UHGV virus genome: UHGV-0026823 | Reading direction: 5' to 3' (one strand) | DNA: 36,673 nt | Origin: a virus | Part shown: in pieces, positions 1-36,673 of the stretch | Layout of the letters: each line of letters starts with the position of its first letter | How positions within the stretch are numbered: position 1 is the stretch's first letter | The notes under the pieces: model-generated | What the model saw: only the letters and a program-made list of their open reading frames with translations | What the model was told of the DNA's origin: nothing | Database searches by the model: none | Program-made: the position numbers and the translations under genes

Positions 1-300
1 ACAAATATAATTAATTAAAGATAAATTAATGATTAGATCTATAATAGAAATTAAATATTAATCTAATATTAAAAAAACTGTATATAAATATATATCTATA
101 ATAGTAATCTAATATATATCTACTTTAATCTAATATAAATTAATCTAACTTTAATTAATTAAACTTTAATCTATTAGAATCTATATTTAATCTACTAGGG
201 TTTATGCTCGACGTCAATATGCTATATTTATATTATACCACAATCTAACACCAATCTAACAAATTTAATCTAATATATTTACAAAAATTAATGTTTAATT
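1..300. repeat. AT-rich non-coding end region with short dispersed repeats. ATATATCTA occurs at 90-98 and 114-122. AATCTAA-type motifs are frequent, and the 11-mer CAATCTAACA is tandem at 241-261. This is probably part of the genome terminus, origin or packaging region.
   Basis: Direct reading. No ORF is present. The same 9-mer and 14-mer motifs (AAATATATATCTAT) recur at the right end. Confidence 0.55.
224..244 (-). promoter_or_regulatory. Sigma70-like extended -10 promoter element, copy 1. The minus strand reads ATTGTGGTATAATATAAATAT and points leftward.
   Basis: TGnTATAAT consensus is seen on the minus strand. The 20-mer is nearly identical to the copies at 30256-30275, 34548-34568 and 36314-36334. 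Confidence 0.45.
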
Positions 301-341
301 AAAATAAAGAAAAGGCGTAAACCTATTACTGATCTACGCCT
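301..341 (-). terminator. Rho-independent terminator after the last late gene. A 7-bp perfect stem (AGGCGUA/UACGCCU) with a 15-nt loop is followed by UUUUCUUUAUUUU on the minus-strand transcript.
   Basis: The inverted repeat is at 313-319 and 335-341. The plus-strand A-tract at 301-312 gives the minus-strand U-tract. It lies 30 nt after the stop of the 756-aa gene. Confidence 0.6.
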
Positions 342-371
342 GAATTAAAAGAAAGGATTATTTATATTTAA

Positions 372-2642
372 TTATTCATCTTGACTCAGCGCCCGTTTGA
401 TATCTTCTCTAACATTGCGCTGCATCATGATTTTTCGTCTAACTTGTTTAGTTATCGTTGGTTCATAATTCTTATATTCATATGTACCAAGTACTCGTTT
501 ACCTAGTCTCTCTTTAGCATTATCTACTACTTTTCTTTGAGATCTAGCATTCATATTAGAATATTGAGTATCTGATACCATAGTATTAACTAGTTTTGAA
601 TTATCCTGTATATATTTATCAGACATAATCGGAACTATAACTTGATTATAGAATTGAACTGGGGATAATAGAGAACGACCTGCATATGCTAAAGCTGGGA
701 GTATATCATAATTACCCTTATTTGTAACTATTTGGCCATTCTGTATCCTATATGATTGACCATTAACTTCGAATACATTTGGATCTCCAGTACCTTTAAT
801 TAATTTATCAAGGAATTGAAATATAGGAATTTGAATAGCATCTCCTTGAGTACCAAATAAGAACATGTTCATAGCTTGAATAGGAGTAATTACTGTTGAT
901 CTCTGAATCTCTTCACCCTTTTCATTCATTCTAAGAGCTTTAGTTCTATCAGGAGTAATTCCCGCTATCTGCTGAGCCTGTTCATTTAATTGCTGACCTG
1001 CTTTATTTAATTGATTATAAGTAAGAACTTTACCGGGTCTTAATCTAATATTAGCTCCTATTTCATGAAACGCTGCTAATGGATACGAACCAAATGGAAC
1101 TAAGTTTTGTACACCTGCCTCAAGAGCATTATTTGGAACTACTTTACTTGGAATAGTAGATTGCATTAATTCTGCTGCATTCTTATCTGGGTGGTTTTTA
1201 ATATATTCTAGAGCTACGTTTTCTAACCATCTATCAATTGAAGCTATTGGTTGATATATTTTATTATTTAATCTACTAAGGATCTTTAACCCTGGAGTAG
1301 TTGCTTCAGATAAAGTTACTTGACGAAACTTCGGTAGATTTTTTACAGTACGAAGTGCAGCGTCCATATTAAAATTATTAAGGATACTTAATGTAGTCGT
1401 AATTACGTTAGCACCAAGATAAACACCTGATGACAACATATTCTTTTTTAATTCACTATTTAATTCACGAAGCACTGTTGAACCTAATAGATTTTCTTGT
1501 TTTGGAAGAGGCTTGATATTAGTACCTTCAGTAGCATTCATTTTAGCTATCTTCTTATTGATTCTAGTAGGAGTATCTCTAACACCAGTTGATATTGCTC
1601 TATTTACAAACTCTTCAGCTTTATTAACGAGATCTTTTGACGCTTCACTATAATCCATTGTACCGAACTTACGAGCAAACACATCTGTCTCTACTTTTTC
1701 TGCTCCTTCAAGTGATGAATAGATTTTTGGTTTAAGGTGAAATAAAGGTTTAATATCATTTTCTTTGACATAATTATAAGTATCTTTATATAAATTAGTT
1801 TTCTTTGATATTTCTTGAGCTTGCTCAAATGTTATACCATGTTCTTTTGATAATAATTCTCGAGTAGCAAAATCAAGATCGTCATATACTTTAGCTCCTA
1901 AACCTTCTACGAAAGCTTGATACGTGTGATTAGCTTTAGTTAACTCTTGCATACAAGGAATTAATTCTTTTGGAGCATTCTTAAATCCAATTGTTTCAAT
2001 AGCTTGCATTGATTTTGAAATAACTTCAGGAGTGTATTTCATACTGATGTTATCAATTTGATTTACAAATGAATTACCAAGATGATGAGTATTAAGATTT
2101 TCATGGAGAGCTTCATTAGCTAAATTTAATCTAATATCTTGTTCATTAACCTTATTTAATTTGCCTTTAGTTAAATTCTTTAATTTCTTTCCTGCTCCTA
2201 ATAATTCTCCAATTGACATAACATCAAGATAAGCAGTAACTGGATGTTTCCATACACCCGCTGCCACATTACCTAAGATTTCACCCATAGGCATTTTACC
2301 AAAGTCGTCGACTGTTAGATTATAAGTATCTAATATTGTATCACCAAGTATCTTTAAATTCTTTGGATCTTGTTTAATTATATCTATTGTTTGACCAATA
2401 GCTTGTCTAGCTTCTCTATCATATCCAAATATAGCTCCTACAAGAGAAGTGATACCTGCTCCAATAGCTAACACATCATCATTAATATTACCAATTATAT
2501 TACCCTCAAATTTAAGACCTTGAGAACCAAGGCTACGGGGGGATGAACCACCAACCGCGCCTGATCCTCCAAAGCTTAAACCTGAGGTATTATTAAAAGA
2601 CGATTGATTATTGTTCGATTGACCATCAAATGATAAAGGCAT
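372..2642 (-). CDS. Large virion structural protein, 756 aa. It is probably an internal-virion or tail-associated protein. The N-terminus is Gly/Ser/Asn-rich.
   Basis: It is a long ORF at the distal end of the late operon, downstream of the capsid gene. There is no enzymatic motif. The call rests on position and composition. Confidence 0.4.
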   Translation of the reverse strand: MPLSFDGQSNNNQSSFNNTSGLSFGGSGAVGGSSPRSLGSQGLKFEGNIIGNINDDVLAIGAGITSLVGAIFGYDREARQAIGQTIDIIKQDPKNLKILGDTILDTYNLTVDDFGKMPMGEILGNVAAGVWKHPVTAYLDVMSIGELLGAGKKLKNLTKGKLNKVNEQDIRLNLANEALHENLNTHHLGNSFVNQIDNISMKYTPEVISKSMQAIETIGFKNAPKELIPCMQELTKANHTYQAFVEGLGAKVYDDLDFATRELLSKEHGITFEQAQEISKKTNLYKDTYNYVKENDIKPLFHLKPKIYSSLEGAEKVETDVFARKFGTMDYSEASKDLVNKAEEFVNRAISTGVRDTPTRINKKIAKMNATEGTNIKPLPKQENLLGSTVLRELNSELKKNMLSSGVYLGANVITTTLSILNNFNMDAALRTVKNLPKFRQVTLSEATTPGLKILSRLNNKIYQPIASIDRWLENVALEYIKNHPDKNAAELMQSTIPSKVVPNNALEAGVQNLVPFGSYPLAAFHEIGANIRLRPGKVLTYNQLNKAGQQLNEQAQQIAGITPDRTKALRMNEKGEEIQRSTVITPIQAMNMFLFGTQGDAIQIPIFQFLDKLIKGTGDPNVFEVNGQSYRIQNGQIVTNKGNYDILPALAYAGRSLLSPVQFYNQVIVPIMSDKYIQDNSKLVNTMVSDTQYSNMNARSQRKVVDNAKERLGKRVLGTYEYKNYEPTITKQVRRKIMMQRNVREDIKRALSQDE

Positions 2643-2670
2643 TATATATTATCCTTTCTTTTATGTTTGA

Positions 2671-4977
2671 TTATTGTTGATTATAATATTGATTAATTTG
2701 ATTTTTATATTGGGCATACGGAACCGATCCATTACTTGCTTGACCTTGTTGAGTACCTGGGAATACCGTTCCAAATACAGAGGTATTTGAATTTAAGAAT
2801 TGATCCATACTTAATCCACTCATACCAGCATTCATTACTGTTTGACCAGCATAGCTAGCTTGTTGATATGGAAGTAACTGTTCTTTTCTAGTTACATCTC
2901 TAGCAGCAGTTCCAGCATTTATCCTACCAGTTTCAGCATTATACCCTTTAATTCCTAATTCAGCTCTATTTGTAGCTGCATTCATTCTGCCAGTTTGAGC
3001 TTCATATTGGTTGGTACCAGCATTGATCCTTCCTGTCTGTGCTTCGTATTGTCCAATATCTAATTGACCTTGTTTATATCCACGCTCTGTTTGAGCATTG
3101 TAAATATCTTTTGCTTCTGTAGCTCTGTTATGTCTATAAGTTTCAGCTACTTTTTGAGCTTCAAGTAAGAAATTATTTAATTCTTGTTGAGATTTAATTC
3201 CATTTTGCATAATTGTCGCAGCTTGTTCTCTAATTTTAGGTTGAAGTTCAATCATTGCTTGAGACTTTTTCCACTCAACAAAATCATTAATATTATTAAA
3301 GAAATAACCTTGACCAGCTCTAGCTTTAGATTGATGAATGTGATATTCATTTAACATTGATTGAGGAGTAATTAATCGATCAATATCAGCAGCAGAATCA
3401 TAAGCTACTTTTTCTGCAATTAAATTATAAGCTGTGGCTATGTCTTGATTAGTTCTTTGAGCTTGAACTTCTTCACGTTGCTGTTCTGGAGCTACAACAT
3501 TTTGTTTATATTGTTCAACTAGATCTCCTTCGGAATCATAAGTTAATGGTTGAAGTTGATTAGCTAGTTGAGAATTTCTGTTAATCTCTTGCTGAACTGT
3601 CTCTTTTTGAATCTGAATATTTTGGAGTTGCCCTGGATCTACGTTATATCCTTGTTGCATTGTAATTCGAAGATCATTCTCTTGTTGCTCAAGAGCGTTT
3701 TTCTTATCAATAGCTTCTTGTGTTTTAAATTGAACAAAGTCTGAAGCATCCTTAAGAGCATTAGCAATGTTAACAGGTCGTCCAGTAGCATAGTCAAATA
3801 TTTTATTACCTGTTACATGATATTTACGACCTGATTGACCTTCAATAAATTCTGGAATTTCATCAGATAAACCTGGCTGATAAATACCTGCTTCAATTTC
3901 TTTATTAATTAGATCTGAAGTTTCATGTTTAACACCAAGTTTTTTAAAGGCTGCTTTAGTTAATTGGTCACCTGCAGCGTAACCTAAACCACCATAAAAT
4001 ATTTTTAATATTGGATTACCTGGAATTAAACCACTAGCCATTCTGGCTACGTTATTAAGAGATTTAGGAAGTAAACTTCCATCATTTTCTTTATACGCCT
4101 GGTACAAGTCATAAACAGATAAACCTGCATTCGCTAGGATACCTAACTTATCTTTACCAGTAGCTTGAGATTTAATATAATTAGGAGAGTTTTTGATAAC
4201 ATCTCCAAGTTGGTTAGCGAATTTCATCAGGTCAAATACTTCAGATTTCTTAGCTCCTGTATCTTTAGCTAATTGTTGAAGCCCTTTAGCATCTGATTTT
4301 AACATATCCAAGATTGAATCTGTCTCTGCTTTTGATAAACCGTTAACTCCTTTGTCAGCAGCTTTAGCTACTGCTTTAACTTCTGCTTTAGTAGCATCTC
4401 CAAATAGTTTCATAAATTCTTCAGGAGATGACATAATATAATCTTTACCTTTTTCTAAAGCTTTAACTCCTTCTTCAAGAGACATTACTCTATTATCTGG
4501 TAAACCTAATTTATCAAAATCTTTAGCAGAGTTAACTTTAATAGTTTGAGGTTTTCTCATAGCATTATCAATTGCTTTTTGAATCTCAGCTGCTTTAGAT
4601 TTAAATTGTTGAGTACCCACTTTAATGGCTTGAGCTGCTTTTGGATTAGCTTTTACTGCAGCTACTCTAGCTTTATCAATAGCTTTCATAACTGGTTTAG
4701 CTACTTTACCAGCTCCTTTTAAACCAATAAGAGAAGCTCCTTCAATTACAGCATCAGTAGCTAAATCTTTAATTTGTTTTTTAATAACTTTACCATCACC
4801 TGATTTTAAAGCAACTCCTGTTGTTGCAACATGTTTATAAACATCACTCTCTCGTGGAGGTAAAGTTTTTAGAACAGTAGTAGTTACTTTATTAATAGCT
4901 TTATTTCCATATTTCTTTAATTGTTTTCTTTGTTCAGGTGTTGTATATTGATTAATAATTTGATTGATTAGTCTCAT
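2671..4977 (-). CDS. Large virion protein, 768 aa, possibly an ejection protein. The N-terminal half is Lys/Ala-rich. Three imperfect tandem repeats (QTGRINAGTNQYEA-like) lie near the C-terminus.
   Basis: The ORF is in the late operon. The peptide repeats map to imperfect DNA tandem repeats of about 40 nt at roughly 2905-3055. Confidence 0.4.
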   Translation of the reverse strand: MRLINQIINQYTTPEQRKQLKKYGNKAINKVTTTVLKTLPPRESDVYKHVATTGVALKSGDGKVIKKQIKDLATDAVIEGASLIGLKGAGKVAKPVMKAIDKARVAAVKANPKAAQAIKVGTQQFKSKAAEIQKAIDNAMRKPQTIKVNSAKDFDKLGLPDNRVMSLEEGVKALEKGKDYIMSSPEEFMKLFGDATKAEVKAVAKAADKGVNGLSKAETDSILDMLKSDAKGLQQLAKDTGAKKSEVFDLMKFANQLGDVIKNSPNYIKSQATGKDKLGILANAGLSVYDLYQAYKENDGSLLPKSLNNVARMASGLIPGNPILKIFYGGLGYAAGDQLTKAAFKKLGVKHETSDLINKEIEAGIYQPGLSDEIPEFIEGQSGRKYHVTGNKIFDYATGRPVNIANALKDASDFVQFKTQEAIDKKNALEQQENDLRITMQQGYNVDPGQLQNIQIQKETVQQEINRNSQLANQLQPLTYDSEGDLVEQYKQNVVAPEQQREEVQAQRTNQDIATAYNLIAEKVAYDSAADIDRLITPQSMLNEYHIHQSKARAGQGYFFNNINDFVEWKKSQAMIELQPKIREQAATIMQNGIKSQQELNNFLLEAQKVAETYRHNRATEAKDIYNAQTERGYKQGQLDIGQYEAQTGRINAGTNQYEAQTGRMNAATNRAELGIKGYNAETGRINAGTAARDVTRKEQLLPYQQASYAGQTVMNAGMSGLSMDQFLNSNTSVFGTVFPGTQQGQASNGSVPYAQYKNQINQYYNQQ
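2905..3055 (-). repeat. Three imperfect tandem repeats of about 36-42 nt inside the 768-aa gene. They encode GxYEAQTGRINAGTN units.
   Basis: Direct reading of DNA and peptide (ccagcatttatcctaccagtttcagcatta / gctgcattcattctgccagtttgagcttca / ccagcattgatccttcctgtctgtgcttcg). Confidence 0.5.
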
Positions 4978-5008
4978 CTATAAAATCCTTCCTTAGTTGA
5001 TTTTTAAT

Positions 5009-5794
5009 TTACTGGTTCATAAATTTATTAACTGCGCTAGTGATAGCATTACCACCAGAATAATCAGTACTTAATGTTGAAGTTGATTTACCTTGACTAA
5101 ATAAGTTTTTAAAAGCTCCGCCAAGGGATCCATATTTTTCATTACCTTCATTCCATTTTTCTCCAGCAGTTTGGAATTGGCTTGAAGTATAATCTGATCC
5201 AGCATAACCTCCAGCTACAGTTTGAGATTCACCAGCCATATTAGACATAGCAGATCCAGTTCCTTTTAGTGCTGCACCAATTGCAGCTCCATAAGGTCCA
5301 AAGTACTGAACAACTTCACCTGCTGTAGCCATTCCTTTTCCAAGAGTATTTAACCAAGCATTATTAGCTGCATCTACGTTTGCTGCTCCTGCTGCACCTT
5401 GTGCTGCTGAGTTTTGATAAATTTGAGCAGCTGATCCAAGAGCTGATAATTCATTATTTTGTAAAGTATTTGCAAGTTGAACATTCTTATTAGCTACATC
5501 TGCTAGGTAATTATTTTGAGAATAAGCATTATTTTCAATCTGTCTGTTAGTTTCAGAGTTAGATCCGAATGCTGCAGATCCACGTAACATAGAAGCATTC
5601 TGAGCAAGATATTTATCAGATAATAAATCAAGTTGTCGATTATTTAATTTATCTGTCCAGAAGTCAGTCCGATCTGCGTAATTAGAAGTATATTGGTTAA
5701 TTAAACCTAGATTATTTTTTAGGTATGACATTGCGTCTTTACCTACATTCATTAATTGTTTGTTATAAGTTTTTTGATTCTTTTTAAAACCCAT
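5009..5794 (-). CDS. Gly/Ala/Asn/Ser-rich virion protein of unknown function, 261 aa.
   Basis: The ORF lies immediately downstream of the capsid gene. The product is low-complexity and rich in small residues. Confidence 0.35.
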   Translation of the reverse strand: MGFKKNQKTYNKQLMNVGKDAMSYLKNNLGLINQYTSNYADRTDFWTDKLNNRQLDLLSDKYLAQNASMLRGSAAFGSNSETNRQIENNAYSQNNYLADVANKNVQLANTLQNNELSALGSAAQIYQNSAAQGAAGAANVDAANNAWLNTLGKGMATAGEVVQYFGPYGAAIGAALKGTGSAMSNMAGESQTVAGGYAGSDYTSSQFQTAGEKWNEGNEKYGSLGGAFKNLFSQGKSTSTLSTDYSGGNAITSAVNKFMNQ

Positions 5795-5824
5795 AATTAA
5801 CCTTTCATATTTATTTTTTTATAC

Positions 5825-5892
5825 GCTGCCCTGTAAGAAATATTAAATCTTTAATCTAACATTTGTTTCAGAGCAGCAATTAAGCTGCCCTG
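5825..5892 (-). terminator. Stem-loop 5 nt after the capsid stop codon. The stem CAGGGCAGC/GCUGCUCUG is 9 bp with one G-U pair and a 6-nt loop. The GC-rich 9-mer GCTGCCCTG is duplicated on the plus strand at 5825-5833 and 5884-5892. The structure may be an attenuator, an RNase-processing site or a terminator.
   Basis: Direct reading. There is no clean U-tract after the hairpin, so terminator strength is uncertain. Confidence 0.35.
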
Positions 5893-5897
5893 ATTAT

Positions 5898-6881
5898 TTA
5901 TGCTGCAAGTTTCAAGTATGCTCTAGCACCACATTTAGCGTTAGTTACTTTAGCACCATATACAATCATACCACGAAGGATATCTCTGTATTTAGTAGCA
6001 TCAGGTAATTTTTCTGCACGAGATGCAGTGAATGCCTCAGTTACCAAATTACGAGTAGCTGCGATCAATTCTAAGTGTGGATTAGCAGAATCAGCAGCAT
6101 GGTCAAGAGTTTCATCAAGAACAATTTCAAAACCACGAACTACAGGAACATGACCAAAGAACTCTTTGTCTTCAGTTCTCATACCTGCTTCAGTAGCAGC
6201 TTCAATGATCAATTCATAAAGAGCTGCAGGCACACCAAGAACAGGGATAGCAGTTTTAGCTTGAGCACCCAAAGGACCAGGTACTTGTTCACCAGCACCA
6301 TCAAGTGGCTCAGCTTGTCCAGCTAATTCAGATTGGTTTTCTTGTTCTTCTAGATCAACGAATCTGTAAGTACCATTTTCCATGATAGCACCAGTTTTCA
6401 TTAATTGAAGTCTAATTTTAGTTAAGATTTGAAGGATATTTGCTTTAGTTACTTCAGTTGGAGCTGCTGCAGTACCAGTAACAACCGGAATAGTTGCAGC
6501 TGCATCGATAGCTTTCATAACTTGAGCATTACGTTGTTGAATGATCATATCATCACAAGTCAATCTATAACCTTTTTCAACATCATGTTCAGTCTTCAAT
6601 TGCATTTCCCAAGGAAGACCAACAGCATATTTAAGAGGAGTATCAAGGTTGATTGTGATTGTTTCAGATGCTGCATCGTTGAATGTTGGCATATCCATAC
6701 CAGCTGTAGTAGCAAGCCCAACAACTGTTAGAGTAGGATTGATTACCTTAACTGCATCTGCTTTATCTCCACCAGGATTGTGGAAATTGTGGTTAACCAC
6801 GCGAGCTGCAAAACCACCTTTAGCTTCTTTCAATGTGAATAACATTTTTTGAGCCCAACGTTCAGTAGTAAATGCTGTCAT
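5898..6881 (-). CDS. Major capsid protein, 327 aa, likely HK97-fold and T7 gp10-like.
   Basis: The ORF lies downstream of the portal gene. Size and Ala-rich composition are typical of podovirus major capsid proteins. A short motif (VRGFEIVLDETL) resembles T7 gp10 (VMGFEVVEVPHL). GC content is markedly higher than the genome average, as expected for a highly expressed gene. Confidence 0.6.
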   Translation of the reverse strand: MTAFTTERWAQKMLFTLKEAKGGFAARVVNHNFHNPGGDKADAVKVINPTLTVVGLATTAGMDMPTFNDAASETITINLDTPLKYAVGLPWEMQLKTEHDVEKGYRLTCDDMIIQQRNAQVMKAIDAAATIPVVTGTAAAPTEVTKANILQILTKIRLQLMKTGAIMENGTYRFVDLEEQENQSELAGQAEPLDGAGEQVPGPLGAQAKTAIPVLGVPAALYELIIEAATEAGMRTEDKEFFGHVPVVRGFEIVLDETLDHAADSANPHLELIAATRNLVTEAFTASRAEKLPDATKYRDILRGMIVYGAKVTNAKCGARAYLKLAA

Positions 6882-6976
6882 TTGTTTTACCTTTCAATTA
6901 TTAATGTTAGTTTCTATAACTTCATCTCTTTATCAACTAACAATTTAAGAGATGTATATAAATATGAGATTAGAGT

Positions 6977-8350
6977 TTATTCAATAACTCCTAAATTAGT
7001 TTTTGAGACCAACTTAACTCCGTAATAGATAGTTATATATAATTCATCACCAAACATATCTTGACTAGGTTTTCTTTGAATACTAGGTTGAGTGAATGCT
7101 ACTGCAAAACAATCATTTGTACCAAAGATACCTTCGCCAATATTTGTCATAGTATCTGCTGTAGTATCTACATTAAGTTTTTCTTCAACATATCTTTTAA
7201 TTGATCCACCACATAAACCTTGTTGATAATCTTCAAATTTAGCATTATCAAGGATTAATGAAGGTTGATTGAAGTAATAAAGAGCTGGAACATTAATGTC
7301 GTCAATAGAAGCGTAGCCCATAAAGCTATCTTGTTTATCAATTACATTATCAATATTTGGTTGATTATTTTTATTAATATATTCAATAGGAGCTCCATTG
7401 TTATATTTATAGATACTATATTTTTGACCAGTACCATCTTTAATTAATTTAGTGATAATAGTTCCAAGAGTTTCAGCTAGAGTTGTACCCATTGTAACTT
7501 TAGGAATTAAATTTCCAGTAACTAGGGCTTGAACTTGATCATGAACTTTAGTTGATACAGCATGCTTGAATTTAACAGCATAATCAGACTTGATAAAGTT
7601 TACTAAATCAACATTTGTTTTCAGTTCAACTTCATTTGGAATAAAATATTTAACTGTTAATTGTTCTGTTAAATCAATATCAACTGTATTTTTAACATCA
7701 TTCGGTTGTTTAGTAACATTTAGAGCAAATAATTTAGCACCATCAATAGTTGATTGAGTAAAATCAATATTAAATTCACCAATTAAATTAGTTATATAAA
7801 CAGCTTTATCACTAACAGGCATAGAGCTTGAGTACCCATCATAATTTTGTTCAACTTTATATTCAGTAGTTAAAGTTTTGGTAATTACAATTGTTTTTAA
7901 TTTCCCATCACGTGTGGCTATTACATTATCTCCACCAAAAGTAAGAAGAGTATTTCCACGGGCTACTGTATCATTAAAAGTTAAAACAGCTTTATCCGTA
8001 ATAGCATTTATTTTATAAAAATTAGTAGTTGATCCAGTATAAATACCATCAGCTGTAATTACTGGAGTTCCAACTGCTACTAATTGATTATTAACTCCCT
8101 TTGTAAATTGAGATCCTATAGATAGGAAATCATCACTTGTAAAAAGAGTGTTTGCATTAGGATCAATAATAGTTACTCGAGAAGCTTTAACACCATTAGC
8201 ATCGGGGCAATAAATAGGGGTAGCTAACGGAAGCATATTAGCTCTATCTTCAGGAGCAATAATCCTTCTTGCAATAATTTTTGATAAAATGTTTTCATTA
8301 AAGTTTGTCATTTTATTTTTGTACTCCATTTTTATTTTGAGTATTATCAT
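6977..8350 (-). CDS. Beta-rich Asn/Thr/Lys-rich structural protein of unknown role, 457 aa. It sits where T7-like phages carry the scaffold gene.
   Basis: The ORF lies between the portal and capsid genes. Its composition does not resemble a helical acidic scaffold. Confidence 0.35.
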   Translation of the reverse strand: MIILKIKMEYKNKMTNFNENILSKIIARRIIAPEDRANMLPLATPIYCPDANGVKASRVTIIDPNANTLFTSDDFLSIGSQFTKGVNNQLVAVGTPVITADGIYTGSTTNFYKINAITDKAVLTFNDTVARGNTLLTFGGDNVIATRDGKLKTIVITKTLTTEYKVEQNYDGYSSSMPVSDKAVYITNLIGEFNIDFTQSTIDGAKLFALNVTKQPNDVKNTVDIDLTEQLTVKYFIPNEVELKTNVDLVNFIKSDYAVKFKHAVSTKVHDQVQALVTGNLIPKVTMGTTLAETLGTIITKLIKDGTGQKYSIYKYNNGAPIEYINKNNQPNIDNVIDKQDSFMGYASIDDINVPALYYFNQPSLILDNAKFEDYQQGLCGGSIKRYVEEKLNVDTTADTMTNIGEGIFGTNDCFAVAFTQPSIQRKPSQDMFGDELYITIYYGVKLVSKTNLGVIE

Positions 8351-9809
8351 TTTGATTTTGTATTACTGTATTTTCAATTATAGAGTCAAATACAGACTCT
8401 GTTCCAGTGATGTGTAATTTTTCAAGAATCCATCTGAATAGTTGAACTGCTTGAACTCCTTGAAGAGATTGAACTACAGCACCAAACATTGGCATGTTAA
8501 TTAAAGATAATAACATTTGACCTTCTTGTTGATCTTTAGCAATGTCCATGTCAACGAATAATGATTCATCAAAGATATCAGTTACTCCTTGCATAGCTAC
8601 TTTTAAGATTTCTAAGATGTCTGCCAATACTGGAATAATTAATTTCTGTTTTATTTTATTACTGAAGATATTAAGAATACCAGAAGCACTGTCTGCTAAC
8701 ATCATAGCTTCAGCTGCAGTTCTAACGGATCCAGAAGATTCACCCTTAGTATAATCATTCAATCCTGCTGCTTGTTGAGATAGAGCTTGAAGATTTCCTT
8801 GAATTCCAATTAATCCATTAATATCTAATTGACCTGGTAATAATTGACCAAGTTGAGTAGAGCCTACAGGACTTAATTTTAAATATTTAGTTCTTTTAGC
8901 TTCTTCCCAAGCATTAGAATCCAAGTTCCATTGACCAGTTCTAATTGGATTAGTCATTTTATCATTGTAATCAAATATTAATTTGTACACGTCCTGGCTA
9001 AGTTCACTTGCTTTAAGCGGCGTATAAATAGGTGAGAAATCATCATTTTTATCATTAACACTTACAGCTCTAAGAACAGTCAAATCTCTTCTTCGTTCTG
9101 CGTAAATTACTCTACGTTGGAATATAAGTGCTACATAATTGTCTAATTTATCACCGACAACAAGTTCACCAACATATACTCTAATCTCAGTGGCTCTATC
9201 GTTGTCTGCTGTAGCTCTATTAAATAATAGATCTCGGTTATATTTTGACAAGAATGTAAACTTGTGAGCAATTTCTGGAGTAATTCTGATTGTAAATAAA
9301 CCAGGTCCAGGTTGCTCAAAATCATAGATAATCTTTGCAGATTGAACTCTATTTACCATTATTTGTGGTTGCGGATCATCTGTATTAAGATTAATATCTA
9401 ATAAGATTGCTGCACATCCATAAGTAATAGCATCGTTTACAAGTAAATCATTCTGTTCCTGGAGTGCTTCAAGATAAGATTTCAATACTTGCGTAGGTCG
9501 CTCTACATCTACTCGATAATTATTAGTTGATAATCTAAAACTATCTCGTAATGATAATAGAGATTGATGAAGGAATTTAAAATAAGCATTGTACGCATAC
9601 ATCATATTGATGTTTTGTACTGCACCAGCTTCATCAGAGTTAATTGATTTTCTGATTTCACATCCCTTCGAGAATCTAGTTAACCATTCTCTAGAACCAC
9701 GAGTTCTTCTTTCGATAGCTGCCTGAACATCAGGAAGGTTATCCTCACTAACTCTAGTTCCACTATCGATAAAAAATGGTAAACCATCAAATTGTTTTAC
9801 GTCTGTCAT
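8313..9809 (-). CDS. Portal (head-tail connector) protein, 498 aa.
   Basis: The ORF is immediately downstream of the large terminase and upstream of the capsid region. The size is typical. There is no discrete motif, so the call is positional. Confidence 0.55.
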   Translation of the reverse strand: MTDVKQFDGLPFFIDSGTRVSEDNLPDVQAAIERRTRGSREWLTRFSKGCEIRKSINSDEAGAVQNINMMYAYNAYFKFLHQSLLSLRDSFRLSTNNYRVDVERPTQVLKSYLEALQEQNDLLVNDAITYGCAAILLDINLNTDDPQPQIMVNRVQSAKIIYDFEQPGPGLFTIRITPEIAHKFTFLSKYNRDLLFNRATADNDRATEIRVYVGELVVGDKLDNYVALIFQRRVIYAERRRDLTVLRAVSVNDKNDDFSPIYTPLKASELSQDVYKLIFDYNDKMTNPIRTGQWNLDSNAWEEAKRTKYLKLSPVGSTQLGQLLPGQLDINGLIGIQGNLQALSQQAAGLNDYTKGESSGSVRTAAEAMMLADSASGILNIFSNKIKQKLIIPVLADILEILKVAMQGVTDIFDESLFVDMDIAKDQQEGQMLLSLINMPMFGAVVQSLQGVQAVQLFRWILEKLHITGTESVFDSIIENTVIQNQNDNTQNKNGVQK

Positions 9810-11074
9810 ACTTGATTTCCTTTTGTATGTTCATTAAAGTACATTAAATAACTAACTGCATCAATTGCGTGAGGAGTATAGATAAGATCTGGCTCAATTT
9901 CTAATTCCTGTTTTGTAGGATTTAAACATTTACCTGTACTCAGATCTATACGAGTATTTTCAAAGACATAGTTAGTCTTTTTCATATGATCAAGATTAAA
10001 TTTATATTTATCAGTTTTAATCTTTGATCTAAATATGGATAGTCTCTGTGTTACTCTTGGGTTACTCGGTAGTACTCTAATCTCTGTTTTGAGTCCCAAT
10101 TTATTAGCGACATCATCCATAACTATATAATCATTATCTAACCGTTGATTAAATGCGCCAGCACTATCACCATAGATATTGATATCTTTTAAACCTGGAT
10201 ATTTATCAATTAAATATTCAAATACTGCTTGAGCTTGAGAAGCTGTGTTTATTCGAAGATTTAAGTGTTCATCCATAAAGTAGAATTTTCTATCAACTTC
10301 TATTCCTGAATACCAACACATTGGAGAATAGTTAAAGTCACATGTTACAAATACATTATATCTTTCAGGTAATTCATTGAGTGGAGTAAATTTAATTTCA
10401 AGTGGATCATAGTTTGAAATAAGAGCATCATCTAAAGCAGGAGTAATTTTAGAATTAATAAATTTGTCTTTTTCTTCTGCTGTCATATTCTTTGCTAGTT
10501 CATCAATATAGCCATCTGGTAGGTTTGTATTTTCATAAGATGAACCGAGATAGACTGTTCCTGATTTTAAACAATAATGATTTGTTGATCCTGGTGGGTT
10601 AGTATGAGTTAATAAGAATAGAGGAGCATCTCCGTTTACATATCTTAAACGACCTTGAATTTGTTTAAGAACCGAGTTTGAGATTTTTGAAGCTTCTTCG
10701 ACATCAATAAAATTAAATTCATAAGTCAATAATTGCTTATATGATTGGCCATGCGTTAGCATAATTGTTGTACCATTATCACATAGATACATGGTTTTTT
10801 CTTTGTTCATTGGTTCGAGGGTAACTCCAAGAATCTTTAAGAACTTTACACATTGGGCAAAAGTGTTATCACGGATCAAAGGAATTGTTGGACCTACCAT
10901 GCAGACTTTTGAATTAGGATATGAGTAAATATAACAAGCAGTTAATAATGCACCTAAGAATGTTTTACCAGACCCTAATCCACCAACATAGTTTATAATG
11001 TTAATTGATCGTTCTTTAGCATGCCTTATCTGTTCAAATACTTTTTGTTGCGTTGGTAGTAGATCAATAAGCAT
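9806..11074 (-). CDS. terL: Terminase large subunit, 422 aa.
   Basis: Walker A GGLGSGKT. Walker B-like FNFIDVEEAS. The C-terminal nuclease region has conserved acidic residues (VTCDFNY, IYGDSAG, HAIDAVSY). Confidence 0.85.
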   Translation of the reverse strand: MLIDLLPTQQKVFEQIRHAKERSINIINYVGGLGSGKTFLGALLTACYIYSYPNSKVCMVGPTIPLIRDNTFAQCVKFLKILGVTLEPMNKEKTMYLCDNGTTIMLTHGQSYKQLLTYEFNFIDVEEASKISNSVLKQIQGRLRYVNGDAPLFLLTHTNPPGSTNHYCLKSGTVYLGSSYENTNLPDGYIDELAKNMTAEEKDKFINSKITPALDDALISNYDPLEIKFTPLNELPERYNVFVTCDFNYSPMCWYSGIEVDRKFYFMDEHLNLRINTASQAQAVFEYLIDKYPGLKDINIYGDSAGAFNQRLDNDYIVMDDVANKLGLKTEIRVLPSNPRVTQRLSIFRSKIKTDKYKFNLDHMKKTNYVFENTRIDLSTGKCLNPTKQELEIEPDLIYTPHAIDAVSYLMYFNEHTKGNQV

Positions 11075-11564
11075 GAGTTACCTTTTCTTTAATTCCGTCG
11101 TATTCCACTAATAGTCCTGTAAATTGATCTTTAAATAAAGCATCCATATACATTAGTTCATTGAAATTATCATCATACATAATAATTTCTTCTTTTGGAT
11201 CCATTGGAATCATTGCTCGAATTACTCCAGCTTTAGTTAAATTAGTTAACCCTTGTGCTATGCACAGGCATGGCATTTCGATATCTCGAAAGACTTTTTT
11301 AATGTGGAGTTTAGTTGAATAAGATCTGTGACGTGCTGTCACTACGCACTGACGTGCATTAAATTCATTTTTATATATTTTAGCTCGATTATAGATCTCA
11401 TCATTTATTTTTAATAAACCAAACTTCATTTCAAGAATGTGTACAATAGGATAAAGTTTATAATATAATTGTTTAAGAAATTTATTTTTTGGAATAAATT
11501 TATCCATGAAATCTGCTATAGGACAATATAAAGATGTTTTATCAAGATCATAAATTACTAGCAT
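11064..11564 (-). CDS. HAD-superfamily phosphatase, probably a 5'-(deoxy)nucleotidase, 166 aa.
   Basis: HAD motif I IYDLDKT (DxDxT). Motif II VVTAR. Motif III Lys (KLHIKK). Motif IV IIMYDDNFNE (DD). Confidence 0.6.
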   Translation of the reverse strand: MLVIYDLDKTSLYCPIADFMDKFIPKNKFLKQLYYKLYPIVHILEMKFGLLKINDEIYNRAKIYKNEFNARQCVVTARHRSYSTKLHIKKVFRDIEMPCLCIAQGLTNLTKAGVIRAMIPMDPKEEIIMYDDNFNELMYMDALFKDQFTGLLVEYDGIKEKVTHAY

Positions 11565-11589
11565 AATTAAAATCCTTCAATTAAGTTGA

Positions 11590-12222
11590 TTATTGTAATA
11601 ATCCTTTACTCTCTTTAAAATTAAATCCAGCTTCAAGCATAGCCAAAAACAGATCTAATGGTGTAACTGCATTTGAATCAATACCTTTAAATTTTTTAGT
11701 TACATATCTTAACGCTGTGTTATTATCAAATATTGGTTCTTTAATAGCATCTAGTACTAATCCTGAACAAATATATTCATCTTTAGGTTTTCCGTTATCT
11801 TTACGTAAATGCCCTTTAGATAAAAATTTAAAGATTGATCCATAAGAATAATGATAATTAGAAGCTTTAGCTACATATTTAAGAGCAAGATAAGGATCAC
11901 AATTTTCGGAGATTGTAGTTCTCATAATAAGGGATTTACTAGTATGAATGTCTACATCTTCTCGTTCAAGAATTCTAGTTCCTTTTTCAAAAATTTTAGA
12001 TCCAGTATCATCTTGTTTATATGTTGATGATTCAAAAATAATATTGTTATCAAGAATTAAAAGAACATGACTTGGAATAAACGTTCCTGTATCCTTCTGT
12101 TTACAAATCATTTTAGATACTTTTGAGATTGCTTTAGATAGATTTGATGTTCCTTTACAAAACACAACTTCAAGTCTGTGTCCCATTCTATTGTTTCCTT
12201 TCATCTTTATTATTATGTTCAT
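11590..12222 (-). CDS. Hypothetical protein, 210 aa.
   Basis: ORF only. No P-loop. A His...Cys pair (PSHVLL ... EYICSGLV) is insufficient to call a peptidase. Confidence 0.4.
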   Translation of the reverse strand: MNIIIKMKGNNRMGHRLEVVFCKGTSNLSKAISKVSKMICKQKDTGTFIPSHVLLILDNNIIFESSTYKQDDTGSKIFEKGTRILEREDVDIHTSKSLIMRTTISENCDPYLALKYVAKASNYHYSYGSIFKFLSKGHLRKDNGKPKDEYICSGLVLDAIKEPIFDNNTALRYVTKKFKGIDSNAVTPLDLFLAMLEAGFNFKESKGLLQ

Positions 12223-12748
12223 TAATAAGACATATCATTCTTATATTGCTATCAACATGTGCTTCATGAGGTAAGCCAGATTCATCATCAATTGGGTTTA
12301 TATATTCACCTTTGTAAGCGTGTCTAAATATTGCTGGTACTAATATATACGGATCAAGCTTTAAGAAATCCCAATCAGGATATTTTGTTGAACCAAAATT
12401 GAATACTTGTAGAATTTCACTTGGATTAATAGGTTGAATATTAGGACATAATTTATTTTCAATTAAGTTCATTGCATAATCAACTAAAGTCATTATTTCG
12501 ATATCGTCTTCGCTAAATGTTGATCGACCAACAAGATCTCTTAAATATTGTGGAACAAGCTCTTGTAATTGCTCAAGAGACAGGTGCATTACTAAATAAC
12601 CAAGTGGATTTTTAGGATATGATTCCATACAAGTAGTAAGATCATATTTAGGCGCTATTTGAAATTGAATGAGAATGTTCTGTATATAGCAATATTGTTC
12701 CCATTTATCCATTTTTTCTAACTTATTGTAAAGATATGTTAATGACAT
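12188..12748 (-). CDS. Hypothetical protein, 186 aa.
   Basis: The ORF has a good SD (AAAGGA) 7 nt upstream. Confidence 0.45.
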   Translation of the reverse strand: MSLTYLYNKLEKMDKWEQYCYIQNILIQFQIAPKYDLTTCMESYPKNPLGYLVMHLSLEQLQELVPQYLRDLVGRSTFSEDDIEIMTLVDYAMNLIENKLCPNIQPINPSEILQVFNFGSTKYPDWDFLKLDPYILVPAIFRHAYKGEYINPIDDESGLPHEAHVDSNIRMICLINEHNNKDERKQ

Positions 12749-12760
12749 TGTTTATCCTTT

Positions 12761-12853
12761 CTATTCAAATATATCGTTTTCCCATGGAATTATTTCATCA
12801 TCAAACATCATACCATATATAATAAAAACTGTTATAATTAGTGCTAATGACAT
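12761..12853 (-). CDS. Possible 30-aa membrane peptide (MSLALIITVFIIYGMMFDDEIIPWENDIFE). It overlaps the last 10 nt of the DNA polymerase gene.
   Basis: A short ORF with a hydrophobic N-terminal segment, found by reading the gap between polB-like and the next gene. The SD is weak. Confidence 0.25.
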   Translation of the reverse strand: MSLALIITVFIIYGMMFDDEIIPWENDIFE

Positions 12854-14682
12854 TCTGCCCAATTATCTCCAACTTTAATATCTATTTGTAACCGACAATT
12901 TAATTTTAAATCTTTATTAGTTCTATCTACAGCTGTTTGCGCACATTGCTCGTAAACTGGAATCTTATCTGGTTTGACTTCTGCTTGGACTTCATCGTGG
13001 ACATTAAGTTTAATATTATAATCAGTGCCCCAAATCATTCCAGCTTTATCTAATTCTTCTACCAGATAGACTAAACATTGTTTCATTATAACTGCTCCAG
13101 TAGATTGTAATAATAAGTTTAATAAGCTATAGTCAGAACGAGCATGTAATTCGCGTTTATCTAATCCTGTGATAGTTCCTTTGGATCTGTACTGTTCCTT
13201 TAGGTTATTTTGTAGGGCTTCTAATCCTGGTAATGCTTTCATAAATTTATCAATTGCAATATTGACATCTTTAGTTGTATAAACTTTACCAGTGCCTGCT
13301 GATAATCCTTCAGCTAATTTCTTTTTACCAGCTCCATATAAATATGCATATTCAAAAGTTTTCGCTTGTTTTCGTGTTTCAAATCCTAGAGTTTTTTGAG
13401 TCCAGGTGTGAATGTCTCCTTCTTCAATTTCTTTTGTAAATTCAGGATTATTTACATAATGAGCTAGACACATATACTCGAGAGCTTTAGCGTCAAATCC
13501 AACTTGTTTAAATCCAGGATTTGCTTTAAATAATGATCGAACTTCAACTGCATATTTACCTTTGATTCCTAATATTGGTCCAGAATCGTTTGTTCTAACT
13601 CCCGGCATTGTAGATAAATTAGGATTTGTATGAGAGCATCGACCTGAAACTGTACCATCAACATACAATTTTCCATGAATTACATCATCCTTATCTAATA
13701 AATTGTAAACACTTGTATCTCCAGAATAAATCATTTTTTTAATTTTAGTTGCTGTTTTATATAATAATAAATCTTTAACTTCTGGATATTTATCTTCGAT
13801 ATTAGCTAGAACTTCATCATCTAAGCATGGTGTTGGTTCTTCTTTTCCTTTTCTTCTAACTAGCGGTGGATCAAAATTATATTTATCTTTTAGATATCTC
13901 ATCCAATGTTGAGTTGAATTTAGATTAAAGGGTGTTACTATTTCTCGGCATTCGATATCACCTTGTTTTATGTTTTTATTTTTATTTGATCTTGAGAACG
14001 TATGAAAAGTATAATCATAGAATGTTGGTAAGTGTTGAACTAATTCTTTTGCTGCATTTTCTTCATCTTCTGTAATTTGATCTACGAGTTGCAATAATTT
14101 AAGTTTATCAATTAAGTGGCCAGTAATAATTTGTTTAGAAATAATCTGAGCAAATTTACGATCAAGATCTATAGTGAATGGATCAAGATTATCAATATTA
14201 CATTGCCATAAAACTAATTCTGTTACTCGAACATCTTGTTGACAGTATGCACCCATTTCATCAGTGTACTTATCCCAAGCTTTATCTTTGATTTTCTTTC
14301 GTTCTTTCCATTCTTCTTCAGTAAACTCTTTACCAGTCATTGGATTAAATTTCTCAAATCCAAGTCGTTTACCCCAAGCTTCAAGTGAGTGCTGATTACT
14401 CGGGTATTCTGGAAAACAAATCATAGATAAATTAATTGTGTCTAAAACGTTATCTGTAAGTTTAATTTCAGGATATAATTTATTAATGACTGGCAGGTCA
14501 TATTGGATAATATTATGACCAATTAAAACATCAGCTTTTTGTAAGATATGTAAACCATCGATAATATGATTAGGATTGAACAAGCGAACATCTTTTTCTC
14601 CTATTATTTTTAAAGCTATACAGTGAATTCTATCAACATCTTGATATAATCCATTCGTTTCAAGGTCGAAAATTACTTGCAT
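12844..14682 (-). CDS. DNA polymerase, family A, T7-like, 612 aa. The 3'-5' exonuclease domain and polymerase domain are present and the thioredoxin-binding insert is absent.
   Basis: The N-terminal Exo I motif IFDLETNGL and HNIIQYDLPV resemble T7 gp5 (VSDIEANAL / FHNGHKYDVP). Polymerase motif B is RELHARSDYSLLNLLLQSTGA. Motif C is NVHDE. Confidence 0.85.
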   Translation of the reverse strand: MQVIFDLETNGLYQDVDRIHCIALKIIGEKDVRLFNPNHIIDGLHILQKADVLIGHNIIQYDLPVINKLYPEIKLTDNVLDTINLSMICFPEYPSNQHSLEAWGKRLGFEKFNPMTGKEFTEEEWKERKKIKDKAWDKYTDEMGAYCQQDVRVTELVLWQCNIDNLDPFTIDLDRKFAQIISKQIITGHLIDKLKLLQLVDQITEDEENAAKELVQHLPTFYDYTFHTFSRSNKNKNIKQGDIECREIVTPFNLNSTQHWMRYLKDKYNFDPPLVRRKGKEEPTPCLDDEVLANIEDKYPEVKDLLLYKTATKIKKMIYSGDTSVYNLLDKDDVIHGKLYVDGTVSGRCSHTNPNLSTMPGVRTNDSGPILGIKGKYAVEVRSLFKANPGFKQVGFDAKALEYMCLAHYVNNPEFTKEIEEGDIHTWTQKTLGFETRKQAKTFEYAYLYGAGKKKLAEGLSAGTGKVYTTKDVNIAIDKFMKALPGLEALQNNLKEQYRSKGTITGLDKRELHARSDYSLLNLLLQSTGAVIMKQCLVYLVEELDKAGMIWGTDYNIKLNVHDEVQAEVKPDKIPVYEQCAQTAVDRTNKDLKLNCRLQIDIKVGDNWAECH

Positions 14683-14888
14683 ATCTTTGTTATTGTTACA
14701 TCCTTTTTAATTATTACTCGCAATAGTTTAGTTGGGTTTTGCTTATTGTATCCAAAGAATTCTTTAAGATTCCATAGTTCATCTTCAGATATATCTCGGC
14801 TATCAATTACTTTTAAACCTCCAGTTAGAAACAATAATGTATTTCTCTGATCAGGAGTTAATTCATGCTTAATTTCAGTTACACTCAT
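14673..14888 (-). CDS. Hypothetical protein, 71 aa.
   Basis: ORF only. Confidence 0.35.
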   Translation of the reverse strand: MSVTEIKHELTPDQRNTLLFLTGGLKVIDSRDISEDELWNLKEFFGYNKQNPTKLLRVIIKKDVTITKICK

Positions 14889-14890
14889 AA

Positions 14891-15289
14891 TTACACCTTA
14901 TATATTTCTGATATTGTTTTTAGTATATCAAGTAATGGAGCTGCTATCTCATCTTCCCAAACTGGGTAATCGTTTTCGTGTTCTATAAATTGATTAATTA
15001 ATTGCCGCTTATAGATTACAAGATGAATCATAGCATCAAGAATATTTTCACATGGGATATAAGAATTACCCTCAATTTTTAAGTCTAGCTTAGATTTCTT
15101 AATAATCCTTAATCCTTTACCAAGAGGGATTGGATTTCCTTTATTGACAAGAATTAGTCCAAGATAGGCTATAATCTCAGATACTTGAAGATGATTAATC
15201 ATTGGTAGTCTTCGAAGTCTCATCATTAATTTTCTGTTAGTTATACTTTGCCTTGGCTTCTTCGGTTGTGACATTTGACCATTCCTCAT
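14891..15289 (-). CDS. Hypothetical protein, 132 aa. The 5' end overlaps the upstream gene by 53 nt, so the true start may be an internal Met.
   Basis: ORF only. Confidence 0.35.
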   Translation of the reverse strand: MRNGQMSQPKKPRQSITNRKLMMRLRRLPMINHLQVSEIIAYLGLILVNKGNPIPLGKGLRIIKKSKLDLKIEGNSYIPCENILDAMIHLVIYKRQLINQFIEHENDYPVWEDEIAAPLLDILKTISEIYKV

Positions 15290-15596
15290 ATAAGTCTAAA
15301 AACTGGGTTGAAATATTATTTTTAAATTTTATTAATTTAACAATATCTCGTTCGGTGTTAATATAATGTTGAAGTCTGTTTAAAAATTGTTGAAATCTAT
15401 TTGGTGGTACTATAGTTTGGCATGCTTTATACACGTCCTCTGGAACTCGTAAAATTCCTATGTGTTTAAATTTAATTGGTTCAGATAATTTTAAAATCTT
15501 CTCATATCCTTCTATAAATGATTCAGGATCAGGACATCCTGCTTTTCGGAGATAGATATTTAATTCAAATCTATAATCATCAAGAGACTTTTTCAT
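15237..15596 (-). CDS. Hypothetical protein, 119 aa.
   Basis: ORF only. Confidence 0.4.
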   Translation of the reverse strand: MKKSLDDYRFELNIYLRKAGCPDPESFIEGYEKILKLSEPIKFKHIGILRVPEDVYKACQTIVPPNRFQQFLNRLQHYINTERDIVKLIKFKNNISTQFLDLYEEWSNVTTEEAKAKYN

Positions 15597-16381
15597 CGTA
15601 CCTCGCTAAATCTTAAATCTGGATTAATTTTATAAATCTTTTTTGGATCTACTTGGCAATCTTTATTTTTTGTATTTGATATTTGGACAAGTCCTGTATC
15701 TGGATCTCTAATTAATTGAACCACAAAATCACTTGATTCAAAAATAGCATTAGATCCTTTAGGCATTAATATTGTATTGTCATCAACTTTACCATTTGAG
15801 TTAAATTGGGCTTTACCTACTTGTGAACAGATAACGCCAGTTTTATCTAAGCCAGATAAAGTAAATGATTTAATAGCTCCTGTTAAAGCAGTTAGTCTTG
15901 AATATTCATCTGGACAAGATCTCCAAGGAGTATTTTGTATGTAATCTAAACAGATAAGATCATATTTATTAGGGAGTTCTGTATCAGATAGTAACTCTTC
16001 AAGATTTTCTCGGAATACATTTCGATAATCTACATTATCATCTAATTGATTAACTAATTTTTCAAGAATCTCTTGACATAGTGGAGAATTTAATTGCTTA
16101 ATTACAGTAGCATCATCACCACGAATTCCTAATTCATGCTTAAGAATCCTTATTGTATATTGGTAGATTGACATTTCTGATGATAGAAGTAAAATCTTTT
16201 TATCCTGGCTCATTGATTTAAGCATAACGTGCATAGTCATAAGGGATTTACCAGCACCTGGTGATCCCAATAAAAGATTTAATCTACCTAGTTGGAAATT
16301 AAAACCATATACAGGCATGAGGTGAATTGTTTGCTCACCTGATTTAATCTTATTTATAGCCTTTTTAAACTGATCTCGCAT
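15593..16381 (-). CDS. DnaB-like replicative helicase with a RecA-fold core, 262 aa.
   Basis: Walker A GSPGAGKS. Walker B-like YDLICLDYIQ. It sits in the replication module next to the primase, as the T7 gp4 helicase half does. Confidence 0.65.
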   Translation of the reverse strand: MRDQFKKAINKIKSGEQTIHLMPVYGFNFQLGRLNLLLGSPGAGKSLMTMHVMLKSMSQDKKILLLSSEMSIYQYTIRILKHELGIRGDDATVIKQLNSPLCQEILEKLVNQLDDNVDYRNVFRENLEELLSDTELPNKYDLICLDYIQNTPWRSCPDEYSRLTALTGAIKSFTLSGLDKTGVICSQVGKAQFNSNGKVDDNTILMPKGSNAIFESSDFVVQLIRDPDTGLVQISNTKNKDCQVDPKKIYKINPDLRFSEVR

Positions 16382-16595
16382 CTGTGTTTTTAAACCTTTT
16401 TATTGCCCATTCTATTTCATTTAGAGCTTCTCTAGCTTTATATAAACCAGTCTCTAATTCATTTATTCGCTTCTCAACATCAGTAGAAGGCCTCATGCAA
16501 CAATAACCTTCAGAACCATGTCTATTTTCGTAAGCCCAGTTACAATCACCTGAGCATATTTGATTCATATAAGGACAAAAATATTTATCTTTCAT
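16365..16595 (-). CDS. Small Cys-rich protein, 76 aa (CPYMNQICSGDC ... CC).
   Basis: ORF. The cysteine spacing suggests metal binding. Confidence 0.4.
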   Translation of the reverse strand: MKDKYFCPYMNQICSGDCNWAYENRHGSEGYCCMRPSTDVEKRINELETGLYKAREALNEIEWAIKRFKNTDARSV

Positions 16596-16596
16596 T

Positions 16597-16884
16597 TTAA
16601 TCTCCTGTTATCATCATATTAGCAAAAGCAAGAATACATGATATTGCTCCCATTGAATTTGTTGTATAATCTTCATCTAGTTCATCAGTAGATATTTCAT
16701 CATCTGGATGAATAATTGTATCAATTAAAGGAAGTCCTATATTGTAGTGGAAAGTATCAGCTAGAGTACAAAGTTCCTTTATAGTTATATCAGGAATTGG
16801 ATCAATAATATATAAAGTTCGTTCTGTAGTATCTAGTTGAAATTCAACATTCCGTTCATCTTGTAGTCTAATTGTGAATATCAT
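16597..16884 (-). CDS. Small acidic protein, 95 aa.
   Basis: ORF only. Confidence 0.4.
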   Translation of the reverse strand: MIFTIRLQDERNVEFQLDTTERTLYIIDPIPDITIKELCTLADTFHYNIGLPLIDTIIHPDDEISTDELDEDYTTNSMGAISCILAFANMMITGD

Positions 16885-16885
16885 A

Positions 16886-17725
16886 TTACATTCCTAACGA
16901 GATCAATCGATCTAAATAACCTGGTCTATAAAACTTTTGTAAATGCCTGTCATCTTTTTTAGCAAACCATTCGGTCCGTTCAAATACATCTTTAATTATA
17001 TCTTTGTCTGATGTGTCAAAGTAGTAACAAATTTTTCGAACTAATGCTAGATCATTTGCAGAATTATCTACATCAAATGGATCTGCTTCAAGAATTTCTT
17101 TAAGACGCCTATCACTTTTAGCAAAGTTTGATATATCTGTTTCAGGTCGGACAAATTTATAATTTTTCTTTTGTTTATTCTTCTCCTGTTTAAGACGTTC
17201 TCGTTCATATGCTTCTTGTTTGAGACGTTCTTGTTCATCGGAGAGTTCTATTAGTTTATCAAATATAGCAACATTACATTCTTTTAATTCTGTATCAACT
17301 ATAGTTTCAAGCATTGGACTTACAATGTGACGAACTCTGCACCAGACCTCAAGCTGTTGACCAGTAAAATCCATAAACCTAGTTTCAAAATCTTCTGTTG
17401 TTTTCTTTATTATGAAAATATGAGCACCAGCTCCAGAAGTTGATAATTCAATTAATGATGGAGTATCAGCTGTTTGTTTAATCCACTTATAGACTGGATG
17501 AGAGAAGTCACAGTGATCGCAATCAATACAATATATTGAATAGCCAGTTGTACCAATTGGTCCAAGTTTAATTGATATTGTATATCCATTTTGACGGGCT
17601 GCTTTAAATTTATAATAAGGAATATGAGCAGCTCCATCTATAGTTGAGTATCTTCCGTTAGAATCAACTGGTCGCTTATCCTTACTGAGTATAAATAAAT
17701 CTGTACATTGTTTTAGCTTAACCAT
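16886..17725 (-). CDS. DNA primase of the archaeo-eukaryotic (Prim-Pol) type, 279 aa.
   Basis: Prim-Pol signatures: a DxD motif (YCIDCDH) and sGxGxHhh (STSGAGAHIFI). It is adjacent to the helicase. Confidence 0.6.
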   Translation of the reverse strand: MVKLKQCTDLFILSKDKRPVDSNGRYSTIDGAAHIPYYKFKAARQNGYTISIKLGPIGTTGYSIYCIDCDHCDFSHPVYKWIKQTADTPSLIELSTSGAGAHIFIIKKTTEDFETRFMDFTGQQLEVWCRVRHIVSPMLETIVDTELKECNVAIFDKLIELSDEQERLKQEAYERERLKQEKNKQKKNYKFVRPETDISNFAKSDRRLKEILEADPFDVDNSANDLALVRKICYYFDTSDKDIIKDVFERTEWFAKKDDRHLQKFYRPGYLDRLISLGM

Positions 17726-17888
17726 TAGTTTTACCTGTTATAAAATCTTTGATTCGTTCTGCACAATCTTTGCAACATATAAATGAGCCTCTGCAATTTG
17801 AAGTTACATAAGGTGGCTCTAGATAAATTTTAAATTGTCTATAGGATTCAATTTCTTTTGAACATTTATCACAAAAATATTTTATCAT
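17718..17888 (-). CDS. Zinc-ribbon mini-protein, 56 aa (MIKYFCDKCSKEIESYRQFKIYLEPPYVTSNCRGSFICCKDCAERIKDFITGKTNG). It was missed by the 60-aa ORF cutoff.
   Basis: CxxC...CxxC spacing. Its start overlaps the exonuclease stop (TAATG). Its stop overlaps the primase start (ATGGTTAA). Confidence 0.5.
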   Translation of the reverse strand: MIKYFCDKCSKEIESYRQFKIYLEPPYVTSNCRGSFICCKDCAERIKDFITGKTNG

Positions 17889-18769
17889 TATGGTAACTTT
17901 CCTTTTCTTTGATAAGCTTCTGTTCTGAATTGATTTATACGTTCCATTGAAGTAAAAATTTTGTTAAGGAATGGAATCTCCGTATGATCATCAATTGTAT
18001 GTTCTGGATGTAAACAATCAAACTCAAGTACTTTGGCTAGATCTTTTAACGGTACATTATATTTTGTTAACATTCGAAGTAATACCATGTTACTTGGAAA
18101 ATAAAACATTAATCCATGTTCTTTATACACGTCTTTTACAAATTCATAAACTTGATATAAATTTTTAAGGTTTTTATCTTCAAGTATTTTCTCAGCTGTA
18201 GCATAACCTACTTTAGGAACACCAGGGATATTATCAATTCTATCACCAAGTAAGAATTGTTTAGCTAATTCATGCATACTAGATTCAACGGTTGTTTCAA
18301 TCATTTTAATACCGTTGCGCTTCTTTGATTTAATGGTTAATTTAGGAATCTGTAAAAAGTCTTTATCGCACGAGATAATCATGACCTTGTTTGTCGGAAT
18401 TTCAACTAAGTTTGAAGCTATAATTGAGATTAAATCATCGCATTCAAATACCATTGATGAGACTACATTAAGATGAAAAGCATAAAGAATTTTTATAATT
18501 TCATTTTTAAATGCAGTCCATTGATCTGAATATTTATTTGTCCGTTGAGCTTTATAATAAGGGAAGAGACAGGTTCTAAAACCTCTGTTCATTGAAATAC
18601 AAAAATAGAATTTAACAGGAATTCTTGAATAATCTTTGTAATATCTTTTTGCTTCTCTTATTTCTCGATCTTTTACTCTGAGAATAGCTTGTACTGCTGT
18701 ATGAGGAGGTAATTGCTTTGCAAACAATGCTCTAAGTAAAATATCTCCGTCGTAAAGAATATGTATCAT
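17888..18769 (-). CDS. 5'-3' exonuclease / flap endonuclease, T7 gp6-like (also RNase H or Pol I N-terminal family), 293 aa.
   Basis: Canonical H3TH signature LLGDRIDNIPGVPKVGYATAEKIL. Acidic metal-binding residues are present in the N-terminal half. Confidence 0.85.
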   Translation of the reverse strand: MIHILYDGDILLRALFAKQLPPHTAVQAILRVKDREIREAKRYYKDYSRIPVKFYFCISMNRGFRTCLFPYYKAQRTNKYSDQWTAFKNEIIKILYAFHLNVVSSMVFECDDLISIIASNLVEIPTNKVMIISCDKDFLQIPKLTIKSKKRNGIKMIETTVESSMHELAKQFLLGDRIDNIPGVPKVGYATAEKILEDKNLKNLYQVYEFVKDVYKEHGLMFYFPSNMVLLRMLTKYNVPLKDLAKVLEFDCLHPEHTIDDHTEIPFLNKIFTSMERINQFRTEAYQRKGKLP

Positions 18770-18804
18770 ATTTATATTATACCCATTTAATTAAATATTT
18801 AAAC

Positions 18805-20370
18805 CTACTTTTTCTGTTCAAGTGGTGCAACTAATCGGATTGCAAAAATCTTTGTTGTAGGCATTAGTGAAATTTTAGTCCAATCAGCATATGAGATCGG
18901 ATATCTTAATGTTTTAGTGTATAAATACCACCAATTCTCTGGGTTGTTTTGATCTGTACGGATTGGGATATCTGAAGATACTGGGGTATCACTTGATGAT
19001 TCAGTTGAGATAGTGTTGCCGTCAATAATATTTATTTTACCTTCAAATATTATTTCTGTATCTCTCATTGTAGATCCACCATTATCTGGTTCGAGATCTG
19101 ATCCAATGTATATAAATGAATCAAAAGATAAAGTACCAGTTGTAGTGTCTATTGGTTCATACTCACCAGAATCTTCAACTTTAGTATATCTATAAAGAGT
19201 ACCTGAATCAATTAAATAACAAGAATAGTCTCCAAGAACTATTTCATTATTAGTGTGACATCCTGATTGAACTTTATTATTAAGAATATAAAACATCATA
19301 TTCCTACGTTGAGATGATTTAATAATCAATGAGTCAAGATCTTGACAATATAAAACCTCTTCTCGAAGGTATTGAGTTGTTAGATCTTCGTATGCAGATA
19401 ATTGATTAAGTTTAAGATATGTTCGAACTTTCATTAACCAAGTATTAAGAGATACATAAGCTCCTAATACTGTGATCGCTTCTTTATCAACTACAGCACA
19501 CGTAAATTTATCTACAGATCCAACGCCATACATTGGTAATTTATGCTGATATTCTTGTAGTACATTAAAGTCTTCTGCCGATACCCAATAAATTGAAGAT
19601 GTGTTATAATTTACAAGATAGAAGTTTGTTGCAGTTGGTTGGCCTACAAAATAAGATCCAACAATTCTCGAGTCTTCAGACCAAATAACAGTTGATGTTC
19701 CAGTTTCAACAGAGCTCCAATCATATGGAGTTGACCCAATGATATTTAATCTAGTTGATAAATAAAGAGTGTTACCTTGAACTAAAATGTCTCGGATATA
19801 GTTTGTTGCAGTTTTAAGGGTTGTTGTAGTCCAGCCTGATAATTTAATAGTAAATTCATCTCCAAATGAGTTTGGCATCGGAGTGTTATAATTTATAGTA
19901 TATTGTGTATCATTTATGTAACATCTAAACTCACCGAGAGGGATTATCCAATTAGATCCAACTTTGATTTCAAGCTGTTTAGATGAATTAATTCTTGCTG
20001 TGTATTCAATCTCAGATACAGGAGTTTTGTTATTTATGAATTGATATTCAACCTCTGTTTCATTAAACCCAACTATTCCTTGAAAGCCACCTCTGTATTT
20101 TTCCTTTACAGCCGGGAGTTCTGTTACAAGAAACCCAGAATCAGTTTTATATGCAACTCGTTGGTTGATTATATAAATAAATTCTGTTACAGGAGTGATT
20201 GTTTTAACTTTAACATTTTCACCTTCAATAGTAAATACTGATTCAGGAGTTAAGTTATAAGTTGAAACGTATCCTTGTTCATCAATATAATAATTAGTTC
20301 CATGGATTACAGGAATACCATTCTTTTCTTGGAGTTCTGGATTAATTCGAGTATCATTTGAAAATATCAT
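18805..20370 (-). CDS. Beta-rich virion protein, probably a tail or host-recognition component, 521 aa.
   Basis: Composition is high in N/S/T/Y/G with many short beta-like segments. The ORF belongs to a four-gene block of similar proteins. Confidence 0.4.
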   Translation of the reverse strand: MIFSNDTRINPELQEKNGIPVIHGTNYYIDEQGYVSTYNLTPESVFTIEGENVKVKTITPVTEFIYIINQRVAYKTDSGFLVTELPAVKEKYRGGFQGIVGFNETEVEYQFINNKTPVSEIEYTARINSSKQLEIKVGSNWIIPLGEFRCYINDTQYTINYNTPMPNSFGDEFTIKLSGWTTTTLKTATNYIRDILVQGNTLYLSTRLNIIGSTPYDWSSVETGTSTVIWSEDSRIVGSYFVGQPTATNFYLVNYNTSSIYWVSAEDFNVLQEYQHKLPMYGVGSVDKFTCAVVDKEAITVLGAYVSLNTWLMKVRTYLKLNQLSAYEDLTTQYLREEVLYCQDLDSLIIKSSQRRNMMFYILNNKVQSGCHTNNEIVLGDYSCYLIDSGTLYRYTKVEDSGEYEPIDTTTGTLSFDSFIYIGSDLEPDNGGSTMRDTEIIFEGKINIIDGNTISTESSSDTPVSSDIPIRTDQNNPENWWYLYTKTLRYPISYADWTKISLMPTTKIFAIRLVAPLEQKK

Positions 20371-20382
20371 TTTTATACGTCC

Positions 20383-22767
20383 TTATCTTGGCTGGTTAAA
20401 GGTTTTAGCGTAAGTATCCCAATTTAATCTATAATTGTTATAAAATTCTTCATCTGTTTGAACATCGGCATGATCAGTAGTTGTAACAGTAGAAGAGACT
20501 TTGTCTAAATTATTGTATGTTTGTACTTCATATAGATCACCAGCATCGCCATTAAAATTAACACCTAAACTAGCATCACCAAAAGTTATTCCTAGGGGTT
20601 TAATTCCAATTTTAAGAGGGGAATCTCGATAATAACCCGAGCCACTATAATAACCAAAATCAACAGTTAAACCATGTGATTTGTAGTTTGGCGTTGCTTC
20701 ACCAATGCAATATGCCTGAGCTATATATTGTTTATCTTTATCGTAGCATTTTAATACACCCCAAATTCTAGTGCCATATGATGATAGTGTACATAGTATA
20801 TATTTAACATTATTTATATCAGTTACGTTAGCCTCACCTGAGTTTCCATTTGTACAACCTAAGATAATTTTACCATTGGAGTAATATAATACAAAACCAG
20901 TACTTGAAGAGTTTACTATGCAGAATTGTGCATATCCTGAGGCGGTTGTTATTCTAGTAATTGTTTTGGGGTCAATTGAAAAACAAAATGAAGCAGAGTT
21001 TGTTCTATTACTTTCACCATCTGGATCATTATTAGTAAAAGATACATTTGATACTACTTTAAATGAATCATTTGAACTTCCACCATAACCTTTACAAGTT
21101 ATAATACCAGTATTAGGATCAAAATCATTTTGACGAGCTGTTGGTACAGTCCAGTTTGTAGAGTTTAAAGAATAAGTTTGATATTTATTTAGTGAATTTT
21201 CCTCAATAGCATCGGCGAGCGCTGCTGCGTCAAATTTATTTTCCTTATCTAATTCATTAAACCAAGGTCGATTGTAATAAAATTCTTTTTGCTTTGATAA
21301 TGCTAATCGTGTTGCTAGACCTTGAGGATCATTATCAGGAACTGATGTTAAACCAGAATCAAAATCCAAATTATAATCTGTACAACCGGATCTTCTATTT
21401 TTAAATACTAATTCATGATAGATTGCTTTACCTTGATATTTAATACCTTGATCACTATTTCTACCAGGTTGCCAAATTTGTTGAGGTGATTCAAGTTTAC
21501 CACGTGTATAAGAACAACCAGGAATAAATATTCTACAACATGATCCTCCTTCTTCTGGTAACCAAGGTAATTGAGAAGTCGATACACCACCAAATGAAGT
21601 TATTGTTGGATTAACATACCAAGATCCATAAGATACTGGGTGAGCATATTGAACACTATTTAATTCATCTGATTCATTACAACCAATTGTAGCAGTATAT
21701 GAATTATCATAACCGTTACCAAGATAATATAAAACTATACCTGGTACTTGCCGATGAGTTGTTTGAATATTGTTTTTTAAATTTCTTTTATCAGTTGTAT
21801 TCCAAGCAAATACATTTGCAAGTTGAGATTCAGTTACAAGAGCATCTTTAATTGAAGCACTATGAGCATAGTTAATACCTTGTTTAATACGATCTTCTCT
21901 TGATGTTAACAACGCTTGTTTTTGATCAAGAGTTATTAAATTATTATTATTGTAGTTATCTAGGGAATTCATGAATTCGTGTTGATCTGAAGTAAAGTTA
22001 ACTACGCTTTGACTTGGGGGATCTTTGATTTTAAATTGATCAACTCCAACTGATTCAAGATTGCCGTTTGATTTATTATAGTTTGCAATAGCAATTAATG
22101 TGCAATATCTACTTGATAAGTCTGTTTCAATTGATCCATTTTTACAACGATACCAAGAGTTATTAGTTGTATTAAACCACGCAACAACCTCATCAGTATA
22201 TGTTGAAGCTGGTATAGTATCCTGAAAGAAAATGTTATAAAATCTCCAATAATCAGTGGATGAAGCGTCACTTAATAATACATAATGAGATTGATAATTT
22301 TGAGAGCTATTACCTGAGAATGAATATGATCTATTAGAACCGGTGTAAGTATATTCTCCTTTACCTGTATTTATGTGCATATTTTGAGGGACTATAAAGT
22401 TAGTACCATCAACATAGCATAATGGAGAATCTGAATAATATCCATAATAATATTGATAAGATTCAAGATCTGTGATTTTAGAAGGTTTATTTCCTTTAGG
22501 ATCTAGTGTTAATTTGCTATTCCACATAGGAGCAGATGATGAATAAATTGATAAAGCAGTATTATTAGATAAATCTCTGTTAATCTTTTTATCAACAGTA
22601 TCTCCAAGAAGTAATTTTAATACAGGTCTGAGGCAAAATAGATCTGCATATTTATGTTGCGCTAACACATCAGCTTCATTAATTGATGTTGAAGCGAGTT
22701 GAGCCTCGTATGCATTTACTTTATCTACTATTAAATTTGCTCGAGTTTGAAGTTCAAGAAGATTCAT
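20383..22767 (-). CDS. Large virion protein, possibly tail tubular or fiber type, 794 aa.
   Basis: As above. It contains a CCRIFIPGC motif. The size matches tail tubular B proteins, but that match is only coincidental evidence. Confidence 0.4.
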   Translation of the reverse strand: MNLLELQTRANLIVDKVNAYEAQLASTSINEADVLAQHKYADLFCLRPVLKLLLGDTVDKKINRDLSNNTALSIYSSSAPMWNSKLTLDPKGNKPSKITDLESYQYYYGYYSDSPLCYVDGTNFIVPQNMHINTGKGEYTYTGSNRSYSFSGNSSQNYQSHYVLLSDASSTDYWRFYNIFFQDTIPASTYTDEVVAWFNTTNNSWYRCKNGSIETDLSSRYCTLIAIANYNKSNGNLESVGVDQFKIKDPPSQSVVNFTSDQHEFMNSLDNYNNNNLITLDQKQALLTSREDRIKQGINYAHSASIKDALVTESQLANVFAWNTTDKRNLKNNIQTTHRQVPGIVLYYLGNGYDNSYTATIGCNESDELNSVQYAHPVSYGSWYVNPTITSFGGVSTSQLPWLPEEGGSCCRIFIPGCSYTRGKLESPQQIWQPGRNSDQGIKYQGKAIYHELVFKNRRSGCTDYNLDFDSGLTSVPDNDPQGLATRLALSKQKEFYYNRPWFNELDKENKFDAAALADAIEENSLNKYQTYSLNSTNWTVPTARQNDFDPNTGIITCKGYGGSSNDSFKVVSNVSFTNNDPDGESNRTNSASFCFSIDPKTITRITTASGYAQFCIVNSSSTGFVLYYSNGKIILGCTNGNSGEANVTDINNVKYILCTLSSYGTRIWGVLKCYDKDKQYIAQAYCIGEATPNYKSHGLTVDFGYYSGSGYYRDSPLKIGIKPLGITFGDASLGVNFNGDAGDLYEVQTYNNLDKVSSTVTTTDHADVQTDEEFYNNYRLNWDTYAKTFNQPR

Positions 22768-22774
22768 TTATTAA

Positions 22775-24856
22775 TTATCCTTTAAAGTTTCCACTATTTA
22801 ATTTAGATATATCACCAAGCTTGTTAATATCGATATTACTTGCAATTAATATATTTTTATCACATTTATTAGTTGATTTTTGAGTTGAGAAATAATACGT
22901 AAATCTATCAGTTCCACATCCATGAGTCCAAGGTAATCCTTGATCTTCATATTGACATTTTAAATCTGTAATAATCATATAAATATCAACGCCAGTTAAA
23001 GGTTCAGGAGGAGAATCTGTTAAAGCAAAGTTTGCTGTTGCGGTAGTTGATCCGCAAAAACCACCATTACCTGATACAGATACACCGAATAATCCAATAC
23101 CTGATCCGCCAATACCACAACGTTGATCTCTTGTATAGCAATAAGCATTATCACTGTGACTAGTTTCAGTATGGGTTACTGTAGAGCAATCATCATCATT
23201 GCAGACATTAATAAGAATTTTCATCCCTTCCCTATTAGTTGAGAAATTTCTAACTGAAACAGCACAAGGATTATTTATAGTTAAGTCTTGATTTTTTCCG
23301 TCAACATATACAAATGGATTACCACAGCATGCGTCCCATCGTAAAGTTCCAGAATACATATTTGGATTATTATTGCCTTGATCTAATAATTTATAATTAG
23401 ATAAATCAGGTACATTTGGATTAAAATATGATCCAATAGTTTGGAAGCAGGTATTAATTGTTTGGGTACAATATGAATTTTCATATGCTGAATCTGAATA
23501 AGTAATTGTACCAGTCATACAACCACCATTAGATCCATTATCATTACCCGGGTTACCACCATCGCCGTAGTTGTTACCAGATCCATCTCCATTTGGAGTA
23601 AACATAAATTCATAGGACCAACCTTCACCTACAATTCTACCATTAAAATCAGTTATAGTAGGTATTGTTTGATCATCGTTATTTACAAATTTATATTCAA
23701 TATCTTTACTTGAGGTTTCTTCATATTCTTGCATATCTGGATCTTTAGGGAATACAAGAGTTTGATATGGAGTATATGTTCGACGAAGATTATTAAATGG
23801 AATAATTAATGAATCATGTGATATACAACTTAAATAACTTGGAGACCAATGTTGAGCATAAGAATCATGGTTATAGTGAACAGATCCTGATGTTCTATGA
23901 TAGATTCCTCGTTGAAGGAATGAATATGAATATTGACCAAGTGTATCTAAATTAGGAGTATCTAATGGAGTTGTATTAATTAAGTTGTGGCATAAATAAG
24001 AACCAGCTGTAGTAGCAGATCTAGGTTGAATTAAGTTTGATAACCACAATCCAGGTTTAGTAGTATTTGCAACTCCAAATTGACCAATAGATCCTATGAA
24101 TTGACATCTTGTAAGAGCAACTGCACCTTGAGTTCCTGTAAATTCAAGTTTAAAATAGTTATAATATTTAGTATTTGAAGATAGATCTACACTCCAAGTT
24201 GCTTGCACTGAACTTTGATCAGGGTTTGTTCCAGTTCCAATAGTTTCCCAAGTAGATCCGTCATCTGAGCCAGATATAGTTACTGTGTTTACTGGGTAAA
24301 GAGTAGTTGAAGTCTTATTCATAAAATTGATTGATGTTAAATTAAGAGGATCAATAAGATAAATAAGAACAGTTTGAGTATTTGAGTTAGAAGATTGATA
24401 CAAGCTAGAGTATGAAGTGTAGTTATTCCAACAATTATTAAAGTAAGACGTTGTATTCCATCCAGTTGATACTTCGCAATTTTTAGTAGTATCTATTACA
24501 TCTACGTGATCCAATAAGTATTGAGATTGATCATATGGTTTTGATGAAGTTATAACAGAGGATTTACCAATTGACTTTGTAGTTGAAGAAAATAAAGGTA
24601 AGCCGTCAATTAAAGTTGTAATATATTTTTTACCAGTTGAATCAATATTATTAACTAATATTTTATTAAGACCTTTAGTAATATATTTACGAGTCCATGT
24701 TCTTAATTGATCAAAATTTGGGTATGGTACAAGCTCAGCACCTGCCTCTTGAATAACAGTACCATCTTGTACATTTGTATTTTCAGCTTGTTTAAGTAGA
24801 TCTTCTATTCGATCTCTTTTAATTTTAGTTATTCGTTGATTCGATTTCCGTTTCAT
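22775..24856 (-). CDS. Large virion protein with a Gly/Asn-rich low-complexity segment and a Cys-rich C-terminal domain of about 20 Cys, 693 aa.
   Basis: Direct reading (GDGSGNNYGDGGNPGNDNGSNGGC ... WDACCGNP ... CNDDDCS ... CYTRDQRCG ... HGCGTD). Confidence 0.4.
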   Translation of the reverse strand: MKRKSNQRITKIKRDRIEDLLKQAENTNVQDGTVIQEAGAELVPYPNFDQLRTWTRKYITKGLNKILVNNIDSTGKKYITTLIDGLPLFSSTTKSIGKSSVITSSKPYDQSQYLLDHVDVIDTTKNCEVSTGWNTTSYFNNCWNNYTSYSSLYQSSNSNTQTVLIYLIDPLNLTSINFMNKTSTTLYPVNTVTISGSDDGSTWETIGTGTNPDQSSVQATWSVDLSSNTKYYNYFKLEFTGTQGAVALTRCQFIGSIGQFGVANTTKPGLWLSNLIQPRSATTAGSYLCHNLINTTPLDTPNLDTLGQYSYSFLQRGIYHRTSGSVHYNHDSYAQHWSPSYLSCISHDSLIIPFNNLRRTYTPYQTLVFPKDPDMQEYEETSSKDIEYKFVNNDDQTIPTITDFNGRIVGEGWSYEFMFTPNGDGSGNNYGDGGNPGNDNGSNGGCMTGTITYSDSAYENSYCTQTINTCFQTIGSYFNPNVPDLSNYKLLDQGNNNPNMYSGTLRWDACCGNPFVYVDGKNQDLTINNPCAVSVRNFSTNREGMKILINVCNDDDCSTVTHTETSHSDNAYCYTRDQRCGIGGSGIGLFGVSVSGNGGFCGSTTATANFALTDSPPEPLTGVDIYMIITDLKCQYEDQGLPWTHGCGTDRFTYYFSTQKSTNKCDKNILIASNIDINKLGDISKLNSGNFKG

Positions 24857-25796
24857 CTGCTACCATCCATATTGTTGGGTCTTTTGAAGTAAGAAATGTT
24901 GGTGTTAAATAATTTACGTTTGGATTAACTACCGTTGGATCAATATAACCAGTTACTTGATCTGGATTAATAATTGAATTTTGAGCAGTTCCAACTAAGG
25001 TGAATGGGACACCTCGTGTAGGAATTGATCTTGGAGTAGCTACACTTGCTCTGTAGTTAAAGTTAACTACTTGTGATAATCGATTATCTTCATAAGCTAC
25101 AGGTCCTGTAGTATACATTTGATCAAGACAAGATCCATAATAAAATAATGTTGATGATCCTACATATTGACCAGCTAGAGCTTGGAAGTCTGAATAAACT
25201 CCAGATAGATTTCCTTTATATACGTCTGGATGATTATCTACATTTGATTCTAAAGTATTAGTGGTGAGAGCATTAAGAGAAGGGTAGTTACAGTTAGGAA
25301 CAGTAGAACTAGTGATCTGGTTAGCATAGAATGTGTCGTTGTATTCCAATACTGTATGATTGTCATCATCAAGATAAAATATAGTAATATTATCATTTAA
25401 TTTCTCCGTAAGAACTGCGGTTGTAGAATCTTTTTTAAATACATCGTACATATATCCAGGACCATCAGAGTGACTTCCGGATGTTCTTAGATAATTACCA
25501 CACGAGTGAATTGTAGAACCAGTTCTTTCAAGGATACCAGTAAACAATTTTTTGATATCAGCAAATGCTGTATCAGTTAATAATTTATTATCAGTAATTG
25601 ATAAAGCATTTTTAAGAAGTGTAAACGCTGATTTCTTTTGAGATAGATCTACTTCGAAAGCATTATCCCAAACGAATTTCTGATAGACTTTTACAAGTCC
25701 ATTAGTATAATCTGTAAGGAATTGAATACATCTTTCATATTCGGATTGATTAGTAGATCCATCATCGTTTATTATTTTAAACTTTTCGACTGCCAT
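24825..25796 (-). CDS. Virion protein, possibly a tail adaptor or fiber-proximal protein, 323 aa.
   Basis: It is the first gene of the structural block and has a beta-rich composition. Confidence 0.35.
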   Translation of the reverse strand: MAVEKFKIINDDGSTNQSEYERCIQFLTDYTNGLVKVYQKFVWDNAFEVDLSQKKSAFTLLKNALSITDNKLLTDTAFADIKKLFTGILERTGSTIHSCGNYLRTSGSHSDGPGYMYDVFKKDSTTAVLTEKLNDNITIFYLDDDNHTVLEYNDTFYANQITSSTVPNCNYPSLNALTTNTLESNVDNHPDVYKGNLSGVYSDFQALAGQYVGSSTLFYYGSCLDQMYTTGPVAYEDNRLSQVVNFNYRASVATPRSIPTRGVPFTLVGTAQNSIINPDQVTGYIDPTVVNPNVNYLTPTFLTSKDPTIWMVADETEIESTNN

Positions 25797-25915
25797 TAAT
25801 CTTCCTCATCTAGTACTTGGATGAAATTCATACAAGCGTTATATACTCGTTTGCAGAATACATCTGAGTTCATCATTCGATTAAATAATTCTTCTATTAA
25901 TTCATCATCAGTCAT
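25796..25915 (-). CDS. Possible acidic mini-protein, 39 aa (MTDDELIEELFNRMMNSDVFCKRVYNACMNFIQVLDEED).
   Basis: An ORF that exactly fills the gap between endonuclease I and the 323-aa gene. The stop and start overlap (TAATG). Confidence 0.3.
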   Translation of the reverse strand: MTDDELIEELFNRMMNSDVFCKRVYNACMNFIQVLDEED

Positions 25916-25920
25916 AATAA

Positions 25921-26274
25921 TTAAATATCCTTATAAGATTTCCATTTGATTCCATTTTTATCACAGTAATCTGCATAACTTGTCTTAGAACCTTTATTAA
26001 TTTTGATATTAGGGTTTTGAAAAACCATTATAATCTCATATTCTGGATGTTGGTCAACTAGTAATTTCATTTTCTTTCGATCACTTGCTGTCCATCTTCC
26101 TTTTAATTCATAAATTAATTTACCACGAACAAAATCAGGAGTGTATTTATGTTTAGATTCAGGTATTGTGTAGTCAATTTTTATAGGTTCATATTTAAAT
26201 CCAAGATATTCTAGGTGTTTTGATAATCGCTCTTCGAATTTACTTCTGAACTTTGAATTTTTCTTCTTCACCAT
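25921..26274 (-). CDS. Endonuclease I, the Holliday-junction resolvase, T7 gp3 homologue, 117 aa.
   Basis: Clear similarity to T7 gp3: HKYTPDF vs HTYTPDF, KGRWTASDRKK vs KGLWESDDRKK, QHPEYEIIMVF vs QHPELDIRIVF, and KGSKTSYADYCDKNGIKW vs KGSPTSYGEFCEKHGIKF. Confidence 0.85.
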   Translation of the reverse strand: MVKKKNSKFRSKFEERLSKHLEYLGFKYEPIKIDYTIPESKHKYTPDFVRGKLIYELKGRWTASDRKKMKLLVDQHPEYEIIMVFQNPNIKINKGSKTSYADYCDKNGIKWKSYKDI

Positions 26275-26629
26275 TACTTAACCTTATAATTAATTTGTTA
26301 TCTCCTTTTTCATCATCATCGAGTTGAGAAAATTTAATAACAATATTTAATAATTTATCAACTTGTTTTAATATATCAGCATCGCCTTCAGTCATTAATG
26401 TATCAACCTGTTTTAAAAGATTTGATCTGATCCGTTGAAATTTAACTGTTAACATTGCTGCTACAAGCTTGCAATATTCTTTATCTTTAAATAACTCATC
26501 AAGAAATTTAATAACTTTTATTGGAGTTAATTCTCGATATTTATTAGCTACATATCTTTGAAGATCTTCACCTTCAATATCATGACTTGCTAGGTCAAGT
26601 AATTCTTTTTCACTTAGATCTAAGGCCAT
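26240..26629 (-). CDS. Hypothetical helical acidic protein, 129 aa.
   Basis: ORF only. Confidence 0.4.
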   Translation of the reverse strand: MALDLSEKELLDLASHDIEGEDLQRYVANKYRELTPIKVIKFLDELFKDKEYCKLVAAMLTVKFQRIRSNLLKQVDTLMTEGDADILKQVDKLLNIVIKFSQLDDDEKGDNKLIIRLSNGEEEKFKVQK

Positions 26630-26888
26630 TGATTATCTCCGTTAGTTTAATTAATAGTTTATTTATTTCTTTTTCTCGAAATATAAAACGTAGAAATTTA
26701 TATACGCCAGGATCATTAAATCCTATTTCAACAAATCTCTGGCGCCTGCAATAGATTAAAAATAAATATTTACAATTTTGGACAGAGGTATCATAGAATG
26801 CGCTGTGTAATCTGAATCTATTTTGACCGGGCGTATATAAAACTTTGGTGATTGCAACTCTTAAAGAACAGATATTATAGAATTCCAT
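26610..26888 (-). CDS. Hypothetical protein. The start is trimmed to the internal Met (MEFYNICSL...), giving 92 aa. The longer 118-aa version would overlap the upstream gene by 77 nt.
   Basis: The internal ATG lies 1 nt after the upstream stop (TGACATGG). Confidence 0.35.
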   Translation of the reverse strand: MEFYNICSLRVAITKVLYTPGQNRFRLHSAFYDTSVQNCKYLFLIYCRRQRFVEIGFNDPGVYKFLRFIFREKEINKLLIKLTEIINGLRSK

Positions 26889-26889
26889 G

Positions 26890-27408
26890 TCACAGCCTAC
26901 GTTTAATTGTATCAAGGTTAACTTGTTGAGTGTGAACTTTAGCAGAAGATCTAGTACAAGCATCATTAATATACATTACTGCTTCACTTGGAGATACTCC
27001 TGATAAAACAAGATAAAGAGAGGTTAAAATTGGCTGAAGGTAGTAGTCATCAGCTAGAACATCAGTCTCTGAAGTAACAAAATTTTTAATTGTTCCGTCA
27101 TCTAGGTTTTGAAATAATCCAGTTCGAATAGTAAATGCTGATGTATCTGATGTATTAATTGTACCATCAGGATTCATTTCACAAGGTTTACCATTTTTTA
27201 GGAAAGCTATTCTATCAGATACTTTCGCTGGATATTTAGCTTTTGGCTCACCTTCAAGAGGAATTTCAACTATATATTGAGGTGTATTTGAAAGGGATAA
27301 TAGTAAGTTTAAATAACCAATTATCTTTTGTATACATCTGTGGGTTGGCTCTATTGGATAATTTATTCTAACCGCAAGAGCTTTATAAATATCAGTTACA
27401 TTGCTCAT
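26890..27408 (-). CDS. Hypothetical protein, 172 aa.
   Basis: ORF only. Confidence 0.45.
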   Translation of the reverse strand: MSNVTDIYKALAVRINYPIEPTHRCIQKIIGYLNLLLSLSNTPQYIVEIPLEGEPKAKYPAKVSDRIAFLKNGKPCEMNPDGTINTSDTSAFTIRTGLFQNLDDGTIKNFVTSETDVLADDYYLQPILTSLYLVLSGVSPSEAVMYINDACTRSSAKVHTQQVNLDTIKRRL

Positions 27409-27697
27409 TAGGAATACTCCAACATAATTCTGCTACATTGTAATTTTCAATTTGTTTTTGCATCCATGTTTCAAGGTAAGATTCAAAAGACCATTGCATA
27501 TCTTCATCAATGTTATAAACTATAATAACATCAACAGATTCAACTTTTGGATCTAGTTCAAATTCGTATGTTCCATTACCTTGTCTATGATTTCTGTAAC
27601 AAATTGATTTAATTTCACCAGCTAAATTAACTTGTTGTTTTAATTTATCAATTAATCCAACTGGAATATTATCAAATAATTGGGTGTTTTCAGCCAA
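27392..27697 (-). CDS. Hypothetical protein, 101 aa.
   Basis: ORF only. Confidence 0.45.
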   Translation of the reverse strand: MAENTQLFDNIPVGLIDKLKQQVNLAGEIKSICYRNHRQGNGTYEFELDPKVESVDVIIVYNIDEDMQWSFESYLETWMQKQIENYNVAELCWSIPNEQCN

Positions 27698-27699
27698 TA

Positions 27700-28053
27700 T
27701 TAAACTCCTTCTTGAGGTGGTACATCTGCTGCTTGTTCTTCTTCAACTAATTCAGACATTAATAGTCTAAATAATGATTGAGCTCCTTGAGGAGTGATAC
27801 CTAGAGCATCAGATAAAACTGCTGTCATAATATCTTCAGCCGTAATTTCTTCATCTGCTAGTCCTTGAGCTACAGCTTCAACTACTTGTTGATTGTTTGC
27901 AGCTACTTGTTCAGGTGGTATTTGTTCAGTAGATGCTGCTACTTCTGGAGTTACTGGAGGTTGTTCTGCTGGAGCTGTTGCGGCTGTTACTTCTGGTTGA
28001 ACTGGTGCTGCAGCTGCTTGTGGGTTTTCTTTTGGCGGTAAATTCATTGACAT
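27700..28053 (-). CDS. Highly acidic Pro/Ala/Glu/Val-rich low-complexity protein, 117 aa. It has about 20 acidic and 2 basic residues.
   Basis: Direct reading. The nucleotide composition is a GC-rich outlier and the N-terminus contains repeated PEV/PPV units. Confidence 0.5.
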   Translation of the reverse strand: MSMNLPPKENPQAAAAPVQPEVTAATAPAEQPPVTPEVAASTEQIPPEQVAANNQQVVEAVAQGLADEEITAEDIMTAVLSDALGITPQGAQSLFRLLMSELVEEEQAADVPPQEGV

Positions 28054-28064
28054 ATTGTTATCTC

Positions 28065-28370
28065 CTATTTAAATTTTATTTGTAGATTATACATTCCAGA
28101 TTCAATATTATGATTGAATTTAACATATTCTACATTATCTAATTTGTTTAAATGATTAACTATTTTATCAAGGATAATCATTCCTTTTATACTAGCAAAT
28201 CCAACACATTCAACCAAGTAGGAAAGGTGAGTATTGAGTGCGAGTGATTTAATCAGCCGTTTGTAGTTGAACGGACCTTGATTGAAGTGTGGATGAACTA
28301 GTGTTATTCGTTTTTCTTGTTTATTAAATATTATTCTTTTTGTATAAGGTAATATTTCATCTAACCACAT
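28065..28370 (-). CDS. Hypothetical protein immediately downstream of the ThyA-family gene, which it overlaps by 10 nt, 101 aa.
   Basis: ORF only. It is translationally coupled to the upstream enzyme gene. Confidence 0.45.
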   Translation of the reverse strand: MWLDEILPYTKRIIFNKQEKRITLVHPHFNQGPFNYKRLIKSLALNTHLSYLVECVGFASIKGMIILDKIVNHLNKLDNVEYVKFNHNIESGMYNLQIKFK

Positions 28371-29164
28371 TTTATAAATTCCTGAGCAAATTTAGATTTA
28401 AAATAATGCAATGCGTCTTTATCTTTTTCAGATAGTGATTTTAAATAATCTTTTAATTCTTTTGGAGAGCTGAATTCATAAGGATTAAATGGTGTATAAT
28501 TCTCAAAGAAACTAGGTGGGTTGTCAATTATTGTTACAGCTTTACCAAAATGTTGCTCATATATATGTTGAGAACCTGCATTAATTGAGATGTCTCCTAA
28601 TTCAAGAGTTATACCTCGTTGTTTCAGGCATAACATTATATACCCAGTTAGCATTGTAAAATTAAATATATCATAAGGAAGTCCTAACCAAATGTCACTT
28701 GACCTCATGTTATCTATACAATAAATTCTTCCATTTCTAATAAACCATTGAACTGAAATTGTACAAGGAATATCTTTAGATTCTCGTGGATTAGGCCTCC
28801 AGATAGTCATAACAGCCTGTCTAGAGTCAGGATCTTTTTCAAGTGTATCAACAATATATCTAATTTGGTCTACAACTCTTGGACCATATGCACCATCAAA
28901 ATGAATACCATCATTTGAGAATGTTGAAATAGCTTTTGAGTAATTAGTTATTGTATCAACAGAGTTACGACCGTCCATAATCCACCATGCTTCACGAACC
29001 ATAAATCTATATCCTAATTTACGTTCAGCGATTGATAGAATTGGATAACGCATATCGACTGTAAAATGCTGATTTAATAATTCTTTAATTAAAAATCCAC
29101 GGGGTTCATGGATTTCACCAAATCGTAATAGTTCTCCTAATCTAGTATACCATTCTATATTCAA
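28361..29164 (-). CDS. Thymidylate synthase-family pyrimidine C5-transferase, 267 aa. It carries the dCMP-hydroxymethylase-type specificity residue, so it is predicted to be a deoxycytidylate hydroxymethylase or methylase rather than a dTMP synthase.
   Basis: Alignment to E. coli ThyA: REAWWIMDGRNS vs HELLWFLQGDTN, DPDSRQ vs DPDSRR, the catalytic Cys in IPCTISVQW vs APCHAFFQF, RSSDIWLGLPYD vs RSCDVFLGLPFN, and GSQHIY vs GDTHLY. The Asn177-equivalent position (LGLPFN) is Asp (LGLPYD). Confidence 0.75.
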   Translation of the reverse strand: MNIEWYTRLGELLRFGEIHEPRGFLIKELLNQHFTVDMRYPILSIAERKLGYRFMVREAWWIMDGRNSVDTITNYSKAISTFSNDGIHFDGAYGPRVVDQIRYIVDTLEKDPDSRQAVMTIWRPNPRESKDIPCTISVQWFIRNGRIYCIDNMRSSDIWLGLPYDIFNFTMLTGYIMLCLKQRGITLELGDISINAGSQHIYEQHFGKAVTIIDNPPSFFENYTPFNPYEFSSPKELKDYLKSLSEKDKDALHYFKSKFAQEFIKCG

Positions 29165-29848
29165 TTAAATTTCTCCTTTATCAATAGCTTCAACTGCAAA
29201 TGAAGCGTAATTAATTAAATCAAGTAATGTATCTCGGATACTTTCATTATTAGGTTTTTTAGTTTGTTGAGCTAGAGAATTTAATCTTTGGGTTTTTGTG
29301 TGTAACATTTGGGCATATGATAATAAACCAAATGGAAAATAGTTTGCTCGAGATTGGGGTTTATCAGAACCATTATTATAATCTTGAGATTTCTTTATAG
29401 CAATTTTAGTTACTTCTTTGAATACGTCTGGGATATTTTGAATTATTTCATATTCAGCAATAAAGCTTTCAGGGTGATCTAAAATTTGTTTAATCTTTTC
29501 TTCAGGACCAATCCAAGTAGATGGTTTAGTTGCATCTGTATCTGAACCACGACCTTTATTACCTTTATTCTTTTTTAGATTACATCTATAAACTTCATCA
29601 AATGCAAGCTCAAATTCTTTTTCAGAATATCCAAGTTCTTGAGCTCGACCTATTACAAAGAATATTAAATCAATAATAGCGTCTAGCATTCCAACTCGAT
29701 CTAAAGCATCATGAGCGTGCATAAACTCTGTTAATTCTTCGTTAACTACAGTTTTAAACCATTCACGACGTTCTTCATTTAAAAATGGAGTTGATTTAAG
29801 TTTAATTATTCTATCATTAAAATCTTTTACTTTTCTAAATTCAAACAT
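29165..29848 (-). CDS. MazG-like all-alpha nucleoside-triphosphate pyrophosphohydrolase, a candidate dCTPase or dUTPase, 227 aa.
   Basis: EELTEF ... DALDRVGMLDAIIDLIFF fits the MazG/HisE EExxE...D..D helix pattern. The stop abuts the start of the ThyA-family gene (29164/29165). Confidence 0.5.
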   Translation of the reverse strand: MFEFRKVKDFNDRIIKLKSTPFLNEERREWFKTVVNEELTEFMHAHDALDRVGMLDAIIDLIFFVIGRAQELGYSEKEFELAFDEVYRCNLKKNKGNKGRGSDTDATKPSTWIGPEEKIKQILDHPESFIAEYEIIQNIPDVFKEVTKIAIKKSQDYNNGSDKPQSRANYFPFGLLSYAQMLHTKTQRLNSLAQQTKKPNNESIRDTLLDLINYASFAVEAIDKGEI

Positions 29849-29851
29849 TAA

Positions 29852-30226
29852 TTACTCCCAAGGCATTTTATGTTCATCTGGTTTAGCTGCTGTTTTCTTT
29901 TTAGCTGGAGCCTTTTTAGCAGCCGGTTTAGTATCAAACATTTTATTCATAGCTGCTTTATATTCTTCAACTTCTTTTTCTGTTAGTTTTTCTATTACAG
30001 CTTCACCAGTAATAATTGGATTTCCTGCGTCTTTACGTTGGTATACAGGACCATGGATTCTTAAGTAATCACCCTTTTTAATATCTTCACCAGGTTTAGC
30101 AAAATTTAAAAAAGATAATCCATTTGATACAACATATCTTTTATCTTCGAATGTTGCTGTTACAAAGAAAACACCTTTAACTACAAGTGGATTAGGGTTT
30201 TTCTTAATTTGTTTTTGTTCTGACAT
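29852..30226 (-). CDS. Putative DNA-binding protein, possibly an OB-fold SSB-like protein, with a Lys/Ala/Pro-rich C-terminal tail (KPAAKKAPAKKKTAAKP), 124 aa.
   Basis: The composition and a beta-rich N-terminal core support this. It sits in the gp2.5-like genomic position relative to endonuclease I and lysozyme. The SD is strong (AAGGAGG). Confidence 0.3.
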   Translation of the reverse strand: MSEQKQIKKNPNPLVVKGVFFVTATFEDKRYVVSNGLSFLNFAKPGEDIKKGDYLRIHGPVYQRKDAGNPIITGEAVIEKLTEKEVEEYKAAMNKMFDTKPAAKKAPAKKKTAAKPDEHKMPWE

Positions 30227-30255
30227 AGGTTAGTTCCTCCTTTTATTTTTTGAAC

Positions 30256-30275
30256 ATATAAATATTATACCCAGA
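30256..30275 (-). promoter_or_regulatory. Sigma70-like promoter element, copy 2 (minus strand TCTGGGTATAATATTTATAT). It lies about 30 nt upstream of the SD of gene 29852-30226.
   Basis: TATAAT plus a downstream ATTTATAT block identical to the copy at 36321-36334. G at -14 is retained. Confidence 0.45.
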
Positions 30276-30297
30276 TTAATTATAAATATAACATAAA

Positions 30298-30786
30298 CTA
30301 TTCTTTTTCTTTACATTTCTTAATATACCAGTTAATTTTATTTCGAAAATAATCCTGAACTTGAATTGGAGTTAGCTCTGTTTTCCAAGGTAGATAAGTA
30401 ATGTCAACTTTACCTTGTTTAATATTATGAGCTAAATCAAATCCATAGTGAGTATAAACTTGAGTTACTGGAATTTTATATTTTATACACATTCGGGCTG
30501 TGAGTTGACACATTGTTTCAAATTGAATATTAGTTATTGGAAATCTAGAAATCTTATCTCGTAAATTAAAATTAAAATTACAACAAGCAGCTATTCCTAT
30601 TGAGCCAGTATTTCCTCGTAAAGTGTGAGCTGCATATTTTCCATCAGATACATCCTCATTATCTTCTGGTTTATATTTACCACAATAAATATGACCTAAA
30701 TTATCAATTAAATAATGATAAGCTTTTTTATCTGTGTTGTTTGGAATATAACTTCCGGCAGTATGATGTAATATTATTCGTTTCAT
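30298..30786 (-). CDS. N-acetylmuramoyl-L-alanine amidase, T7 lysozyme (gp3.5)-like and PGRP/Amidase_2 family, 162 aa.
   Basis: N-terminal ILHHTAG, the central AAHTLRGN..SIGIAACCNF block and the C-terminal YTHYGF pattern resemble the T7 lysozyme layout (HCSAT, GSHAKGYN..SIGVCLVG, AHHEVAPKACP). Confidence 0.7.
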   Translation of the reverse strand: MKRIILHHTAGSYIPNNTDKKAYHYLIDNLGHIYCGKYKPEDNEDVSDGKYAAHTLRGNTGSIGIAACCNFNFNLRDKISRFPITNIQFETMCQLTARMCIKYKIPVTQVYTHYGFDLAHNIKQGKVDITYLPWKTELTPIQVQDYFRNKINWYIKKCKEKE

Positions 30787-30787
30787 T

Positions 30788-30934
30788 TTAATCCTCTATT
30801 GGTCTATGATATGGGCATTCAGTTACTTTAGCAGAATCTTCATAGCATTTTCGCAATCTACAATAACATAGTGAATCTTCTAATGCTATTATTTTTGTAA
30901 AAATACATTTATTACAACATCTTTGTTTTTCCAT
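30788..30934 (-). CDS. Cys-rich mini-protein, 48 aa (MEKQRCCNKCIFTKIIALEDSLCYCRLRKCYEDSAKVTECPYHRPIED). It was missed by the ORF cutoff.
   Basis: It fills the gap exactly. The upstream stop and this start are spaced TAAAATG. Its own stop is followed by the amidase start (TAAAATG), and its 3' end supplies the AGAGGA SD for the amidase. Confidence 0.45.
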   Translation of the reverse strand: MEKQRCCNKCIFTKIIALEDSLCYCRLRKCYEDSAKVTECPYHRPIED

Positions 30935-30935
30935 T

Positions 30936-31184
30936 TTAATTTATTCCTATATAAAAGATACCATCACGGACTCTATTTGATTCAAATATTATTTTATTAA
31001 GTTTTGGGAATTTTAGAATTCCAGTACAAATATAATGTGAATCAGTTAATTCATATAAATAATGAAGGAATTCAAGATATAAATTTTTACTAATATAAAT
31101 TCTGCAATCTTTTAATTCTAAAAGTTTACGAAATGTTAAATATAAATCCTTTTTAGTGCTATATTTGAATTGTAAATATTTCAT
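30936..31184 (-). CDS. Hypothetical early protein, 82 aa.
   Basis: ORF only. Confidence 0.4.
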   Translation of the reverse strand: MKYLQFKYSTKKDLYLTFRKLLELKDCRIYISKNLYLEFLHYLYELTDSHYICTGILKFPKLNKIIFESNRVRDGIFYIGIN

Positions 31185-31768
31185 TTTAGTAGATTCTTAT
31201 AATAATTAAATTCAATAATTTTCATTCTTTCAATTCTAGAGTTAGTGCTTGGATGAGTTGTTGTAGTTGTATTCATTTTACTTGGAGCAGTTAATCTAGT
31301 TAAAGCTTGAGGAAGATTATTTGGAGTGCTTGTGATTAAACAATATCTTGTTGCAAACTCATCTGCTGCAAATTCTTGGGAATTTCTAAATTTAATTAAT
31401 TCTTTTTGATCGAGATTCCAAAACTTTAAAAATTTATCCTGTTGTTTATAATGTTTAAGTACTCGGTGACCAACTTCATGAAGAGCTACAGCACGAACTT
31501 CTTCATAAGATAAATAATCAGTTAATCCAGTTGTTAATATAATTTCACCTTGATATGTAGTATATCCTTGAGGAATATATGATACTGGAAATTTAACAAC
31601 ACATGAATCTTTTAAGCTAGTACAGATTGATTCTGCTTCTTGTTTTATTTTGAGTTGCTCATCAATAGTAATTGCATTACAAGTTAAAGGAATCATCAGA
31701 ATTAATAATATTATTAATAAATTTTTTCTTATCAACTTTTTCCTCCAAGATTGAGTTAAATAGTTCAA
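31181..31768 (-). CDS. Secreted zinc metallopeptidase of the M48/M56-like (HtpX/Ste24-type) zincin group with an N-terminal signal peptide, 195 aa.
   Basis: The signal peptide MNYLTQSWRKKLIRKNLLIILLILMIPLTCNA has a basic n-region, a hydrophobic core and a CNA cleavage motif. HEVGH is the HExxH motif. The downstream NSQEFAADEFA matches the M48 third-ligand E-F-x-A-D motif. Confidence 0.6.
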   Translation of the reverse strand: MNYLTQSWRKKLIRKNLLIILLILMIPLTCNAITIDEQLKIKQEAESICTSLKDSCVVKFPVSYIPQGYTTYQGEIILTTGLTDYLSYEEVRAVALHEVGHRVLKHYKQQDKFLKFWNLDQKELIKFRNSQEFAADEFATRYCLITSTPNNLPQALTRLTAPSKMNTTTTTHPSTNSRIERMKIIEFNYYKNLLK

Positions 31769-32267
31769 TTATATCCTCATTTTCAAGATTAGATAATAAG
31801 TTATTTGTAAATCTAAAATGAATTGGAATTTTACTTGATTCTACGAGATTATAATAACTCTTCCAAATGGTGCCATTCTTTACGTAGAAATCTTTTGGTC
31901 TTGAGAATAGTGATATTAATTTTAGCAATAATATTAAATTTTCGTTTGCGTTGTCGCATAATTCTAATATTAATCCAGTGTAATTTCCATGCGTTCCTTC
32001 AATATCAAGGCTTGGAACTAATAATTTCATATCCCTATAAAATCGACCACGTTCTTTTCTATTTCTAAATCGATCGTCGACACGTATATAAAGATATAAT
32101 CTTTTAAAGCGTCTACGTAAATAAAATCTTAACGTTGTATGTTTTAAAATTGTTTTTTTAGTTATTGTTAATGCTACTCTTTGAGAAAAGTTTTGAGCCA
32201 TTGATATTTTATTTAAGATAACGTTTATAAAGTTATTCGGGTCTTTTCTTTTTACATTTGCAGTCAT
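31677..32267 (-). CDS. Hypothetical Arg-rich basic protein, 196 aa. Its 3' end overlaps the protease gene by 92 nt in another frame.
   Basis: ORF. The overlap is unusually long, so one of the two boundaries may be wrong. Confidence 0.35.
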   Translation of the reverse strand: MTANVKRKDPNNFINVILNKISMAQNFSQRVALTITKKTILKHTTLRFYLRRRFKRLYLYIRVDDRFRNRKERGRFYRDMKLLVPSLDIEGTHGNYTGLILELCDNANENLILLLKLISLFSRPKDFYVKNGTIWKSYYNLVESSKIPIHFRFTNNLLSNLENEDIIELFNSILEEKVDKKKFINNIINSDDSFNL

Positions 32268-32583
32268 TTTTAATTACTATTCCTGTATTCATATCAGTTA
32301 TATGCATAAGAGCTCGAGCTCTGTTACGAAGGAATTCAATTTGCCCTTCATTGGCTGGTCGATTATTATAATAATAAACTAGATTATTATTCTGGATTCT
32401 TCGTTCACATCCACAAGTAACTCCAGAATGTAACATAAATCTAACCATTGTTGGTTTATCATAGAATTTATAGATATGATTTTCTATTTCATAAAGACAA
32501 TCATTGTTTTTAAACAGGCGCATATTAAAGTTATCAATTAGTTTGATTTTATTTATTTGAAATTTAATCTTTTTTACTTTCAT
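32233..32583 (-). CDS. Hypothetical early protein, 116 aa.
   Basis: ORF only. Confidence 0.4.
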   Translation of the reverse strand: MKVKKIKFQINKIKLIDNFNMRLFKNNDCLYEIENHIYKFYDKPTMVRFMLHSGVTCGCERRIQNNNLVYYYNNRPANEGQIEFLRNRARALMHITDMNTGIVIKNDCKCKKKRPE

Positions 32584-32951
32584 TATTTATCGCAATATCC
32601 TAATATTATATTAAATGCATCATATTTTAAGCTATGTACGTCTTCTAATATTCCTGGAAGCATTGAGTCTACAATTTCATCAACTGTATAATTTCCAAGA
32701 TTAATATTATAATGCTGAACAGCATATCTAATTCCTGCTTTTACTGCTGTAGTTGCTAAAGCCCGTTCAACTTCAATAACTTCAGGTTTACTCATTAAAT
32801 CAAGTCTTAATTTGCAATAATTCCGCAATCCTTGAATAAAATATCGACGAACTTTATTAATATCAAAAGTATATTTAGGATTTACATCATAGAGAAATGT
32901 TTGAGCCGTTGCAAGATTAGATATATATCGTTTTAATCTTTTTATATTCAT
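32583..32951 (-). CDS. Hypothetical early protein, 122 aa.
   Basis: ORF only. Confidence 0.4.
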   Translation of the reverse strand: MNIKRLKRYISNLATAQTFLYDVNPKYTFDINKVRRYFIQGLRNYCKLRLDLMSKPEVIEVERALATTAVKAGIRYAVQHYNINLGNYTVDEIVDSMLPGILEDVHSLKYDAFNIILGYCDK

Positions 32952-32953
32952 AA

Positions 32954-33445
32954 TTATTCACCTCTCAAATAATTCTTCAATCGTTCTTCTCCAATTTCTT
33001 GAATTGCTACAAGTAAAAAGTTCTCATCTAGGCAATAAACTGTACCTTGAGTTTTACTCCCACAAACTGAATATGTTTTAATGCCCCAAGAATTATGATA
33101 GCTAATATACCGCTTGAATTGATTTTCGTCATCCCAATCAATTTTTTTGCCTTTATTTAACCTTTTAGCAATATCTTCAAGTTGACGTCTCACTAAAATC
33201 TTTTCTGCTTCTGCTTCAGCTTGCTCACGAGTGCGAAATACATTATAGAGATTAAACATATCATTGTTATAACAAGTGTCAAACCATTCGTCAGTTGTAG
33301 CTTCCTCATATCTGTTTAATGCATAGTACTTTTCACCTTCTTTGGGTTTCCATCTCTTGTACTCGCATTCTTCCAACATCTTTTTCAAATTGGAAAGATG
33401 TTCTTCTGTTTTGTTGATTTCTTCTAATATTTTTTGTTTATTCAT
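32954..33445 (-). CDS. Hypothetical early protein, 163 aa.
   Basis: ORF only. Confidence 0.45.
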   Translation of the reverse strand: MNKQKILEEINKTEEHLSNLKKMLEECEYKRWKPKEGEKYYALNRYEEATTDEWFDTCYNNDMFNLYNVFRTREQAEAEAEKILVRRQLEDIAKRLNKGKKIDWDDENQFKRYISYHNSWGIKTYSVCGSKTQGTVYCLDENFLLVAIQEIGEERLKNYLRGE

Positions 33446-33615
33446 TTATTATCCTTTAAAATTTTATTTATTCTACTATAAAGGCAACTGTCATAAATAT
33501 CACAATCAGAATTACAAACGGTACATTTACAGTCTAGAATTTCTATTTTAATTAAATCAAGTTTGTTTTGTAGTTTAGATACTAATGCAGTTAATCTATT
33601 TATTTCATTTTGCAT
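33442..33615 (-). CDS. Cys-rich mini-protein, 57 aa (MQNEINRLTALVSKLQNKLDLIKIEILDCKCTVCNSDCDIYDSCLYSRINKILKDNK). It has an N-terminal coiled-coil-like segment.
   Basis: It fills the gap. Its stop overlaps the next start (ATGA). Confidence 0.45.
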   Translation of the reverse strand: MQNEINRLTALVSKLQNKLDLIKIEILDCKCTVCNSDCDIYDSCLYSRINKILKDNK

Positions 33616-33618
33616 AAT

Positions 33619-33912
33619 TTATCCTTTAATTGATTGGAGTACTTGAGATAAGATATCACGAGCAGTTGCAAGGACAACTGATTTAACCTTTGTTAGATGT
33701 TTGATTTCTTCTTCTGGTGCTTTAACAAGAGTAAATAAATGTTTAATCATTTTTAATTTACTTAAATCTAAAGTTATTGTTAATTCTGTTAAAGTAATTG
33801 GTTTTTCAGTTACTTCATATTTTAAGTCAAGTTCTTTCATTCGCTCATCTAATTTCTTAAGAGCTTCTTCTTTGGTGTCTTCTGTTACAATTAATTTTCC
33901 GTCAATTTTCAT
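33619..33912 (-). CDS. Hypothetical early protein, 97 aa.
   Basis: ORF only. Confidence 0.4.
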   Translation of the reverse strand: MKIDGKLIVTEDTKEEALKKLDERMKELDLKYEVTEKPITLTELTITLDLSKLKMIKHLFTLVKAPEEEIKHLTKVKSVVLATARDILSQVLQSIKG

Positions 33913-33914
33913 AG

Positions 33915-34133
33915 TTAAATAATCCTTTCTAATTCTAAATCTGATAAATAATAAGAATAAACTTTTGAGGCTTTTCGTTCTCGTAGTCTTGTGTTCATCT
34001 TTTTAATTTTATTTTGAATTTCTTCGGCTGTGTCAGGGTCTACAAAAGATTGTCGAGAAAATTCACCTGTTTTTCTATCTCGAATTGTTAAAACACCTTT
34101 TGAGTATCCTGTTAAATATCTTTTCATTGACAT
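33915..34133 (-). CDS. Hypothetical early protein, 72 aa, with the start moved to the ATG (MSMKRYL...). The ORF track uses an upstream TTG.
   Basis: A GGAGG SD lies 7 nt upstream of the ATG at 34133. Confidence 0.45.
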   Translation of the reverse strand: MSMKRYLTGYSKGVLTIRDRKTGEFSRQSFVDPDTAEEIQNKIKKMNTRLRERKASKVYSYYLSDLELERII

Positions 34134-34230
34134 AATCAATCCTCCAAATTAAATTAAATTAAAGTTAAAGTAAATATTATCCCGAATGTTATAAATAATA
34201 ACATTGCTATTTCTATAATTGAATTAGTTA

Positions 34231-34380
34231 GTTCCATATATTTACATCCTTATGACCATCATCAAAAGCATATTCAAAATCCATTATTTCTAAATTATTG
34301 TCAGACATATATTTAAGTAATTCAGCTTCATATTCAATTGATTCAAGTTTATTTGTTTTTTTGTTGTAATATGTAATCAT
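34231..34380 (-). CDS. Small early protein, 49 aa (MITYYNKKTNKLESIEYEAELLKYMSDNNLEIMDFEYAFDDGHKDVNIWN).
   Basis: An AAGGA SD lies 11 nt upstream. The ORF is below the 60-aa cutoff. Confidence 0.4.
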
Positions 34381-34400
34381 AATTATTAATCCTTTGTTTT

Positions 34401-34433
34401 AAAGAAAAGACGGATTTGCATAGTTTCATCCGT
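34401..34433 (-). terminator. Candidate intrinsic terminator: a 6-bp stem (ACGGAU/AUCCGU) with a 12-nt loop, followed by CUUUUCUUU on the minus-strand transcript.
   Basis: The inverted repeat is at 34410-34415 and 34428-34433. The plus-strand A-tract is at 34401-34409. The stem is modest. Confidence 0.35.
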
Positions 34434-34547
34434 TTGTGTAGTATTGTTAAGGAGTAGTTAAGAGGTAAGAAAACATGAGATTCATAACAACTATGCTCTG
34501 ATATCTTGATTGGGGATTGATTATGAGAAAACTTTTATTTAATCCCG

Positions 34548-34568
34548 ATATTTATATTATACCACAAT
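34548..34568 (-). promoter_or_regulatory. Sigma70-like extended -10 promoter element, copy 3 (minus strand AAATTGTGGTATAATATAAATAT).
   Basis: It is identical to the left-end copy over TTGTGGTATAATATAAATAT. Confidence 0.45.
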
Positions 34569-34601
34569 TTAAGGTATTTTAAACATAATTTTAACTTTTG
34601 T

Positions 34602-34820
34602 TTACAAATTGTAACATCTTTCAAGCATAAACAATAAATCTAATCGTTCACAAACTTCTTCACAAAAATAAGATAGGTCAACATTATCATAAAATCCAAT
34701 GTAAGCACAATTATCTTCGTCGCAATATTGATAAAAGCAATCTGTTTCATCAATTAAATCCATAATATATTGATAATTTAATGTTTCATTATCAAGTTGC
34801 ATCATTTGAATATTACTCAT
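34602..34820 (-). CDS. Acidic Cys-rich small protein, 72 aa.
   Basis: ORF with a CxxC-like spacing (CFYQYCDEDNC ... CEEVC). Confidence 0.4.
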   Translation of the reverse strand: MSNIQMMQLDNETLNYQYIMDLIDETDCFYQYCDEDNCAYIGFYDNVDLSYFCEEVCERLDLLFMLERCYNL

Positions 34821-34822
34821 AA

Positions 34823-35053
34823 TTATACCTCAATTTTAATATATTTTTCATTAATAGCTTCATTAATGCAATTTGTAGCCAAAATATTTTTGTCTACATA
34901 ACATAGTATTCTTTTATTAAATATATTTGTTAGTGCTTCAATTGCTGCATAAAGTCCATAAAATGTTTCAAGTGTCCCGTCATCATAATCAAAATAAAAT
35001 TTGTCTTTATCATTGTCATAAGTAATTTTAAGTTTCATAATCAAATCCTCCAT
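34823..35053 (-). CDS. Hypothetical early protein, 76 aa.
   Basis: ORF only. Confidence 0.4.
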   Translation of the reverse strand: MEDLIMKLKITYDNDKDKFYFDYDDGTLETFYGLYAAIEALTNIFNKRILCYVDKNILATNCINEAINEKYIKIEV

Positions 35054-35054
35054 A

Positions 35055-35189
35055 TTAAAAATTAAATATTAATCTAATAATTGCAAATATAAAACATCCG
35101 TAAATTATATAAGGTATAATTTTATCAATAGTCGATGGTTGTTTAATTGGTTCATTTATAAACTCATTAAATGATAATTCTTTTAGCAT
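35055..35189 (-). CDS. Membrane mini-protein with a C-terminal transmembrane helix, 44 aa (MLKELSFNEFINEPIKQPSTIDKIIPYIIYGCFIFAIIRLIFNF).
   Basis: It fills the gap exactly. Its start overlaps the stop of the upstream gene (ATGCTAA), and its stop is followed by the next start (TAATATG). Confidence 0.4.
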   Translation of the reverse strand: MLKELSFNEFINEPIKQPSTIDKIIPYIIYGCFIFAIIRLIFNF

Positions 35190-35503
35190 AACATAATTCC
35201 TGGGTCTGTTACTTCAACTAATATTGATTCTTGATTTAAAGTAGATTTTAAAATATCACAATTATTTCGAATTAATTTACGTAACTCTTTTTCTTCACAT
35301 TCATCAATAAAAGTTGTTACAATTAAGCTTAGTTCTTCTATTGTTTTATTGTTTCTATTTGTAAATCTGCCAATAGCTTCAACTAAAGTGTAGTCCTTGA
35401 ATATTTCATCAAATAATTTAATGAAATTTCGTTTACATAGCTCAGGCTTTAATGTGTCTTTGTCATTTGTTCCAATATAATAAATCACTTTAATCATAAT
35501 CAA
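35183..35503 (-). CDS. Hypothetical early protein, 106 aa.
   Basis: ORF only. Confidence 0.4.
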   Translation of the reverse strand: MIMIKVIYYIGTNDKDTLKPELCKRNFIKLFDEIFKDYTLVEAIGRFTNRNNKTIEELSLIVTTFIDECEEKELRKLIRNNCDILKSTLNQESILVEVTDPGIMLC

Positions 35504-35518
35504 TCATCCTTTTTTCAA

Positions 35519-35743
35519 TTAAATAACGTCAAAATATGTATTATTGTTTACGTCAAATTTGTGATAATAATCAATAAGGTTATAATAAGTTTTGTCAGTT
35601 AATATAAATGGTAATGACACATCATAAGTTGTTAAAGTATTAAAAGATATGCAATCGCCTGAATTTAAATTCAATCCTAAATCATGGTTAATTTCATTTA
35701 ATTGATTTTTTGTAATTGTAATTCTCATAATTTTACCTTTCAT
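35519..35743 (-). CDS. Hypothetical early protein, 74 aa.
   Basis: ORF only. Confidence 0.4.
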   Translation of the reverse strand: MKGKIMRITITKNQLNEINHDLGLNLNSGDCISFNTLTTYDVSLPFILTDKTYYNLIDYYHKFDVNNNTYFDVI

Positions 35744-35766
35744 TATTTTTAATTAATCCTTTCATT

Positions 35767-35952
35767 TTATATTAAATCAAAATTTTTATAAATATCAAGT
35801 ACCATTTCAAAATCATAATCATAATATCTAAAATCAACTGAATATTTTTCTTGTTTTGATGAGTAATCAAATATCTCAATTACAACATTATCATCATTTG
35901 TTAAACAAATAACAATTGTTCTGTTTTCTTCATAAAATACTTTTGATTTCAT
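35767..35952 (-). CDS. Hypothetical early protein, 61 aa.
   Basis: ORF only. Confidence 0.4.
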   Translation of the reverse strand: MKSKVFYEENRTIVICLTNDDNVVIEIFDYSSKQEKYSVDFRYYDYDFEMVLDIYKNFDLI

Positions 35953-35983
35953 AATCTAATCAATCCTTTCTAATTAGCTTTTA

Positions 35984-36145
35984 TTATTTTTCAATATTTA
36001 CTTTTAATTTATCAGATATATCTGATATTAATTTAAGAAATTCATCATCAATGTCATCATTATAACCATTATAATAAATTAGGTCACGGAGTTCTAATAA
36101 ACGATAAATTTTTTGTTCCATTGAATTTAGTTCATTAAATTTCAT
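35984..36145 (-). CDS. First early gene, 53 aa (MKFNELNSMEQKIYRLLELRDLIYYNGYNDDIDDEFLKLISDISDKLKVNIEK).
   Basis: A strong AAGGAG SD lies 8 nt upstream. It is about 40 nt downstream of the promoter at 36188-36204. Confidence 0.45.
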   Translation of the reverse strand: MKFNELNSMEQKIYRLLELRDLIYYNGYNDDIDDEFLKLISDISDKLKVNIEK

Positions 36146-36187
36146 AATCAATTCTCCTTAGTTTTTAATTAATTAATTAATCCTTAT

Positions 36188-36204
36188 ATTATTATTATAC
36201 CATG
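36188..36204 (-). promoter_or_regulatory. Leftmost early promoter of the gene array (minus strand CATGGTATAATAATAAT, TGnTATAAT).
   Basis: Extended -10 on the coding strand, about 45 nt upstream of the first early ATG. Confidence 0.45.
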
Positions 36205-36313
36205 TTTAAAATATTTTTAAATCTTTTTAATCTAATTATTTACAAAAGTTTACAAAGTATTAAATATTAATTTATGTAACAATTTGGCTTGTTTGGGGTT
36301 TCAAATGATATGT

Positions 36314-36334
36314 TTTGTGGTATAATATTTATAT
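36314..36334 (+). promoter_or_regulatory. Plus-strand copy of the conserved extended -10 element (TTTGTGGTATAATATTTATAT). It points away from the genes toward the genome end.
   Basis: A perfect TGnTATAAT on the plus strand. It is divergent from the minus-strand promoter at 36188-36204. Confidence 0.4.
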
Positions 36335-36429
36335 ACGCGTAAATTCAATTTCGACGCGACGCACGATGTGACTCATCGAAGCTTGAATTATTTTCGAACA
36401 TTGACAATTTTCTTTTCTTTCTTTTTGAG

Positions 36430-36673
36430 CGGAATCTTTTTCTTTCTTTTCTTTTATATATTTAATTATTAATGTATACAAATTATATATTTAATATATA
36501 ATGTATATAAATTTATTATATATATTTTTATATACAGTTTTTTTTAAATAATTATATATCTACTATAGAACAAATATATATCTATTATATTTTAAATCTA
36601 TAATGATAATATATATCTATTATATAATCTATAAATATATTATCTAATCTAAGATATTAAATCTATTATGTAT
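36430..36673. repeat. AT-rich non-coding end region. ATATATCTA repeats lie at 36554-36562, 36576-36584 and 36611-36619, with TATATA runs between them. It is related to the left-end repeats.
   Basis: Direct reading. The 14-mer AAATATATATCTAT occurs at 36573-36586 and at 87-100. Confidence 0.55.

Follow-up and report, generated by a model that had tools for sequence, protein, structure and literature searches.

How might a phage replace the cytosine of its DNA with only two dedicated genes, and by what route would the modified monophosphate, 5-hydroxymethyl-dCMP (5hm-dCMP) or, in Xp12-like phages, 5-methyl-dCMP (5m-dCMP), reach the triphosphate? These questions are raised by a locus in the virus genome UHGV-0026823 (36,673 nucleotides, the whole of which is termed the window here), in which a gene of the thymidylate synthase (ThyA) family adjoins a gene for a putative NTP pyrophosphohydrolase (NTP-PPase). 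Pre-replicative replacement of cytosine is a major defence of phages against restriction enzymes and CRISPR nucleases, and also a process from which epigenetic sequencing draws enzymes. An Asn177 to Asp substitution in thymidylate synthase shifts the pyrimidine preference of the enzyme from dUMP to dCMP. A preliminary description of the locus had proposed a putative cytosine-modification module. The analysis reported here supports the view that a predicted dCMP-specific ThyA-family enzyme and an all-alpha NTP pyrophosphohydrolase together make up a module for the pre-replicative modification of cytosine. This assignment fits the specificity residues, and the class defined by Asp177 ThyA and PRA-PH proteins has been tied experimentally to cytosine-modified DNA (PMC8670742). 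The features of the locus are as follows, with positions in E. coli ThyA marked Ec here and below.

29165..29848, minus strand: two-domain gene (227 aa), N-terminal PRA-PH/MazG-like NTP pyrophosphohydrolase and C-terminal DUF1599 (Pfam, phrog_18404)
29474..29848, minus strand: PRA-PH / DR2231-like all-alpha NTP-PPase domain, residues 1-125, proposed dCTP (possibly dUTP) pyrophosphohydrolase (acidic metal-binding motifs E37-E38-x-x-E41 and D56-x-x-x-D60)
29168..29473, minus strand: linker and DUF1599 ("nucleotide modification associated domain 1"), residues 126-227, three long helices (Pfam, conservation)
29162..29185, minus strand: junction, consisting of an AGGAG Shine-Dalgarno sequence, the TAA stop of the upstream gene and, directly after it, the TTG start of the ThyA-like gene (sequence ...AAAGGAGAAATTTAATTGAATATAGAATGG)
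28361..29164, minus strand: thymidylate-synthase-fold gene (267 aa), predicted deoxycytidylate 5-hydroxymethyltransferase (5hm-dCMP synthase) (Pfam PF00303, signature residues)
28772..28774, minus strand: codon of Asp131 (Ec Leu143, T4 gp42 Asp145), three residues before the catalytic Cys, hydroxymethylase signature (alignment; role from PMC6400193, PMC13326640)
28763..28765, minus strand: codon of the catalytic Cys134 (Ec Cys146) (alignment)
28670..28672, minus strand: codon of Asp165 (Ec Asn177, T4 gp42 Asp179), the cytosine-versus-uracil determinant (ungapped alignment)
28065..28370, minus strand: flanking 101-aa gene, phage backbone, outside the module (10-nt overlap with the ThyA-like stop)

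Predicted substrate and product of the thymidylate synthase-fold enzyme

The three open reading frames (28065-28370, 28361-29164 and 29165-29848) were all present on the minus strand at these coordinates. The product of ORF 28361-29164 matches the Pfam family Thymidylat_synt (PF00303) with 81.9 bits (cut-off 24.3, E 5.5e-23), its translation contains the motifs DIPCTIS, MRSSD, DPDSRQ, GSQHIY and LGLPYD, and it conserves, in E. coli numbering, C146, E58, Y94, R126, R166, S167, D169, H207 and Y209. The full thymidylate synthase scaffold ascribed to it in the preliminary description is thus present, and the profile match together with the catalytic, phosphate-site and folate-site residues confirms the predicted protein as a member of the thymidylate synthase superfamily. 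The nearest characterised enzymes share only 23-35% core identity with the protein. A PDB sequence search returned the CMP hydroxymethylase MilA as the top relative of solved structure (1.5e-20), the best score against the NCBIfam thymidylate synthase equivalogs was 71 bits, reaching none of their cut-offs (108 to 327), and the C-terminus, which has no thymidylate synthase-like tail, could not be aligned to that of canonical ThyA. At the DNA level, positions 26001-34000 were compared with 50,697 phage records; the only similarity lay in about 260 bp of the ThyA gene, at 68-71% identity, and this region has no close sequenced phage relative among the records searched; the contig index held no record of the ThyA protein of the window itself.

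The segment R-S-S-D-I-W-L-G-L-P-Y-D of the query aligns without gaps to R166-S-C-D-V-F-L-G-L-P-F-N177 of E. coli ThyA, a reference sequence that has Cys146 and Asn177 as expected and gave an alignment consistent with HMMER alignments to solved thymidylate synthases. The ungapped motif makes the placement of Asp165 at Ec177 independent of the alignment method. The same Asp occupies the column in 120/120 of the closest database homologs, so the earlier reading of this position holds, and also in 53/53 related locus copies outside the SPO1-like branch. The comparison with ThyA, T4 gp42 and SPO1 gp29 that the preliminary description had suggested revealed a pocket like that of gp42 and unlike that of gp29: the query carries the Asp, Thr and Met of gp42 and MilA at Ec177, Ec147 and Ec165, respectively, whereas SPO1 gp29 has Asn at all three positions and ThyA has Asn, His and Gln.

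The query also has Asp at Ec143 (K-D-I-P-C), as do gp42, MilA and SPO1 gp29. In the T4 enzyme the D145N mutation abolished the formation of 5hm-dCMP, the equivalent residue in thymidylate synthase being Leu (PMC6400193), and across the family L143D/E correlates with hydroxymethyl products while D169N marks 5-hydroxy-dCMP synthases (PMC13326640). Thus, of the two products put forward earlier, 5-hydroxymethyl- or 5-methyl-dC, the Asp at Ec143 favours the former, while the predicted modification of cytosine as such stands. In Xoo-sp2, a relative of Xp12, and in a 55-kb lineage the ThyA homolog has Asn143, Pro147 and Leu165 and a DHFR gene as neighbour, and the window has neither the residues nor the neighbour. 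Of the Ser94-x-Tyr96 pair that positions water in gp42, the Tyr is kept (Y93 of the query) and the Ser is Gly, here and throughout the clade; Park et al. give Ser or Thr at the gp42 Ser94 position (PMC6400193), and MilA also has Gly in this column of the present alignment.

Several other assignments were considered and rejected. Canonical ThyA activity (dUMP to dTMP) is at odds with Asp/Asp/Thr/Met at Ec177/143/147/165 in place of Asn/Leu/His/Gln and with the missed equivalog cut-offs, and a dUMP hydroxymethylase of the SPO1 gp29 type with Asp at Ec177, where SPO1 gp29 and its relatives (the L042-L044 copies) have Asn. Residue D157 (Ec169) is kept as Asp, not Asn, and the enzyme is therefore not expected to be a 5-hydroxy-dCMP synthase of the RB69 / DLP3 / RL38JI type, which was ruled out. 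The best prediction for the reaction is the conversion of dCMP to 5-hydroxymethyl-dCMP.

The pyrophosphohydrolase-DUF1599 fusion and the cassette boundaries

The product of the upstream gene is covered over its full length by phrog_18404 (8e-38), its AF2 model has a pLDDT of 88.8, and 161 database proteins are related to it, of which 120 were listed, nearly all with both domains by Pfam annotation. The protein scores 29.8 bits against the PRA-PH family of Pfam (cut-off 21.3) and contains the two acidic motifs, in agreement with the MazG/HisE-like EExxE...D..D pattern noted previously; the best structural match of its N-terminal domain is DR2231, described as a MazG-like NTP pyrophosphohydrolase. 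The profile, the acidic motifs and the helical-bundle fold place this predicted domain among the all-alpha NTP pyrophosphohydrolases of the DR2231/HisE type. The parallel drawn earlier with T4 gp56 survives as one of functional analogy, but not of homology, as the similarity was not significant by BLASTP (E 0.32) or by hhalign with the domain profile (E 0.1, a single helix). DR2231 prefers dUTP. The substrate of a protein of this superfamily is not readable from its sequence, and dCTP is proposed here from the gene context.

The C-terminal domain, which the preliminary description overlooked, is probably the most informative feature of the locus. DUF1599 (PF07659), a name that reportedly goes back to Iyer et al. 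2013, was detected in residues 126-227 with 31.8 bits against a cut-off of 25, and with 30.5 bits in the isolated domain. Fused and free-standing copies have a conserved core in common: in 91 of them K153, D156, Y157, F173, K185, R188 and S191 are invariant, and Y170, F171, G174, S177, E202, D206 and T207 are 99% conserved. The MetaGPA supplementary files examined make no mention of PF07659, PF01503 or PF00303.

The two genes abut as described earlier: the ThyA-like gene begins with a TTG immediately behind the TAA of the fusion gene, and an AGGAG lies 8 nt before that start. At the other end the overlap of ORF 28065-28370 with the ThyA-like stop was likewise read in the sequence and comprises 10 nt (ATGTGGTTAG). 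Both module genes are missing together from otherwise syntenic relatives (L057-L059), in which the flanking ORFs are kept in the same order; 29165-29848 and 28361-29164 are a cassette gained or lost as a unit, by a clean two-gene indel. Because ORF 28065-28370 and the ORFs beyond it are retained in relatives without the cassette, they belong to the phage backbone, and the suggestion that ORFs at 26240-28370 perform the downstream steps of the pathway is not borne out. In about 50 related loci the gene just upstream of the module is likewise a PRA-PH gene; in one close relative (L050) a 165-aa gene, with no Pfam match and, on reading its sequence, no Walker A motif, is inserted between the two module genes. 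To judge by their record names and MAG labels, the relatives stem from metagenomes of gut or rumen.

The predicted pathway and its alternatives

We consider it probable that the two genes act as a translationally coupled cassette and remodel the pool of deoxycytidine nucleotides ahead of replication, and that virion DNA carries 5-hydroxymethylcytosine (5hmC) in place of C. The PRA-PH/DR2231-like domain would hydrolyse dCTP (possibly dUTP) to the monophosphate and pyrophosphate, thereby removing canonical dCTP and supplying dCMP. To judge from active-site residues calibrated on characterised enzymes, Cys134 of the ThyA-fold enzyme would attack C6 of dCMP, with Asp165 recognising and protonating the cytosine; methylene-tetrahydrofolate would provide the one-carbon unit. 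With Asp131 in place of the Leu that keeps water out in thymidylate synthase, the exocyclic methylene would be quenched by water rather than by hydride, and the products would be 5-hydroxymethyl-dCMP and tetrahydrofolate. The 5hm-dCMP would then be raised to the triphosphate, by host kinases or with help from the fused DUF1599, which sits in the position of the kinase in the module, and be incorporated by the phage family-A DNA polymerase. Since the search for transferases that might decorate the base further gave no match, 5hmC without additions is predicted by default.

In T4 the conversion of 5hm-dCMP to the triphosphate depends on a phage-encoded kinase, gp1. In the in vivo assays published so far a phage kinase is supplied by co-expression (PMC13326640; bioRxiv 10.1101/2024.12.05.627091). 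The only ORFs of the window with a Walker A motif are those of the terminase and a DnaB-like helicase, the module-kinase profile had no match in the window, and Pfam identified no glycosyltransferase, carbamoyltransferase, kinase or aGPT-type domain in the scanned window ORFs of at least 82 aa, all of which accords with the earlier statement that neither a P-loop dNMP kinase nor a glycosyltransferase is recognisable. Neither a deaminase nor a dihydrofolate reductase (DHFR) was found in the window, and neither the window nor its close relatives L048-L050 have a kinase or a deaminase beside the ThyA homolog. About half of the window ORFs match no Pfam or PHROG family, and a hidden kinase or transferase could therefore be among them.

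The distribution of DUF1599 bears on the phosphorylation step. Among 58 Asp177-ThyA loci, for which 5-10 kb to either side of the gene were inspected, none combines DUF1599 with a P-loop dNMP kinase (12 loci have the former, 41 the latter and 5 neither); the 12 DUF1599 loci come from four lineages only. Between L045 and L062 DUF1599 replaces the kinase in the same slot, the gene order being otherwise alike and the flanking proteins 59-78% identical. No P-loop or module-type dNMP kinase was found in the 57.7 of 60.5 kb (95%) of Xoo-sp2 that were covered. According to a 1982 report, Xp12 is said to induce a 5-methyl-dCMP kinase activity. It could be argued that DUF1599 replaces the dNMP kinase, without a P-loop, and converts 5-substituted dCMP to the di- or triphosphate, a proposal that we regard as doubtful. 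The domain could be a kinase of new fold or, since in three of the four lineages found it either forms part of the NTP-PPase protein or is encoded by the next gene, the acceptor-binding half of a pyrophosphoryl transfer; a reaction such as dCTP + 5hm-dCMP -> dCMP + 5hm-dCTP could yield a closed cycle from two genes. Alternatively, host kinases may simply suffice. The alternation of kinase and DUF1599 in one operon slot gives DUF1599 a testable role in the pathway which, if true, would supply the missing step both in Xp12, the classic 5-methylcytosine (5mC) phage, and in many phages of gut and rumen, and would offer a compact pair of genes with which 5hmC DNA could be made in vivo.

Plain 5hmC is to be weighed against other outcomes. 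Many 5hmC phages decorate the hydroxyl, by glucosylation in T4 and by carbamoylation in metagenomic phages (PMC8670742), and the large share of window ORFs without a family match would accommodate an unannotated enzyme that adds a sugar, carbamoyl, amino acid or similar group, in which case 5hmC would be only an intermediate of a hypermodified cytosine. This is unlikely, however, given that no domain for such a transfer was detected in the scanned ORFs of the window and that the neighbouring ORFs of no assigned function, also present in relatives without the cassette, are not dedicated partners. Quite unlikely, too, is an Xp12-type dCMP methylase producing 5-methyl-dCMP and hence DNA with 5mC instead of 5hmC. 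It is true that Asp at Ec177 alone makes thymidylate synthase a dCMP methylase (Liu and Santi 1992, as cited in PMC8670742), that the ThyA homologs of Xp12 relatives are accompanied by the same PRA-PH-DUF1599 fusion, and that Xp12 and PaMx74 are fully 5mC-substituted, the Xp12 homolog making 5mdCMP in vivo (bioRxiv 10.1101/2024.12.05.627091). The query, however, has Asp at Ec143, where Xoo-sp2 and the 55-kb lineage (representative L055) have Asn and thymidylate synthase Leu; it lacks the thymidylate synthase-like C-terminal tail, the window has no DHFR to recycle dihydrofolate, and the protein falls in the Asp143 clade of the tree, far from the Xp12-type branch. Membership of the Xp12-type class was rejected on the Asp143 and on the lack of the DHFR gene that accompanies Asn143 in Xoo-sp2 and L055.

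It could also be proposed that the genes serve nucleotide supply, the PPase sanitising the pool or the pair providing a route to thymidine-like nucleotides, and that virion DNA keeps canonical C. The adjacent deaminase of Xp12-type modules converts 5m-dCTP to dTTP and so feeds thymidylate synthesis (bioRxiv 10.1101/2024.12.05.627091), the genome is AT-rich (about 30% GC), and it encodes no kinase. We nevertheless hold this to be very unlikely: without a deaminase in the window the phage could not turn 5hm-dCMP into a uracil or thymine derivative, the making of 5hm-dCMP that goes unused would be wasteful, and fully cytosine-modified contigs show a strong enrichment of Asp177 ThyA homologs (PMC8670742; bioRxiv 10.1101/2024.12.05.627091). 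Action on the ribonucleotide CMP is scarcely credible. MilA is the top PDB match and, at 35% core identity, the most similar characterised enzyme, but the equivalents of its K133 and A176 are Arg115 and Ser155 in the query, MilA itself prefers dCMP once both residues are changed in this way (K133R/A176S; PMC6400193), and the gene lies in the phage replication region, adjoining an NTP-PPase gene. Replacement of cytosine by 5hmC thus remains the preferred reading.

Comparison with known systems

The kind of locus is already known, because an Asp177 ThyA beside a PRA-PH protein was experimentally linked to fully cytosine-modified phage DNA by MetaGPA in 2021; Asp177 ThyA domains, which co-occur with PRA-PH, were the top feature of phage contigs surviving selection for such DNA (PMC8670742), and these findings were extended subsequently (bioRxiv 10.1101/2024.12.05.627091). 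As a further member of this class the locus is unsurprising. Its value lies in its minimal form, a mobile two-gene unit without kinase, deaminase or transferase, and what is new is the presence or absence of the two-gene cassette in the phage backbone, the alternation of DUF1599 and kinase, and the occurrence of the same PPase-DUF1599 fusion in Xp12 relatives.

The MetaGPA modules (Yang et al. 2021, eLife, PMC8670742) comprise an Asp177 ThyA, a PRA-PH protein, a gene of the dCMP-deaminase family and often a dNMP kinase. They share with the window the ThyA clade, 60-68% identical homologs occurring in PRA-PH - kinase - ThyA - deaminase operons, as well as Asp177 with a residue other than His at Ec147 and an adjacent PRA-PH-type pyrophosphohydrolase. 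In contrast, the window has two genes only, with the PPase fused to DUF1599, and a four-gene module of the MetaGPA type was rejected for it, as the P-loop kinase and the deaminase are absent. The predicted order of events, in which dCTP is destroyed and dCMP then hydroxymethylated, resembles that directed by gp56, gp42 and gp1 of T4, and gp42 is identical to the query at Ec143, 146, 147, 165, 167, 169, 173 and 177. Core identity to gp42 is, however, only 23% (phmmer E 2.5e-9), the query has Gly for Ser94 and Gln for Arg127, no relationship of the PPase to gp56 is detectable, and the window lacks a gp1-type kinase and a glucosyltransferase; orthology with gp42 was rejected, as gp42 branches outside the clade formed by the query, MilA and SPO1 gp29. 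Within that clade SPO1 gp29, which has Asp143 and Gln127 like the query, is closer in sequence (E 1.2e-19) than gp42, but differs in the Asn residues at Ec177, 147 and 165 that confer uracil specificity and in a long C-terminal extension. MilA (PDB 5b6d, 5jnh) has the Asp143, Thr147, Met165 and Asp177 of the query; its Lys133 and Ala176, however, favour the ribonucleotide, and it is a bacterial enzyme of secondary metabolism (mildiomycin biosynthesis) rather than a phage protein.

The 5-methylcytosine module of Xp12 and Pamexvirus consists of a PPase-DUF1599 fusion, a dCMP methylase, a 5m-dCTP deaminase and DHFR, the last two of which have no counterpart in the window. Its ThyA partner belongs to another subfamily, with Asn143, Pro147, Leu165 and Trp80 (28% core identity between the L055 representative and the query), and the Xp12 homolog is a methylase. 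What the two systems have in common is the PRA-PH-DUF1599 fusion, encoded in both directly upstream of an Asp177 ThyA homolog.

Genes of the module and active site of the ThyA-like enzyme

The three open reading frames of the preliminary description are real and lie, as do all genes of the window, on the minus strand:

28065-28370 (-): ORF101, 101 aa, starting 10 nt before the stop of the ThyA-like gene
28361-29164 (-): ThyA-like gene, 267 aa, TTG start; Pfam Thymidylat_synt, E 5.5e-23
29165-29848 (-): PRA-PH-DUF1599 fusion gene, 227 aa, two domains above Pfam cut-offs

The ThyA-like protein (the query) matches four PHROG 'thymidylate synthase' families, and scores 71 bits against NCBIfam thymidylate-synthase equivalog models, all of whose cut-offs (108-327) lie far above this value. 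Its TTG start abuts the TAA stop of the fusion gene, with AGGAG 8 nt upstream. The fusion protein combines an N-terminal PRA-PH domain (matched residues 23-78), a HisE/MazG-type all-alpha NTP pyrophosphohydrolase (PPase), with a C-terminal DUF1599 ('nucleotide modification associated domain 1'; matched residues 176-219), which had been overlooked and shows the highest conservation in the protein. The PPase had also been likened to T4 gp56, a relationship that BLASTP and hhalign did not bear out, as the similarity is not significant; it is from gene context only that we infer a dCTPase.

To read the columns used in the literature to separate activities, the query was aligned with 52 locus homologs and four references, namely E. 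coli ThyA (consistent with HMMER alignments to solved structures), T4 gp42, SPO1 gp29 and MilA, the last only as a segment from the structure-search alignment. The reported Asp at the position of E. coli Asn177 was upheld: query R-S-S-D-I-W-L-G-L-P-Y-D aligns without gaps with R166-S-C-D-V-F-L-G-L-P-F-N177, and thus query Asp165 is the Asn177 equivalent under any alignment method. Indeed, in HMMER alignments to solved structures the Asp lies opposite the Asp of MilA and the Asn of thymidylate synthases. Asp177 is invariant in the best 120 of 2,902 database homologs, and occurs in all related locus copies outside the SPO1-like branch.

Active-site residues (E. coli ThyA numbering)
Query: D143, C146, T147, M165, S167, D169, G173, D177, R126
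T4 gp42: identical to the query at each of these positions
MilA: as query except K126 and A167
SPO1 gp29: D143, N147, N165, N177

At position 177, Asn denotes a uracil and Asp a cytosine substrate (PMC6400193, PMC8670742), while at 143 Leu denotes a methyl product and Asp or Glu a hydroxymethyl product (PMC6400193, PMC13326640); the D145N variant of gp42 no longer forms 5hm-dCMP (PMC6400193). Asn in place of Asp at 169 marks the newly described 5-hydroxy-dCMP synthases (PMC13326640), and K133 and A176 of MilA underlie its preference for CMP over dCMP (PMC6400193). From these signature columns the query therefore reads as a cytosine-specific, deoxyribose-type, hydroxymethyl-forming enzyme that is not a 5-hydroxylase. 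The Ser94-x-Tyr96 signature of gp42 is not retained, the Ser position being Gly throughout the query's clade. In a neighbour-joining tree the query falls within a large phage clade whose nearest characterised relatives are MilA (35% core identity) and SPO1 gp29 (26%), with gp42 (23%) branching further out. The query is predicted to be gp42-like in its working without being orthologous to gp42.

Genes of Pseudoxanthomonas phage PW916 (L051, 3280-4098), Agathobaculum phage AB434P2 (L053, 3838-4500) and Pelagibacter phage HTVC200P (L002, 5956-6774), annotated as 'deoxyuridylate hydroxymethyltransferase' or 'thymidylate synthase', also carry Asp177, Asp143 and Thr147, and by these residues more likely encode dCMP hydroxymethylases. 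This suggests that some pelagiphages modify cytosine, since a Tmk-like kinase lies directly upstream in HTVC200P.

The cassette and the kinase slot in related phages

ORFs were called in all fetched loci of related phages and their neighbours classified by iterated profile searches. The common order, found in 41 loci, is PRA-PH, P-loop Tmk-like kinase, Asp177 ThyA homolog and dCMP deaminase; among them are Manatee Spring podovirus MW202510, PW916 and L045, which has a ThyA homolog with 64% identity to the query. Of these genes, kinase and ThyA homolog are present in HTVC200P. In the window and the closely related L048-L050, the module consists only of the PRA-PH-DUF1599 fusion and, after it, the Asp177 ThyA homolog.

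DUF1599 was found in four phage lineages, being fused in the 36-kb group of the window and in a 55-kb gut phage group (L055, L056, L060, L061), and free-standing in the groups of L062 and L064. Fused and free copies have in common the core K-K-x-x-D-Y-N...Y-F-P-F-G...H-x-K-x-x-R-L-x-S-L...E-S-x-R-D-T-L-L-D-x-I-N-Y. The Asp177 ThyA homolog lies directly downstream in all cases, save for inserted ORFs in L050 (4441-4938, 165 aa) and L061 (5891-6214, 107 aa), which are small, mutually unrelated and without a family match; the window's tight stop/start coupling is thus not a general feature. A 44-kb phage lineage (L064:5024-7572, and L065) has a free-standing DUF1599 gene ahead of its ThyA homolog and deaminase. 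No recognisable PRA-PH gene lies near this DUF1599, and the 217-aa and 85-aa ORFs upstream have no family match, indicating that DUF1599 does not always travel with a pyrophosphohydrolase. Matches to the domain were also returned by tblastn from 22 records of phages of Bacteroides intestinalis DSM 108646.

The P-loop dNMP kinase and DUF1599 alternate in one operon slot, flanked by PRA-PH on one side and the Asp177 ThyA homolog on the other. Among 58 loci, 41 have the kinase without DUF1599, 12 have DUF1599 without the kinase and five have neither, while none has both (naive Fisher test, p = 7e-9, which overstates the evidence as the loci are non-independent). The clearest swap is between L045 and L062, which have a common backbone and whose flanking proteins show 59-78% identity (70-78% for PRA-PH, ThyA and deaminase); only the slot gene differs, encoding a 183-aa kinase in L045 (9469-10020) and a 96-aa DUF1599 protein in L062 (6001-6291).

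The two module genes are gained or lost together: three contigs keep the backbone order without either gene, which points to a clean insertion or deletion of both, located between the 124-aa gene and ORF101. These loci (L057:579-1297, L058:118-839 and L059:3148-3844) retain the order amidase, 124-aa gene, ORF101, 117-aa gene, with an M48 peptidase gene before the amidase as in the window, and tblastn detected neither the PPase nor the ThyA gene in them. Their matched proteins share 31-67% identity with those of the window, and L059, the longest contig, adds 102-aa and 172-aa genes, again in window order. The suggestion that ORFs at 26240-28370 perform the downstream steps was accordingly not sustained: ORF101 and the further ORFs as far as 26890 are phage backbone, kept in these module-less loci. 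Clustering at 50% leaves 18 representatives of the small ORF101 family, and the confident alpha/beta AF2 model of ORF101 (pLDDT 94.7) returned only generic, uninformative matches in a structural search. In the family alignment the P-H of a conserved H-P-H motif is invariant, as are two Gly and one Tyr.

Proposed pathway and alternatives

The interpretation as a cytosine-modification module, comprising a dCMP-specific ThyA-like enzyme and a MazG-like PPase, is supported with the corrections described here. In the pathway we consider probable, residues and context suggest that the PRA-PH domain would hydrolyse dCTP to dCMP, which the ThyA-fold enzyme would convert to 5hm-dCMP, with Cys134 as nucleophile, Asp165 recognizing cytosine and Asp131 activating water. 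The product would then be phosphorylated to 5hm-dCTP and incorporated by the phage DNA polymerase. It could be argued that DUF1599, occupying the kinase slot, supplies the missing phosphorylation step, but we regard this as doubtful.

The phage of the window has a T7-like replication set; endonuclease I, family-A DNA polymerase, 5'-3' exonuclease, DnaB-like helicase, terminase and amidase are encoded, and the majority of the large ORFs lack a family match. That an undetected enzyme encoded among such genes hypermodifies the base further is unlikely. The chance that 5-methylcytosine is the final base is slightly smaller. A role for the cassette outside DNA modification appears improbable, and CMP as the substrate, the preference of MilA, with which the query differs at positions 126 and 167, is very improbable. 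Conversion of dCTP to 5hm-dCTP for incorporation into DNA is the reading we favour.

Two further features of the window were observed. A 186-aa ORF adjoining the DNA polymerase gene (12188-12748, -) marginally matches PF18909 (29.2 bits, cut-off 27), the N-terminal domain of MazZ-type dATP/dGTP diphosphohydrolases of Z-genome phages, and may encode a second NTP pyrophosphohydrolase; BLASTP gave no alignment with the DUF1599 domain, and no scanned window ORF had a family match indicative of a PurZ-type enzyme. The motif ATATATCTATWATA occurs three times (90-103, 36576-36589 and 36611-36624; 0.01 expected by chance), always within AT-rich non-coding stretches at the two window ends, and could represent promoters or terminal repeats. 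Since related contigs span 35-37 kb, the window probably represents an almost complete genome, with its two ends adjoining here.

Relation to known cytosine-modifying phages

A tblastn search with the DUF1599 domain returned 87 isolate phage records, including the Xp12 relatives Xoo-sp2, Bosa, DLP4, PaMx28, PaMx74 and AAT-1. In Xoo-sp2 (L066:6515-9175) a PPase-DUF1599 fusion, annotated as 'HAD superfamily hydrolase', is followed by a ThyA homolog (N143, P147, D177), dCMP deaminase and DHFR, an arrangement repeated in the 55-kb metagenomic lineage (L055:8001-10738, L056, L060, L061). This second module type, a PRA-PH-DUF1599 fusion with an Asn143/Pro147/Leu165/Asp177 ThyA homolog, dCMP deaminase and DHFR-like gene, looks like a 5-methylcytosine pathway. 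Xp12 and PaMx74 carry 5mC in place of all cytosine, and the ThyA homolog of Xp12 produces 5m-dCMP (bioRxiv 10.1101/2024.12.05.627091). The DHFR-linked Asn143 subfamily thus behaves as a methylase, which strengthens the case for Asp143 marking the query as hydroxymethylase-type. No dNMP kinase is listed for the Xp12-relative group in the AXL1 paper, and a kinase profile and Walker-A scan found none in 57.7 kb of the Xoo-sp2 genome (60.5 kb in total). Since phages shown to replace all their cytosine include some with kinase-less DUF1599 modules, the two-gene cassette of the window is, by analogy, plausibly sufficient.

In MetaGPA, selection was for phage DNA whose cytosines all withstand APOBEC3A once TET2/BGT has protected them; ThyA was the domain most strongly associated, positions 177 (Asp) and 147 were its top discriminating residues, and its companions on modified contigs included PRA-PH, dCMP-deaminase and MafB19-deaminase domains (PMC8670742). 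The follow-up showed that Asp177 ThyA homologs linked to a deaminase, the Xp12 one among them, produce 5m-dCMP in vivo, and that the adjoining deaminases act on 5m-dCTP (bioRxiv 10.1101/2024.12.05.627091). Modules of this kind are therefore already known and experimentally grounded at the family level. The window's copy is a pared-down form that lacks both kinase and deaminase and joins a hydroxymethylase-type ThyA homolog to a PPase-DUF1599 fusion otherwise seen in 5mC phages.

Follow-up and report, generated by a model that had tools for sequence, protein, structure and literature searches.

The virus genome UHGV-0026823, analyzed here as a single window of 36,673 nt, raises the question of which RNA polymerase transcribes a phage that combines T7-like replication genes and no detectable polymerase of its own with a long promoter-like element repeated in its intergenic DNA. 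The first-pass annotation had listed four long copies of this extended -10 element and a shorter one near 36188-36204 (-), and proposed that the motif is used at least five times. All four long copies were found on the strands assigned to them and within one base of the expected positions, the shorter copy was recovered as well, and the number of sites could be extended to six with a copy absent from that list, located directly before the 5'-3' exonuclease gene (promoter F; Table 1). The exact 16-mer GGTATAATATWWATAT is present at five sites, and the sixth differs by one mismatch. With up to two mismatches allowed, it gave seven matches against 0.85 ± 0.85 in dinucleotide shuffles, and 0 of 100 shuffles reached seven. 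A 21-nt position weight matrix (PWM) scored the six sites at 23–28 bits and detected no further site at 10 bits or above, while in Markov shuffles 1.0 hits reached 10 bits, 0.1 reached 14 bits and none reached 18 bits; a random occurrence, the objection anticipated in the annotation, is thus not what the PWM scan indicates. A generic sigma70 scan of the window resulted in 126 sites versus 127 expected (the genome has 30% G+C), while the specific 16- to 21-nt motif was over-represented about 100-fold or more, and in intergenic DNA only: six of six sites are in non-coding DNA, which makes up at most 6.7% of the window. Five of them point toward downstream genes or a small RNA, and the sixth (D) is directed at non-coding DNA rich in repeats. 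Apart from these sites the genome has no repeated intergenic signal, and no other long intergenic repeat able to serve a phage RNA polymerase was found in the window. A scan of IMG/VR with the bare 16-mer returned scattered single matches in unrelated contigs only and was uninformative.

Table 1. Promoters and associated features of the 36,673-nt window, with promoter orthologues in related genomes (L numbers).
Feature	Position (strand)	Motif copy	Elements	Predicted +1	Orthologues
Promoter A	223..295 (-)	TTGTGGTATAATATAAATAT, 243..224 (-)	TGTAAA box 278-283; -35 element GTTAGA 255-260; TGG 238-240; TATAAT 232-237; ATAAATAT 224-231	A225	L170, L171, L172, L291
Promoter F	18767..18804 (-)	AATGGGTATAATATAAATATG, 18787..18767 (-)	AGGTTTAA-N14-GGGTATAAT-ATAAAT, then exonuclease ATG 18767-18769	A18769 (of the exonuclease ATG)	
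Promoter B (element of the first-pass entry)	30255..30316 (-)	CTGGGTATAATATTTATAT, 30274..30256 (-)	TGTAAA 30310-30315; GTTATA 30287-30292; GGG 30270-30272; TATAAT 30264-30269; ATTTATAT 30256-30263	A30257	L170, L171, L172, L291, L292, L294
Promoter C	34547..34608 (-)	TTGTGGTATAATATAAATAT, 34567..34548 (-)	TGTAAA 34601-34606; GTTTAA 34579-34584; TGTGG-TATAAT 34556-34566; ATAAATAT 34548-34555	A34549	L170 and L291 (TTGACA-17-TATAAT, without GG)
Promoter E (variant copy)	36185..36257 (-)	ATGGTATAAT, 36203..36194 (-)	two TTTGTAAA boxes 36239-36246 and 36249-36256; ATTTAA 36217-36222; TGG-TATAAT 36194-36202; AATAATAT 36186-36193	A36187	E-type: perfect TTGACA-17-TATAAT in L170 and L292; full GG class in L171
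Promoter D	36263..36335 (+)	TTGTGGTATAATATTTATAT, 36315..36334 (+)	TGTAAC 36275-36280; GTTTCA 36298-36303; TGTGG-TATAAT 36316-36326; ATTTATAT 36327-36334	A36333	conserved in L172/L252 and L294; degenerate in L170; not found in L171
Non-coding RNA or leader (~149 nt)	34401..34549 (-)		5' hairpin 34512-34547; box1 GCAUAGUU 34489-34496; CU-rich anti-SD-like boxes; hairpin and U-run 34401-34433		
Junction region, left part	1..222		continuous with 36336-36673; TAGAT(TA) iterons in single orientation; arm TATATACAGTTTTTTT 71-86 (-)		
Junction region, right part	36336..36673		polypurine (GAAAA)n tract; further iterons; arm AAAAAAAACTGTATATA 36529-36545 (-)		
Intrinsic terminator	301..341 (-)		strong; follows the last structural gene, directly upstream of promoter A; -15.1 kcal/mol, z = -5.6; then U-run		

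The claim that the window contains no ORF of the size of an RNA polymerase was literally wrong, with ORFs of 693, 756, 768 and 794 aa present, while the absence of a phage RNA polymerase was borne out, none being detectable among the ORFs with Pfam, PHROGs, NCBIfam and motif checks. The four large ORFs had no match to a polymerase or sigma factor in Pfam or PHROGs and lack a DxDGD-like metal-binding motif; the 693- and 794-aa ORFs had no meaningful match among PDB sequences, and their high content of N, S, T, G and Y resembles that of fibre or adhesin proteins. A hidden polymerase or sigma factor was not found with Pfam, PHROGs, NCBIfam, PDB sequences or motif checks, no ORF matched the T7-type enzyme (Pfam RNA_pol), and neither a gp55-like protein nor a MotA-, AsiA- or other regulator-like protein was detected among them. 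No tRNA genes were found in the window. T7-like replication enzymes without a polymerase had been contrasted with the usual condition of T7-like phages; the combination is real, and already known from the T7-supergroup podophages SIO1 and VpV262 (PMC1079782), which share with the present genome a T7-like DNA polymerase, primase/helicase, endonuclease I, exonuclease and amidase, and the lack of a phage RNA polymerase (PMC1079782). As in these two phages, this absence implies that transcription depends on the host. In contrast to them, the present genome belongs to another clade with another gene order, has fibre-like ORFs between endonuclease I and exonuclease and a large terminase that is not T7-like (with remote similarity only, to siphophage terminases), and comes from the gut and a probable Bacilli host instead of marine Proteobacteria. 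The nearest DNA polymerases in GenBank phages were those of pelagiphages, at 31–34% identity, and a megablast search with 12 kb of the window against GenBank phages had no match.

The promoter structure was resolved with two sets, the first comprising 22 aligned promoters and the larger one 39 distinct promoters (31 of the GG class and 8 without GG); the aligned promoters share descent, as orthologues and paralogues, and the counts and p-values given for them overstate independence. The 39 promoters form a cassette of ~70 nt with TGTAA box(es) at about -58 (and -68), GTTWnA at -35, GG at -14/-13 within a K-G-G at -15 to -13, the hexamer WATAAT, an A/T-only discriminator AWWAAT, and T-1 A+1 T+2. 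In the first set A-11, T-10, A-9, A-8, T-7, A-6, T-1 and T+2 were invariant (22/22) and G-14, G-13 and A+1 were each present in 20 of the 22 promoters; position -15 was T in 11/22 and G in 10/22, and position -12 was T in 15 and A in 7, with TATAAT at all six window sites. The hexamer has the form expected of a primary-sigma promoter, close to TATAAT and with both A-11 and T-7. The annotation had described a TGnTATAAT consensus followed by a conserved downstream block: the block persisted in the alignment, while T-15/G-14 did not hold as an invariant pair, the invariant bases being G-14 and G-13. Full TGTGG is found in copies A, C and D and TGG in E, while B and F have GGG, lacking T-15. Every window promoter, including that of the first early gene (E), belongs to the GG class. 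The reported lack of a good -35 hexamer is true in comparison with TTGACA only, because the conserved GTTWnA occupies this position. G-35 was present in 18 of the 22 promoters of the first set, and GTT at -35 to -33 accompanied 29 of the 31 GG-class promoters versus one of the eight others in the larger set. In 29 of 39 promoters TGTAA precedes the hexamer at a fixed offset of 45–47 nt, and the E-type promoters have a second copy 10–11 nt further upstream. This linkage of GTT(-35) with GG(-14/-13) and the phased TGTAA boxes go beyond the standard primary-sigma rules; the roles of TGTAA and GTTWnA, like the strength of the promoters and the exact start site, we infer.

Two other ways of dividing the upstream part were rejected: the proximal TGTTAKA box does not qualify as a second, tandem extended -10, since its T-7 equivalent is not conserved, and the distal TTGTAA box cannot be its -35, since the spacing would be 19–20 nt. 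Recognition of the T4 late type (gp55) through TATAAATA was likewise rejected: copies A, C and F contain the block, B and D have it in inverted form (TATTTATA), and E and many orthologues lack it, so that it occurs in both orientations and is not conserved in the relatives. The downstream block had been taken to imply additional regulation, for example by a phage factor or at a conserved transcript 5' end. The block is real, with A-6, T-1, A+1 and T+2 near-invariant, and its sequence points to a fixed start site with a conserved 5' end, which would include leaderless AUG starts, more than to a phage factor.

Further evidence on the polymerase came from relatives, recovered from human-gut metagenomes and from a 'Bacilli bacterium' MAG. 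The motif recurs at corresponding positions in four or more related genomes, with 65–85% identity in coding DNA. A TTGACA-like -35 at 17–18 nt was present in five of the eight promoters without GG versus one of the 31 with GG (Fisher p = 5e-4 over the 39 related promoters, with their non-independence as a caveat), and this trade-off between the extension and the -35 extends to orthologous C promoters that switch from one form to the other. Genome L292 carries a hybrid, TTGACA-17(TGTGG)-TATAAT. The appearance of TTGACA-17-TATAAT where GG was lost makes the host primary-sigma RNA polymerase the most likely reader, and the exchange between the two classes, together with the hybrid, indicates that a canonical sigma70/SigA-type holoenzyme reads these genomes. 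A promoter for a single-subunit, T7-type phage polymerase was rejected: no ORF had a match to such an enzyme, and the motif is TATAAT-based and exchanges with TTGACA/TATAAT. Second-tier amidase relatives (40–50% identity, 31–43% G+C) lack the motif, which is therefore specific to this clade. Searches that started from the hydrolase and thymidylate-synthase genes led to unrelated phages, as neither gene is present in the close relatives. The 90%-identity cluster of the DNA polymerase has 147 members.

A near-complete relative genome was binned in 'MAG: Bacilli bacterium', and human-gut contigs were among the more distant amidase relatives. The host is therefore probably a member of the Bacilli, a low-GC Gram-positive, by assignment from a single metagenomic bin; this weak binning evidence is supported by the TRTG-type extension, the canonical TTGACA in the relatives and the strong SD use. 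A useful reference is Mycoplasma pneumoniae, which belongs to the Bacilli in the GTDB classification at class level. Its promoters rank the extension as TGG = TGT > TGA > TGC and owe their strength mainly to positions -17 to -13; they have a weak -35, begin transcription 7 nt past the hexamer and prefer a purine at +1 (PMC5573727). The K-G-G at -15 to -13 would accordingly correspond to the TGn/TRTG extended -10 of low-GC Gram-positives. Resemblance to the Gram-positive/Mollicute '-16 region' (TRTGn-TATAAT) is evident from TGTGG-TATAAT in A, C and D and from TGG in E, while the GGG of B and F, a -35 that is not free and a block from -6 to +2 far more conserved than usual set the cassette apart. 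The proposal that the sites behave as sigma70-family promoters with a TGn/TRTG-type extension is supported. Overall we consider it likely, albeit well short of certain, that the six sites are the real promoters of the phage and that the RNA polymerase holoenzyme reading them is the host's, most probably carrying the primary sigma factor. The closest functional parallel are the T4 early 'uber' promoters (UP/-35/TGn/-10), which are read by unmodified host sigma70 RNA polymerase and capture it right after infection (PMC2988021): in both cases a phage without its own polymerase reuses strong host-type promoters whose consensus extends past the standard elements (PMC2988021). The present cassette, a predicted promoter, differs in having GTTWnA in place of a TTGACA-like -35 in most copies, an invariant G-13, a near-invariant discriminator and +1/+2, and a TGTAA box where an A-rich UP element would be; its host is probably a low-GC Gram-positive.

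Not everything in the cassette agrees with reading by the primary sigma. If the extended -10 had made the -35 dispensable, the latter would be expected to drift, yet GTT was kept in 29 of 31 GG-class promoters, and the linkage looks like a bipartite specificity unlike TTGACA. Separately, the invariant G-13 is not part of the E. coli TGn element, which also runs against this reading. It is conceivable, although we regard it as unlikely, that the GG-class sites are read by a host group 3 alternative sigma (SigB/SigF/SigG type), alone or in addition to the primary sigma, with GTTWnA and KGGWAT at -15 to -10, 14 nt apart, as the determinants. The tight GTT/GG linkage described above speaks for such a factor, and the -10 pattern of SigF, GGnrAnAnTw, is matched by GGGAATAATA of the relatives. 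The SigB consensus of Bacillales is GTTTAA-N12-17-GGGTAT with 14 nt as the optimal spacer (PMC9847131); the class consensus GTTWnA-N14-KGGWAT comes near its GTTTAA-N14-GGGTAT form, and promoter F, AGGTTTAA-N14-GGGTAT, matches it exactly (PMC9847131). In contrast to SigB promoters, the GGGWAT is followed by A-9, A-8, T-7 and A-6, invariant in the 22 promoters, which completes a primary-sigma -10 that would not be expected for the SigB type, and a conserved discriminator is added. Moreover, orthologues swap to TTGACA-17-TATAAT without GG, which implies functional equivalence under one holoenzyme, and with all window promoters in the GG class the whole lytic programme would depend on a stress sigma factor usually held in an inactive state. 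The label 'Bacilli bacterium', we assume, usually covers reduced-genome uncultured gut orders of Bacilli, and a host of this kind would be expected to have few sigma factors.

The phased boxes raise another possibility, namely that the primary-sigma polymerase is assisted by an accessory DNA-binding factor (phage early, virion or host) bound to TGTWA boxes at about -68, -58 and -35, which would replace or assist -35 recognition in the manner of sigma appropriation by T4 MotA/AsiA or of a class II activator, with the discriminator possibly acting as an operator. The fixed offset of TGTAA and the second E-type copy fit such a factor, as do the TGTWA core of the -35 element TGTTAKA, about two helical turns downstream, and the overlap of the iteron TAGATTA with promoters A and E; the F-type promoters have no TGTAA box (it is absent from window promoter F), which suggests two regulatory classes. 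T4 middle promoters, with a sigma70 -10 (often TGn) and a phage-specific box in the -35 place, offer a precedent (PMC2988021). Assignment to that MotA/AsiA class was nevertheless rejected: a -35 box exists, but co-activators were not found among the ORFs and immediate-early promoters share the box. The promoter of the first early gene bears the same boxes and is of the full GG class in L171, so that a newly made phage protein cannot be required there, and the conservation of the TGTAAA box of promoter B is partly a coding constraint, as it overlaps conserved C-terminal codons (K-C-K) of the amidase. On balance, an accessory factor appears improbable. In a further reading, the GG-class cassette would be the site of a different specificity determinant, either a group-3-type sigma of the host or some unrecognised factor, from host or virion, that re-targets region 4. 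We hold this, too, to be rather doubtful; if true, the entire programme of a lytic gut phage, with its immediate-early genes, its leaderless late operons and its junction/origin transcription, would depend on a non-housekeeping host RNA polymerase.

Readings of the sites as an A/T-rich repeat arisen by chance, as a signal for packaging or recombination, or as promoters for an unrecognised phage-encoded polymerase are very improbable, and the statistics together with the comparative data largely refute them: 30% G+C makes TATAAT-like strings common, as the unremarkable generic scan illustrates, two copies are in the junction region with its probable replication or packaging signals, and several large ORFs have no assigned function, but the specific motif is strongly over-represented and intergenic only, its sites stand at module boundaries, co-oriented with genes, and exchange with perfect TTGACA-17-TATAAT in relatives, and neither a T7-type polymerase (Pfam RNA_pol), a DxDGD motif nor a second repeated intergenic motif was found in the window.

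With the host primary-sigma polymerase as the preferred reader, the whole programme of a phage with T7-like replication genes and no polymerase of its own would run from the six sites. Promoter E, which faces the first early gene (ATG at 36143), would start the early genes. Promoter B would start the nucleotide-metabolism and fibre block; an ATG at its predicted +1 begins a mini-ORF of four codons, 5' of the SD of a 124-aa gene. Promoter C would yield a structured leader or small RNA of ~149 nt, ending in a hairpin with a U-run. The loop AACUAUGC of this 3' hairpin is complementary to box1, and RNAalifold supported the pairing with eight pairs, of which none was broken and three showed double compensatory changes. 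Four orthologous hairpins have distinct stems (ACGGAU, ACGAG, UUGAGU and GAUUGC), each followed by a U-run, so that the C RNA combines the stem-loop, U-run and compensatory changes of an intrinsic terminator or attenuator, albeit with weak hairpins (-3.9 to -6.4 kcal/mol). The C RNA had no match in Rfam, nor had the window at E ≤ 1.

From promoter F the block of replication and structural genes would be transcribed into a message that, judged by the position of the promoter, is a candidate leaderless mRNA with AUG as the first transcribed triplet. The window, L170 and L251 have TATAAT-N6-ATG and no SD, while in L001 and L171 the F promoter is absent and an AAGGAAA SD is present instead; in L291 the called gene start coincides with the +1 of an F-type promoter. 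In F-type genes the ATG is located exactly 7 nt after the hexamer, the exchange of SD and promoter was seen across five genomes, and relatives differ in whether the promoter-AUG cassette stands before the exonuclease gene or before a fibre gene. Leaderless phage mRNA is known from lambda cI transcribed from PRM, where AUG is also the first triplet, 7 nt after the -10 hexamer and without an SD; in contrast to cI, the cassette described here is conserved and movable between genes.

The two remaining promoters border the ends of the assembly. The assembled window is circular or terminally redundant, with relatives running across its ends, so that the copies at 224-243 (-) and 36315-36334 (+) are not aimed off linear ends and instead converge on one non-coding region of ~900 nt. 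Promoter A sits past the terminator of the last structural gene and is directed into this iteron region, across which it is convergent with D, the sole plus-strand copy, itself divergent from E. TAGAT is present 23 times on the minus versus once on the plus strand of the 902 nt of non-coding DNA (1-371 and 36144-36673), and the inverted arm pair TATATACAGTTTTTTT/AAAAAAAACTGTATATA was kept in four of four genomes compared; the region probably holds replication or packaging signals too. In T7, arrays of short repeats lie next to the terminal repeat. If active, A and D would fire convergently into the junction, in parallel to phiOR and the leftward A0 that flank the T7 concatemer junction: A, past the last gene, resembles phiOR at 39229, D, beside the early promoters and aimed back at the junction, resembles A0 at 224, and E resembles the early promoters A1–A3, with an intervening region full of short direct repeats. 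The difference is that phiOR and phiOL of T7 are read by the phage RNA polymerase, while all promoters here are host-type.

Six near-identical host-type promoters are a real, but fairly ordinary, way to run a phage gene programme, and what is of real interest is the linkage of GTT(-35) with GG(-14/-13), together with the phased TGTAA boxes. The sites may provide a clean transcription map for an abundant uncultured clade of human-gut phages, which pairs T7-like replication genes with full dependence on the host RNA polymerase, and the cassette, the leaderless version included, should serve as a compact strong promoter for low-GC Firmicutes/Mollicutes-like hosts.

All five sites of the first-pass annotation were present on the strands assigned to them, with coordinates right within one base, and a sixth, AATGGGTATAATATAAATATG (promoter F), was found at 18787..18767 on the minus strand. 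The string GGTATAATATWWATAT occurred in five exact copies and one with a single mismatch; with up to two mismatches allowed it gave 7 matches against 0.85 expected, a number reached in 0/100 shuffles. In the proposed weight-matrix check, which covered 73 kb (both strands of the window), the six sites scored 23–28 bits with a 21-nt matrix and no other site reached 10 bits, while Markov shuffles gave 1.0, 0.1 and 0 matches at 10, 14 and 18 bits, respectively. Non-coding DNA amounts to no more than 6.7% of the window, and all six sites are located there. A scan with the generic sigma70 consensus stayed at the chance level of so A/T-rich a sequence (126 sites against 127 expected). The motif is real and highly significant, and its significance resides in the specific long sequence, not in TATAAT as such. 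The string TGGTATGAT at 12807–12815 (minus strand), within the 95 nt that separate the DNA polymerase gene from the next one downstream, scored below 10 bits; it may be a seventh, weak promoter that shares the extended -10 type but lacks the conserved block.

The window represents an approximately complete phage genome (36,673 nt, 30% G+C), in which all ORFs of at least 100 aa are on the minus strand except for one of 100 aa lying within a minus-strand gene. Its sequence from approximately 292..22 to 36669..36233 is unbroken in three related contigs, so its ends mark where the assembly cut a genome that is circular or terminally redundant. The DNA polymerase has an identical copy on a 36,728-nt ENA scaffold and belongs to a 90%-identity cluster of 147 members, while the closest polymerases of GenBank phages, those of pelagiphages, are just 31–34% identical. 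Relatives were drawn from IMG/VR, ENA/Logan contigs and one GTDB genome. The distinct genomes of the same clade (L170/L002/L253; L171/L003/L254; L172/L001/L252; L251; and the L291, L292, L294 group) have coding DNA approximately 65–85% identical to that of the window; L251 is a 34.6-kb contig from a bin named 'MAG: Bacilli bacterium'. The motif was not found in more distant phages sharing only the amidase with the window, several contigs of which carry a human-gut metagenome label.

Promoters and main features of the window
Feature	Position	Strand	Remark
Promoter E (variant copy)	hexamer 36199-36194	minus	before first early gene
Promoter C	hexamer 34561-34556	minus	before ~149-nt non-coding stretch ending in hairpin and U-run
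C RNA, ~149 nt	34549..34401	minus	from promoter C
Promoter B	hexamer 30269-30264	minus	before 124-aa gene, then nucleotide-metabolism and fibre block
Promoter F	hexamer 18781-18776	minus	adjoins exonuclease gene; heads replication, packaging and structural genes
Terminator	341-301	minus	after last gene; strong (-15.1 kcal/mol, z = -5.6)
Promoter A	hexamer 237-232	minus	beyond the terminator
Promoter D	hexamer 36321-36326	plus	sole plus-strand copy; divergent from E, convergent with A
Amidase_2 lysozyme	30298-30786		
Nucleotide-pool genes (thymidylate-synthase-like, pyrophosphohydrolase-like, PF18909 domain), first interval	28361-29848	minus	
T7-type endonuclease I	25921-26274		
Four large ORFs (521, 794, 693, 323 aa)	18805-25796	minus	
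5'-3' exonuclease	17888-18769	minus	
Family A DNA polymerase	12844-14682		
Nucleotide-pool genes (as above), second interval	12188-12748	minus	
Large terminase	9806-11074		
DnaB-like helicase			
Primase			

The thymidylate-synthase-like and pyrophosphohydrolase-like genes are lacking in every close relative and, jointly with a PF18909 domain (dATP/dGTP diphosphohydrolase N-terminal) 3' of the DNA polymerase gene, may point to DNA modification or to a phage that manipulates nucleotide pools. The four large ORFs have the lowest conservation in the genome and an N+S+T+G+Y content of 39–45%, as in fibre or adhesin proteins, with a weak F5/8 type C match in one of them; they are placed amid DNA-metabolism genes, between endonuclease I and exonuclease, and not with the structural module, which is unusual for a T7-like layout. 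A hairpin, CAGGGCAGCttaattGCTGCtCTG, at 5869–5892 (minus strand), directly 3' of a 327-aa ORF (5898–6881) taken as the capsid gene from its position, recalls the terminator after the major capsid gene of T7-like phages.

The convergent promoters A and D, with approximately 565 nt between their predicted start sites, flank a non-coding region of approximately 900 nt (1–371 joined to 36144–36673) containing both starts. In this junction region 23 TAGAT(TA) iterons share a single orientation. It also contains a (GAAAA)n polypurine tract, and the two arms of an inverted pair, TATATACAGTTTTTTT and AAAAAAAACTGTATATA, lie approximately 210 nt apart and are kept in 4/4 genomes compared; the region could be an origin, a terminal repeat or a packaging site. 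The T7 record shows a parallel layout, with phiOR (39229) beyond the final gene and directed at the right end, the E. coli promoter A0 (224) directed leftward at the left end, and phiOL and A1–A3 next; by position A parallels phiOR, D parallels A0 and E parallels A1–A3. Together, A and D would drive transcription into what may be a replication origin or concatemer junction. The initiation string GGAnnATTGATTATG is common to three early genes (34131–34145, 35495–35509 and 36143–36157, minus strand; 3 matches against 0.09 expected), and E-type transcripts start with a similar AAGGATTRATTAA with no ATG after it.

Hexamer-anchored alignments of 22 and then 39 distinct promoters, numbered on the assumption of a start 7 nt after the hexamer, confirmed the conserved downstream block but showed the conserved promoter to be larger than the first-pass annotation had it. 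Among the 22 promoters, G-35 (18/22), T-34 (21/22), T-33 (19/22) and A-30 (19/22) form GTTWnA at exactly the position of a -35 hexamer with a 17-nt spacer; K-15, then G-14 (20/22) and G-13 (20/22), precede W-12 and the invariant A-11, T-10, A-9, A-8 and T-7, followed by invariant A-6, A-3 (19/22), A-2 (20/22), invariant T-1 and T+2, and A+1 (20/22). Further upstream, TGTAA at about -58, fixed 45–47 nt before the hexamer, is present in 29/39 promoters, although in B promoters the TGTAAA box lies inside conserved amidase C-terminal codons, a caveat on its conservation; E-type promoters have a second TGTAA 10–11 nt further upstream. The sequence between the blocks is not conserved, indicating that selection, and not only recent duplication, holds the blocks.

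In the window, L170 and L251, promoter F is fused to the exonuclease gene as TATAAT-N6-ATG, which puts the ATG on the predicted +1 and leaves it without a Shine-Dalgarno; the protein encoded from this ATG begins with MIHILYDGD, the genuine N-terminal sequence of a FEN-type nuclease. The exonuclease gene of L001 and L171 has no promoter before it and the same ATG follows an AAGGAAA Shine-Dalgarno, while L001, L291, L292 and L294 have the promoter-ATG cassette before a fibre gene instead, where in L291 the independently called gene start is the +1 of the cassette. The movable GGGWATAAT-N6-ATG sites are at 18767–18787 (minus strand) in the window, ~16980 in L170, ~5898 in L251, 1604 in L001 and 16679 in L291. 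This exchange of promoter and Shine-Dalgarno supports, at the sequence level, a start at the A 7 nt past the hexamer and probably leaderless F-type transcripts. With such a start, the block would comprise a discriminator, AWWAAT, and the AU with which the transcript begins, an optimised Y-1/R+1 start. B-type promoters likewise have an ATG at +1, opening a mini-ORF of a few codons. The block varies among relatives (AATAAT, ATTAAT, ATATGT), and its forms ATAAAT and ATTTAT are mutual reverse complements; its conservation stands, but nothing in these data points to a phage factor binding it, as had been suggested.

The C RNA, a non-coding RNA or leader without a match in Rfam, is kept in all lineages examined (L170:4160-4310, L172:3195-3326, L171:3876-3966). 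The structure of its terminal hairpin is maintained with four different stem sequences, each followed by a U-run, and the 12–16-nt loop carries AACUAURC, complementary to an upstream box GYAUAGUU. Two double changes that arose independently preserve this pairing (GCAUAGUU/AACUAUGC in the window, GUAUAUCU/AGAUAUAC in L171), and RNAalifold gave 8 pairs, 3 compensatory and 0 broken, for five sequence variants. CU-rich anti-SD-like boxes (ACUCCUUA) lie between the upstream box and the loop. Since the linkers are only 2 nt, the 8-bp loop helix and the terminator stem are hardly compatible, and our working guess is a terminator/antiterminator leader or switch. In L172 (~3241) and L171 (~3901) the upstream box overlaps an internal TGTTATAAT of extended -10 consensus, whose counterpart at 34483–34491 (minus strand) in the window reads TGTTATGAAT; in L171, which lacks the upstream C promoter, a shorter RNA could be transcribed from it.

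No ORF matched an RNA polymerase or sigma factor in Pfam, PHROGs or NCBIfam, nor in PDB-sequence searches covering six ORFs, and a DxDGD-type metal-binding motif was absent from every large ORF. The claim that the window has no RNAP-sized ORF was wrong, as four ORFs have 693–794 aa, but the family and motif checks detected no phage RNAP. The window also has no second long repeated intergenic motif fit for a private polymerase. The strongest evidence on the reading polymerase is comparative: a perfect TTGACA-17-TATAAT stands at E- and C-type positions in L170 and L291, and in L292 it is combined with a TGTGG extension. The orthologous C promoter is of the GG class (G-14 and G-13) in the window and of the TTGACA class in L170 and L291. 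In the 39-promoter set, whose members are related by descent, a TTGACA-like -35 is present in 5/8 promoters without GG versus 1/31 with GG (p = 5e-4). Extended -10 theory leads one to expect such a trade-off where one primary-sigma holoenzyme is at work, and a low-GC Gram-positive or Mollicute-like host would be consistent with it as well. Extensions in M. pneumoniae rank as TGG = TGT > TGA > TGC, positions -17 to -13 dominate promoter strength over a weak -35, and transcription starts 7 nt past the hexamer with a purine favoured (PMC5573727).

Dispensability of the -35 leaves the GTT/GG linkage unexplained, since GTT at -35..-33 is kept in 29/31 GG-class promoters (1/8 of the others) where drift would be expected. 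The class, GTTWnA-N14-KGGWAT, is very near the SigB consensus GTTTAA-N14-GGGTAT, to which promoter F is an exact match (PMC9847131), and a group-3 sigma or dual recognition might read these sites; this is doubtful, however, as the GG is followed by a complete invariant TATAAT-A, orthologues swap to a SigA-type consensus and all window promoters, including that of the first early gene, are of the GG class. About as doubtful is a host or injected factor that may bind the phased TGTWA boxes. A newly synthesised phage activator in the style of T4 MotA/AsiA is unlikely as a general requirement, given that the first early promoter already is of the GG class. The core of the original reading, that a T7-like phage lacking an RNAP has extended -10 promoters of the host type, is right, and RNAP-less phages of the T7 supergroup are already known (PMC1079782). 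The window promoters fall under the known phage 'super-consensus' host promoters, with the T4 early promoters as a precedent for a consensus beyond the standard elements (PMC2988021); what goes beyond the standard rules is the linked GTT/GG signature, the TGTAA boxes and the movable, apparently leaderless cassette.
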